Part shown: piece after piece, positions 1 through 32,000 of the stretch
How the letters are laid out: each line of letters starts with the position of its first letter
Position numbering within the stretch: the first letter of the stretch is position 1
NCBI GenBank assembly: GCA_902789425.1
Contig: CADANX010000012.1
Span: 1-32,000 of the forward strand
Source of the DNA: an uncultured Erysipelotrichaceae bacterium
GTDB lineage: Bacteria; Bacillota_I; Bacilli_A; RF39; UBA660
Direction of reading: 5' to 3'
Length of the DNA stretch: 32,000 nucleotides
Translations under genes and position numbers: made by a program
Notes under the pieces: model-generated
What the model saw: the letters and a program-made list of their open reading frames with translations, nothing else
Databases searched by the model: none
What the model was told of the DNA's origin: nothing

Positions 1-2
1 TT

Positions 3-362
3 GAAGAATACGCTAATTTATTTAATAAAGGAGCAATTAATAGATTTCAAGAAGTAAGTGCTAATGGAGAAAAAATACAAATGGAAGTATGTGCTCCTAT
101 GACTAGAGAAGAAGTTGAAAAACATATCAAAAGACTACAAGTTAAATACCCAATCGATTATCATGAAATAAAGAAAGAAAAATATAATGACCATCAATTT
201 TGTCTAAAATATACAAGAACAAATGTATTTAATGAACCACTTAAGATGATACCTTTAATTAATAAAAAAGGAATAAATAAAGTAGATAGTTATGGAGTAA
301 TAGAAGTTCCAGTACCACCTATAACTTATATTTACGCTGATAGTATAGAGGTAGAGCAATGA
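3..362 (+). CDS. Hypothetical protein, 5'-truncated by the window edge; translationally coupled to the relaxase gene
   Basis: Frame 3 is open from base 3 and continues in frame into ORF 81..362, so the true start is probably upstream of the window. The TGA stop (360-362) overlaps the relaxase ATG (359-361). No motif recognised. Confidence 0.4.
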   Translation, partial: EEYANLFNKGAINRFQEVSANGEKIQMEVCAPMTREEVEKHIKRLQVKYPIDYHEIKKEKYNDHQFCLKYTRTNVFNEPLKMIPLINKKGINKVDSYGVIEVPVPPITYIYADSIEVEQ

Positions 363-1615
363 GTTATGCAATATTTAGAAGTGAATCGATAAATACAATA
401 AAAGATTTAGGACAAATTGGTGCTCATAATAAACGAGATAAAAAAGCATATAAGTCTAATCCTGATATTGATATGTCTAAAACTAAAAATAATATAGAAA
501 TTGTTCCACTTTCTGATAAATACACTAAAGGTTATTATGAATTAGTTAAAGATTATAAAAAAGAATATGAAGAAAAACAAAAAACAACTCGTGAAGATCG
601 TAGAAAATCATTTGATAAAATGTTAGATGATTCAAATAGTGTTGTTGCTGATGAATTATTATTTACTAGTGATAATGATTTCTTTAAAAATATGAGTAAA
701 AAAGATATTAAAAAATGGGTTGATACTTGCATGGAGTTTGTTTATAAAGATTTAGGTTATACAAAAGAGCAAGTTTTACACGCAACAGTTCACATGGATG
801 AAAAAACACCACACTTACATTGTGTAGTTGTTCCTTTAATTAAGAAGTTTGATAAAAGAACAAATACAGAAAAATACACCATTTCTAAAAAGCATTATAT
901 GAAGTCTGGTGCTTATATTAGTGAACTTCAAGATAAGTATTGGAAAAGAATGAATGATAATGGCTTTAAATTAGAACGAGGTATTAAAAATAGTGATAAT
1001 GAACATATCTCTATTAAAGAATTTAAAAAGATAACAAAAAAACTAGATAATCGTATGGAAAAACAAAATTATCTAATGACTAGAGATTATGAAATATTAG
1101 AAGAAAAGTTAAAAACTTCTAAACCTACAATTACTGGCAAAGAAGTTAAAATTGATAAAGAAACTTATGATACTCTGCAAGACTTTATGAATACTTCAAA
1201 AAGAGTTATTAAAGATATGCCTAGTAATCAAGCATTATTTAAAGAACTTGAAGACTATACAAATAATTATCGTGAAATGGAAATACAAAAGCATAATGTA
1301 GAAGTTGAAGTTAGAAAATTGGAATACAAAAACGAAGAACTACAAAAAGAAAATAGAAGACTACATAATTTCTTAAATGTAATGCTCCAAACAATAAAAA
1401 AATTCTTCAATAAATTACTTCACATAGGAACTGAAAAAGATAAAGATGATGTAGTTAAAGAAATTACTTCATATCATCAACTAGATTATTATAATGATAG
1501 AGATTTACACGATATTGCCGATGGTACACCTAGAGAAGATGAAATAAATGATTATTTATATGAACAAAACTATGGTTATGATAAAGATTATGATGACCTT
1601 GATATAGACATATAA
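359..1615 (+). CDS. mob: MobV / Mob_Pre family plasmid mobilisation relaxase
   Basis: The N-terminus MSYAIFR... and the HxDExxPHxH metal-binding box in HATVHMDEKTPHLHCVVVPL are typical of pMV158 MobM-type relaxases. The C-terminal half is a long charged coiled-coil. Confidence 0.85.
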   Translation: MSYAIFRSESINTIKDLGQIGAHNKRDKKAYKSNPDIDMSKTKNNIEIVPLSDKYTKGYYELVKDYKKEYEEKQKTTREDRRKSFDKMLDDSNSVVADELLFTSDNDFFKNMSKKDIKKWVDTCMEFVYKDLGYTKEQVLHATVHMDEKTPHLHCVVVPLIKKFDKRTNTEKYTISKKHYMKSGAYISELQDKYWKRMNDNGFKLERGIKNSDNEHISIKEFKKITKKLDNRMEKQNYLMTRDYEILEEKLKTSKPTITGKEVKIDKETYDTLQDFMNTSKRVIKDMPSNQALFKELEDYTNNYREMEIQKHNVEVEVRKLEYKNEELQKENRRLHNFLNVMLQTIKKFFNKLLHIGTEKDKDDVVKEITSYHQLDYYNDRDLHDIADGTPREDEINDYLYEQNYGYDKDYDDLDIDI

Positions 1616-1618
1616 AAA

Positions 1619-1635
1619 GACGAGCAATGCTCGTC
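1619..1635 (+). terminator. Perfect 7-bp hairpin just after the mob stop (gacgagc-aat-gctcgtc)
   Basis: The inverted repeat was read directly. It has an A-run on the 5' side and no clear T-tract on the 3' side, so it is weak as a + strand intrinsic terminator. Confidence 0.35.
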
Positions 1636-1643
1636 ATAAGAAG

Positions 1644-1823
1644 ACTCTATTTCCAATAGAGTAACACACTTCTCTATTGGCAGAGCCAATAGGGTGTGTG
1701 CAAAGGAAATTTCCTTTTTGAAACCCCAAAACATAATTTGAAAGAACTAGTTGTTCAAGTAAAATTATGTTTTAAATTAATATTTTAATTTTTAAAACGT
1801 TGTAATTAAAATTAAAATATTAA
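1644..1823. repeat. Cluster of inverted repeats/hairpins between mob and the DGR target gene
   Basis: Five elements read directly. (1) 1644-1651/1655-1662, 8-bp stem. (2) 1665-1669 + 1674-1680 pairing with 1686-1692 + 1694-1698. (3) ggaaatttcc palindrome at 1705-1714. (4) 12-bp arms 1728-1739/1762-1773. (5) Perfect 16-bp arms 1777-1792/1808-1823. Confidence 0.6.
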
Positions 1824-1903
1824 TAATCTTTCACCAACAATATTGAAAAAATTATCTATTTAATATATAATATTTATATAAATAAGAATAGGATACAAAA
1901 AAT

Positions 1904-2728
1904 ATGAAAAAAATTATTGGTTCAAGATTATTTTCATTTTTATTAGGAGCCATAATATTTGGTGGAATTGGTGTAGCAAGTGCATACACTCTTTTAGCAT
2001 CCGATACATCTTTTACTCCTAAAGATACTAGTTGGAGTGTTGATAATGTAGAAGATGCATTAAATGATATTCATAGAATAATGAATACAACAGCATTTAA
2101 AAAAATATGTCATTATGTTAATAGTGATTACTCAAAAGATGCATCAGATAAATATAGTATAGGAACAAAATACGAATGTGATCCAGGAGATGGAGTAAAA
2201 AGGAACTTTTATGTGCTAAAAACTAGTGGAGAAAAAGTGGATTTAATAATGGAAGAAAATATAGCAAAAGGTACATTAACATGGTATAACGCAATGAAAT
2301 ATTTTACAGATGGTGCAGGAACTTCAATAAAATCTTCCTGGACAAATGTACAAGATATAGATTTACCAAAAGCACAAGATATAGCAAATGCTGTTGGTAG
2401 AAGTAGTTGGAAAGCAGCAGAAAACAGTACATGGTGGTGTTTAGAGAGTCATAAACAAGACTCTGGAAGTAGTCCATATTGTTATAATAATGATGGTAAT
2501 TTAGAAACATTATGGTTATGGGATTATTTAAGAGAATGTGCTAGTTGGAAATGTGAACATAGTTTAAACTCAGAATGGGCATATGGATATTGGACGAGAG
2601 ATGCAATAGTTAATACCGCGAATGCTTGGTATGTCGATAGGCATGGCGGTCTGGACTACGACACTGCATCGAATTCCACGCGCCGTGGGGTTCGCCCAGT
2701 TATAACGGTTTACCGTTCTAATCTCTAA
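1904..2728 (+). CDS. DGR target (variable) protein: N-terminal membrane anchor/signal, C-terminal DUF1566/C-type-lectin-fold-like variable domain
   Basis: Hydrophobic N-terminus LFSFLLGAIIFGGIGVASA. The C-terminus ...GYWTRDAIVNTANAWYVDRHGGLDYDTASNSTRRGVRPVITV resembles the WxxS...AWxV...G...VRPV ends of DUF1566-type DGR targets. VR occupies codons ~237-266 of 274. Confidence 0.85.
   Translation: MKKIIGSRLFSFLLGAIIFGGIGVASAYTLLASDTSFTPKDTSWSVDNVEDALNDIHRIMNTTAFKKICHYVNSDYSKDASDKYSIGTKYECDPGDGVKRNFYVLKTSGEKVDLIMEENIAKGTLTWYNAMKYFTDGAGTSIKSSWTNVQDIDLPKAQDIANAVGRSSWKAAENSTWWCLESHKQDSGSSPYCYNNDGNLETLWLWDYLRECASWKCEHSLNSEWAYGYWTRDAIVNTANAWYVDRHGGLDYDTASNSTRRGVRPVITVYRSNL
2614..2699 (+). repeat. 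DGR variable repeat (VR)
   Basis: 86 nt align without gaps to 4776..4861. The 12 mismatches are at 2630, 2636, 2642, 2648, 2649, 2654, 2657, 2660, 2681, 2682, 2684 and 2685, and each corresponds to an A in TR. The segment is a GC-rich island in AT-rich DNA. Confidence 0.92.
2704..2717 (+). other. Hairpin (aacgg-ttta-ccgtt) 5 nt downstream of the VR/TR homology end; candidate DGR cruciform/IMH-associated element
   Basis: 5-bp stem with a 4-nt loop, read directly. It is present only on the VR side; the TR flank at 4862 onward is unrelated. Confidence 0.5.
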
Positions 2729-2806
2729 TCTCTAGTGGGAGTATCAAAATATAAGCGTGAATATATGTAAAATAAAAGAATAGAGCATGAAAGAAAATAA
2801 AAAAAT

Positions 2807-2839
2807 ATTTTAGTGGGAAGTGAATCTTCCTACTAAAAT
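2807..2839 (+). other. Strong hairpin between the target gene and the MSL gene
   Basis: 14-bp stem 2807-2820/2826-2839 (one G.U) with loop tgaat. No T-tract follows, so it is not a classical terminator. Confidence 0.5.
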
Positions 2840-2861
2840 TGATTTAAAATAGGAGGAAGAA

Positions 2862-3281
2862 ATGTTATTTGATAAATATAAAAAATATAAAAATGAATAT
2901 AATGAATATATTATTTTTATTAAAAGTGGAAATTTTTATTTAACATTTAACAAAGATGCATACGTACTTCATAATGTTTTCTCTTATAAAATTAAAGAAA
3001 CAAAAAATGGATATAAATCAGGATTCCCTTTAAATGCTATTTCTAAAGTAGAAGATAAATTAAAAGAATTAAATATTAATTATATAATTATTCAAGAAGA
3101 TAATATAAAAAAGAAACAAGATTTTAAAAAGAATACTTATTTAAATTATGTAGTAATGAAAAATTATTCAATAATTTATAAAAGAATAGATATGATTAAT
3201 AATATCTTAAAAGAAAATATAGATAATAATATTGAAGATATTTTAAGTGAAATTGAAGGAGTATTATGCAAGATAAATTAA
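2862..3281 (+). CDS. MutS domain I-like small protein (MSL-type DGR accessory protein)
   Basis: Strong RBS aggagg. IIFIKSGNFYLTFNKDA...GFPLNAISKVEDKLKELNINYIIIQ parallels the MutS mismatch-binding domain (LFYRMGDFYELFYDDA...GIP...L...G..VAI.EQ). The 3' end overlaps the avd start. Confidence 0.65.
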   Translation: MLFDKYKKYKNEYNEYIIFIKSGNFYLTFNKDAYVLHNVFSYKIKETKNGYKSGFPLNAISKVEDKLKELNINYIIIQEDNIKKKQDFKKNTYLNYVVMKNYSIIYKRIDMINNILKENIDNNIEDILSEIEGVLCKIN

Positions 3282-3610
3282 TTATTGCCACTAAAACTAA
3301 GAAAACAATTGAATTAATTGAAAAGACAATTATTAATTTTCCCCATAAAGAAAGAAATTTAAAAAATAGACTTGCAAACACTTGCTATGATTTACTTGAA
3401 AATATATATTATGCTAATATCACAAAAGAAATTAACTCAATGAAAAAGATTATAGTTAATATTAAAATGATAGATTATTTTCTAAAATTAAGTTGTAACA
3501 GGGAATTGATCAGTTTAAAAAAATATGAGCAAATAGGTAATTATTTACTTGAAATAAATAAAATGGTTAACATATGGATTAAAAATGAAACGAGTAAACA
3601 AAATATATAA
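3266..3610 (+). CDS. avd: Accessory variability determinant (Avd; four-helix-bundle / 23S rRNA-IVS protein family)
   Basis: 114 aa, directly upstream of and overlapping the RT gene. FPHKERNLKNRLANTCYDLLENIYYAN fits the FPKxExxxLxxQxxRAxxSIxxNIAEG pattern of this family. RBS aaggag. Confidence 0.75.
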   Translation: MQDKLIIATKTKKTIELIEKTIINFPHKERNLKNRLANTCYDLLENIYYANITKEINSMKKIIVNIKMIDYFLKLSCNRELISLKKYEQIGNYLLEINKMVNIWIKNETSKQNI

Positions 3611-4694
3611 TGATATAACATCTTTAGAAAATATTATGAATATGTATGATACTAAAGTAAAACCAAACACAAAAAACAAAATAAAAATAGAAAAGTTTGA
3701 TGATTACTATACAGAAAATATAATGAGCATAAAAAATATTTTGGATAATAAGGTATATGATGGTGGTAAATATAACTTATTTGTCATTAAAGATCCTAAA
3801 GTAAGATTAATAATGAGTCAAAACATAGGTGATAAAATTATTAATCATTTGGTAAGTCATTATTTTTTAGTAAAATATTTTGATAAGAGTTTAATAAATG
3901 AAAATGTATCAACAAGAGTTGATAAAGGTCTTCATTATGGAATGAAATTGTTAAAAAAATATTTAAATGAATTAAAAGGGAATAGTTTTTATATTTTAAA
4001 ATTTGATATAAGTAAATATTTTTATAATTTAGATCATGATATTATTAAAAAATTAATTAGGAAAAAAATAAAAGATAAGGATGCACTTAATATATTGGAT
4101 AAGATAATTGATAGTACAGATAAAGATTATATAAATATCGAAATAGATAGATTGGAAAAATTGCATAAAGTTCAATTACCAAGATATAAAAAAGGTAAAG
4201 GACTACCTATAGGAAATATGTCTAGTCAAATACTTTCAATTATTTATTTAAATGAACTTGATCATTATATTAAAGAAGAATTACACATAAAGTATTATAT
4301 AAGATATTGTGATGATGGGATTTTAATCCATAACGATAAAGAATACTTAAAATATTGTTTAAAAGAAATAGAAAAAATTATTGATAAATATAAGTTAAAA
4401 TTAAATAATAAAACAAGTATAATTAATATTAATCAAGGATTTACTTTTTTAGGATATAGATATTATATAAGAAACAATAAAGTATATATGAATATTAAAA
4501 GCGATGTAAAAAGAAGAATTAAAAGAAGATTTAAGGGCTTAAAGAAAATGATAGAACAAGGATTAATAACCAAAGAATATTTTTTAAGTGTAGAAAATAG
4601 TTATAAATCACATATGAGTTACGGTAATTGTAATAGTTTCATCAAAAATGCGATAAATAAATATCATAATGATATATTTAATAATGAAGAATAA
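3585..4694 (+). CDS. DGR reverse transcriptase
   Basis: RT motifs present: LPIGNMSSQ (the DGR hallmark [ILV]GxxxSQ) and the YIRYCDDGILIH catalytic YxDD box. 369 aa with no maturase or endonuclease extension. Lies next to TR. Confidence 0.92.
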   Translation: MKRVNKIYNDITSLENIMNMYDTKVKPNTKNKIKIEKFDDYYTENIMSIKNILDNKVYDGGKYNLFVIKDPKVRLIMSQNIGDKIINHLVSHYFLVKYFDKSLINENVSTRVDKGLHYGMKLLKKYLNELKGNSFYILKFDISKYFYNLDHDIIKKLIRKKIKDKDALNILDKIIDSTDKDYINIEIDRLEKLHKVQLPRYKKGKGLPIGNMSSQILSIIYLNELDHYIKEELHIKYYIRYCDDGILIHNDKEYLKYCLKEIEKIIDKYKLKLNNKTSIININQGFTFLGYRYYIRNNKVYMNIKSDVKRRIKRRFKGLKKMIEQGLITKEYFLSVENSYKSHMSYGNCNSFIKNAINKYHNDIFNNEE

Positions 4695-4725
4695 TTGAAA
4701 AATTATATTAATATTGTGGTAAAAT
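4695..4725 (+). promoter_or_regulatory. Possible promoter for the TR-containing RNA
   Basis: ttgaaa (4695-4700) and an extended -10 tgg-taaaat (4717-4725). The spacer is 19 nt, which is long, so this is tentative. Confidence 0.3.
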
Positions 4726-4775
4726 TATTATGGTATATACTGAATGGTTTAGTTTTCTATGCGTCTAGGCTGTTT

Positions 4776-4861
4776 TACCGCGAATGCTTGGAATGTCAAT
4801 AGGAATGGCAATCTGAACAACAACACTGCATCGAATTCCACGAACAATGGGGTTCGCCCAG
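4776..4861 (+). repeat. DGR template repeat (TR)
   Basis: Invariant copy of VR with 28 adenines and 11 in-frame AAY codons (reads ...ANAWNVNRNGNLNNNTASNSTNNGVRP). All 12 VR differences are at TR adenines (4792, 4798, 4804, 4810, 4811, 4816, 4819, 4822, 4843, 4844, 4846, 4847). Confidence 0.92.
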
Positions 4862-5019
4862 ATTCCTTTAAAACTTTGTTTTATGTTACTATGGTATATA
4901 AAGAGAAGCTAAAGGAAACAAGTATATCCCACTCTAGAAATAGAGAAATAAATATCATAGATGATTTTAAGTGTTAGTAGTAATAATATGAAAATGATTA
5001 AAATCTATAGACTATGATC

Positions 5020-5063
5020 AAGAACTAATTTCTTATATTGTTGATTAGTTCTTTTCTTTTTTT
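5020..5063 (+). terminator. Rho-independent terminator closing the DGR cassette
   Basis: 10-bp arms aagaactaat (5020-5029) / attagttctt (5044-5053), followed by a T-rich run tttcttttttt. Confidence 0.75.
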
Positions 5064-5109
5064 ATAATTAAATATGATACTTTACTTAAAGTAATTTAAA
5101 TTAAGGTAT

Positions 5110-5138
5110 TTGACAAAAACAATTATTTTTGGTATTAT
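5110..5138 (+). promoter_or_regulatory. Sigma-A-type promoter (TTGACA - 17 nt - TATTAT)
   Basis: -35 ttgaca at 5110-5115, a 17-nt spacer, and -10 tattat at 5133-5138. The predicted start falls at about 5145, the first base of the GTGAGCAC box. Confidence 0.6.
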
Positions 5139-5144
5139 TTAATC

Positions 5145-5184
5145 GTGAGCACTGGAAAAGACTACGGTCTTCCAGTCTTTTTTT
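5145..5184 (+). ncRNA. Small RNA module 1: GTGAGCAC box + hairpin + U-tract (candidate Abi-associated RNA)
   Basis: gtgagcac at 5145-5152. Hairpin 5151-5176 with 7+3 bp, a 2-nt bulge and loop tacg. T-run at 5178-5184. Confidence 0.45.
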
Positions 5185-5241
5185 GTATATTTATAACATT
5201 TTTTACATATACTATCTATGTAGGAATATAATTTCCTACTA

Positions 5242-5277
5242 GTGAGCACACAAAAGATTATTCTTTTGTGTCTTTTT
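5242..5277 (+). ncRNA. Small RNA module 2: GTGAGCAC box + hairpin + U-tract
   Basis: gtgagcac at 5242-5249. Hairpin 5248-5271 with a 9-bp stem and loop attatt. T-run at 5273-5277. The flanks match module 1 but the stem sequence differs. A tataat at 5227-5232 lies just upstream. Confidence 0.45.
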
Positions 5278-5278
5278 C

Positions 5279-5287
5279 TGCTATAAT
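5279..5287 (+). promoter_or_regulatory. Extended -10 promoter element (TGcTATAAT) upstream of the abi gene
   Basis: tg at 5279-5280 and tataat at 5282-5287, 19 nt upstream of the ATG at 5306. Confidence 0.45.
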
Positions 5288-5305
5288 GGTTTTAGGGATG
5301 ATTAT

Positions 5306-6235
5306 ATGTCAGAAAAAACATTTTTAACTATTGATGAATTAATTGATAAAATAAAATCTAAAAATATTAGTATTAAAGATGAAAATGATGTTAGAAATAT
5401 TTTAGAAACTAATAATTATTATTTTATTATGGGTTATAAGTTTGCTTTTAAAAACATTGATGGAACTTATAAAGATAACACTTCTTTTGAAGATATATAT
5501 TCATTATATATTTTTGATAAGATGTTAAAATTAATTATTTTAGATCCTATACTTGAAATAGAACAAAAACTAAAAACAATATATACTAATAATTATAGTT
5601 ATAGATATGGCTTTAAAGTTAATGATATATTAGATCATAATAATTATGATTTATCAAATAATTATTTAAATGATACATTATCTAATTTAGATAAACAATT
5701 AAATGATTTTGGTAATAAAAATAAGGCTGTTATGTTTTATAGAAATAATCATTCATTTATTCCATTATGGGTATATATGAAGATATTATCATTTGGTATG
5801 ATTCGTGATATGTTTTATATATCAAAAAATAATGACAAAGATTACATGAAAAATAAACTAACTAATGAAAATATAAGTAGTAGCGAAGTAGCCAATATGC
5901 TAAGATTACTTGTTAGAGTTAGAAATATATGTTGTCATGATGATATTCTTTTATCATTTGTAGATGATAAGTTAGGTATTAAAACTACTAAATATCATAA
6001 TGAGTTTAAATTAAAGAAAGATATAAATGGTAATGTAATTCAAGGTAAAAAAGATTTGTTTGCTATTTTAATTGTTATTAAGTGTTTTTTAAACAAAGAC
6101 AAATTTACAATATTAATTAATAATTTAGTAATGTTAATCGAGGAATATGATAAGGAAATTGGCTCACTTAATAAAAAACAGTTATTATCAATAATGCATT
6201 TGCCAGAAAAAATTGAAAAATTAAAAGATTTATAG
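5306..6235 (+). CDS. Abi_2 family (AbiD/AbiF-like) abortive-infection protein, HEPN-type
   Basis: The N-terminal ...NYYFIMGYKFAFK..., the YIFDKMLKLIILDPILEIEQKLK block and LLVRVRNICCHDD (RNxxxH, codons 206-211, nt 5921-5938) follow the Abi_2 pattern. Confidence 0.8.
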   Translation: MSEKTFLTIDELIDKIKSKNISIKDENDVRNILETNNYYFIMGYKFAFKNIDGTYKDNTSFEDIYSLYIFDKMLKLIILDPILEIEQKLKTIYTNNYSYRYGFKVNDILDHNNYDLSNNYLNDTLSNLDKQLNDFGNKNKAVMFYRNNHSFIPLWVYMKILSFGMIRDMFYISKNNDKDYMKNKLTNENISSSEVANMLRLLVRVRNICCHDDILLSFVDDKLGIKTTKYHNEFKLKKDINGNVIQGKKDLFAILIVIKCFLNKDKFTILINNLVMLIEEYDKEIGSLNKKQLLSIMHLPEKIEKLKDL

Positions 6236-6329
6236 TGCATTTTATGTTAAAATTTGTTATAATTTATATAGAAATTAACCTAAATAAAAATTTCCAAACG
6301 TCTATAACTGACGCACCATATAAAAAATA

Positions 6330-6356
6330 AAGAACTATTTTAGTTCTTTTTTTTGT
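6330..6356. terminator. Bidirectional intrinsic terminator between abi (+) and ORF 6377..6742 (-)
   Basis: 8-bp stem aagaacta/tagttctt (6330-6337/6341-6348), A-run upstream and T-run downstream. Confidence 0.7.
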
Positions 6357-6376
6357 TTTTTTCTAAAAAAAAAGAA

Positions 6377-6742
6377 TTACTTTCCAGCAGCAATTCTTAA
6401 AGCTTTTTTAAAGCCATCTTCTTCTTTTTTATCTTCTTGTTTTAATTTTAATTCAGAATTAATAATATTTAAATACCATATTAAGTCTATTTTAGATAAT
6501 TCTTTTCCTTCAAGTTCAGGAAATACATCAGTAAAACTTTTAGTATTAACAACATGATATTTATTTAATTTATTTTCTTTATCAAAAAAAACTATTTCTG
6601 ATAATACTTCTTTATAATTATTATTAAATTCAAATATATATTGATGTTCAGTTACTTCAAAAACAACACCAATACTATTTTTGTCTTCATTTTTTTGTAA
6701 GTTTCCAATTACTAAATTATTTACTTTATATTCTTTTTTCAT
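6377..6742 (-). CDS. Hypothetical protein (121 aa)
   Basis: Start moved to the internal ATG (6742-6740, MKKEYKV...), which has a GGAGGG RBS. No recognisable motif. Confidence 0.55.
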   Translation of the reverse strand: MKKEYKVNNLVIGNLQKNEDKNSIGVVFEVTEHQYIFEFNNNYKEVLSEIVFFDKENKLNKYHVVNTKSFTDVFPELEGKELSKIDLIWYLNIINSELKLKQEDKKEEDGFKKALRIAAGK

Positions 6743-6839
6743 AAAAAACCCTCCAAAGTGGTAATTATTATAACATACTTTTATAAAATGTGTTAACATT
6801 TTTTATTTATTGTATTAAAATGAAAAAGGAGGGTTTGAA

Positions 6840-7763
6840 ATGAAGATAAAAAAATTAATATTTACAACTGGTTTTATAAGTACTTCATTTCTAACTGTTT
6901 TTTTATCGAATAAATTAAAATTTGAAAAAAATGTACTTAATCATTCAACCTATAATAAAGTACATGATGGTATTATAATTGCACATAGAGGATTTTCATC
7001 AATATATGTAGAGAATTCCGCAAAAGCAGTAAAAAAGGGATTTGAATTACCTTGCTGTGATGGTGTGGAAGTAGATGTTAGACTTACAAAGGATGGTAAA
7101 GTTGTTTTATCACATGATCCTTATGTTAATGGAATAGGTTTAATAAATGATTGTAAATATAAAGATATAAAAAATGATAAATATTCTTCTGAAAAAAAAA
7201 TGATATCTATTAAGAGTTATTTAATGAAGAAAGATGGAAACTTACTTGTAAATAGAACTAATACAGTGCAGTCATCTGAAGAAAAAATATCGCTATTAAC
7301 AAAAGTGGTAGATGATAATAATTGTAATAAAATATTAATTGTTGATATCAAATTTGATGATGATGAAGAAGTACTAATGGATAAAATTAATAATATTTTT
7401 GAAGATTATAATGAATGTTTAAATATAATTTTTCAATCTGATAATTATAAAGAATTATCTTTGATGAAAGAGAAGTTCCCCAATTATGATTATCAGCTAA
7501 TTATAAAAAAAAATAAAGATCTTAAATACTTAGATAGTGAATTTAATTATTTTTGTATAAGAAAAAATTTAATAACTAAAGATTTAGTAGATGATGCTAA
7601 AAAGAATAATAATAGAATTTGTGTTTGGACAATTAATTCTTATGATGATTATAAAAGTTTAAAAAAGAAATTAGATGATAGAATTAATGATGTTTATATA
7701 ATATCTGATTATCCTGATGAAATATGCTATTTAAATAATAAAACACTTAGATTAAAAAAGTAA
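6840..7763 (+). CDS. Membrane-anchored glycerophosphodiester phosphodiesterase (GDPD) family protein
   Basis: IIAHRGFSS...ENSAKAVKKG...DGVEVDVRLTKDGKVVLSHD matches the GDPD HRG...E.D.....DG..V..HD signature. N-terminal TM helix. RBS aaggaggg. Confidence 0.8.
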   Translation: MKIKKLIFTTGFISTSFLTVFLSNKLKFEKNVLNHSTYNKVHDGIIIAHRGFSSIYVENSAKAVKKGFELPCCDGVEVDVRLTKDGKVVLSHDPYVNGIGLINDCKYKDIKNDKYSSEKKMISIKSYLMKKDGNLLVNRTNTVQSSEEKISLLTKVVDDNNCNKILIVDIKFDDDEEVLMDKINNIFEDYNECLNIIFQSDNYKELSLMKEKFPNYDYQLIIKKNKDLKYLDSEFNYFCIRKNLITKDLVDDAKKNNNRICVWTINSYDDYKSLKKKLDDRINDVYIISDYPDEICYLNNKTLRLKK

Positions 7764-7804
7764 TATAAATATGTTATAATATTATTGTTTTTGGAGGACT
7801 TTTT

Positions 7805-8680
7805 ATGAGTAAAGTTTTTTATGAGAAATATATTGTAGATAATGAAGATACACTTTTAAACTATTTAAGAAAAGTAAATACAAAAAATTCAAAGAATAAT
7901 TATAAAACATATTTATCTAAAGATATGGTTAAAGTTAATAATAATATAATTACAAAGCATGATTTTAATTTAAAAAAAGGTGATGTAATTGAAATAAAGA
8001 ATAATTATATTATTAATAAAAAATATAATGTTAAAATAGAAATAATATATGAAGATGAAGATATGATTGTAATTAATAAACCAAGTGGTCTATTATCTAT
8101 ATCAACAGATAAAGAAAAAAATAAAACTGCGTATAGTATTATTAGAGATTATTTAATAAAGAATAATAAAAATAATAAAATATTTGTGGTTCATAGACTA
8201 GATAAAGATACATCTGGTGTAATAATATATGCTAAAAATTTAAAAACAAAATCTTTACTTCAAAACTTATGGGATAAAAATGTTATTGAAAAAGAATATA
8301 CTGCAATAATTGAAGGGAAAATGGAAGAGGATAAAGGAACAATAAAATCATATTTAATAGAAAATAATGAAGGATTTGTTCATTCTACTAAAAATAGAGC
8401 AATAGGAAGATATGCTCAAACTAATTATGAAGTATTAAAAACTAATAAAAAATACCAAATGTTAAAAGTTAATATTAAAACTGGTAGAAAAAATCAAATA
8501 AGAGTACATTTAAGTGAACTTGGTTATCCAATAGTTGGTGATAAAAAGTATGGTTCTAAAATAGATCCTATTAAAAGATTGTGTCTTCATTCGAGAAAAA
8601 TAGTACTAATTAGTCCAATTAATAAGAGAAAAATGACATTTGAGTGTAAAGTTCCGTTTAATATGAGGTCTATGTTATAA
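7805..8680 (+). CDS. RluA-family pseudouridine synthase with N-terminal S4-like domain (RluD/RluC type)
   Basis: HRLDKDTSGVIIYAKN catalytic Asp motif and GRKNQIRVHL. S4-like N-terminus ...VKVNNNIITKHDFNLKKGDVIEI. Confidence 0.85.
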   Translation: MSKVFYEKYIVDNEDTLLNYLRKVNTKNSKNNYKTYLSKDMVKVNNNIITKHDFNLKKGDVIEIKNNYIINKKYNVKIEIIYEDEDMIVINKPSGLLSISTDKEKNKTAYSIIRDYLIKNNKNNKIFVVHRLDKDTSGVIIYAKNLKTKSLLQNLWDKNVIEKEYTAIIEGKMEEDKGTIKSYLIENNEGFVHSTKNRAIGRYAQTNYEVLKTNKKYQMLKVNIKTGRKNQIRVHLSELGYPIVGDKKYGSKIDPIKRLCLHSRKIVLISPINKRKMTFECKVPFNMRSML

Positions 8681-8706
8681 AAGATATTGTATTATATCTT
8701 TTTTTT
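8681..8706 (+). terminator. Intrinsic terminator after the pseudouridine synthase gene
   Basis: aagatat (8681-8687) / atatctt (8694-8700), then tttttt. An extended -10 tgtaaaat follows. Confidence 0.6.
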
Positions 8707-8737
8707 ATGTAAAATTATTATGATAGGAGTGAACAAT

Positions 8738-10255
8738 ATGGATAAATATAATAATATGACTTTAGAAGAAAAAATAAGCTCTTTAGATCTATTAAAAGAA
8801 GAAGTAAATAAAGCAAGAGATGCTTACGAAAACAGCATGAATGAAGATTTAATAGGTGATAGTGAATTATTTAGTAGATATCAATCTTTAGAAAAAGAAA
8901 AATTTGAATTATCTAATTTAATAAATAAAGAAAGAAAATTTGAGGAAGAATCACCAACTGAAGAACTTGATGAATTAGCTAAAAAAGTAGTTAGACTTAA
9001 GAATATTAAAACTCAATATGATGTTTTAAGAGAGGATATTTCAGCATCTGGAATAGATAATGACTTAGTTAATAAAGAACTTGAACAAGTTGAAAATCAA
9101 ATAGCTGAAATGGAAAATCCAACACCTTTTGTAAAAGAAGAAAAAGAAGATAAAAAAGAAACAAAAGAAGATAAAAAAGTAAATGAAGATGAATCACCAA
9201 CTGATAAATTACCAAAAGTAGACACATATGAAATTAGTGATGTTAATATTATTTTTGATAGTAAAAATGGATACTATAAGGTTCGATATTTAAGAAATGG
9301 TAAATTAACTACAGAGGTTTTAACTGTAGATAAAAAATTATTTAAAGAAGATATAGATAATAAATATTATAAAGAAATAAATTCAAAATATGATGCAGAA
9401 GTATCAAAAAATCTAGATTATCATATAGTTGGATTACTTAAACATTTTGATGAAAAAAATAATACTAATTTAACAACAGATTATATAAATAATACATTAG
9501 ATGCTAAAATAATGTATGACTTTAGATATTTAAGAAAAATTGATAAAAAAGTATTAAGTAATCAAGATAAAAAAGAATTAAAGAGAATTGCTAAAGAACA
9601 AAAAGCTCATAGAAAAGCTAAAATATATAGATTTAATACTAAAAAAGCAGCTGCTATATTATTAGGTACATCACTTGTAGCTGCATCAGTAGGTCTTGCT
9701 AATAAAGATAATAAATCTTCAGGAACACCAACAACTGAAATAACTACTGAAGAAAAATCTGAAGAAACAATTACGGATGATAAAACTACTGAATTACCAA
9801 AGACAGAAGATGCAAAAGCAGAAAATACAGTAGTAGAAGTAAAAGAAGATGTTCCTGTTATTGAAGAAGAGGACGAAAATGAAGTAGAAATAGTTAGCCC
9901 TAACATATATGATAAGATTGAACTTAAAGATGATACAATTATGAAATATGATACATACGGATCTAGTCCAAATGCAATGAGTGATAAATTAAATTGTAGT
10001 TATTATAAAATATCATTAATTGCAATTATGAAAGATGGAGAATTTGTTAAGTATTATATTAATACAACAGGTGATAATATTAATTTAGATACAATCAAAA
10101 AAGAATGTGAAGATTCACTTGGTGGTAATATATCTCTTCAAGTTAACTTGAATGGTTATGATGAAAATGATAATAAGATATATTCTAATATTGGATGGCT
10201 TTTATCAGATGATTTAAAATATGAAAAAAGTGGGGTAAACGTCATAAAAAAGTAA
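8738..10255 (+). CDS. Hypothetical bitopic membrane protein (coiled-coil cytoplasmic part, one TM, acidic/Thr-rich linker, extracellular domain)
   Basis: Start chosen at the ATG at 8738 behind RBS aggagtga. TM segment AAAILLGTSLVAASVGLA. No family recognised. Confidence 0.6.
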   Translation: MDKYNNMTLEEKISSLDLLKEEVNKARDAYENSMNEDLIGDSELFSRYQSLEKEKFELSNLINKERKFEEESPTEELDELAKKVVRLKNIKTQYDVLREDISASGIDNDLVNKELEQVENQIAEMENPTPFVKEEKEDKKETKEDKKVNEDESPTDKLPKVDTYEISDVNIIFDSKNGYYKVRYLRNGKLTTEVLTVDKKLFKEDIDNKYYKEINSKYDAEVSKNLDYHIVGLLKHFDEKNNTNLTTDYINNTLDAKIMYDFRYLRKIDKKVLSNQDKKELKRIAKEQKAHRKAKIYRFNTKKAAAILLGTSLVAASVGLANKDNKSSGTPTTEITTEEKSEETITDDKTTELPKTEDAKAENTVVEVKEDVPVIEEEDENEVEIVSPNIYDKIELKDDTIMKYDTYGSSPNAMSDKLNCSYYKISLIAIMKDGEFVKYYINTTGDNINLDTIKKECEDSLGGNISLQVNLNGYDENDNKIYSNIGWLLSDDLKYEKSGVNVIKK

Positions 10256-10259
10256 TTAT

Positions 10260-10294
10260 GAGCTCAAAAAACTAGTTTTTTTGGGCTCTTTTTA
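10260..10294 (+). terminator. Intrinsic terminator
   Basis: gagctcaaaaaac / tttttttgggctc stem followed by ttttt. Confidence 0.6.
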
Positions 10295-10318
10295 TTATAA
10301 TTGTATTAGGAGGGTATT

Positions 10319-10834
10319 ATGAGTTATCCAAGAGATTATGTAGTGTTTGATTTAGAAACAACAGGGCTTAGTCCGAAAAATAGTAAAATAATAGAAATTG
10401 GTGCTTTAAAATATAAAAATTTTGAACTTGTGGATGAATTTAGTTATTTAATAAATCCAGAAGAACCAATTCCTGATTTTATTACTTCTTTAACTGGTAT
10501 TACAGATAATATGGTTAAAGATAAAGAAAAAATAGATACTGTATTACCAAAATTTTTAGATTTTATTGATGGATTGCCTGTAATTGGTCATAATATTAAT
10601 TTTGATATATCTTTTATAAAATATTATGCTAAATTATTAAATCTAAATATGAATCATACTGGTGTATTTGATACATTAATTTTATCAAGAAAAGTATTTA
10701 AAGAAACTCCTAATCATAAATTACAAACTTTAAAAGAATATATGAATTTAGAATATGATTCACATAGAGCAACTGATGATTGTTTTACTTGTAATTCAAT
10801 ATATGTAATTTGTGCTAAAAAATTAGAGGAATAA
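10319..10834 (+). CDS. DEDDh 3'-5' exonuclease (DnaQ/PolC-exonuclease-like)
   Basis: ExoI VVFDLETTGL, ExoII GHNINFDISF, ExoIII HRATDDC. RBS aggaggg. Confidence 0.8.
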   Translation: MSYPRDYVVFDLETTGLSPKNSKIIEIGALKYKNFELVDEFSYLINPEEPIPDFITSLTGITDNMVKDKEKIDTVLPKFLDFIDGLPVIGHNINFDISFIKYYAKLLNLNMNHTGVFDTLILSRKVFKETPNHKLQTLKEYMNLEYDSHRATDDCFTCNSIYVICAKKLEE

Positions 10835-10890
10835 TTATTTACAAAAGATATTTTTTATAATAAAATAACTATCAGTTTTGGGTGTTAATT

Positions 10891-11298
10891 ATGGATAAAA
10901 AAGAAATTATAAAACTTCTTAGATATGAATCAAATTGTTTAAAAGATATTGAAAGAAATACTAATGAAGAAGCAGAAGAAAAAATAGAGGCAAATGATAT
11001 AAAAAAAAGATTTTATATAAATGCAATTTTGGTTTATTTATTTGCAGGTATATCTATAAAACTTTTATATGATGAGCAATATACACTTGCATTAATTGAA
11101 TCATTAATACTTATCAATTCATTTGGTAGATTATCTGATTCTTATATTGAATATAAGAATTTTATAATGAAAGAAAATCATAAAGATTTAAATAGTTATG
11201 ATAATAGTACTAAGATTAATAATATTGAAATGGCTATAGATTTTCTTAGAGACTTAACAATAGAGGAAGAAAGTAAATATTTAAAGTTAAATATTTAA
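10891..11298 (+). CDS. Hypothetical small membrane protein, paralogue A
   Basis: Start at the ATG at 10891 (the track uses an upstream GTG). Coiled-coil N-terminus, two hydrophobic segments, C-terminus IEMAIDFLRDLTIEEESKYLKLNI. Similar to the next ORF. Confidence 0.55.
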   Translation: MDKKEIIKLLRYESNCLKDIERNTNEEAEEKIEANDIKKRFYINAILVYLFAGISIKLLYDEQYTLALIESLILINSFGRLSDSYIEYKNFIMKENHKDLNSYDNSTKINNIEMAIDFLRDLTIEEESKYLKLNI

Positions 11299-11309
11299 CA
11301 GGTGGTTTT

Positions 11310-11816
11310 ATGGAAAAAGAAATTATAAATGTATTAAACGATAGAATAGAATTATTAAATGAACAAAAGAAAAATCTTTTATACTTACAAAATGATATAG
11401 AAAAGAATTTTAATAATGAAAAAGAAGATTTATCAGATGATATTATTGATGCATATAATATATCTTTAAAACATTATTATACTAGATGGATTTCTTTAAT
11501 TGCATCTGTTTCAACAACAGGTTTATATGCACTTAGTAAAAATGATTTACTGTTATATGCTAGTTTCTTTTCAATTACATTTACTATTTTAAATGAATAC
11601 TTTTTACGAAAAGAAAGTTCTAGATTAAAAGAAGATACTTATTTAATAATATATAGAACATTCATTGAACAAATGGATAAAGATTTTTCAAAAGTAAAAG
11701 ATAATGAATTAAATAAAATAAAAAAAGAAATGGATAAAATTAATACAGCAATTGAATTTATGAATAATTTGACAGAAGAAGAAAAAACAAAGTATTTAAC
11801 ATATAAAATGAATTAG
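11310..11816 (+). CDS. Hypothetical small membrane protein, paralogue B
   Basis: Same architecture as the previous ORF, with C-terminus INTAIEFMNNLTEEEKTKYLTYKMN. RBS aggtgg. Confidence 0.55.
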   Translation: MEKEIINVLNDRIELLNEQKKNLLYLQNDIEKNFNNEKEDLSDDIIDAYNISLKHYYTRWISLIASVSTTGLYALSKNDLLLYASFFSITFTILNEYFLRKESSRLKEDTYLIIYRTFIEQMDKDFSKVKDNELNKIKKEMDKINTAIEFMNNLTEEEKTKYLTYKMN

Positions 11817-11878
11817 TGAATATTTCACTAGTTTTTTATTCTTTATTATTATATAATATTTTTAGGAAGTGATTACTT

Positions 11879-12745
11879 ATGATTATTGCAAATAACTGGA
11901 AAAGTTATAAAATTATTGATATGTCTAATGGTGAAAAACTTGAAGATTGGGAAGGCATTACATTAAGAAGACCAGATCCTCAAATTATATGGGAAAAAGA
12001 TACTGTTAATAAATGGAATAAACCAGATGCCATTTATCATAGAAGTAATTCTGGTGGTGGACAATGGGAAGTATTAAATAAAATTCCAGATAGATGGAAT
12101 GTTAGATATAAAGACCTTGTATTTAATGTTAAATTAATGGGATTTAAGCATACTGGTATTTTTCCAGAACAAGCAGTTAACTGGGATTATATGATTGATA
12201 AAATAAAAAAATCAAAAAGAAAAATTAAAGTTTTAAATCTTTTTGCATATACTGGTTGTGCAACAGTTGCTTGTGCTTATGCTGGTGCTGATGTAGTACA
12301 TGTTGATTCATCAAAAGGAATAGTACAATGGGCCAAAGAAAATATAATTAGTTCCAATCTTGAAGATAGATATGTAAGATTTATTGTTGATGATGTTATA
12401 AAATTTGTTGAAAGAGAAATCAGAAGAGGAAATAAATACGATGCTATAATTATGGATCCACCTTCATTTGGAAGAGGAAAAAATGGAGAAGTATGGAATA
12501 TAGATGATAGTTTATTTAAACTTGTTAAATTATGTGAAAAAGTACTTAGTGATGATCCATTATTCTTTATTATTAATTCATATACTACTGGTATGAGTAA
12601 AACTGTTTTAGAAAATATATTAAATTTAACAATAAATAAAAAATATAAAGGAAAAATATCTTCTGAAGAAATAGGTCTTCCAATGGTAAATAGTGATTTG
12701 ATTTTACCTTGTGGAATCTATGGAAGATGGGAAAAAGATGAATAA
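11879..12745 (+). CDS. Class I SAM-dependent methyltransferase (RlmI/YwbD-like catalytic domain, no PUA)
   Basis: VLNLFAYTGCATVACAYAGA (motif I-like) and IIMDPPSFGRGK (DPPxF motif IV). Confidence 0.75.
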   Translation: MIIANNWKSYKIIDMSNGEKLEDWEGITLRRPDPQIIWEKDTVNKWNKPDAIYHRSNSGGGQWEVLNKIPDRWNVRYKDLVFNVKLMGFKHTGIFPEQAVNWDYMIDKIKKSKRKIKVLNLFAYTGCATVACAYAGADVVHVDSSKGIVQWAKENIISSNLEDRYVRFIVDDVIKFVEREIRRGNKYDAIIMDPPSFGRGKNGEVWNIDDSLFKLVKLCEKVLSDDPLFFIINSYTTGMSKTVLENILNLTINKKYKGKISSEEIGLPMVNSDLILPCGIYGRWEKDE

Positions 12746-13382
12746 TTTAAATGTACTTTATGAAGATAATCATATTATTGTAGTTATAAAAAAAGAAAAT
12801 ATTCCCGTACAAGAAGATTCTAGTAAGGATAAAGATTTAATAACAATAATAAAAGAATATCTAAAAGAAAAATATAATAAACCAGGGAATGTATATTTAG
12901 GACTTGTTCATAGACTTGATAGACCAGTAGGTGGAATAATGGTTTTTGCAAAAACAAGTAAAGCTGCATCTAGACTTAGTGATGAAATTAGAAATAATAA
13001 AGTTCATAAAAAATATATGGCAATAGTACATGGTAAAATAGATGAAGAAGGTAAACTTGTTAATAAAATAAGTAAAGATAGTAAGACAAATAATACTTAT
13101 TTAGATGAAAATGGAAAAGAAGCAATTTTATACTATAAAAGAATAAAATATAATAAAGAAAAAGATTTAAGTTTGGTAGATATTAATTTAATTACAGGAA
13201 GACATCATCAAATAAGATTTCAATTAAGTAATTATGGTTATCCAATTTATGGTGATCAAAGATATGGAAGACAAGATAAAAAACAAATTAGATTATTTGC
13301 ATATGAACTATCATTTATTCATCCTGTAACTAAAGAAGAAATGACTTTTAATACATTACCAAAATTTATGGAGGAAATATGA
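12738..13382 (+). CDS. RluA-family pseudouridine synthase (no S4 domain)
   Basis: VHRLDRPVGGIMVFAKT and GRHHQIRFQL. Start taken at the ATG at 12738, overlapping the methyltransferase stop. Confidence 0.85.
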   Translation: MNNLNVLYEDNHIIVVIKKENIPVQEDSSKDKDLITIIKEYLKEKYNKPGNVYLGLVHRLDRPVGGIMVFAKTSKAASRLSDEIRNNKVHKKYMAIVHGKIDEEGKLVNKISKDSKTNNTYLDENGKEAILYYKRIKYNKEKDLSLVDINLITGRHHQIRFQLSNYGYPIYGDQRYGRQDKKQIRLFAYELSFIHPVTKEEMTFNTLPKFMEEI

Positions 13383-13879
13383 AAAATTTATATATAGATT
13401 TTGATGGAGTTATTTTAGATACTATTACTCCTGTATATAATTTAGCTAAAAAACTAAATATAGATGTAAAAACTCAAACAAAAGAAGTAGGTTTATTATA
13501 TTCAAAAATAGATTGGGAAACTTTGATTGAAGAAAGTCCTGCTTTAAATGATAGTCTAGATGCTATTGAAAAATTAAGACAATCTAAAAAATTTAATATA
13601 TCAATATTAACTCATATTAATTCTTTAAAAGAAGCTAAATCAAAAATAGAATTCTTAAATAGTATATTTGATGATTTAACAATTATACCTGTTCCAAAGA
13701 GTTGTTCTAAAACTATGATGACTCAAACAAAAGGTGCTATTTTAGTTGATGATTATTCTGGTAATTTAAAAGAATGGGAAGAAAAAGAAGGTATTGGAGT
13801 TAAATTTACAAAAGATAAAGAAGATAATTGTAAATATATAAATATTACTTCTCTTGAGGAACTTATTAATTTGTTTTAA
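13379..13879 (+). CDS. HAD-superfamily hydrolase (5'(3')-nucleotidase-like)
   Basis: N-terminal LYIDFDGVILDT (DxDx[TV] motif I) and a later VDD motif. ATGA overlap with the upstream gene. Confidence 0.55.
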   Translation: MKNLYIDFDGVILDTITPVYNLAKKLNIDVKTQTKEVGLLYSKIDWETLIEESPALNDSLDAIEKLRQSKKFNISILTHINSLKEAKSKIEFLNSIFDDLTIIPVPKSCSKTMMTQTKGAILVDDYSGNLKEWEEKEGIGVKFTKDKEDNCKYINITSLEELINLF

Positions 13880-13921
13880 AAGCATATTTTAATATATGTT
13901 TTTTTATGTATGGAGATTAAA

Positions 13922-14479
13922 ATGAATTTAAAAAAAATAGTTGTAGGATTTTTAGATGAAAATTGTTATATATTAACCAAAGATAATGATGCGGTAGTGA
14001 TTGATCCAGGTGATGAATTTGAAAAGATAGATAAGGAATTAAAAGGATTTAATTTGCGTGCTATTCTTTTAACTCATGCTCATTTTGATCATATTGGTGC
14101 TTTAGATGAACTAATAGATAAATATAAAACTGATTTATATTACTATAATGTTAATAATGAAATTGAATATGAAAAAATAATTAATATAGAAGAAAAAGAA
14201 TATAAAATAAATGATTTTACATTTGAAGTAATATATACTCCTGGTCATAGAAATGATCATAATTGCTTTTATTTTAAAAATGAAAATATAATGTTTACTG
14301 GTGATTTTTTATTTAAAAATACAATTGGTAGAACTGATTTAGAATATGGTAATTATAAAGATATGCTTTTATCACTTAAAAAAATAAAAGAATATGACGA
14401 TGATATCAAAATATATCCAGGACATGGTGAAGATTCTATTTTAGGTATAGAAAAAATGAATAATGATTATTTAATTTAA
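13922..14479 (+). CDS. MBL-fold metallo-hydrolase (glyoxalase II-like)
   Basis: LLTHAHFDHIGA (HxHxDH), TPGH, and GD...GR.D. Start at the ATG at 13922 behind GGAG. Confidence 0.8.
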   Translation: MNLKKIVVGFLDENCYILTKDNDAVVIDPGDEFEKIDKELKGFNLRAILLTHAHFDHIGALDELIDKYKTDLYYYNVNNEIEYEKIINIEEKEYKINDFTFEVIYTPGHRNDHNCFYFKNENIMFTGDFLFKNTIGRTDLEYGNYKDMLLSLKKIKEYDDDIKIYPGHGEDSILGIEKMNNDYLI

Positions 14480-14535
14480 TTGTTCTATTAAATAAATTTT
14501 CCTCATATTATTTATTAGAAAGTGAGGAAATAATT

Positions 14536-14796
14536 ATGGAAACAATTAAAGTTTCATCAAAATCAAATCCAAATTCAGTAGCTGGTGCAATAGCTAATAT
14601 TTTTAAAGAAAAACAAGTAATTGAAATGCAAGCAATAGGTGCTGGTGCACTTAATCAAGCTATTAAATCAGTAGCAATAGCAAGAGGTTTTGTAGCTCCT
14701 AGTGGAAAGAATTTAGTATGCATTCCAGCATTTACTGACATAGTGATTGATGATGAAGAAAGAACAGCTATAAAACTAATAGTTCAATCTATGTAA
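14536..14796 (+). CDS. spoVS: Stage V sporulation protein S family protein
   Basis: 86 aa. IKVSSKSNPNSVAGAIA...MQAIGAGALNQAIKSVAIARGF...IPAFTDIVIDDEERTAIKL is the near-universal SpoVS sequence. Confidence 0.9.
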   Translation: METIKVSSKSNPNSVAGAIANIFKEKQVIEMQAIGAGALNQAIKSVAIARGFVAPSGKNLVCIPAFTDIVIDDEERTAIKLIVQSM

Positions 14797-14833
14797 AAGC
14801 TACTAAAATTTGGTAGTTTTTTTACTTGTTTCA

Positions 14834-14862
14834 TTGACTTTAGATAGTATATAGAGTAAAAT
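14834..14862 (+). promoter_or_regulatory. Promoter TTGACT - 17 nt - TAAAAT upstream of the large surface protein gene
   Basis: Read directly: -35 at 14834-14839 and -10 at 14857-14862. Confidence 0.5.
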
Positions 14863-14907
14863 GTTATATATAGAATAGGGTAGTAGGTAATTAATAAAGA
14901 GGTAATA

Positions 14908-17900
14908 ATGAAAGCTAAGTTAAATAAATTTAAAGACATCTTTATTAGTAACAATAAGAACACAATAATATCTATAATTGTTTTATTGTGTGTTTTTGCG
15001 TCTTTAACTTATTTTAGATATGCTGCTATTGCTAAAAATTATATTGCTGCTGAAGTTACTTTTAATAATCAAAATACTGGTTTAACATCAAATAATGTAC
15101 AAGATGCATTAGAAGAAATATATGCAAGATCAAATGGTGCAACAACATTTAATAAAAATTATGTTTTAATTCAATTTGAAACAGATGGTGGAACTGAAAT
15201 TCAATCACAATATGTTGCAAAAAATTCAGCAATTACAAAACCAACTAATCCAACAAAGGCAGGTAAAGGTTTTAAAGGGTGGAAAGATCAAAATAATAAT
15301 ACCTTTACAAATTTTGCAGGTGGAACTTCAACAAATTTAGTTTTAACAGCTGAATGGGGAAATTTATATACAGTAAACTTTTATAAAGTTCTTAGTAATA
15401 ATCAAACTGAGTTATATCAAACTAAAAGTGTAGTCTCAGGTGAAACAATATCTAATTTTCCTGGATCACCTGGAATAGTATCAGGGCAAAAATTTGTTGG
15501 TTGGGGTACAACAACTGCTTGTAGTACATTTTTTAATAGTACAGATACTGTAACTAAAAGTATGGATTTATATGCATGTTATACTGCTGAAACAATAACT
15601 ATTACATATGATGGTAATGGTGGAGGATGGACTCAAGGAGAAGATTTTTTAGCAGCCAAAGAAAGAACAGTTGCAAAAGGTGTAAAATTATCTCAATCAG
15701 GTAATATTCCTGAAAATCCATCAAAAGCTAATAGTGTATTTAAGTATTGGACTGAAACAGAAACTAATCAAAGTTCTCAAACTGATGCTTTACAAAATAG
15801 TTATAATGCTAATATAACTTTATATGCATATTATAAAAATTTATATACAGTAACTTTTGATTCAAATAGTGGTAGTTATGTAAGTTCAATATCCGTCGAA
15901 GATGGTAACAAATTTACAAAACCAACTAATCCTACAAGAAGTGGTTATAAATTTAAAGGATGGTATTCTAATTCAACTTTAACTACAGAGTATACTTTTG
16001 ATAATAATGGTAATTCATCATCTACTGTTACTTCTAATCTTAAATTATATGCAAAATGGACTAAAGTACATACAGTAACATTTGTAACAAATGGTGGTTC
16101 AACTGTTGAAAGTCAACTAGTCGAAGATGGAAATAAAGTAACTGAACCAACAACTACAAGAAAATATTATAATTTTGAAGGTTGGTATAGTAATATATAT
16201 ACTTCAGGAAATACTTATAATTTTAATAATTCTGTAACATCTGATTTAACTTTATATGCAAAGTGGTCTTATGATCAAAATTGTTTATTAAAGATAGTTT
16301 ATAAATTTGATGAATCAGGAATAGATAATCCAGATGGACTTAATTTTATTAAAGATAATCTTCAATTAGATATGACAAATGAAAATATGAAAAATTTATT
16401 TGCAACTCCATCTAAAACAAAAAATGATCATAATTATAATTTTGAAGGTTGGGCTTTATCTAGTGATGAGGATGAATTTGTAGGGAATATATATACAGCG
16501 GATCATCCTTATGATATAACAAGCTTATACAAGAATAATTCTTTAACCAAAAAAACATTATATCTATATGCTATATATAAAAGTGAACCAAGAACAGCAA
16601 GCTTTTATGGACAAGGTGCAACATCTGATAATCAAGAAAATATTACTAAATCTTGTTTTTCATATAATACAAGTCCTACATGTTTAGTGAGTATTCCTAG
16701 TTATTCATATAATTCATATAGTTTTGATGGATGGTCTTCTAGTGCTAATTCATTTGAAACTGTTGAATCAATGAAAAATAAAACGAGTATGTCAATAGGT
16801 TCTAATGTAAGTTATTATGCTGTATTTTCAACATCTATAGGAAAAACGTTCCATGCTAATAATAATTCTTTTGAAGGTGTTACTGCTGATACATCTACCG
16901 TTTCATGTACAATTTATAATATTCAATCATCTTGTGAAATAACAACACCAACAATTCAAGGTAATCAATATACACCTACTGTAATTGGTTATACTACAAA
17001 CCCTAAATTTACTTATGAAGAAGGTGCTGAAATACTAGGTTCAGGAATTAAAATAACTATTTCAACTAATGGCGGAGATTATTATGCGCAAACTAGTAAT
17101 GTTAGTCCTGAAACTAATACTTGGACAGCTACTTATAAAACAACTGATGGTATTGATAAAATAGGTGCTAATTCAGATTCTTGTATTATTCCTTATGTTT
17201 ATAATGGTGAATTAACTACTAATACATGTAGTATTACATTACCAAGTATTGAGTTACTAGAGGGTTATAGAAATCCAGTATGGAATGATGGAAGTAATAA
17301 TTATGCAGCTGAAAAGAAATATATATTAAGAAAAAATACTGATATTACTGCTACTTGTGCATTAAAGAGTTATAATATTTCATTTGTAACTAATGGTGGT
17401 AGTGCAGTTGAAGAAATGAAAGTTGATTTTAAAAAGAAAATTAAAGAACCTACTAAACCTGAAAGACTTGGCTATTACTTCTTAGGTTGGTTTAAAGATG
17501 AATCACTTGAAACACCTTGGGATTTTGAAAAAGATGTAGTTATGGGACATACAACATTGTATGCAAAATGGGAATTAATTTTCTATGTAATTACATTTGA
17601 TACAAATGGTGGTTCTACCGTGGATAAACAAGCACTTAATTATGGACAAAAAGTTGTTAAACCAGAAGATCCAGTTAAGATAGGATATAATTTTAAAGGC
17701 TGGTACACAGATCCAGATTTTACTAAGAAATATGATTTTAATACTGAAGTTAAATCTAATGTTAATTTATATGCAAAATGGTCTAAAGATGATGGATCAA
17801 CATTAGAAATTAAATCTAAAAATAAATCTGGTGGTTCTATAGTAGTATCAAAAAATGATGATGTTACAAGTAAGATTGCTATTTATGAAGATAATGAAGT

Positions 17901-18699
17901 AACTGGTGCAGAACTAGATAGTATTAAAAATAATTATTTTCAAATAGCAGAAGGAATATATGTAATTGATACTAAAGTAAAAGATAAAGATGGAAATGAA
18001 CTTAATGTTTCAAGTAGATACTTAACTTATAAGATTCCTGTTCCAAAAGGAATGAGTAAATATGATAACATAATGCTTTATCAAATGATTGATACAAGTG
18101 TAACTGAATTATTCTATACAATAGAAAAGAATAATATAGTATTTACTGCTCAAGGTACTGGAAGATATGTAGTTGTTAAATATGCTAAGAATGAAATATT
18201 AGATAGTAAGAATAACGAAAATGCAATAAATGTTAATAGTAGGCTTGCTGAAATAATAAAAGATTTTTATGTTTCAGAAGTTGTAGGTACAGAAAAAAGT
18301 ACAATAGTTAGAAAATTATTTGATTCAGCAGACAATGTATTTATATTTGATACAATAATACTTGATTCAAATGGTGATGAAGTAGAAACAGGAAATGAAA
18401 AAATTACATTTATTGTTAAATTACCAGATGATTTTGATGAAGATAATTTAAAACTATATCAAATTGTTGATGGAGAAAAAATTGAAGTTGATTTTGATGT
18501 TGTCAATGGTAAATTAATGTTTATTTCTAACAGTGCCGGAAGATTTGCATTAGCAGTAAATGAAGATTCAGAAGATGAAGAAACAGAAACATCTGGTAGT
18601 AAGGCACCACTATTTATTGGTCTTGGTGTTGTATTATTAGCAGCAGGTGCTACTGGTGGATTTATGTACTTTAAAAAGAAAAAAAATAATACTATGTAA
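14908..18699 (+). CDS. Large surface protein with multiple Listeria-Bacteroides (Flg_new/InlB B-repeat) repeats and N- and C-terminal hydrophobic anchors
   Basis: Repeated ~70-aa units of the form Y.V.F..NGGS.V......G.K...P..P.+.GY.F.GWY........F......L.LYAKW. C-terminus PLFIGLGVVLLAAGATGGFMYFKKKK. Confidence 0.8.
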   Translation: MKAKLNKFKDIFISNNKNTIISIIVLLCVFASLTYFRYAAIAKNYIAAEVTFNNQNTGLTSNNVQDALEEIYARSNGATTFNKNYVLIQFETDGGTEIQSQYVAKNSAITKPTNPTKAGKGFKGWKDQNNNTFTNFAGGTSTNLVLTAEWGNLYTVNFYKVLSNNQTELYQTKSVVSGETISNFPGSPGIVSGQKFVGWGTTTACSTFFNSTDTVTKSMDLYACYTAETITITYDGNGGGWTQGEDFLAAKERTVAKGVKLSQSGNIPENPSKANSVFKYWTETETNQSSQTDALQNSYNANITLYAYYKNLYTVTFDSNSGSYVSSISVEDGNKFTKPTNPTRSGYKFKGWYSNSTLTTEYTFDNNGNSSSTVTSNLKLYAKWTKVHTVTFVTNGGSTVESQLVEDGNKVTEPTTTRKYYNFEGWYSNIYTSGNTYNFNNSVTSDLTLYAKWSYDQNCLLKIVYKFDESGIDNPDGLNFIKDNLQLDMTNENMKNLFATPSKTKNDHNYNFEGWALSSDEDEFVGNIYTADHPYDITSLYKNNSLTKKTLYLYAIYKSEPRTASFYGQGATSDNQENITKSCFSYNTSPTCLVSIPSYSYNSYSFDGWSSSANSFETVESMKNKTSMSIGSNVSYYAVFSTSIGKTFHANNNSFEGVTADTSTVSCTIYNIQSSCEITTPTIQGNQYTPTVIGYTTNPKFTYEEGAEILGSGIKITISTNGGDYYAQTSNVSPETNTWTATYKTTDGIDKIGANSDSCIIPYVYNGELTTNTCSITLPSIELLEGYRNPVWNDGSNNYAAEKKYILRKNTDITATCALKSYNISFVTNGGSAVEEMKVDFKKKIKEPTKPERLGYYFLGWFKDESLETPWDFEKDVVMGHTTLYAKWELIFYVITFDTNGGSTVDKQALNYGQKVVKPEDPVKIGYNFKGWYTDPDFTKKYDFNTEVKSNVNLYAKWSKDDGSTLEIKSKNKSGGSIVVSKNDDVTSKIAIYEDNEVTGAELDSIKNNYFQIAEGIYVIDTKVKDKDGNELNVSSRYLTYKIPVPKGMSKYDNIMLYQMIDTSVTELFYTIEKNNIVFTAQGTGRYVVVKYAKNEILDSKNNENAINVNSRLAEIIKDFYVSEVVGTEKSTIVRKLFDSADNVFIFDTIILDSNGDEVETGNEKITFIVKLPDDFDEDNLKLYQIVDGEKIEVDFDVVNGKLMFISNSAGRFALAVNEDSEDEETETSGSKAPLFIGLGVVLLAAGATGGFMYFKKKKNNTM

Positions 18700-18701
18700 T
18701 A

Positions 18702-18730
18702 TTGACATATATTATAATGATAAGTAAAAT
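18702..18730 (+). promoter_or_regulatory. Promoter TTGACA - 17 nt - TAAAAT for the T-box leader
   Basis: -35 at 18702-18707 and -10 at 18725-18730. Confidence 0.55.
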
Positions 18731-18736
18731 ATATAA

Positions 18737-18935
18737 GAGAAAAAGCAGTGATGAAAGAAAAGTAATAATATAGTTATTTTATAGAGATCTTATGGCTGGT
18801 GGAAATAAGAAATAACTTTTTATGAATCTACTTTCTAGTGTAGTTAATAACTACCGGTTAAAGACCGTTATCTAACTAAGTTAAACAAAGGATGGTACCG
18901 CCGTTATGGCTCCTTATTAGGCACCATTCTTTTTT
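18737..18935 (+). promoter_or_regulatory. T-box riboswitch leader, probable Ser (UCU) specifier
   Basis: GA/K-turn-like agtgatga...agaaaagta, an AGAGA element, gaa-TCT-a (18827-18829) in a specifier-loop context, the T-box sequence aaaggatggtaccgcc (18887-18903), then a weak hairpin and a T-run (18930-18935). serS lies downstream. Confidence 0.7.
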
Positions 18936-18952
18936 ATTTTATGGAGGTAATT

Positions 18953-19234
18953 ATGAGAGAGTTTAAAAAAGGAGATATTGTTAAACATTTTAAAAGAGAA
19001 ACAATTTCTAATGAAGAATTAGAAAAGAATCCTAATATATATTTATATGAAATAATTGGAACGTCGAGACATACAGAAACAGGTGAAGAAATAATGATTT
19101 ATAAACCATTATATGAAACAGAGTGTATTAAAGATGTAGATTATGCTGCAAGACCACTTGATATGTTTATATCGGAAGTTGATCATGAAAAATATCCAAA
19201 TATTAAACAAAAATATAGATTTGAAAAAAATTAG
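18953..19234 (+). CDS. DUF1653-family small protein
   Basis: [11 protein letters not shown]...[24 protein letters not shown]...ARPLDMF fits the DUF1653 pattern. Start moved to the ATG at 18953 behind GGAGG. Confidence 0.7.
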
Positions 19235-19242
19235 GAGATATT

Positions 19243-19404
19243 ATGACATATAGAAATGAAGTTAATGATTATTCAAATGAACAATATAAAAAAGTTTTAA
19301 AACAAATAAACTTGGATAAATTATATGATAATTTATTAAGAGAATATAAAAAGAAAAATGAACCTAAAAAGTTAAAAATAGAATTTGTAAGGAAGGAAAA
19401 ATAA
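19243..19404 (+). CDS. Possible small ORF (53 aa), not in the supplied track
   Basis: ATG at 19243 behind RBS aggag (19233-19237), stop TAA at 19402-19404. Lys-rich sequence MTYRNEVNDYSNEQYKKVLKQ... No homology recognised. Confidence 0.35.
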   Translation: MTYRNEVNDYSNEQYKKVLKQINLDKLYDNLLREYKKKNEPKKLKIEFVRKEK

Positions 19405-19406
19405 TT

Positions 19407-20601
19407 ATGATAGATATTAATGTAATAAGAGAAAATAGAGATTTAGTTAAAGAAAATATTAAAAAGAAATTTCAAGATAAAAAATTAGTTTTAGTTGATG
19501 AAGTATATGAAATGGATATAAAACTAAGAAAAATTAAAGTAGAAGTTGAAGAACTTAGATCAAAAGTAAATTCATTAAGTAAAGAAATTGGTTCTTTAAT
19601 GAGAGATGGTAAAAAAGAAGATGCTGAAAAAATAAAAGAAGAAGTTAATAAATATAAAGAAAAGATTCCAATGCTTTCAGAAGAAGAGTCTGCTTTAGAA
19701 GATGAAATAAGATCAAGAATGCTATTAATTCCTAATTTTATAGCACCTGATTGTCCTATTGGTGAAGATGATTCAAAAAATGTTGAGATAGAAAAAATTG
19801 GAGAACCAGTTATTCCAAAATATGAAATTCCATATCATGCTGATATAATGGCAAGTTTTAATGGTATAGATAAAGAAGCTGCTGGTAAAGTTGCAGGTAA
19901 TGGGTTTTATTATTTAATGGGTGATATTGCAAGACTTCATAGTGCTGTTTTATCATATGCTAGAGATTTTATGATAGATAAAGGGTTCACTTATTGTATT
20001 CCTCCATATATGATAAGAAGTGATGCTGTAGATGGAGTTATGTCTTTTGAAGAAAAAGAAGCTATGATGTATAAAATTGAAAATGAAGATTTATACTTAA
20101 TAGGAACATCAGAACATTCTATGATTGCTAAATTTAAAAATCAAATACTTGATAAAAATGAATTACCTATAACTATGACTTCATATTCACCATGTTTTAG
20201 AAAAGAAGTAGGTGCTCAAAATGCTTAACTATACTGTAGAATTATTTAGAAGTCTAGATATTCCAGTAAGAAAACTTGTATGTTGTTCAGGTGACCTTGC
20301 TGATTTAAAATATAGATCATGTGATGTCGAAGCATTTTCACCAAGACAAAATGACTATTTTGAGGTAGGTTCTTGTTCTAATCTAACTGATGCACAAGCA
20401 AGAAGACTTGCTATAAGATATAAAGATGAAAATGGTAATAAAGTACTTGCACATACTTTAAATAATACAGTTATAACACCACCAAGAATGCTTATTGCTT
20501 TTCTTGAAAATAACTATAATGAAGATGGATCAATTAATATTCCAGTTGCTTTAAGACCATATATGGGTGGTAAAGAAAAACTTATACCAAATAATAAATA
20601 G
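19407..20601 (+). pseudogene. serS: Seryl-tRNA synthetase, disrupted (two frames: 19407..20228 and 20212..20601; class II motif 2 missing)
   Basis: The first ORF ends ...SYSPCFRKEVGAQNA*, just at the start of motif 2. The second ORF, in the +1 frame, resumes at ...MLNYTVELFRSLDIPVRKL.CCSGDL... and carries motif 3 (LNNTVITPPRMLIAFLEN). The RvHQFxKvE segment is absent. Confidence 0.65.
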
Positions 20602-20626
20602 TGTTTAAAAAACACTGTTTTTTTTT
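20600..20626 (+). terminator. Intrinsic terminator after serS
   Basis: agtgttt / aaacact 7-bp stem followed by a 9-T run. Confidence 0.7.
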
Positions 20627-20686
20627 CAAAAATTTGCAAAATTTACAAATTGTGCTAAAATATAACCAAAGAAAGGTAGTTAAATT

Positions 20687-22084
20687 ATGAACGAGATTAT
20701 TTCAAAGATAATTAATAATCTAAAAGAAGGCGAAATTTTAGAGGATATAAATGTAAATAAGTGTGATGCAAAAGTAATAAATTATCCAAAAAATAAAAAA
20801 ACAAAACCTGTATTATTAAAGAAAGGATTAGTAGCTGGAGTACTAGGCTTATCAATAGCACTAGGAGCACCAGCAGTTTTACCTGTTGAACCAACAAAAG
20901 TAGAAGCTGCAAAAGATAAGAAAAAACCTAAATTAACAATGAAAGGTAAATCTAGATTATATGAAAATGCTGGTAATACTATTAAATTAGGTAAAGTAAC
21001 AGCAAAGGATAATGTAGATGGTAATATTACTAAAAAGATATCTGTAACTGTTAAAAAGAATAAAAAAAGTTTTAAATCAATTGCAAAAAAGATTAAAAGT
21101 AATAAATCTTTTAAAATTACAGAAGAAGGAACATATGTTATAACTTATACTGTAAAGGATAAAGCAGGAAATAAAACAACAAAAACAAGATATTTAACAA
21201 TTATGAATTTAAATAATAAACAAGAGAAAACAACAGAAGCTCCAACAACACAAAAACAAAGTACAACTCAAGCAACTAAAACTTCTGTAACTACAGAAAA
21301 AACAACACAAGCACCATCAACAACACAAGAAAAAACAACAGAAGAAAAAACAACAGAAGAAAAAACAACAGAAGAAAAAACTACTGAAAATAAAACTAGT
21401 GAAACAACTACTGAAAATAAAACTACAGAATATAACACAACTGAAAATAAAACTTCTGAAAAAACAACAGAAGAAAAAACTACACAACAAACTACTACTG
21501 AAACTCTTACAACAGAGGATATTCATGAAGATCCAAATATTATTCCAACTGATTTTTCTAAATATAATATTAAAACAACAACAATTAATGGTAAAACATA
21601 TAAAGTAACTAGTGATGAAGATTTCTATAATGAAGTTATTTTAGAAAAAGGTTTATATGATACAAATATGACAATTGATGTAGAAAATGATTATAATTCA
21701 TTTATGATGGAATTAAATAATCCATGTTTAGATAACAATAATTACATAAAATATTTAGGAAATATAAAAGTAACTGATAGAAATGGAAAAGATATAACTG
21801 ACAGAATTATAATTTGTGATTATAAGTTACGTTCTAAAGAATGGAAAGTTGGTAAAACTTATTCTGTTAAATTTTACATTGAAGATGAAAAAGGCTATTA
21901 TAATGTTAAAACGTTTAATATTGATTTTACTGATGAATCTACAAAAGAATATTATGAAAGAAATCATTTAAACTATCAATGTGTTGATGAGATAAATAAT
22001 GTGTTTGGTCACGTAAGAGGTACAAATATTAATCTTTCAAAATCTGAGGATAGAGATAAAGTTAAAAAGCTAGTTTTAGCATAA
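20687..22084 (+). CDS. Secreted or membrane-anchored protein with an Ig-like (DUF5011-type) domain and a Thr/Glu/Lys repeat linker
   Basis: Hydrophobic segment LVAGVLGLSIALGAPAVL. KPKLTMKG...AKDNVDGNITKKISV...EGTYVITYTVKDKAGNKTTKTRYLTI resembles DUF5011/HYR-like Ig domains. Confidence 0.65.
   Translation: MNEIISKIINNLKEGEILEDINVNKCDAKVINYPKNKKTKPVLLKKGLVAGVLGLSIALGAPAVLPVEPTKVEAAKDKKKPKLTMKGKSRLYENAGNTIKLGKVTAKDNVDGNITKKISVTVKKNKKSFKSIAKKIKSNKSFKITEEGTYVITYTVKDKAGNKTTKTRYLTIMNLNNKQEKTTEAPTTQKQSTTQATKTSVTTEKTTQAPSTTQEKTTEEKTTEEKTTEEKTTENKTSETTTENKTTEYNTTENKTSEKTTEEKTTQQTTTETLTTEDIHEDPNIIPTDFSKYNIKTTTINGKTYKVTSDEDFYNEVILEKGLYDTNMTIDVENDYNSFMMELNNPCLDNNNYIKYLGNIKVTDRNGKDITDRIIICDYKLRSKEWKVGKTYSVKFYIEDEKGYYNVKTFNIDFTDESTKEYYERNHLNYQCVDEINNVFGHVRGTNINLSKSEDRDKVKKLVLA
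21326..21484 (+). repeat. In-frame tandem 15-nt (with two 12-nt) repeats encoding E-x-K-T-T pentapeptides
   Basis: gaagaaaaaacaaca units at 21341, 21356 and 21371, plus diverged copies through 21484. Coding low-complexity sequence, not a CRISPR array. Confidence 0.85.
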
Positions 22085-22112
22085 AGATATAATTTAATTA
22101 TATCTTTTTTTA
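22084..22112 (+). terminator. Intrinsic terminator
   Basis: aagatataat / attatatctt stem followed by a 7-T run. Confidence 0.65.
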
Positions 22113-22121
22113 TGTTATAAT
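22113..22121 (+). promoter_or_regulatory. Extended -10 element TGtTATAAT
   Basis: Part of the recurring tttttttatgttataat module; 18 nt upstream of the ATG at 22139. Confidence 0.45.
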
Positions 22122-22138
22122 TTTTATGGGTGTGTTAA

Positions 22139-22696
22139 ATGATTATAGATGTTAATAAAAAGAATGTTAAAAAAGTAATAAGAAGTACTAAAAAGTACAT
22201 AAATGAAGATAAAATTAAATATAATATAGCATCTGATGTTGATGAAAAATATAAAGTAGAGTTAAAGAATATTGAAAAAGCAATTAATATTAAGAATATT
22301 GAAAAAAGATTTAATTTTATTTATGATACAGTTTGTGATTATTTAGATAGTCAATATTTTGGTAAAAACTTATGTGGATTTGATGAAAATGGTGTATGCG
22401 AATACTATAGAAAAGTAGATCCAACTCATTATAATGGATGTTGTTATAGAGAAGATAGAAAATTATGTGAATACTTTGATGAAGAACATTCTGTATGTAC
22501 TGATAGAGGTATTTCATGTAAATTATATTCTTGTCCAGTTCTTAGAAAAAAGAAAATAGAGTATAAAGTAAATGATTTTCCTTTATTAAAATATTTTTTT
22601 ACTTTTAAACAAAAATTGATAATTAAATATAGTCTTTTAAAACCAAAAGCATATGTTATGTATAAACTTATGGAGACAGTAAATGAAAAAAAATAA
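22139..22696 (+). CDS. Cys-rich protein of unknown function, paralogue 1
   Basis: IEKAINIKNIEKRFNFIYDTVCDYLD...C.F...C......NGCC....C.Y....C....C....C..LRKK. About 9 conserved Cys shared with the next ORF. Confidence 0.6.
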   Translation: MIIDVNKKNVKKVIRSTKKYINEDKIKYNIASDVDEKYKVELKNIEKAINIKNIEKRFNFIYDTVCDYLDSQYFGKNLCGFDENGVCEYYRKVDPTHYNGCCYREDRKLCEYFDEEHSVCTDRGISCKLYSCPVLRKKKIEYKVNDFPLLKYFFTFKQKLIIKYSLLKPKAYVMYKLMETVNEKK

Positions 22697-23258
22697 TATT
22701 TTAGAAGTTGATGTTTATAATGATAAAATACTTAAAAAAGTTAAAAAGTTAATTAAGTATTGTGATAAAAATAATATAAATATAAAGTTTAATATTATTA
22801 ATAATGATGATGAATTATTTGTAAGAGATATTAAAACTATTGAAAAGGCTATTAATATAAAAGATAAAAAAGAAAGATATACATATATTTATGATATAAT
22901 TTGTTCTTATTTAGATGAAAGATTAAAAGAAGGTTACTGTGAATTTATTGATGACATATGTATTCGTGATAGATTAAAAAATAATAATCATAAAAATGGG
23001 TGCTGTGAGTGCATTGGAAGAGGAAAATGCAAATATTTAATTGATAGTACATGTACAATGAAATCATGTATGGCTTGTAAGATATTTACTTGTAAAACTC
23101 TTAGAAAAAAAGGTATTAAGCATAGTATAAATGATTATGCATTATCAGTATTTTTTGATAGAAAAGAAAAATATATTTTAGAAAATAGTTTTTGGACTCC
23201 GAAAGATATTGTTATAGAAAGATTACTAAAAAAAGAATATATAAGTTCTTGGAGGTGA
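22683..23258 (+). CDS. Cys-rich protein of unknown function, paralogue 2
   Basis: IEKAINIKDKKERYTYIYDIICSYLD...YCEF..DICI...NGCCEC...KCKY...C...C..C....CKTLRKK. Overlaps the end of paralogue 1. Confidence 0.6.
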   Translation: MKKNNILEVDVYNDKILKKVKKLIKYCDKNNINIKFNIINNDDELFVRDIKTIEKAINIKDKKERYTYIYDIICSYLDERLKEGYCEFIDDICIRDRLKNNNHKNGCCECIGRGKCKYLIDSTCTMKSCMACKIFTCKTLRKKGIKHSINDYALSVFFDRKEKYILENSFWTPKDIVIERLLKKEYISSWR

Positions 23259-23262
23259 TAAT

Positions 23263-24732
23263 ATGAAAAAAATTAGTGAAATAGCAAATAAACTAAATGT
23301 AGAAATAGATAATTATGGTAATTATATTGCTAAAATCACATCTATTAATTCTAATAAAAATGGTAAATTAATACTTGTTACATCTACTAACCCAACTCCT
23401 TATGGTGAAGGCAAAACAACTTTATCTATTGGATTATGTGATTCACTAAATAAACTTAATAAAAATGCTATTGCAGTTTTAAGAGAACCATCTATGGGAC
23501 CTGTATTTGGTAAAAAAGGTGGAGCAGTTGGTGGTGGTAAATCAGTAATTGTCCCAGAAGAAAAAATAAATTTACATTTTACGGGTGATATGCATGCTAT
23601 AACATCTGCTAATAATTTATTATGTGCAATTATTTATAATCATATTTATCAAGGTAATAGTTTAAATATTGATAAAGTAGTTTTTAAAAGGTGTTTAGAT
23701 GTTAATGATAGATCTTTAAGAGATTCTTTTGTAATTACACCTGCAAGTGAAATAATGGCAATTTTTTGTTTGTCTAAAGATTTAAATGATTTAAAAGAAA
23801 GACTTGGAAATATTATTGTTGGTTATACAAAGGAAGGTAATGAAATATATTCTAAAGATTTAAACTGCGTAAATGCTTTATTTAATTTATTAAAAGATGC
23901 ATTTAATGTTAATTTAGTTCAAACATTATATTCAAATCCAGTTATTGTTCATGGTGGACCATTTGCAAATATAGCGCATGGATGTTCTAGTATTAATTCT
24001 ATTAAAACTGCACTTAAAATATCTGATTATGTTGTTACAGAAGCAGGTTTTGGAAGTGATATGGGAGCAATCAAATTTTTTGATATAGTATGTAAAAATA
24101 ATGATATTTATCCTGATGCAGTTATTATTAATACAACTGCAAAAGCACTTAAATATAATGGTGATAATTCTCTTGAAAAAGGAATAAGTAATTTAGAATA
24201 CCATATTAATAATATGAAAAAATATTCATCAAATGTAATTGTTTCAATTAATAGATTTAACGGCGATACTGATGAAGAAATTAGATTAATAAAAGATTTT
24301 TCTAATAATTTAGGGGTAAAAGCTTATGAAAGTACTAATTATATTGATGGTGAAGATGGATGTATTTCCTTAGCAAATGAAATTATTAATTTAAATGGCA
24401 ATTCCAATCATTATAAAGTTTATGAAAAAGAAGATAAACTTATAGATAAGATTAATAAAATGGCAAAAGAATTTGGTGCGGTCAATGTATTTTTTTCTGA
24501 GAAAGCAAAATTAATGCTTAATAAATACAATGATTCAAAACTTGATATATGTGTATCTAAAACACCTATGTCACTTACTGATGATTCTAAAGTTTTAGGA
24601 TATCCCAAAAATTTTACTATAACAGTAACAGATATTAATGTATTTAATGGTGCAGGATTTATAACAATATATCTTGGCAATGTTATTACAATGCCAGGTT
24701 TATCTGCGGATTCAAATTATTTAAAAATGTAA
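23263..24732 (+). CDS. fhs: Formate--tetrahydrofolate ligase (compact 489-aa form)
   Basis: TNPTPYGEGKTTLSIGL, LREPSMGPVFGKKGGAVGGG, INLHFTGDMHAIT, HGGPFANIAHGC, TEAGFGSDMGA, ITMPGL. Confidence 0.88.
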   Translation: MKKISEIANKLNVEIDNYGNYIAKITSINSNKNGKLILVTSTNPTPYGEGKTTLSIGLCDSLNKLNKNAIAVLREPSMGPVFGKKGGAVGGGKSVIVPEEKINLHFTGDMHAITSANNLLCAIIYNHIYQGNSLNIDKVVFKRCLDVNDRSLRDSFVITPASEIMAIFCLSKDLNDLKERLGNIIVGYTKEGNEIYSKDLNCVNALFNLLKDAFNVNLVQTLYSNPVIVHGGPFANIAHGCSSINSIKTALKISDYVVTEAGFGSDMGAIKFFDIVCKNNDIYPDAVIINTTAKALKYNGDNSLEKGISNLEYHINNMKKYSSNVIVSINRFNGDTDEEIRLIKDFSNNLGVKAYESTNYIDGEDGCISLANEIINLNGNSNHYKVYEKEDKLIDKINKMAKEFGAVNVFFSEKAKLMLNKYNDSKLDICVSKTPMSLTDDSKVLGYPKNFTITVTDINVFNGAGFITIYLGNVITMPGLSADSNYLKM

Positions 24733-24760
24733 AACTGATTATTAAAAAATCAGTTTTTTT
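24732..24760 (+). terminator. Intrinsic terminator after fhs
   Basis: aaactgatt / aatcagttt stem plus a T-run. Confidence 0.7.
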
Positions 24761-24761
24761 A

Positions 24762-24770
24762 TGTTATAAT
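24762..24770 (+). promoter_or_regulatory. Extended -10 element TGtTATAAT upstream of miaB
   Basis: Same tttttttatgttataat module as at 22105. Confidence 0.45.
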
Positions 24771-24793
24771 AACTATGTTTGTGAGGTATACTT

Positions 24794-26230
24794 ATGGAAA
24801 TAAAAAATGAACCATCATACGTTGATGCTAGAAAAAGATCTAGAGAAAAAATTAAAATTATATCAGATGCATATATAATGGATAACGAAATTAGTAAAAT
24901 AGGAGTAGGTAAAAAATATCATATTATTACTTATGGTTGTCAAGCTAATGTTCGTGATAGCGAAACTTATGCAGCTATTTTAGAAGATATGAGTTATACA
25001 AAAACTGATAATATGGATGATGCTGATCTTATTTTATTAAATACATGTTCTATTAGAGAAAATGCTCATAATAAAGTGTTTGGTATGCTTGGTAGAATTA
25101 AACATTTGAAAGAAACAACTAAACCTGATTTAATTACAGTTGTTGGTGGATGTATGTGCCAAGAAGAAGCAGTTGTTAAAGAATTTGAAAAGAAATATAA
25201 ATGGATTGATGTTGTATTTGGTACTCATAATATTCAAAATTTAGCTAAATTAATAAGTGAATCAATTGATAAGAATGAACTTATAATTGAAGTATTTTCT
25301 AAAGAAGGCGATGTAATTGAAAATTTGCCTGTTAGAAGAGAAAATAAATATAAAGCTTTTATTAATATTATGTATGGTTGTGATAAATTCTGTACTTACT
25401 GTATTGTTCCATATACAAGAGGTAAACAAAGAAGTCGTAGAATGGGTGATATTTTAAGTGAAGTTAAAGAATGTATTAAAGAAGGTTATAAAGAAGTTAC
25501 TTTACTTGGACAAAACGTTAATGCATATGGAAAAGATTTAGATAGTAATCTTTCGTTTGCTGTTTTACTAGAAGAAGTAGCTAAAACAAATATTCCTAGA
25601 ATAAGATTTATGACATCTCATCCTTGGGATTTTACAGATGAAATGATAGATGTTATATCTAAATATGATAATATAATGCCATATATTCATTTGCCTGTTC
25701 AATCTGGTAATGATAGAATACTTAAATTAATGGGAAGACGTTATACAAAAGAAGAATATTTAAAATTATTTGATAAAATCAAAAGTAAAATAAAGAATGC
25801 TGCTATAACAACAGATATAATAGTTGGATATCCATCTGAAACAGAAGAAGAATTTAATGATACTTTAGATGTCGTTAATTATTGTAAATATGATGGTGCT
25901 TTTACTTTTATCTTTTCACCGAGAGAAAATACACCAGCATCTAGAATGGAAGATGATGTTACATTAGAAGAAAAAAGAGATAGACTTGCAAGATTAAACG
26001 AAGTAGTTAATAAATATTATAAAGAAAATAATGAAAAACTAATTGATAAAGTAGTTCCTGTTTTAATTGAAGGACCATCTGAAAAAGACAAAAATCTTTA
26101 TTCAGGATATACAGATACTATGAAGCTTGTTAATGTTAAATGTGATAAAGAAGATATTGGAAATATCATTAATGTAAGAATAATTGATGCTAAAACATGG
26201 AGTTTAGATGGAGAAAAAGTAGATGAATGA
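24794..26230 (+). CDS. miaB: tRNA-2-methylthio-N6-dimethylallyladenosine synthase (radical SAM methylthiotransferase)
   Basis: N-terminal UPF0004 TYGCQANVRDSE...NTCSIRE, the radical SAM box GCDKFCTYCIVPYTRG, and a C-terminal TRAM-like domain. Confidence 0.88.
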   Translation: MEIKNEPSYVDARKRSREKIKIISDAYIMDNEISKIGVGKKYHIITYGCQANVRDSETYAAILEDMSYTKTDNMDDADLILLNTCSIRENAHNKVFGMLGRIKHLKETTKPDLITVVGGCMCQEEAVVKEFEKKYKWIDVVFGTHNIQNLAKLISESIDKNELIIEVFSKEGDVIENLPVRRENKYKAFINIMYGCDKFCTYCIVPYTRGKQRSRRMGDILSEVKECIKEGYKEVTLLGQNVNAYGKDLDSNLSFAVLLEEVAKTNIPRIRFMTSHPWDFTDEMIDVISKYDNIMPYIHLPVQSGNDRILKLMGRRYTKEEYLKLFDKIKSKIKNAAITTDIIVGYPSETEEEFNDTLDVVNYCKYDGAFTFIFSPRENTPASRMEDDVTLEEKRDRLARLNEVVNKYYKENNEKLIDKVVPVLIEGPSEKDKNLYSGYTDTMKLVNVKCDKEDIGNIINVRIIDAKTWSLDGEKVDE

Positions 26231-26549
26231 TATTTTAAAAGATGTGGATTATTTAAAAGAATTAATAAAGGATTCAAAAGAATATAAAGAATATAAAGAA
26301 ATAGAAAATAAACTTGATGATAATAAAGAAATAAATGAAATAGTAAATAGTATTAAAAGTCTTCAAAAGAGTATTGTTAGTAAAAAGAATAATAATTTTG
26401 ATGATGAGGAAAAATTACAAGAATTATTTGATTTATTAAATAGTTATCCTTTATATAATGAATATATTAAAAAGAGTAAAGAATTAAATATATTACTTAC
26501 TAAAATTCAAAAAAGATTTGAAGAAGAATTCAATGAAATATTAGTGTAA
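26223..26549 (+). CDS. YlbF/YmcA-family protein
   Basis: Small helical protein immediately after miaB, the same synteny as Bacillus ymcB-ymcA. SKEYKEYKE...INEIV...LQ...YPLYNEYIKKSKELNILL fits the Com_YlbF pattern. Confidence 0.6.
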   Translation: MNDILKDVDYLKELIKDSKEYKEYKEIENKLDDNKEINEIVNSIKSLQKSIVSKKNNNFDDEEKLQELFDLLNSYPLYNEYIKKSKELNILLTKIQKRFEEEFNEILV

Positions 26550-26569
26550 AATAAATTAAATATTAGATA

Positions 26570-26598
26570 TTGCTTTTTTATAAGTAATATGTTAAAAT
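26570..26598 (+). promoter_or_regulatory. Promoter TTGCTT - 17 nt - (TGt)TAAAAT upstream of rplS
   Basis: Read directly. A gcaatc...gattgc hairpin lies in the ~80-nt leader. Confidence 0.5.
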
Positions 26599-26678
26599 TA
26601 TAGTTGTTTGAAAAAGGCAATCCGATGTTTGTAATATGATTGCTGGTTATAGTTTTAGAAAGGAAGAGGAAGATGAAA

Positions 26679-27044
26679 ATGAATATTATTGATTTAATCA
26701 ATGAAAAACAAATGAATCCTAATGTTCCAGAATTTAGAGTTGGTGATACTGTAAGAGTAGACTACAAAATTAAAGAAGGAAATAAAGAAAGAATTCAAGC
26801 ATTTGAAGGTATTTGTATAGCAAGAAGAGGATCTAAAGCAGAAGAAACTTTTACTGTTAGAAAAAAATCTTCAGGAATTGGCGTTGAAAGAGTATTTCCA
26901 GTTCATTCACCAAAAATCGAAAAAATCACTGTTGTTAAAACAGGTAAAGTAAGAAGAGCTAAACTTAATTACTTAAGAGATAAAATCGGAACTGTTAGAA
27001 TTAAAGAAAGAGGAAATAAGAAATTTAAAAAAGAGGGGGAATAA
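26679..27044 (+). CDS. rplS: 50S ribosomal protein L19
   Basis: [31 protein letters not shown]....[22 protein letters not shown]...[12 protein letters not shown]. Start chosen at the ATG at 26679, 8 nt after aggaagagga. Confidence 0.9.
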
Positions 27045-27088
27045 TTTCTCTCTTTTTTATGGTTTAATAAGGATAAAAGGTGATTTAT

Positions 27089-27625
27089 ATGAATGTTATA
27101 TCTAATTTTTTTAAGAGTAATACTGTACGAACTATATTAAGTTATATTTTAATAATAGTGGTTGTAGTTTTAATAAGAATGTTTATTTTTGATCCAGTAA
27201 GAGTAGATGGTACTAGTATGGATACTACATTAAAATCTGGAGAAATAATGATTTTAAATAAAATCTATTATAGAAAAAATGATATTAAAAGATTTGATAT
27301 TATAGTAATAGATGAAGGCGATAGAGATTTAATTAAAAGAGTTATTGGACTTCCTGGTGAAACAATAGCTTATAGAAAAAATAAATTATATATTAATGGT
27401 GAAGAAATCTCTGATCCATATCCAAGCACTAAAACTGATGATTTTAGAATAGAATCAATTGGATTTACAAAAATACCTAATGATAGTTACTTTGTTATGG
27501 GTGATAATAGAGCAGTTTCAGCTGATAGTAGAGTATCTGAAATAGGTGTTATTAAAAAAAGTAAAATAAAAGGTAGAGCTAAACTTGTTATTTGGCCTAT
27601 TAAAAAATTTGGATTTGTAAAATAA
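27089..27625 (+). CDS. lepB: Signal peptidase I
   Basis: VDGTSMDTTL (catalytic Ser), IKRVIGLPGE (catalytic Lys box), GDNRAVSADSR. rplS-lepB synteny. Confidence 0.85.
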   Translation: MNVISNFFKSNTVRTILSYILIIVVVVLIRMFIFDPVRVDGTSMDTTLKSGEIMILNKIYYRKNDIKRFDIIVIDEGDRDLIKRVIGLPGETIAYRKNKLYINGEEISDPYPSTKTDDFRIESIGFTKIPNDSYFVMGDNRAVSADSRVSEIGVIKKSKIKGRAKLVIWPIKKFGFVK

Positions 27626-27702
27626 ATAGATTAACTATTTATTTTTTTTGACTAAAAATATATATTGTGCTAGAATACATCATAATTTAAATGGGGTTTA
27701 TT

Positions 27703-28548
27703 ATGAGTGAATTTGATAGTATTATTAATTATCTTGGTTATGAAAGTAGTAATTTATATAACTTTACTATTTCTTCTTTTAATAGAGAATATAAGAATAA
27801 TAATGTTTATTTAAATAAATATAGTAAAGAAGAATTAAAAGAGATAGTAAAAGAGTTTTATAGATACTTCTTTTCTGTTAATAATGTATATACTATTTCA
27901 AAATCTAATATACATAAAAATGTAGCTGACATTGGAAAAATAGATAATGAAAAAGATTTTTATAAAAAAATAGATTCAATACTTGAAATAAAAAGTCCAT
28001 TTGATATTGATATAAAATATAATGATAGTTATGAATTATGTGGTAATATACATAAACCTATGATTTACAAAGATGAATTTATTTCATCAGATAATAGAAA
28101 AGTATATTTTTCATATATTGATTTAAGTAAAAATATTAATGATTTAACATTATGTTGTTACTCACATGAAATATGTCATACACAACTTGAAAGTAATATA
28201 GGTTATTCAAAAGATTATTTAAATAAAGAAGTAATAACTATGTTTATAGAAAAACTAATGGCTCTTTATTTAAATCCTGATTTACTTAATAAAGTAAGTT
28301 TTATTAGAGAAAAAAGTTCATATAATTATTTTTTAAAATTAAAAGGTAAACTTTGCTATGAAGAAAAAATAAATGCTTTAATGTATATTAAGTCATATAT
28401 TTTATCAAATGAGCTATTTAAAACCTTTTTAAGTGATAAAAGACATGATAAATATATATATGATATTCAAAGTATTTTTAATGGAAAAATAACTGTTGAT
28501 GATTATTTAGATAAATATGGTATAGAGAAAAAAATAGTTTTAAAGTAG
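27703..28548 (+). CDS. Hypothetical protein with an HExxH motif (possible metallopeptidase)
   Basis: CCYSHEICHTQLE contains HEICH. No other family signature recognised. Start at the ATG at 27703. Confidence 0.5.
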   Translation: MSEFDSIINYLGYESSNLYNFTISSFNREYKNNNVYLNKYSKEELKEIVKEFYRYFFSVNNVYTISKSNIHKNVADIGKIDNEKDFYKKIDSILEIKSPFDIDIKYNDSYELCGNIHKPMIYKDEFISSDNRKVYFSYIDLSKNINDLTLCCYSHEICHTQLESNIGYSKDYLNKEVITMFIEKLMALYLNPDLLNKVSFIREKSSYNYFLKLKGKLCYEEKINALMYIKSYILSNELFKTFLSDKRHDKYIYDIQSIFNGKITVDDYLDKYGIEKKIVLK

Positions 28549-28591
28549 TATTAACTATTTTTTTTTGCTATAATTTATTATAGGTGATAGT

Positions 28592-29206
28592 ATGAAAAAA
28601 ATATTAAATGATTTTTTAGATAATAAAATAATTCTAAATAAAAAAGAAAAGATTATTCTTTTTCTATTACTAGTAGTAGTATCAGGTGTATTTGGATGGT
28701 TATATGAATTTATATTTTACTTTTTTAATGATGGCCATTTTTCTTTTCAAGGAGGTAATTTTCTTCCATTTATAAATATTTATGCATATGGTTCATTACT
28801 TATTTTATTTGTTACAAAAAAGATAAAAAAAAGTCCGTTATTAGTGTTTATAACATCTATTATATTAACTGGTATACTTGAATATTTATCAGGTTATTTT
28901 ATATTAAAACTGCTTAATCAAAGATATTGGGATTATAATATTGAAATACTTAATTTTGGTAATCTAGGTGGTTTTGTTTGTTTAAGAAGTGTTTTAATCT
29001 TTGGATTATGTGGTTTATTTTTAATATATTTTGTTATTCCATTTATTATTTATATTATTAAAAATACTAATATAAATAAATTATTTATAATTAGTATAAT
29101 TTTATTTTCAATTTTTATAATTGATGAATTATATAATTTAATTATTCCAAATATATCGTCATTACCGAGTTCAAGTCAAATATATAAAAATATTGGGATA
29201 AAATAA
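28592..29206 (+). CDS. Polytopic membrane protein (DUF1113 / putative ABC-transporter type IV family-like)
   Basis: Multiple TM segments. The N-terminal ...SGVFGWLYEFIFY motif is typical of that family. Confidence 0.55.
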   Translation: MKKILNDFLDNKIILNKKEKIILFLLLVVVSGVFGWLYEFIFYFFNDGHFSFQGGNFLPFINIYAYGSLLILFVTKKIKKSPLLVFITSIILTGILEYLSGYFILKLLNQRYWDYNIEILNFGNLGGFVCLRSVLIFGLCGLFLIYFVIPFIIYIIKNTNINKLFIISIILFSIFIIDELYNLIIPNISSLPSSSQIYKNIGIK

Positions 29207-29228
29207 AAGAGTCTAAGACTCTTTTTTT
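29205..29228. terminator. Shared hairpin between convergent genes
   Basis: aaaagagtc-taa-gactctttt, with an A-run on one side and a T-run on the other. Overlaps the last codons of the minus-strand gene. Confidence 0.5.
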
Positions 29229-30163
29229 ATTAGTGTATTTATATTTATTTTCATAATGTTTTTTATTTTTGGATATGCATAAAAATATGTATCAGAACTA
29301 TTTTCAAATAATATATATAAATCATTATCTTTATAAAATAATTCTTCTGCCATAGGTGGTAGTTTAATACTTTTAATTTTATTGTTCTTATTTAATTTAT
29401 AATAGGGGATCTTTTTATTATTTAATGTATAATAGCTTTTTTTATTTTCGATAACATTATTATAAATACTTAAATCAGATTTAATTAAATTAGTAAATGA
29501 TCTTGTAACAATTATGTTATTATCATCAGTAATCGCAAGTCCTTGAACCATTTTAGGAAGAGAAATAATATATTTTGGTTTATTATAATCTAAGTTTTTA
29601 GTATCAAATGCCATAAGAAGAGGATTATTATCTTTTATTTTATAAAAAGGATTTAAGAAAAAATCTCCAATATATAAAGTGTTATCTTTATAAGTACAAA
29701 GATCACCTCTATTAAGTAATTTTGTTTTCTTTTTACTAACTACATATTTTTTATTAGTATTAATTATTTCTTTTAAATTATATTCATTTACTTCAAAATC
29801 ATTAGTTATCCATAAAGTCTTATTATCAGTTGTTATTCCACCAACATGTTTTTTATTTATAGTATTATCTGTATTTCTTAATTCTACTTCTTTTAATAAT
29901 TTATTATTATCAAAATCTATTATATATACTTTACTTACTAAATGTTTTGAATTATATGAAGAAGAAATTATTACATTATATTTAGATGAATAAGTAAGAC
30001 CTTGCGGAGTGTATTTATCTTTATTTCCATAGATTTTAACAGAATAATCATATTTATTTATCTTATAAGAAATATTAAGCCTAATATAGTCTAGTATTAG
30101 TCCTAAAAACAAAATAAGTATAATTACGCAAATTATTTTAATTAGTTTTTTTATTATCTTCAT
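29213..30163 (-). CDS. Hypothetical membrane-anchored protein (beta-rich ectodomain)
   Basis: Start moved to MKIIKKLIKIICVIILILFLGLIL (ATG at 30163-30161), which has an upstream RBS. No motif recognised. Confidence 0.6.
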   Translation of the reverse strand: MKIIKKLIKIICVIILILFLGLILDYIRLNISYKINKYDYSVKIYGNKDKYTPQGLTYSSKYNVIISSSYNSKHLVSKVYIIDFDNNKLLKEVELRNTDNTINKKHVGGITTDNKTLWITNDFEVNEYNLKEIINTNKKYVVSKKKTKLLNRGDLCTYKDNTLYIGDFFLNPFYKIKDNNPLLMAFDTKNLDYNKPKYIISLPKMVQGLAITDDNNIIVTRSFTNLIKSDLSIYNNVIENKKSYYTLNNKKIPYYKLNKNNKIKSIKLPPMAEELFYKDNDLYILFENSSDTYFYAYPKIKNIMKININTLIKKES

Positions 30164-30258
30164 AATATTACCTCTTATAAAGTAATTATAACACACTACT
30201 TTAATTTGCTAAATATTTAATTATATGGTAGAATACTTTAAATTTTTTGGGGGCAATT

Positions 30259-31044
30259 ATGAATTTAATTAAAAATGTTAAAAAGGTAGAATATACTAAT
30301 ATTAATGATTTTAAGAATAAAGTAAGAAGAACTTCAAGAATGACTATATGTTTAACAGCTTTTGGTGTGTTTTTAATGTCAGGTAGTCAAAAAATAAATA
30401 CAATACATGCTATTGATAATGAAAGAACTTTAGGACATTGTTCTCTTGAAGTTGAAGAAAAAACAGCTTCACTAAAAGATCTTTATATTTTAAAAGCAAA
30501 AGAATTAATTAGTAATTTATCATCAGATGAAAAAAAATATATTAAAGATGAAATTATTGTAGATTATATAAATGAACTTATAAATTATGATAGCAATTTT
30601 ATGTTTGAAAATAATATTTTTGAAGATGAAACAGATGGTTTTATGAAAGAAATAGATATTATAACTTTAGAAGTAATAAATTATCCAAATAAATATGAAG
30701 AAGTATATGATAGTATTTATTCTGATAATATTGAAGAATATTTGGGTGAATATAAATTAACTGGATATTGTCCTTGCGAAAAATGTTGTGGAAGTAATTC
30801 TCATAAAACAGCATCTGGTGCTATACCTAAATCTAATCATACTATAGCTGCTGATAAAAGTATTCCTTTTGGAACTAAACTTTTAATAAATGGAACAATA
30901 TATACTGTTGAAGATGTAGGTAGTGGAGTTAATGGTAAACATATTGATGTATTTTATGATACACATGAAGAAGCTATTAAAAATGGTACTAAATATGCAA
31001 AAGTATATTTATTAAAAGAAGATAATGTAAAAAGAATGAAATAA
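30259..31044 (+). CDS. 3D-domain (RlpA-like double-psi beta-barrel) cell-wall protein
   Basis: C-terminal LTGYCPCEKCCG....TASG......TIAAD..IPFGTKL.I.G..YTVEDVGSGVNGKHIDVFYDTHEEA. N-terminal TM/signal. Start at the ATG at 30259. Confidence 0.75.
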   Translation: MNLIKNVKKVEYTNINDFKNKVRRTSRMTICLTAFGVFLMSGSQKINTIHAIDNERTLGHCSLEVEEKTASLKDLYILKAKELISNLSSDEKKYIKDEIIVDYINELINYDSNFMFENNIFEDETDGFMKEIDIITLEVINYPNKYEEVYDSIYSDNIEEYLGEYKLTGYCPCEKCCGSNSHKTASGAIPKSNHTIAADKSIPFGTKLLINGTIYTVEDVGSGVNGKHIDVFYDTHEEAIKNGTKYAKVYLLKEDNVKRMK

Positions 31045-31070
31045 TGTATTATTTAGTACATTATTTTTTA

Positions 31071-31079
31071 TGTTATAAT
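31071..31079 (+). promoter_or_regulatory. Extended -10 element TGtTATAAT
   Basis: Third copy of the ttttttatgttataat module, 19 nt upstream of the ATG at 31098. Confidence 0.45.
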
Positions 31080-31097
31080 AGAAATAGAGGTGTAATT

Positions 31098-32000
31098 ATG
31101 AATATAAGGAAAGAGTATTTTAAAATTCTTTCACCTGAATTTCCTACTTGGTTAAATGAATATATAAATACAGATAGACTCCAAAAACAAAAAGATGTTA
31201 GTGTTACATGTGGTAAAGTATATTCTAAATTATTTGATTTAAATGATTTTTCATCTTTAGATCATTCAATTGCAGTTGCATTAATAATATGGAATTTTAC
31301 TAAAAATAAAAAACAAACTTTAGCTGGCTTATTTCATGATATATCAACACCATCTTTTAAACATTGTATAGATTTTATGAATAATGATCATTTAAAACAA
31401 GAATCAACTGAGGATTTAACTTATACTTTTATAAAAGAATCAAAAGATATAATGAATCTTTTAAAAAAAGATAATATAAAAATAGATGAAGTATCTGATT
31501 ATAAAAAATATCCAATTGCTGATAATGATATTCCAATGCTTAGTGCAGATAGATTAGAATATACTTTATCAAATTCTTTAATTGTATTTAAAATAAGTAA
31601 TTTAGATGATATAAGAATGATATATAATGATATAGAAATTCAAAAAAATGAAAAAGGTATTATTGAACTTGGTTTTAAAACTAAAAAGATAGCAAGACTA
31701 TTTGTAAAATTATCAAGTGAACTTTCTATTAAATATAGAGATGATGAAACAAGATTTTTCATGCAAGCAATTGCTGATATTCTAAAAATGGCATCGAAAG
31801 ATAATATTGTTTCTAAAGATGATTTATATAAATATGGTGATTTAAATGTTATAGATATAATAAAAAAATCAAAATATAAAGATGATTTAGAGACACTTTT
31901 ATCAATAAAAAAAGTATTAACTTCACATAATAAACCTATAGACAAATATAGTGTTAATCAAAAAGTAAAAGTTAGATATATAGATCCATTATATAATAAT
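31098..32000 (+). CDS. HD-domain hydrolase family protein, 3'-truncated by the window edge (not in the supplied track)
   Basis: ATG at 31098 behind RBS agaggtg. The frame stays open to base 32000 (301 codons). LDHSIAVALI...LAGLFHDISTP gives the H...HD signature. Confidence 0.65.
   Translation, partial: MNIRKEYFKILSPEFPTWLNEYINTDRLQKQKDVSVTCGKVYSKLFDLNDFSSLDHSIAVALIIWNFTKNKKQTLAGLFHDISTPSFKHCIDFMNNDHLKQESTEDLTYTFIKESKDIMNLLKKDNIKIDEVSDYKKYPIADNDIPMLSADRLEYTLSNSLIVFKISNLDDIRMIYNDIEIQKNEKGIIELGFKTKKIARLFVKLSSELSIKYRDDETRFFMQAIADILKMASKDNIVSKDDLYKYGDLNVIDIIKKSKYKDDLETLLSIKKVLTSHNKPIDKYSVNQKVKVRYIDPLYNN

Follow-up and report, generated by a model that had tools for sequence, protein, structure and literature searches.

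Does the DNA around positions 1843-5063 of this stretch encode a complete diversity-generating retroelement (DGR), and has it altered the gene that it appears to serve? The window, meaning the whole stretch of 32,000 nucleotides analysed here, comes from contig CADANX010000012.1, and its host, a gut bacterium of the class Bacilli, is uncultured and very AT-rich. A first-pass annotation had proposed a complete DGR with MutS-like and Avd accessory genes and with the template repeat downstream of the reverse transcriptase (RT). That proposal was confirmed, and we consider it very probable that 1843-5063 is a complete DGR of the Msl/Avd class, functional or recently functional.

Organisation of the cassette

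The features of the cassette are listed below.

1843..1871, + strand, promoter-like site TTGAAA-17-TATAAT, 11 of 12 matches (consensus scan, pattern match only)
1904..2728, + strand, DGR target (variable protein) gene, 274 aa, with the variable repeat at the C-terminus
2614..2699, + strand, variable repeat (VR), a repeat of the TR that codes for the last about 28 variable-region codons of the target
2686..2699, + strand, IMH-like end of homology, the GC-rich 14-nt 3' block of the VR, TGGGGTTCGCCCAG (direct reading)
2862..3281, + strand, Msl (MutS-like) accessory protein, 139 aa, pI 9.0 (Pfam MutS_I)
3266..3610, + strand, Avd accessory protein, 114 aa, pI 9.5 (Pfam bAvd)
3585..4694, + strand, DGR reverse transcriptase, 369 aa (Pfam RVT_1; motifs IGNMSSQ and YCDD)
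4776..4861, + strand, template repeat (TR), 28 adenines, 11 AAY codons in the VR frame
4862..5018, + strand, conserved structured RNA of 157 nt directly 3' of the TR (covariation and Rfam RT-14 match)
5020..5063, + strand, intrinsic-terminator-like hairpin (5020-5029 / 5044-5053) and T-run (sequence, fold)

The four ORFs lie where they had been annotated, msl overlapping avd by 16 nt and avd overlapping the RT gene by 26 nt, and the proposed order of target, MutS-like gene, avd, RT, TR and terminator is correct. The promoter-like site lies 33 nt before the start of the target gene and may work as a promoter. At the other end the annotated terminator is present, as a hairpin followed by a T-run ending at 5063; a consensus terminator scan, which is GC-biased, missed this AT-rich hairpin. 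A single transcript from about 1871 to 5063 would probably span the target, msl, avd, RT, TR and structured RNA.

Template and variable repeats

A repeat search recovered the VR and TR as an ungapped 86-nt direct repeat of 86% identity, with homology ending abruptly on both sides. Base-by-base alignment bore out the claim of 12 mismatches, each at an adenine of the downstream copy, and mismatches at non-adenine TR positions, looked for by exact alignment, numbered zero. The changes from TR to VR are A to G (6), A to C (4) and A to T (2), and all 12 fall in codon position 1 or 2 of AAY codons in the frame of the target gene. With 28 adenines among the 86 nt of the TR, the chance of 12 out of 12 mismatches falling on A is P ~2e-7. 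Both copies are GC-rich islands as described, with a GC content of 59% (VR) and 48% (TR) against 23.6% for the window. No second VR-like copy was found within the 32-kb window. The TR also lies inside a spurious 72-aa ORF (4759-4977).

The 3' block of the VR, TGGGGTTCGCCCAG, is identical in the TR (4848-4861), and relatives carry related VR/TR ends (GTTCGCCCAG, GTCCGCCCAG and similar). This block would act as the counterpart of the Bordetella IMH. A 5-bp hairpin just after the VR (2704-2717) is not kept in relatives and was no better than chance. Adenine-biased TR/VR pairs were present in 42 of 91 related loci scanned, eight of the 42 being the window itself or near-identical copies.

Variation among near-identical copies

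Whether the VR or the TR varies in related populations had been put forward as a test, and in near-identical metagenome contigs it is the VR that varies and the TR that is constant. Copies from other metagenomes, with backbones identical to 99.7% or more, carry three VR haplotypes. All VR differences among these contigs are at TR-adenine sites, and the TR has zero differences in all seven near-identical contigs that cover it. One contig (L012) is 100% identical to window positions 1-6728, and another (L011) differs at 18 of 6,728 positions, 16 of them in the VR, all at TR-adenine sites, and none in the TR. The third haplotype, common to L008, L009 and L010, has nine VR differences, again all at TR adenines. 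Across four haplotypes, 24 of the 28 TR-adenine sites are substituted. Two non-VR differences against 16 in the VR on one backbone imply a much higher rate of change in the VR than elsewhere in the element. In public metagenomes, this DGR has really rewritten the VR of its target.

The alternative that survives best, itself improbable, is a fossil DGR, in which the VR was diversified in the past, the system is now inactive and the haplotypes are old alleles that dispersed as the element was transferred. At least eight independent assemblies from several samples, one of them with nine SNPs elsewhere, share the VR haplotype of the window exactly, and this would fit such a history; it also implies that retrohoming is infrequent or regulated, or that the haplotype is under selection, the haplotypes having been read from assemblies, which show the consensus only. 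The catalytic box is YCDD against a family consensus of YMDD, but YXDD with a variable X remains a catalytic box. The four ORFs are intact with overlaps typical of the family, the TR is perfectly conserved, and backbones that are two non-VR differences apart in 6,728 nt have VRs 16 sites apart, all of which argue for a functional or recently functional DGR.

Target protein

The target begins with a signal-peptide-like segment (residues 1-27, nt 1904-1984) and continues as a DUF6273-like C-type-lectin-fold domain. AF2 models reached a pLDDT of 86.5 at full length and 94.7 for the domain alone, and their fold matches were DUF6273 proteins and C-type lectin-like domains, the latter at E>1e-3 and with low TM-scores. 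On these models, and drawing also on PMC12402451 for the reading of the fold, the target is predicted to be a DUF6273-like C-type-lectin-fold protein, a lectin-like binder. Neither Mtd nor TvpA was among the fold matches listed, the window protein has no match in Pfam, and PF19789 is touched, weakly, by 6 of 51 target family members. The first-pass annotation had taken the N-terminal segment for a membrane anchor. This hydrophobic segment has a conserved small-x-Ala motif at its end, with Ala27 unchanged in all 51 homologues, and the protein has neither a lipobox Cys nor a C-terminal sorting signal; a cleaved Sec signal peptide, and thus a secreted target, is at least as likely as a membrane anchor. 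With a Sec-type N-terminus the target would act outside the cytoplasm.

The DUF6273-type targets of Firmicutes phages (Tentaclins, PMC10743442; Faecalibacterium prophages, PMC11792537) likewise have a C-type-lectin-like globular domain with the VR at its C-terminal end, and the structural matches of the window protein are DUF6273 proteins. The window protein differs from them in its Sec-type signal, its location on a non-phage element and its lack of a Pfam match.

Carrier element

The flanking features identify what carries the cassette.

1..362, + strand, 3' end of a large serine recombinase gene (L100 6205-8004; Resolvase and Recombinase Pfam domains)
359..1615, + strand, Mob_Pre relaxase of the element (Pfam PF01076, E 1.8e-31, 110 bits against a cut-off of 25.5)
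5306..6235, + strand, AbiD/Abi_2 abortive-infection-type gene (Pfam Abi_2, E 1.9e-33; PADLOC AbiD, E 1.4e-45)
6302..6318, no strand, right end of the 8,339-bp element, ...CTATAACTGACGCACCA (homology boundary)

The full serine recombinase has 599 aa and starts 1,437 nt upstream of the window. Homology with L008 and L009, which are copies in another genomic context, stops at 6318. The left junction follows tRNA-Arg(TCT) (L100 5545-5621), and the CACCA at the right end repeats the 3' end of this tRNA. An 8,339-bp integrative mobilisable element located after tRNA-Arg carries the DGR cassette as its main cargo, and AbiD as a second cargo outside the DGR. The earlier view that the system is cellular rather than phage is supported, and can be put more exactly as a DGR on an integrative mobilisable element.

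That the cassette belongs instead to a prophage and diversifies a tail-fibre or receptor-binding protein is very unlikely. Targets of the DUF6273 type are typical of Firmicutes phage DGRs and an Abi gene adjoins the cassette, but the 8,339 bp hold the serine recombinase, the Mob_Pre relaxase, the DGR and AbiD, with no phage structural, packaging or lysis genes, and the target has a Sec-type N-terminus. Related RTs are 45-68% identical in Bacilli MAGs against 25-38% in IMG/VR, save one 22-residue fragment match, and a phage collection gave zero matches.

Reverse transcriptase and accessory proteins

Both motifs reported for the RT, PIGNMSSQ and YCDD, are present, with the IGNMSSQ residues unchanged across 16 family members. 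Among solved structures the best relative of the RT is a 328-aa reverse transcriptase, PDB 8ub7, which we take, from its printed sequence, to be the Bordetella phage DGR RT. The family profile ranked this protein (E 7e-32) ahead of the best group II intron RT (4e-21) and retron-type RTs (5e-17), in agreement with the assignment made earlier. The RT has more than 4,500 homologues, and its family occupies at least 557 loci in species-representative genomes, mostly of uncultured Bacilli. There is next to no likelihood that this RT is of the group II intron, retron or defence (DRT/Abi) type and works with AbiD, which lies 600 nt downstream, and that the repeat is coincidental. The best NCBIfam match is indeed a group II intron RT/maturase model, with no DGR-RT model among the RT matches, and PADLOC matches include DRT-type RT models, but all of these fall well short of their cut-offs (98.6 bits against 300 for the group II model) and reflect the shared RT fold; intron RNA domains are absent, Rfam gave no group II or retron match, and Avd, adenine-only TR/VR mismatches and population variation are all present.

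The DGR RT is preceded by two accessory genes. Msl matches Pfam MutS_I at 33.2 bits (cut-off 20.6) and corresponds to MutS domain I; aligned to Taq MutS it has GNFYL against GDFYE, keeping the mismatch-stacking Phe and not the neighbouring Glu. Avd matches Pfam bAvd at 47.5 bits (cut-off 40) and NCBIfam DivGenRetAVD at E 1.5e-15 and 57 bits, under the equivalog cut-off of 80. Msl homologues number 622 cluster representatives at E<=1e-3. Msl is directly upstream of avd in 93 of 100 related loci, and the Msl-Avd-RT module with its overlapping ORFs recurs in 93-94 of the 100. The MutS-like gene belongs to the Msl class already described by Wu et al. 2018 as Architecture D (PMC5758913), a class that also occurs in Bacteroides DGRs (bioRxiv 10.1101/2024.11.15.621889).

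Like the Msl DGRs of Architecture D, of Legionella pneumophila and of Bacteroides (Bfr/Bth/Bun), the window combines a small MutS-domain-I accessory protein, Avd and a DGR RT without HRDC, has adenine-specific VR/TR differences, a cell-surface or extracytoplasmic binding protein as probable target, and a horizontally transferred carrier, the Bacteroides examples being on functional ICEs. In contrast to them, the host is an uncultured Bacilli member of 23.6% GC and not a Proteobacterium or Bacteroides, and the carrier is a minimal 8.3-kb mobilisable element without conjugation machinery. The 274-aa DUF6273-like target with its Sec-type signal is neither a lipoprotein (LdtA) nor a type V pilus tip, and Msl is basic (pI 9.0) whereas the 2018 set averages neutral (PMC5758913).

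With the DGR of Bordetella phage BPP-1 (mtd-avd-TR-brt), the window shares the [LIV]GxxxSQ motif of the RT (IGNMSSQ here aligned to IGSLTSQ), Avd, adenine mutagenesis between TR and VR, a VR at the 3' end of a gene for a (here predicted) C-type-lectin-fold protein, GC-rich 3' ends at which VR and TR are identical, and a structured RNA adjoining the TR on its 3' side. It differs in having the TR and this RNA downstream of the RT (an avd-RT-TR core termed 'B2' by Wu et al., PMC5758913), an additional Msl gene, no conserved hairpin after the VR, and a cellular mobilisable element in place of a phage; its RNA resembles Rfam RT-14, whereas the BPP-1 motif is RT-10.

Structured RNA downstream of the template

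The helices of this RNA are as follows.

4863-4870/4910-4917, + strand, P1
4880-4886/4896-4902, + strand, P2
about 4932-4935/4942-4945, + strand, P3
4963-4970/4998-5005, + strand, P4, enclosed by P5
4954-4960/5012-5018, + strand, P5

Positions 4862-5006 align full length (1-144 of 144) to Rfam RF02921 RT-14 (Weinberg et al. 2017, PMC5737381) with 35.2 bits and E 0.003, which is below the gathering score of 48.1, a score reached by 0 of 15 relatives tested. P1 and P2 covary, being 87.6% paired against 66.7% in shuffles (0 of 500 shuffles), and P4 keeps 13 of 14 pairs with compensatory changes. The four-helix layout, the conserved UAGUA...GAA internal loop and the adjoining RT gene are as in RT-14; the structure here is 12 nt longer through the outer stem P5. 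RT-14 was given no function in the 2017 paper (PMC5737381). On the model of the Bordetella spacer RNA, 4862-5018 is probably the DGR spacer/priming module.

Proposed mechanism and significance

From established DGR biology, the RT and Avd would copy the TR RNA into cDNA, with misincorporation opposite template adenines. Priming would probably be provided by the 157-nt RNA, whose structure is shown by covariation and whose role is proposed from the Bordetella spacer RNA. The cDNA would then take the place of the VR in the 3' end of the target gene, an outcome seen in VR differences, from the TR and between strains, that lie at TR-adenine sites only, the TR itself being constant. That the VR differences between strains stem from homologous recombination or from gene conversion between alleles under diversifying selection, with no reverse transcription involved, is scarcely credible, even on a mobile element with a mosaic copy (65 backbone differences in L009, clustered in the Mob gene), because neither this nor ordinary mutation would limit all 9, 16 and 12 differences to A positions of an invariant repeat 2.1 kb away. 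In DGR-directed rewriting, Msl probably binds the mismatch-dense cDNA:VR heteroduplex and may shield it from host mismatch repair or aid fixation; in B. ovatus, the MutS of the host lowers retrohoming 5- to 10-fold. DGRs of the Msl type and DGRs carried by conjugative elements have both been described before, and the new details contributed by this locus are the covarying RNA after the TR, the 8,339-bp element, the predicted DUF6273-like target and the spread of the RT family.

Adenine-restricted differences between the repeats

The diversity-generating retroelement (DGR) described in the first-pass annotation proved right in both observation and interpretation, save for an N-terminal membrane anchor in the target protein and the implied novelty of a MutS-like gene. 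A direct-repeat search of positions 1-9000 gave a single long repeat of 86 nt, ungapped and 86% identical, consisting of the variable repeat (VR, 2614-2699) and the template repeat (TR, 4776-4861). Base-by-base comparison confirmed that the copies have exactly 12 mismatches, that the TR base is A in 12/12, and that none falls at a non-adenine TR position. From TR to VR the changes are A>G (6), A>C (4) and A>T (2), and all 12 lie at first or second codon positions of the target ORF (1904-2728). For 12 random mismatches, the probability of all landing on A is about 2e-7. TR contains 28 adenines in its 86 nt, 22 of them within 11 AAY codons.

Homology stops abruptly at both edges of the repeat. 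VR lies within the 3' end of the coding target gene, ending 29 nt before its stop, and TR is non-coding and near the reverse transcriptase (RT) gene, starting 82 nt after its stop, the arrangement that characterises a DGR. Both copies had been described as GC-rich islands in AT-rich DNA, in agreement with GC contents of 59% (VR) and 48% (TR) against 23.6% for the window. VR and TR end in the same GC-rich 14-nt block, which resembles an IMH, the GC-rich 3' end of a VR. A 5-bp hairpin downstream of VR (2704-2717, folding z -1.8) was examined as a possible Bordetella-like cruciform and set aside for want of conservation; 27 of 35 relatives lack such a hairpin and one at least equally long occurs in 23% of random control windows. 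TR is also spanned by a 72-aa ORF (4759-4977), the N-terminal part of which is the TR copy of the VR frame (FTANAWNVNRNGNLNNNTASNSTNNGVRP). It matches the target family weakly and should not be annotated as a gene.

VR variation in related populations

The first near-identical contig (L001) had the VR of the window, and a reading without variation was countered by the 90%-identity cluster of the target protein, where three full-length members are identical except for the last ~30 residues. Contig L011 has 18 differences from the window over 6,728 positions; 16 fall in VR, each at a TR-A site, and TR is unaffected. Loci L008, L009 and L010 share a haplotype with nine VR differences from the window, again all at TR-A and with TR unchanged. 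In a 93%-identical lineage (L019), 15 of 17 VR differences are at TR-A and the other two are synonymous. Over these four VR haplotypes, three on backbones at least 99.7% identical and the fourth on the 93% backbone, 24 of the 28 TR adenines have been substituted at least once. TR itself shows zero differences among the seven near-identical contigs that cover it. VR variation with a constant TR is the DGR signature, and the expectation that related populations would vary at TR-A sites was borne out on assembled consensus sequences rather than on reads. Carriers of the element include the samples ERZ28613037/SAMEA5383960, ERZ919349, ERZ27280420, ERZ27280466, ERZ28614181, ERZ1029110 and ERZ1029112 and the runs ERR2027896, ERR3275113 and ERR3224568. 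The window VR haplotype recurs unchanged in at least eight assemblies, so VR turnover is not rapid or this allele is favoured.

Reverse transcriptase and accessory proteins

Three genes lie between the target gene and TR:

2862-3281, forward strand, Msl, a MutS-like accessory protein of 139 aa (Pfam MutS_I, MutS domain I, 33.2 bits, cut-off 20.6)
3266-3610, forward strand, Avd (Pfam bAvd, 47.5 bits, cut-off 40)
3585-4694, forward strand, RT (Pfam RVT_1)

The ORFs, their overlaps of 16 and 26 nt, and the PIGNMSSQ and YCDD motifs of the RT are all as first stated. IGNMSSQ is invariant in 16 homologues, and the window RT has YCDD where the family consensus is YMDD. Searched against PDB, a profile of the 16 homologues found its best solved relative in 8ub7, a 328-aa reverse transcriptase (E 7e-32), which stands ahead of both group II intron RTs (4e-21) and retron-type RTs (5e-17), the two sets against which the RT was to be checked. 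On its printed sequence (KRHRNLIDQITTWENL..., IGSLTSQ), we take 8ub7 to be the Bordetella phage bRT. On its motifs and profile matches, the protein is predicted to be an RT of the DGR clade. Avd was also matched by NCBIfam DivGenRetAVD with an E-value of 1.5e-15, but the 57 bits fall below the cut-off of 80.

The sole matches of Msl among PDB sequences are to Thermus (Taq) MutS, with GNFYL aligned to GDFYE and GFP to GIP. Related loci yielded 77 distinct Msl sequences. Near-invariant among them are Gly, Phe, Tyr and an Asp further downstream; the site of the MutS Glu varies (E 19, V 14, N 13, L 9). An exhaustive search gave 622 cluster representatives of Msl-like proteins at E<=1e-3, and most of the best 150 of the 622 are about 100-150 aa long. 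The novelty implied for this gene was not upheld, as a 139-aa MutS-like protein inside the cassette, adjoining avd and with no Pfam match to HRDC in any cassette ORF, corresponds to the published Msl class (Architecture D; 112-283 aa, with avd and without HRDC; Wu et al. 2018, PMC5758913). Msl is one of four DGR accessory classes in that survey, where it occurs in 16/372 DGRs, always with avd, and is carried by the Legionella DGR. Bacteroides DGRs on functional ICEs also carry Msl, and deletion of the host mutS in B. ovatus increases retrohoming 5- to 10-fold (bioRxiv 10.1101/2024.11.15.621889). The position of TR downstream of the RT is that of the published avd-RT-TR core (PMC5758913). With the Msl class, carriage on ICEs and this core already published, the DGR is of an already known kind.

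A structured RNA 3' of TR

Rfam scans of small regions (381-631 nt) returned RT-14 (RF02921) as the single match, at 4862-5006. It starts at the first base after TR and is full length, with 35.2 bits against a gathering score of 48.1 and an E-value of 0.003. The gathering-threshold scan of the whole window gave no match, none of 15 relatives reached the gathering score for RT-14, and in seven relatives an E-value scan gave no match, the search space being too large for so weak a motif. Since the match is sub-threshold and the 15 relatives also fall short of the threshold, the structure was tested independently by covariation. An alignment of 18 TR-3' flanks taken from relatives gave 87.6% pairing in helices P1 and P2, against 66.7% in shuffles (0/500) and 43-55% when slid, and 14 of their 15 pairs show double-sided changes. 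Compensatory changes were seen in 13 of the 14 pairs of P4, the 3' hairpin. The outer stem P5 is fully paired in eight of nine sequences and reads ATCATAG/CTATGAT in the window, ATCACAG/CTGTGAT in L002 and ATCGTAG/CTACGAT in L020 (both related loci). The helices equivalent to the RT-14 model are thus supported by covariation in the relatives' alignments.

The RNA motif follows TR in either of its places, after the RT as in the window or between target and msl as in many relatives. In Bordetella, the spacer RNA primes cDNA synthesis, and by analogy the 157-nt RNA 3' of TR is likely to be the priming module of this DGR. RT-1 to RT-19 were described as orphan motifs near RT genes, with RT-10 placed between TR and brt in phage BPP-1 and the other RT motifs unassigned (Weinberg et al., PMC5737381).

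The RNA is followed by a terminator, an AT-rich hairpin with a T-run (5020-5063), and a good promoter-like site (1843-1871) lies upstream of the target gene. Just after the RT stop, at 4695-4725, TTGAAA and, 19 nt later, the extended -10-like TGgTAAAAT were read by eye; this site fell outside the promoter scan owing to its 19-nt spacer and could give TR and the 3' RNA their own promoter. The 133-nt spacer between target and msl contains a cluster of SNPs among near-identical copies (2763, 2778, 2783, 2787, 2789, 2793, 2831, 2832) and an 11-bp hairpin (2810-2820/2826-2836), in the 3' arm of which two SNPs keep pairing (G.U>G-C, U-A>U.G). The region 2763-2836 may act in regulation or processing between the target and accessory genes.

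Target protein

Sequence searches of Pfam, NCBIfam, PADLOC and PDB gave no meaningful match for the window target. Its 99 homologues are all about 260-290 aa and all from metagenomes. AlphaFold2 with the homologue alignment gave a model with pLDDT 86.5 over the full length, and 94.7 with pTM 0.92 for residues 62-274. Among PDB structures the model best matches 9qa6 (prob 0.93), the IgA peptidase of Thomasclavelia ramosa, a protein with DUF6273 as its N-terminal domain (PMC12402451). C-type lectin-like domains account for all of the following 14 matches, led by LOX-1 (prob 0.80), then CD94/NKG2A, CD23 and MGL, with mannose-binding protein C lower down; the PDB matches are modest, with E-values of 3e-3 to 1 and TM-scores of 0.2-0.36. 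In the viral predicted-structure library (BFVD), DUF6273 proteins matched with prob 1.0 and DUF1566 with 0.91. The known DGR variable proteins Mtd and TvpA are absent from the top Foldseek matches. At curated thresholds the window protein has no Pfam family, PF19789 (DUF6273) included, and PF19789 matches weakly in 6 of 51 target homologues (best E 2e-4). DUF6273 is a C-type-lectin-like DGR target with VR at the C-terminus in Firmicutes phages (PMC10743442, PMC11792537). On predicted-structure similarity, the protein is best described as distantly DUF6273-like, and its membership of the C-type-lectin fold class is likely rather than proven.

The target begins with MKK, a hydrophobic stretch and V/A-x-A, the Ala being invariant in 51 sequences. 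It has no lipobox Cys, and no sorting motif in the nine residues between VR and the C-terminal end; four Cys are nearly invariant in its mature part. These features point to an exported protein with probable signal-peptidase cleavage, though it may be anchored. Of the membrane anchor first proposed, the hydrophobic segment stands, and a cleaved signal peptide is no less likely than an anchor.

In relatives with RTs 62% identical to that of the window (L005 3392-4393, also L006 and P0199), the same lectin-type variable domain is fused to a classic type IV pilin N-terminus (MKKG|FTLVELLAVIII...) matched by Pfam N_methyl, with another pilin gene adjoining. The product that this DGR diversifies is therefore a modular type IV pilin. 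No paper combining a DGR with a type IV pilin or prepilin was found in the literature searched.

Mobile element and neighbouring DNA

An 8,339-bp element, lying in window 1-6318 plus 5545-7642 of L100 (a wider copy including sequence upstream of window base 1), carries the DGR as its largest cargo. In order, the element encodes a 91-aa ORF, a 599-aa serine recombinase (Resolvase+Recombinase), a Mob_Pre relaxase, the DGR and AbiD. Its left end, 2,020 nt upstream of window base 1, lies directly after a tRNA-Arg(TCT), located by ARAGORN on wider flanks of the window's copy, and its right end is window 6318 (...GACGCACCA), which repeats the CACCA of the tRNA; a tRNA scan of the whole window found none. 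The L008/L009 copy lies after a different tRNA-like 3' end and has another right flank. ARAGORN returned no tRNA at the edge of these loci, where the tRNA is cut. The Mob gene of L009 is mosaic, its 65 differences being concentrated towards the 5' end, a pattern suggestive of recombination between variants of the element. Having an integrase, a relaxase, discrete ends and two sites, and being without conjugation machinery, the element is an integrative mobilisable element (IME) by the genomic definition. A megablast search of plasmid and phage collections with window 1-8000 gave no match.

Between the DGR terminator and AbiD, a strong promoter-like site (5110-5138, TTGACA-17-TATTAT with TG) is followed by two related units (~5143-5185 and ~5240-5282), each with GTGAGCAC, a hairpin and a U-run. 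The region 5110-5290 folds far better than shuffles (z -6.1). It is similar to RCd22, a two-motif RNA antitoxin belonging to the C. difficile AbiF system (PMC12373285); the Rfam abiF motif gave no match upstream of AbiD at E<=1.

From 6319 to 32000 the window is ordinary chromosome, with genes for GDPD, an RluA-type pseudouridine synthase, RNase T, FTHFS, radical SAM and surface proteins. Two of its products appear, from their domain content, to be other large surface proteins of the host:

14908-18699, 1,263-aa protein with six Listeria-Bacteroides repeats
20687-22084, 465-aa protein with a bacterial surface Ig-like domain

At 19407-20601, a seryl-tRNA synthetase appears to be split between ORFs of 273 aa and 129 aa that lie in different frames, and their junction seemingly lacks part of the catalytic core around motif 2. 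The locus could be a pseudogene or the product of an assembly error, or it could point to a second copy elsewhere.

Distribution and significance

The RT has more than 4,500 homologues at E<=1e-10, and its relatives occupy at least 557 loci in GTDB species-representative genomes. The best 80 of these loci are mostly from MAGs of uncultured Bacilli, 'Tenericutes' and Erysipelotrichaceae of gut and rumen. Among 100 sequences examined, the RT is accompanied by Msl in 93 and by Avd in 94; the commonest order is Msl-Avd-RT with overlapping ORFs, and the position of TR varies. RT relatives on viral contigs are 25-38% identical, bar one 22-residue fragment.

What is new is modest, namely the minimal IME as carrier, an uncharacterised target family, the covariation-supported RNA module and the size of the lineage in Bacilli. 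One reading would join a self-priming RNA, an anti-mismatch-repair Msl and a transferable secreted-binder cassette, and we think it unlikely that all three hold together. In this reading the self-priming 'spacer' module of the lineage would be the covarying 157-nt RNA, which begins immediately after the last base of TR. Msl, with the mismatch-stacking Phe but without the MutS Glu, would be dedicated to countering mismatch repair, shielding the cDNA:VR heteroduplex. The 8.3-kb mobilisable island, with a lectin that would have only a signal peptide, would form a self-contained transferable cassette. If this were true, the orphan RT-14-like RNA class would gain a function across a DGR lineage present at hundreds of Bacilli loci, and any recipient would gain an antibody-like binder, secreted and hypervariable, carried beside an Abi defence gene.

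These findings leave the current view of DGRs as it was. The window holds a compact natural DGR of the cellular kind that spans about 3.2 kb between promoter and terminator; public metagenome assemblies alone document its activity. All of its cis and trans parts, the covariation-supported RNA adjoining TR among them, can be mapped with single-base precision. Carried on a minimal mobilisable island, it adds to the published evidence of horizontally moving 'evolvability modules'. It represents a large, little-studied DGR lineage of uncultured gut and rumen Bacilli, and is tractable for two DGR questions: the role of Msl, given that host MutS restricts retrohoming, and priming RNAs beyond the Bordetella phage.

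Follow-up and report, generated by a model that had tools for sequence, protein, structure and literature searches.

A DGR Locus Encoding a MutS Domain I-Like Protein in Which the Stacking Phenylalanine Is Kept and the Mismatch-Specific Glutamate Is Lost

Results

Organization of the DGR Locus

The DNA analyzed here (the window, meaning the whole stretch of 32,000 nt) carries a DGR whose features are listed in Table 1. A preliminary description of this DNA had placed a 139-aa ORF with similarity to MutS between the target gene and avd, and both the ORF list and the annotation of the neighboring genes showed the ORF to be present exactly so. Codons 25–27 of this MutS-like (MSL) gene (nt 2934–2942) read TTT TAT TTA, or F-Y-L. 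The stop of MSL overlaps the start of avd by 16 nt and the end of avd overlaps the start of the RT gene by 26 nt; the three genes are therefore translationally coupled. The avd product was also compared with the NCBIfam model DivGenRetAVD, which it matched with E = 1.5e-15 and a score of 57.3 bits, under the curated cutoff of 80.

Table 1. Features of the DGR and of the MSL gene, in window coordinates.
Feature	Position	Strand	Basis or remark
Promoter-like site upstream of the DGR unit	1843–1871		Consensus scan only; promoter count not above chance
DGR target (variable protein) gene, 274 aa	1904..2728	+	ORF; VR at 3' end
VR, 86 nt	2614..2699	+	86% identity to TR; 12/12 differences at TR adenines
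Ribosome-binding site AGGAGG	2851..2856	+	5 nt 5' of the MSL ATG; direct reading
MSL gene, 139 aa	2862..3281	+	ORF, Pfam MutS_I, AF2 model, Foldseek
G-N-F-Y-L, MSL codons 23–27	2928..2942	+	Counterpart of MutS G-D-F-Y-E; HMMER alignments
N-x-Y motif, MSL codons 91–93	3132..3140	+	Start of helical tail, outside the MutS_I match
avd, 114 aa	3266..3610	+	Pfam bAvd E = 2.9e-12; PHROG "Avd protein of DGR"
DGR RT gene, 369 aa	3585..4694	+	RVT_1 E = 1.1e-17; phrog_1423 E = 3.9e-85; IGNMSSQ and YCDD motifs
TR, 86 nt, 28 adenines	4776..4861	+	Repeat comparison
Terminator-like hairpin, end of the target-MSL-avd-RT-TR unit	5248..5271	+	Consensus scan only

The DGR is real and active in nature. It has the arrangement target–MSL–avd–RT–TR, its RT carries the motifs given in Table 1, and the differences between VR and TR follow the adenines. 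Across seven loci, three VR haplotypes were found, with 12, 14 and 17 differences from the TR, and 43 of these 43 differences fall at TR adenines. The TR itself was identical in 7/7 related loci where both repeats could be examined, and an identical MSL protein was found on 22 contigs. Two copies of the cassette that lie in different chromosomal contexts differ at nine positions within ≈50 nt of the VR, compared to six in the other ≈6 kb and none in MSL. The VR haplotypes, together with the concentration of differences in the VR between these copies, therefore show natural activity of this MSL-bearing DGR.

A small island carries the cassette; its other components are a serine recombinase, a Mob_Pre relaxase and AbiD. 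At least two chromosomal sites have received the island, and its right junction lies near window position 6242. Six ORFs of the island (the Mob_Pre relaxase, the DGR genes and Abi_2) were scanned for HRDC, with no match. No mutS or mutL was seen among the annotated ORFs of the 32-kb window, which are a subset of its ORFs. The host is a bacterium from gut metagenomes with ≈23% GC, and its relatives are labelled "Bacilli bacterium".

Homology and Predicted Fold of the MSL Protein

The preliminary description had recognized a likeness to MutS domain I by eye, and had proposed an HMM search against PF01624 and a structure prediction as checks. Both gave significant matches, and a family profile agreed with them. 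Pfam MutS_I matched residues 3–66 of MSL with E = 6.8e-8 and 33.2 bits, relative to a gathering cutoff of 20.6. The single MSL sequence matched PDB sequences weakly (Taq MutS, E = 0.2). A profile built from 104 MSL sequences matched Taq MutS with E = 1.9e-5, E. coli MutS with E = 1.8e-3 and MSH6 with E = 8e-3; 26 of the 27 PDB matches of this profile at E ≤ 1 were MutS-family chains, the remaining one being a marginal match to Clp (E = 0.32). In the HMMER alignments, GNFYLTF of MSL stands opposite GDFYECF of Taq MutS and GDFYELF of E. coli MutS, which pairs MSL Phe25 with Phe36 and Leu27 with Glu38 in the E. coli numbering. The Phe-X-Glu contact motif of MutS is not intact in MSL: Phe25 is present, and Leu27 occupies the Glu position. 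The earlier reading of codons 25–27 as a motif that keeps the Phe and has lost the Glu was thus borne out by the sequence and by the alignments.

An AlphaFold2 (AF2) model of MSL, made with the 104-sequence alignment, had a mean pLDDT of 94.1 and a pTM of 0.75. (An earlier run on only six sequences, with a pLDDT of 62.6, was superseded by this one.) When the model was compared with the PDB in Foldseek, the best 50 matches were to MutS or MSH3 domain I throughout, with a best E of 8.9e-6 and a probability of 1.00 for the match to MutS domain I. The rmsd was ≈1–3 Å over 72–96 columns in the better-fitting chains, and up to ≈7 Å elsewhere. MSH3 domain I gave the closest superpositions, with an rmsd of 1.0–1.3 Å over 72–86 columns. 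According to the model, approximately the first 86 residues (1–86) form a MutS-like α/β domain, and residues 87–139 form an MSL-specific tail with predicted helices (residues 93–138) that have no counterpart in MutS. A kinship between this helical tail and the helical bundle of Avd was considered and rejected, as hhalign gave it a probability below 1%.

The protein has a pI of 9.0 as a whole; its N-terminal domain, at pI 9.3, is basic, in keeping with a binder of nucleic acids, and the tail has a pI of 6.3. MutS_I was the sole MutS-family domain in the Pfam scan, which detected no further Pfam domain in MSL and found none of the MutS connector, core/lever, clamp and ABC ATPase domains (MutS_II to MutS_V). 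Since the protein ends at residue 139, it is too short to include an ATPase or a clamp, and the claim of the preliminary description that both are absent holds. The full-length MutS models of NCBIfam scored only 14–17 bits on MSL, against cutoffs of 480–642. In public annotation, proteins of the MSL family are sometimes labelled "DNA mismatch repair ATPase MutS", although the ATPase is absent.

Conservation Within the MSL Family

An exhaustive profile search returned 1,425 representative clusters at E ≤ 1e-3; at the stricter E ≤ 1e-10 the number was 383. Family members are mostly 130–146 aa long and match over their full length, including the tail. Conservation was computed from 156 family sequences aligned to the profile, 121 of them near-full-length. 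Near-fixed positions in the MutS-like domain include G23 (99%), F25 (99%, or 147/149), Y26 (90%), D32 (91%) and Y42 (94%), as well as G54-F55-P56 (95–97%). Others are near-fixed and have no MutS equivalent, namely N91 (94%), Y93 (91%) and E132 (85%). Altogether, the strongly conserved features of MSL that are absent from MutS are K10, Y13, Y42, N91, Y93, E132 and the tail.

The position of the MutS glutamate behaves quite differently from the frozen motif in which it lies. At position 27 the entropy reaches 3.25 bits, one of the highest values along the protein, and the residue is Glu in 46 sequences (31%), Ile in 25, Asn in 14, Leu in 13, His in 11, Val in eight and Thr in five. Sixteen residue types, Arg and Lys included, occur there among the 121 near-full-length members. 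The nearest neighbor of a sequence has the same residue at this position in 52 of 121 cases, compared to 48–53 for control variable columns. We considered that the Glu might have been lost in a single clade-specific event, and rejected this, as the column acts like other variable columns. The presence of Glu followed no consistent pattern with gene order or with type of fusion, both classes of each being mixed. Position 27 is not neutral everywhere, because ≈31% of the sequences keep the Glu, some subclades consistently. The subclade to which the present protein belongs mostly has Leu, and its close relatives read F-Y-L, F-Y-I and F-Y-E. Across the whole family, then, the Phe is mandatory and the Glu is one option among several, and the loss of Glu is not peculiar to the protein described here.

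Linkage to DGRs, Fusions and a Branch Outside DGRs

Gene neighborhoods were obtained by exact-protein look-up with precomputed Pfam annotation, and from fetched loci that were probed with the RT and Avd of the window. Co-occurrence with DGR RTs, another check proposed in the preliminary description, was found: 21 of 27 informative loci or proteins were DGR-linked (19 distinct loci and two fusion proteins). Left out of the 27 were P0126 and L041, which gave no call either way, and L044, a genuine full-length MutS.

The order MSL–avd–RT was found at the present locus and in P0006, L009, L030, L038 and L040. In P0087, MSL is followed by avd, and the RT is matched only in part, at the end of the contig and on the other strand. 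The order avd–RT–MSL or RT–MSL was found in P0004, P0141, L010, L031, L032, L033, L034, L036 and L043. One DGR, L035, has MSL at both positions; the two copies are divergent paralogues, one with the Glu and one without. Gene order varies among close relatives, with L038 and L040 arranged one way and L031–L034 the other. Since the order differs even within one subclade, it is the linkage that is conserved and not the synteny. Fusions are rare: RT::MSL fusions occur in P0054 (a contig present in two samples) and P0131, and fusion proteins with MSL::Avd architecture were identified by Pfam in P0084 and P0127. P0148 combines MSL with a GreA C-terminal domain, and may be a gene-call artefact.

Six cases were not DGR-linked (P0102, L037, L039, L042, P0079 and P0116). 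P0102, which is flanked by transposases, is probably a remnant, and L037, L039 and L042 are three related, truncated MSL copies. P0079 and P0116 have a distinct architecture of 296–299 aa and represent a related branch outside DGR loci; in P0116, neither RT nor Avd was found within the 5-kb flank on either side. The preliminary description had named frequent occurrence outside DGR loci as a result that would speak against its reading. The form of ≈140 aa is not common outside these loci, where only the related branch is represented.

Several other searches were made. A genome scan with the 6-sequence alignment gave only three loci, and a viral scan with the same MSL alignment found nothing. 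One of the three loci, L011 (Streptobacillus), was dropped, as phmmer did not confirm it as MSL. There was no match to MSL by tblastn in annotated phage and plasmid collections, and the family is absent from PHROGs and PADLOC.

Relation to the Published MSL Class and to MutS

The MSL accessory class that the preliminary description had named was defined by Wu et al. in 2017, who found it in 16 of 372 DGRs as proteins of 112–283 aa, in "Architecture D" (PMC5758913). In that survey MSL always occurred with avd and never with HRDC, three RTs had a C-terminal MutS_I motif (an observation independent of the fusions reported here), and the authors speculated that mismatch repair (MMR) might be involved in some DGRs (PMC5758913). 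The protein described here has 139 aa, within the published range, is homologous to MutS domain I and adjoins avd, and no HRDC was found with it. We conclude, with high confidence, that the gene encodes an MSL accessory protein of the DGR, made up of MutS domain I and a family-specific C-terminal helical hairpin, and translated together with Avd and the RT from frames that overlap. The family collected here, which was compared with the class of Wu et al. by way of its published description, very probably is that class, because 21 of the 27 informative cases are DGR-linked. Proteins of Legionella and Bacteroides are among the 16 founding members.

As in the published class, including Msl of Bacteroides, the present protein is a small stand-alone homologue of MutS domain I in a cassette with avd on a mobile carrier. 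It is more basic, with its pI of 9.0 compared to a published mean of 7.2 ± 1.7. Its carrier differs as well: the DGRs Bfr, Bth and Bun of Bacteroides, which carry Msl, reside on ICEs (10.1101/2024.11.15.621889), whereas the serine-recombinase/Mob_Pre island found here is neither an ICE nor a phage. The host, a very AT-rich uncultured gut bacterium of Bacilli type, is also different from those of the published MSL.

MSL has the same fold as domain I of MutS and MSH6 (PF01624; E. coli residues 2–115, 1E3M; Taq, 1EWQ) and retains its G-x-F-Y hairpin with the stacking Phe, its D-A motif and its G-[IF]-P motif. MutS also has connector, core, clamp, ATPase and HTH domains, none of which are present in MSL, where the remainder of MutS gives way to a helical tail of 50 residues in which an N-x-Y motif is conserved. 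DNA binding by MutS depends on Phe36, and Glu38 makes a hydrogen bond to the mismatched base and is part of the relay to the ATPase; the mutation E38Q abolishes discrimination between mismatch and homoduplex (PMC3848065). [quoted passage not shown] Domain I of MSH2 and MSH3 thus resembles the present MSL in the absence of the mismatch-specific Glu. However, MSH2 and MSH3 lack the whole motif, while MSL keeps the Phe, and they are full-length, heterodimeric ATPases, which MSL is not. The paralogue pair of L035, one copy with Glu and one without, hints at an asymmetric pair resembling MSH6/MSH2.

Discussion

The preliminary description had stated that MSL has no known biochemical function, and our literature search likewise found no published function and no paper in which one was tested. 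Recent work on Bacteroides nevertheless provides a context. When mutS was deleted in the host of an Msl-less DGR, VR mutagenesis rose 5–10-fold with an unchanged spectrum, which led to the conclusion that heteroduplexes are reversed in an all-or-nothing manner (10.1101/2024.11.15.621889). The same study found that the constitutively active DGRs Bov and Bfi have no Msl and that the Msl-bearing ones are tightly regulated and quiescent; the quiescence correlated with weak transcription of avd, TR and rt, and not with Msl (10.1101/2024.11.15.621889). Engineers have added a dominant-negative MutL to obtain DGR activity in E. coli, and cited MutS-like homologues in their rationale.

We tentatively propose, as a quite possible reading that falls somewhat short of probable, that MSL is tethered to RT–Avd, wedges its Phe into the heteroduplex and shields it from host MutS. 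MSL would travel with the RT–Avd–cDNA complex and would insert its invariant Phe into the distorted, mismatch-dense duplex in which the adenine-mutagenised cDNA is paired with the VR of the target, a duplex that at the present locus would contain 12–17 mismatches in 86 bp. Having no connector, clamp or ATPase, MSL would not form a sliding clamp and would not recruit MutL. While on the site, it would locally block host MutS, and more retrohoming events would escape all-or-nothing reversal. A tethered binder without an ATPase would not need the Glu, whose roles are in discrimination and ATPase signaling, which would explain why this position drifts freely while G-x-F-Y stays fixed.

The pattern of conserved and variable residues suggests a grip on DNA without the triggering of repair. 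A selective reason for such a shield exists, as deletion of mutS raises DGR mutagenesis. This suppression by MutS, together with the conservation pattern, indirectly supports the speculation of the preliminary description that A:N heteroduplexes could be shielded from host repair or marked. The linkage to RT and Avd in both gene orders, the translational coupling, the basic N-terminal domain and the activity of the element also fit the proposed shield. Tethering to the complex is only suggested by the RT::MSL and MSL::Avd fusions. Several points weigh on the other side. MSL without the Glu may not be mismatch-specific on its own; as E38Q loses discrimination, specificity in Glu-less MSL would have to come from tethering. 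Most of the DNA affinity of MutS comes from its clamp domains, and domain I by itself may have little affinity for DNA. The invariant Phe could also be kept for folding, and the retention of the Glu in ≈31% of members, consistently so in some subclades, speaks against a position that is free of selection throughout. That most DGRs, very active ones included, lack MSL (16 of 372 carry it) counts against a shield, and the related 296–299-aa branch outside DGR loci complicates it.

MSL might instead be a subunit of the RT–Avd–TR RNA particle that serves in cDNA synthesis or hand-off and does not act against MMR, which we consider rather unlikely. The Phe wedge would then grip the mispaired hybrid of RNA and cDNA, or the mismatched end of a primer, and as a result the RT would extend past adenine misincorporations, or the cDNA would be delivered to the target. 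The fusions place MSL physically on the synthesis machinery, the translational coupling of MSL, avd and RT and the constant company of Avd (never HRDC) in the 2017 survey (PMC5758913) point the same way, and the lost discrimination by Glu is easier to accept if the particle, and not scanning, defines the substrate. However, the RT–Avd of the Bordetella phage and the Bacteroides DGRs Bov and Bfi carry out adenine mutagenesis without MSL, and a part in synthesis seems unnecessary when MSL-less DGRs are functional. MutS domain I, moreover, contacts B-form DNA from the minor groove, and is not known to bind an A-form RNA:DNA hybrid. More doubtful still is a structural or regulatory subunit without mismatch activity, in which the MutS-I fold now serves as a scaffold for binding protein or RNA, for instance in the control of DGR activity, and G-x-F-Y is kept only to build the β-hairpin. 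The dispensability of the hallmark Glu, the existence of a branch outside DGRs, and the conserved tail with K10, Y13, Y42, N91, Y93 and E132, which point to interactions specific to MSL, all fit such a scaffold, as does the tight regulation and quiescence of the Msl-bearing DGRs of Bacteroides (10.1101/2024.11.15.621889). That quiescence, however, followed low transcription of avd, TR and rt rather than Msl; the near-invariance of Phe beside the freely varying positions 24, 27 and 28 suits a functional contact better than a hairpin scaffold, and the basic N-terminal domain also argues against a scaffold.

The homology of MSL to an MMR sensor, and the speculation of Wu et al. on MMR in some DGRs (PMC5758913), could be taken to mean that MSL recruits or redirects host MMR, with the heteroduplex being resolved toward the cDNA strand and the new sequence thereby placed on both strands. 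This is very improbable: MSL consists of domain I alone and is missing the parts of MutS that communicate with MutL and the ATPase, the residue that is not conserved is the very one that couples mismatch binding to the authorization of repair, and the effect of host MutS on DGR mutagenesis is inhibition, not promotion (10.1101/2024.11.15.621889).

In its fullest form, the shielding model would make MSL a natural anti-mismatch-repair factor encoded by a retroelement, a MutS derivative stripped of its signaling parts and carried by RT–Avd to the duplex of cDNA and target, where it would cap mismatches and blind host MutS locally; put this strongly, we regard it as possible but doubtful. MutL E32K, the dominant-negative form employed for retron and DGR recombineering, is a functional analogy only, in that MMR is suppressed so that RT-derived heteroduplexes survive. 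It is an engineered poison of MMR with a global effect, exerted at the level of MutL; MSL occurs naturally, is encoded by the element and would, if the model is right, act locally at the MutS step.

The protein described here adds one member to a class that was already published, and as such would not surprise a DGR specialist. What is added is the family-wide pattern of a fixed Phe beside a free Glu position, the conserved positions and helical tail specific to MSL, the MSL::Avd fusions, the divergent paralogue pair of L035, and the branch of the family outside DGRs. Among DGR accessory proteins, MSL alone is obviously connected with the step at which the cDNA heteroduplex survives or is lost, and the recent demonstration that host MutS reverts most DGR events (10.1101/2024.11.15.621889) makes the question of its role timely. 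The residue pattern and the fusions lead to a falsifiable prediction, namely that MSL enhances retrohoming in a manner dependent on F25 and on mutS. If true, a mobile element would here, for the first time, encode a decoy made from MutS itself, and MSL would be a small, portable aid to targeted mutagenesis by DGRs and retrons that does not put the whole cell into a mutator state, offering genome engineering a compact and locally acting alternative to dominant-negative MutL.

The DGR lies on a probable mobile island

The DGR is carried as cargo on an island of ≈8 kb, part of which occupies positions 1–6242 of the window, with its left end lying beyond the window. The island comprises a 91-aa ORF, a serine recombinase, a Mob_Pre relaxase, the DGR and an AbiD/Abi_2 gene, and its right junction falls immediately past the Abi_2 stop codon. 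It is inserted in two or more distinct chromosomal contexts. The island looks like an integrative mobilisable element with the DGR and an abortive-infection gene as joint cargo.

Within the DGR, a pair of hairpins lies after the VR. Hairpin 1 begins 5 nt past the VR end, the place of the target-site hairpin or cruciform elements of DGRs, as in the Bordetella phage DGR. The region folded better than all 200 shuffled sequences (z = −3.9).

Outside the island, the large surface protein of 1263 aa at 14908–18699 matched Listeria-Bacteroides repeat (Flg_new) domains in five stretches (E = 1.1e-93), and it is followed at 20687–22084 by one carrying a bacterial surface Ig-like domain. Both are host surface proteins with no relation to the DGR target. 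A frameshift breaks the seryl-tRNA synthetase frame (19407–20601) into ORFs 19407..20228 and 20212..20601, which overlap and are read in different frames; it would reflect an assembly error, a pseudogene or a programmed event.

Coordinates of island, hairpin and MSL-family features
Feature	Sequence	Position	Description
Island	L001 and L002	3208-11381	
91-aa ORF			island gene
Serine recombinase	window	81..362	599 aa; 3' end of gene
Mob_Pre relaxase	window	359..1615	island gene
AbiD/Abi_2	window	5306..6235	island gene
Hairpin 1	window	2704-2717	5-bp stem, 4-nt loop, AACGG-TTTA-CCGTT
Hairpin 2	window	2807-2839	strong 14-bp stem, in target-MSL gap
MSL-related segments	L035 (Ga0256404_1008591)	3-230, 1238-1738, 3303-3758	
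P0116	L023	5001-5891	
P0079	L020	232-1131	
P0126	L026	186-977	

The MSL family within and outside DGRs

One related locus, L035, contains two divergent paralogues of the MutS-like accessory protein (MSL) within a single DGR. The copy upstream of avd has the motif G-T-F-F-E, in which the Glu is present, and the copy downstream of the RT has G-N-F-Y-I, in which it is absent. The N-terminal part of the avd-upstream MSL is also present as a duplicated fragment. Such an arrangement might point to an asymmetric pair or to a recombinant cassette.

There is also a branch of the family outside DGRs, represented by P0116 and P0079. P0079 and P0116 (296–299 aa) have an MSL-like N-terminal domain with the motif G-x-F-Y-[TQ]-x-R-N-E-S-A and share a conserved C-terminal part of ≈185 aa that had no matches in Pfam. 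Neither an RT nor Avd was present within 5 kb of P0116. P0126, grouped with these two, contains two MSL-like domains in tandem.

Stand-alone MutS-domain-I proteins of 74–153 aa were also matched in BFVD (A0A8S5PPT8, A0A8S5PL02, A0A8S5L9N2 and A0A1V0SJ64), from predicted phage proteomes and one giant virus, Klosneuvirus, whose protein has 135 aa.

Public names for family proteins of ≈100–140 aa, among them P0006, P0215 and P0191, include “MutS domain I protein”, “hypothetical protein” and, for some, “DNA mismatch repair ATPase MutS”. The proteins given this last name have no ATPase domain, making it an annotation trap for inventories of mismatch repair genes in metagenomes.

Follow-up and report, generated by a model that had tools for sequence, protein, structure and literature searches.

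Organization of the abiF cassette

The region spanning approximately 5108–6235 of the 32-kb window (the whole stretch of DNA analysed) is a self-contained block of ~1.1 kb in which a conserved, structured RNA module precedes an abiF gene. Read along the + strand, it is composed of a near-consensus promoter, RNA module 1, a linker, a middle hairpin, module 2 with its terminator-like hairpin, a promoter belonging to the gene, and abiF. We consider it likely that this cassette is a compact AbiF-type abortive-infection system resembling type III toxin–antitoxin (TA) systems, where RNA expression, RNA binding and toxicity are properties that we infer. The sequence suggests that the small structured RNA ahead of abiF is most likely the putative antidote of a putative toxin. 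Toxin–RNA pairs as such are already known, and the best reading of the partnership described here is that of an AbiF protein with an RNA partner other than the published type. The presence of conserved and covarying upstream elements wherever the gene occurs is a sequence-level result; the mechanism that we propose is built on top of it.

The abiF product

The abiF gene (5306–6235, + strand) encodes a 309-residue HEPN protein of the Abi_2/AbiD-F family, a putative RNase toxin. The product matches the Abi_2 family (PF07751) with 116.7 bits (cut-off 25.6; E = 1.9e-33), the PADLOC AbiD model with E = 1.4e-45 and the sequence of PbAbiF (PDB 8VZ6) with E = 7.5e-14. It carries one HEPN motif, R206-N-I-C-C-H211, encoded at 5921–5938, which fits the pattern R-[NHD]-x-x-x-H and aligns with RNSCCH of 8VZ6. 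All 17 homologues compared keep residues R206, N207 and H211, and the family and RNxxxH motif assigned to this reading frame in a preliminary description of the locus are thereby confirmed. An AF2 model of the protein (pLDDT 90.4) identifies 8vz6_A in a Foldseek search (E = 2.9e-10, TM 0.75/0.78, probability 1.00) as the only significant PDB match; Cas13 structures appear in this fold search solely as non-significant matches (E>1). Family models (Pfam and PADLOC), comparison with the PDB sequence and the predicted fold all identify the abiF product as a true AbiF homologue. From homology alone, we infer that it is an active and toxic RNase that forms a homodimer.

Promoters and ribosome-binding site

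The small-RNA promoter, P1, extends from 5110 to 5138 on the + strand and contains a −35 element (TTGACA, 5110–5115), a 17-nt spacer and a TG-extended −10 element (TATTAT, 5133–5138), as previously placed. P1 scores 11/12, with the TG in addition, and is the top promoter site within 4600–6500. Its predicted start lies 0–3 nt ahead of the first copy of the box described below. The combination of TTGACA and a −10 element, positioned 6–9 nt upstream of the box, is found in all homologue clades.

A second promoter, at 5279–5287 (+ strand), lacks a −35 element and consists of the extended −10 sequence TGCTATAAT (TGnTATAAT). This element had also been recognized as belonging to abiF, and all homologue clades have a TG-extended −10-like element 20–30 nt ahead of the start codon. 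The ribosome-binding site, read from the sequence as AGGGAUG (5294–5300, + strand), is located 5 nt before the ATG.

The hexamer tataat at 5227–5232, proposed in the preliminary description as the promoter of the second module, is unlikely to have that role: it forms the loop of a conserved middle hairpin, and the hexamer itself is not conserved, being replaced in close homologues by TGTAAT, TATATT, TTCAAT or CAACGT. Module 2 might have a weak promoter in the linker, where a TTGTAT...TATAyT pair is conserved, with a spacing of 18–20 nt and only 3/6 matches in the −35 element. We also considered a small peptide encoded within 5129–5249 and rejected it; the only open reading frames encode 28–37 residues, have no ribosome-binding site and overlap the hairpins.

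Structure of the RNA modules

Both RNA modules begin with the same 8-mer box, GTGAGCAC, of which the 32 kb contain exactly two copies, both on the + strand and 97 bp apart (5145 and 5242). Shuffled sequences give an expectation of 0.08 copies, and 0/100 shuffles reach two. Each box leads into a hairpin and then a U-tract; the boxes, hairpins and U-tracts all lie where they had first been reported. The entire region 5145–5279 folds with −40.3 kcal/mol (z = −6.2).

Module 1 (5145–5184, + strand) is the canonical copy and is arranged as GU-[GAG]-C bulge-[ACUGGA]-AA bulge-[AGAC]-UACG-[GUCU]-[UCCAGU]-[CUU]-U-run. Its hairpin spans A5151–U5176 and comprises 6 bp, an AA bulge, 4 bp and a UACG loop, after which come C and seven U residues. 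The predicted RNA is ~35–40 nt long, with a minimum free energy of −14.2 kcal/mol (z = −3.2), and the module scores 61.2 bits (E = 3e-12) against R1, our covariance model of the module.

Module 2 (5242–5279, + strand) is a diverged copy that shares the box, the basal helix and the GUCUUUUU tail, and its upper part is a plain 10-bp stem (A5248–U5271) with a UUAU loop, followed by CUUUUU (−13.4 kcal/mol, z = −4.3). The basal helix common to both modules is GAG-C(bulge)-AC paired with GU-CUU; the upper stems are unlike, and module 2 scores just 11.3 bits against R1, which is background. In the clade of the window, copy 1 alone is canonical, the canonical upper hairpin having been lost from copy 2. 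The earlier proposal of co-varying stems thus does not hold between the two copies in the window, whereas it does hold across homologues, as described below. The module 2 stem shows compensatory A-U to G-C changes in two homologue loci (L011 and L023) and is re-written in a third (L090). Hairpin 2 with its CUUUUU is the sole terminator-like site detected in the region (0.2 expected), and module 2 is predicted at the sequence level to double as a terminator ahead of abiF.

The modules are separated by an AU-rich linker (5185–5219, + strand) with conserved GUAUAU ... AUAUAC columns (alignment A4) and by the middle hairpin, GUAGGAA-UAUAAU-UUCCUAC (5220–5239, + strand), which stops 2 nt ahead of box 2. 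A possible weak hairpin within the linker (5185–5212) is predicted in most homologues but not all. At the position of the middle hairpin, a hairpin is predicted in 19/19 two-module homologues, with arms that vary (GUGGGAA, GUGAAGA, GUGGAAU, CUAUAAGAA and others). In the window, its 3′ arm could pair with the ribosome-binding site of abiF; we rejected such pairing because it is not conserved in L015, the one sister-clade sequence on which conservation was judged, by eye.

Conservation, linkage and covariation

The upstream modules are kept with the gene across homologues at 37 to 89% protein identity. R1 matches 36 homologue loci in addition to the window, always upstream of the gene and on the same strand, at distances of 83–344 nt. 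Most loci contain two repeats and a few contain one (e.g. L021 and L089), so two copies are not obligatory. At E≤1, R1 has no match outside gene-linked sites in 566 kb, nor does it match any of 55+ loci of Abi_2 paralogues (≤35% identity). The box-and-covariation alignment of homologue upstream regions that the preliminary description had suggested agrees, like the other computational tests made, with the RNA–protein pair that it proposed.

Conservation is similar in the non-coding and coding parts of the cassette, at 80.1 versus 80.6% (L090), 74.8 versus 78.3% (L089) and 79.3 versus 84.2% (L023). The block delimited by 5108 and 6234 reappears whole in more than 15 genomic contexts that are unrelated to one another, and its neighbour genes differ in every homologue locus. 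The cassette comes from a source of the uncultured gut Bacilli type (‘Tenericutes’/RF39-like MAGs). Phage and viral collections yielded no close protein homologue. IMG/VR was scanned with two patterns, which gave 58 loci, of which R1 scored just two (25–28 bits); no phage-borne copies or RNA mimics were found, the IMG/VR places inspected (L122 and L163) being unrelated sequence. A tblastn search against plasmids gave remote Abi proteins only (22–28% identity), from genera other than those of the lactococcal AbiD/AbiF plasmids.

A diversity-generating retroelement (DGR) adjoins the cassette, with a template repeat at 4776–4861 and a weak, sub-threshold RT-14-like RNA match at 4862–5006 that ends ~100 nt upstream. 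This proximity is what would suggest that the modules belong to the DGR, for example as its RNA, an idea that we regard as scarcely credible and reject: a DGR reverse transcriptase, bAvd or target gene lies near the cassette in 0 of ~100 homologue loci, and similarity to the homologue cassettes begins only at 5107/5108.

The stems of the modules covary. When 33 distinct modules are aligned (alignment A3), 94.4% of cells in paired columns are paired, compared with 82% in shuffles (0/500 reach 94.4%) and 26–53% when the partners are slid. Compensatory changes are present in 6/12 hairpin pairs, and many G-U pairs fit the + strand only. RNAalifold applied to the full-length RNAs recovers both hairpins, with 11/17 pairs covarying.

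Box variants follow the protein clades (GUGAGCAC, GUUCAGAAC and GUYUAGWRC), and within each module the box pairs with the downstream tail; the pair between columns 11 and 40 is AU in 27 modules, GU in 4 and GC in 2. These G-U and compensatory changes indicate RNA-level selection on the + strand. They also weigh against the GTGAGCAC boxes being DNA operators for a transcription factor, which we judge to be very unlikely. The box is near-palindromic (GTG..CAC) and recurs 97 bp away, and the sister-clade version GTTCAGAAC is a 9-bp palindrome, but other variants, GTTTAGAGC and GTTAGTAC among them, lack this symmetry, the cassette encodes no DNA-binding protein and its neighbours change at every locus. 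An interaction between box 1 and box 2, or RNA dimerization through the near-palindromic box, was dropped in favour of box–tail pairing inside each module since it works for the variants GUUCAGAAC and GUUUAGAGC but fails for GUUAGUAC.

Each module resembles an intrinsic terminator, and some of the conservation might therefore be due to termination and nothing else. In its strongest form, this explanation holds that the modules act in cis only, as intrinsic terminators or attenuators in tandem that protect a toxic gene against transcription from upstream, and that the RNA has no function in trans. The hairpin and U-run of both modules, the generic stem of copy 2 with its terminator-like site and the finding that premature termination is part of the regulation in Clostridioides difficile (PMC12373285) are all compatible with such a role. 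The arrangement of a conserved near-consensus promoter 6–9 nt before a terminator is, however, the layout of a small-RNA gene rather than an insulator, and this promoter is always present in the cassette. In addition, the primary sequence of the CUG/CAG base, of the bulges and of the ACU-NNG-GU top is preserved at protein identities down to ~40%, and nothing like R1, other terminators included, was found elsewhere in the ~1.1 Mb searched. We therefore consider a purely cis-acting role unlikely and favour an RNA partner for AbiF.

Comparison with characterized systems

According to two reports (PMC12373285, PMC12737573, citing Zilberzwige-Tal et al., Cell 2025), AbiF proteins and their upstream non-coding RNAs (ncRNAs) were shown in 2025 to form type III TA defence systems and are proposed ancestors of Cas13; these are the studies to which the preliminary description had alluded. 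The abiF RNA motif, RF03085, is attributed to Weinberg et al. 2017 in one of them (PMC12373285). RF03085 and the module described here are both ~40-nt hairpins followed by a U-rich tail and located upstream of Abi_2 genes. The RF03085 consensus, CCCGCC-A-AGC...GCU-CAAAUC-GGCGGG, nevertheless has no counterpart in our module. The RF03085 model finds no match at E≤10 in searches of 211 nt and 1.9 kb around the region, or at its gathering score in the whole 32 kb and in 20 homologue loci, and searches against Rfam, made with the region, with the window as a whole and with 20+6 homologue loci, return neither abiF nor another credible family, the RT-14 match of the neighbouring DGR being the only one of note. 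The positive controls were recovered (phiC2, 37.6 bits; the PbAbiF locus, 58.5 bits). The module has no entry in Rfam 15, unlike the RF03085-type RNA of both experimentally studied systems. Further upstream hairpins borne by other subclades are likewise missed by RF03085. Because no RF03085 match appears even at E≤10, RNA homology to the proven antitoxins is unsupported, and we count this against our best reading. Of the pairing of the type III TA kind first suggested for this locus, the protein homology, the conserved linked RNA and the mobility of the unit are borne out; the RNA is not of the published RF03085 type.

The closest structural comparison is PbAbiF–AbiFr from Prevotellaceae (PDB 8VZ6), in which the PbAbiF dimer binds its own ncRNA and the HEPN site is thereby blocked (PMC12737573, PMC13064643). 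As in the cassette described here, a small structured RNA lies directly upstream, on the same strand, of a gene for an Abi_2 HEPN protein with an RNxxxH motif, and the RNA ends in G-UC-U-run (GGGUCGUUUUAUUUUU in PbAbiFr). The proposed logic, a type III TA system with a toxin blocked by RNA, would by analogy also apply here. PbAbiF is only ~20% identical to the abiF product, and PbAbiFr is a single RF03085 hairpin with a conserved 3′-side CAAAU internal loop, whereas the RNA here has its bulges on the 5′ side, a 4-nt UNNG loop and usually two copies with a hairpin between them.

In organization, the cassette resembles AbiFCd–RCd22 of the phi027/phiC2 prophages of C. difficile, where a sigma-A promoter, an ncRNA of ~100–130 nt with two hairpin motifs and a Rho-independent terminator precede abiF (PMC12373285). 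RCd22 binds AbiF and neutralizes it in cis as well as in trans, through termination in the first case and binding in the second (PMC12373285). Its motifs belong to RF03085, however, and no promoter lies between RCd22 and its abiF, the position at which the conserved TGnTATAAT is found here. AbiFCd shares ~26% identity with the abiF product over 60% of the length. AbiFCd–RCd22 is prophage-borne, within the lysis module, whereas searches of phage and viral collections gave no member of the present clade.

The ToxIN and AbiQ systems, which function in abortive infection (PMC13064643), also place tandem RNA repeats ahead of the gene for an endoribonuclease toxin and separate the two by a terminator, as predicted here. 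The ToxN/AbiQ fold is unrelated and is not HEPN, and ToxI consists of several identical repeats that are processed by the toxin, in contrast to the two non-identical repeats here, which each have a terminator-like end.

Two ~40-nt repeats ~97 nt apart, beside a family of proposed Cas13 ancestors (PMC12737573), also raise the idea of a miniature CRISPR-like array, two repeats around a spacer that guides a Cas13-like ancestor. We regard this as highly improbable. Instead of varying as a spacer would, the sequence between the repeats is conserved across homologues, and it contains a covarying hairpin; single-module loci exist, and there are no cas genes among the annotated open reading frames of the window. 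Type VI systems combine a two-HEPN Cas13 effector with identical repeats, whereas the 309-residue protein here has one HEPN motif and its two repeats differ.

Proposed mechanism and implications

In the model that we propose for AbiF and its RNA partner, the strong sigma-A promoter would initiate at the box and yield an abundant small RNA, ending at module 1 (~40 nt) or at module 2 (~135 nt). Each module would fold as a bulged hairpin whose basal helix is made by the box and the GUCUU tail. Bound to an AbiF homodimer, at most one module to each subunit, the RNA would block the HEPN site, as the single-copy PbAbiFr and the two-motif RCd22 do in the systems studied. The two terminators may shield abiF from the strong promoter, and reading of the gene from its own weaker extended −10 promoter would keep the RNA in excess. 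If the RNA supply dropped, for example because a phage shuts off host transcription or degrades the RNA, free AbiF would cleave cellular or phage RNA and cause growth arrest.

A more specific proposal, which we advance tentatively and hold at a little below an even chance, is that R1 represents a second class of AbiF antidote RNA, without detectable relation to RF03085. Each repeat would be a self-contained mini-gene, with transcription starting at the box to define its 5′ end and the module's own terminator defining its 3′ end, and AbiF would read the bulged basal helix (GAG-C-AC / GU-CUU) instead of the 3′-side CAAAU loop of AbiFr.

The cassette extends a known system and is not a new kind of system; what it adds is a whole AbiF clade that carries a different, well-supported RNA module. 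Should the RNA be confirmed as the antidote, it would offer a second way in which the same toxin fold recognizes RNA, the covariance model would annotate such loci, and the cassette would provide a 1.1-kb system for testing the co-evolution of HEPN toxins with their RNA partners. If the RNA does represent a second class, HEPN toxins of the AbiF type would be capable of exchanging or re-wiring the RNA with which they pair while the inhibitory logic is kept, and such partner plasticity is a requirement of the proposed transition from AbiF to Cas13.

Architecture of the abiF cassette

The cassette is composed of a promoter, two RNA modules and the abiF gene, all on the forward strand. The promoter, described earlier as near-consensus, consists of TTGACA (5110–5115), a 17-nt spacer and a TG-extended TATTAT (5133–5138); it scores 11/12 and is the top promoter-like site within 4600–6500. 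The 8-mer box GTGAGCAC occurs at 5145 and 5242, its only two copies in the 32-kb window, where 0.08 are expected and 0 of 100 shuffled sequences attain two. Each box leads into a hairpin (A5151–U5176 and A5248–U5271) followed by a U-run, as the preliminary description had proposed, and hairpin 2 is the sole terminator-like site in a terminator scan (0.2 expected). The folding energy of the 135-nt segment 5145–5279 is −40.3 kcal/mol (z = −6.2). The original observation holds up and clearly exceeds chance expectation, and its interpretation as an RNA–protein pair is supported as far as computation goes.

The anticipated extended −10 element of the gene itself, TGCTATAAT (5279–5287), lies ahead of the abiF ORF (5306–6235). 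A ‘tataat’ at 5227–5232, suggested to be promoter-like, instead forms the loop of a middle hairpin (5220–5239) and varies in sequence among homologues. The linker at 5183–5213 carries a conserved TTGTAT ... CATATAyTAT pair, spaced by 18–20 nt across clades, which could either act as a weak promoter, launching a second RNA at the middle hairpin, or form the two sides of an AU-rich hairpin. Between abiF and a convergent ORF (6377–6799) is an AT-rich hairpin (6329–6356; AAGAAC...GUUCUU) flanked by an A-run and a U-run. This is likely a bidirectional terminator, missed by the terminator scan because it has too few G–C pairs.

The AbiF protein

The ORF encodes an Abi_2 protein (E = 1.9e-33) with the RNxxxH motif previously noted, present as R206-N-I-C-C-H211 (5921–5938). 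PADLOC assigns the product to AbiD (AbiD/F group, E = 1.4e-45) and PHROGs to an abortive-infection protein. The only real sequence match among solved structures is 8VZ6, ‘PbAbiF dimer bound to ncRNA’ (E = 7.5e-14, residues 4–212, RNxCCH motif included). An AlphaFold2 model built from 17 homologues (pLDDT 90.4) aligns with 8vz6_A along its whole length (E = 2.9e-10, TM 0.75/0.78), the sole significant fold match, and R206, N207 and H211 are unchanged in homologues down to 41% identity. Together, these results make membership of the AbiF family solid; the protein is presumably an RNase. Searches of phage and viral collections returned no close homologues.

Genomic context

The conserved block extends from 5107/5108, 2–3 nt before the −35 hexamer, to the stop codon at 6234, and is found in >15 unrelated neighbourhoods. 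Its non-coding part is conserved about as well as the gene, and the window's neighbour genes occur in none of the homologue loci. Upstream lie a Mob_Pre plasmid-recombination (relaxase) gene (359–1615, E = 1.8e-31) and a complete diversity-generating retroelement (DGR; 1904–5006). The DGR contains a target ORF (1904–2728; variable repeat 2614–2699), a MutS_I-like ORF (2862–3281), bAvd (3266–3610), a reverse transcriptase (3585–4694), a template repeat (4776–4861; 86% identical to the variable repeat, all mismatches at template adenines) and a sub-threshold RT-14 RNA match (4862–5006; 35.2 bits versus a gathering score of 48.1). From 6840 onwards come housekeeping-type genes (GDPD, RluA-type pseudouridine synthase, RNase T). 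Mob_Pre, the DGR and the Abi cassette together suggest that a mobilisable island has integrated here, with the cassette at its edge; the adjacency of the DGR is incidental, and the idea that the modules are part of the DGR is contradicted by specific observations. Further downstream, 14908–18699 encodes a probable surface protein of 1263 residues that contains six Listeria-Bacteroides repeat domains (Flg_new, E = 1e-93).

A conserved, covarying RNA module

We gathered 80 genomic and 18 metagenomic loci of relatives. Wherever the protein shares 37% identity or more with the query and enough upstream sequence is available, the layout is the same: a TTGACA-type promoter, a box 6–9 nt on, a bulged hairpin, GUC and a U-run, then a linker and the middle hairpin, after which box, hairpin and U-run come a second time; TGnTAnAAT, a ribosome-binding site and the ATG complete it. 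The box varies by protein clade, being GUGAGCAC above ~64% identity, GUUCAGAAC or GUUUAGAGC at 45–53% and GUYUAGWRC at 37–41%.

Comparison of these upstream regions showed that the stems covary. In an alignment of 33 distinct modules, 94.4% of cells are paired in the proposed structure, compared with 82% for shuffled columns (0 of 500 as high) and 26–53% when partners are slid; compensatory changes occur at 6 of 12 pairs (54 cells). RNAalifold, applied to 19 full-length RNAs, recovered the hairpins of both modules and showed covariation at 11 of 17 pairs, and single-sequence folds predict the middle hairpin in all 19 despite quite different arm sequences. Many pairs are G–U, which would be C–A mismatches if read from the other strand, indicating that the + strand is under selection; the promoter and U-runs are consistent with this. 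Readings of the boxes as DNA operators, or of the locus as a mini CRISPR array, are contradicted by specific observations.

Conserved flanks around differing but paired stems had been taken as a sign of structural selection. These flanks turn out to be more than unpaired sequence: in each of the window's two modules the box GAG pairs with the tail CUU and AC with GU, leaving a bulged C. These basal pairs are held across the family (G–C 30 and G–U 3; A–U 27, G–U 4 and G–C 2). The two copies therefore share a bulged basal helix and differ above it. Copy 1 (5145–5184) is canonical, with a 2-nt 5′ bulge, a 4-bp top and a UNNG loop, and scores 61.2 bits with R1, a covariance model made from the alignment. 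Copy 2 (5242–5279) is a plain 10-bp stem in the window's clade and scores 11.3 bits, which is background; in more distant clades both copies are canonical. A few loci (L021, L089) have a single module. Locus L014 (2800–3000) has an additional promoter-like site (TTGACA...TATAAT) and ~150 nt extra between module 2 and the gene, so the leader is able to expand. An apparently disrupted Abi gene, matching only query residues 29–135, is present in L023 and L097, which are identical in sequence; there module 1 is preserved (57 bits) and box 2 is changed (GCAAGCGC).

R1 matches 36 loci and the window, with no further match at E ≤ 1 across 566 kb, and an nhmmer profile from the same alignment places every module on the gene's strand, 83–344 nt upstream. 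R1 found none in at least 55 loci encoding Abi_2 paralogues with ≤35% identity, in the phiC2 locus or, in a separate search, in PbAbiF loci.

Relation to known AbiF RNAs

The preliminary description pointed to a report of AbiF-type HEPN proteins with an upstream ncRNA and Cas13 ancestry, and such literature exists (PMC12373285, PMC12737573, PMC13064643). [quoted passage not shown] For the Prevotellaceae protein, PMC12737573 and PMC13064643 describe, with reference to Zilberzwige-Tal et al. (Cell 2025), a PbAbiF dimer bound to its ncRNA, a single-stranded bulge of which blocks the HEPN site; AbiF is there proposed as the Cas13 ancestor.

Both reference loci were retrieved for comparison: on phiC2 RF03085 reaches 37.6 bits, and in the sequence just ahead of PbAbiF and of a close relative it reaches 58.5 and 55.7 bits. 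It has no match in the window even at E ≤ 10 (211-nt search), and none at gathering score in 20 homologue loci. Its consensus combines a 6-bp outer stem with a 3-bp inner one, an 11-nt loop and, on the 3′ side, a CAAAUC internal loop; R1, which bulges on the 5′ side, has no equivalent of this arrangement. Both types are alike in position and size and end in a G-UC-U-run tail (GGGUCGUUUUAUUUUU for PbAbiFr, the PbAbiF RNA; CAGUCUUUUUUU in the window cassette). The protein belongs to a known family, and its RNA is a different motif from RF03085.

Other Abi_2 loci carry different upstream elements. A second paralogue in L002 (925–1876; 295 aa, RNIAAH), 2 kb upstream of an R1-type cassette in the same MAG, has its own hairpin (CCUAGG...CCUAGG) ending in GUCUUUUUC, which R1 does not match. 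A large paralogue clade from similar gut Bacilli (L025–L080, e.g. L035 2998–3924; 31–35% identity) has only a TGATATACT-type −10 element upstream, with R1 absent and RF03085 absent in the 7 loci scanned with Rfam; the L035 neighbours, a divergent 323-aa gene and a downstream 368-aa ORF, look chromosomal. These genes may be AbiF-like without an RNA partner, or with an unrecognised one. Distant AbiF homologues (24–28% identity) have another upstream hairpin type (L099 ~1390–1470, L101 ~160–230), ending in GGUCGAUUUUAUUUU or GGGUCGUUUUUAUUUU, undetected by RF03085 at E ≤ 1. All AbiF-associated RNA types seen, including PbAbiFr, share the G-UC-(G)-U-run tail.

A proposed antidote mechanism

The sequence features themselves, with their conservation, covariation and exclusive linkage to the gene, are demonstrated. 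By analogy with the two studied systems, we infer transcription, binding, inhibition, toxicity and defence for the window cassette. The strong promoter would initiate at the box and yield a short, highly structured RNA, ending at its own first terminator or reading through to the second. This RNA would bind the AbiF dimer and block its HEPN site. The terminators would shield abiF from the strong promoter, leaving it to its own −35-less promoter, so the antidote RNA is proposed to be in excess. Were the RNA supply lost during infection, the RNase would be freed and growth would stop. We regard this mechanism as a whole as probable. That the modules are merely a terminator pair acting purely in cis seems unlikely: it fits poorly with a conserved near-consensus promoter immediately ahead of the first terminator, and leaves unexplained the primary sequence retained in the bulges, base and loop.

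The AbiF–RNA cassette is a variation on a known kind of system, not a new kind. It provides a well-supported AbiF-associated RNA motif missing from Rfam, and a compact system in which to ask how HEPN toxins switch RNA partners.
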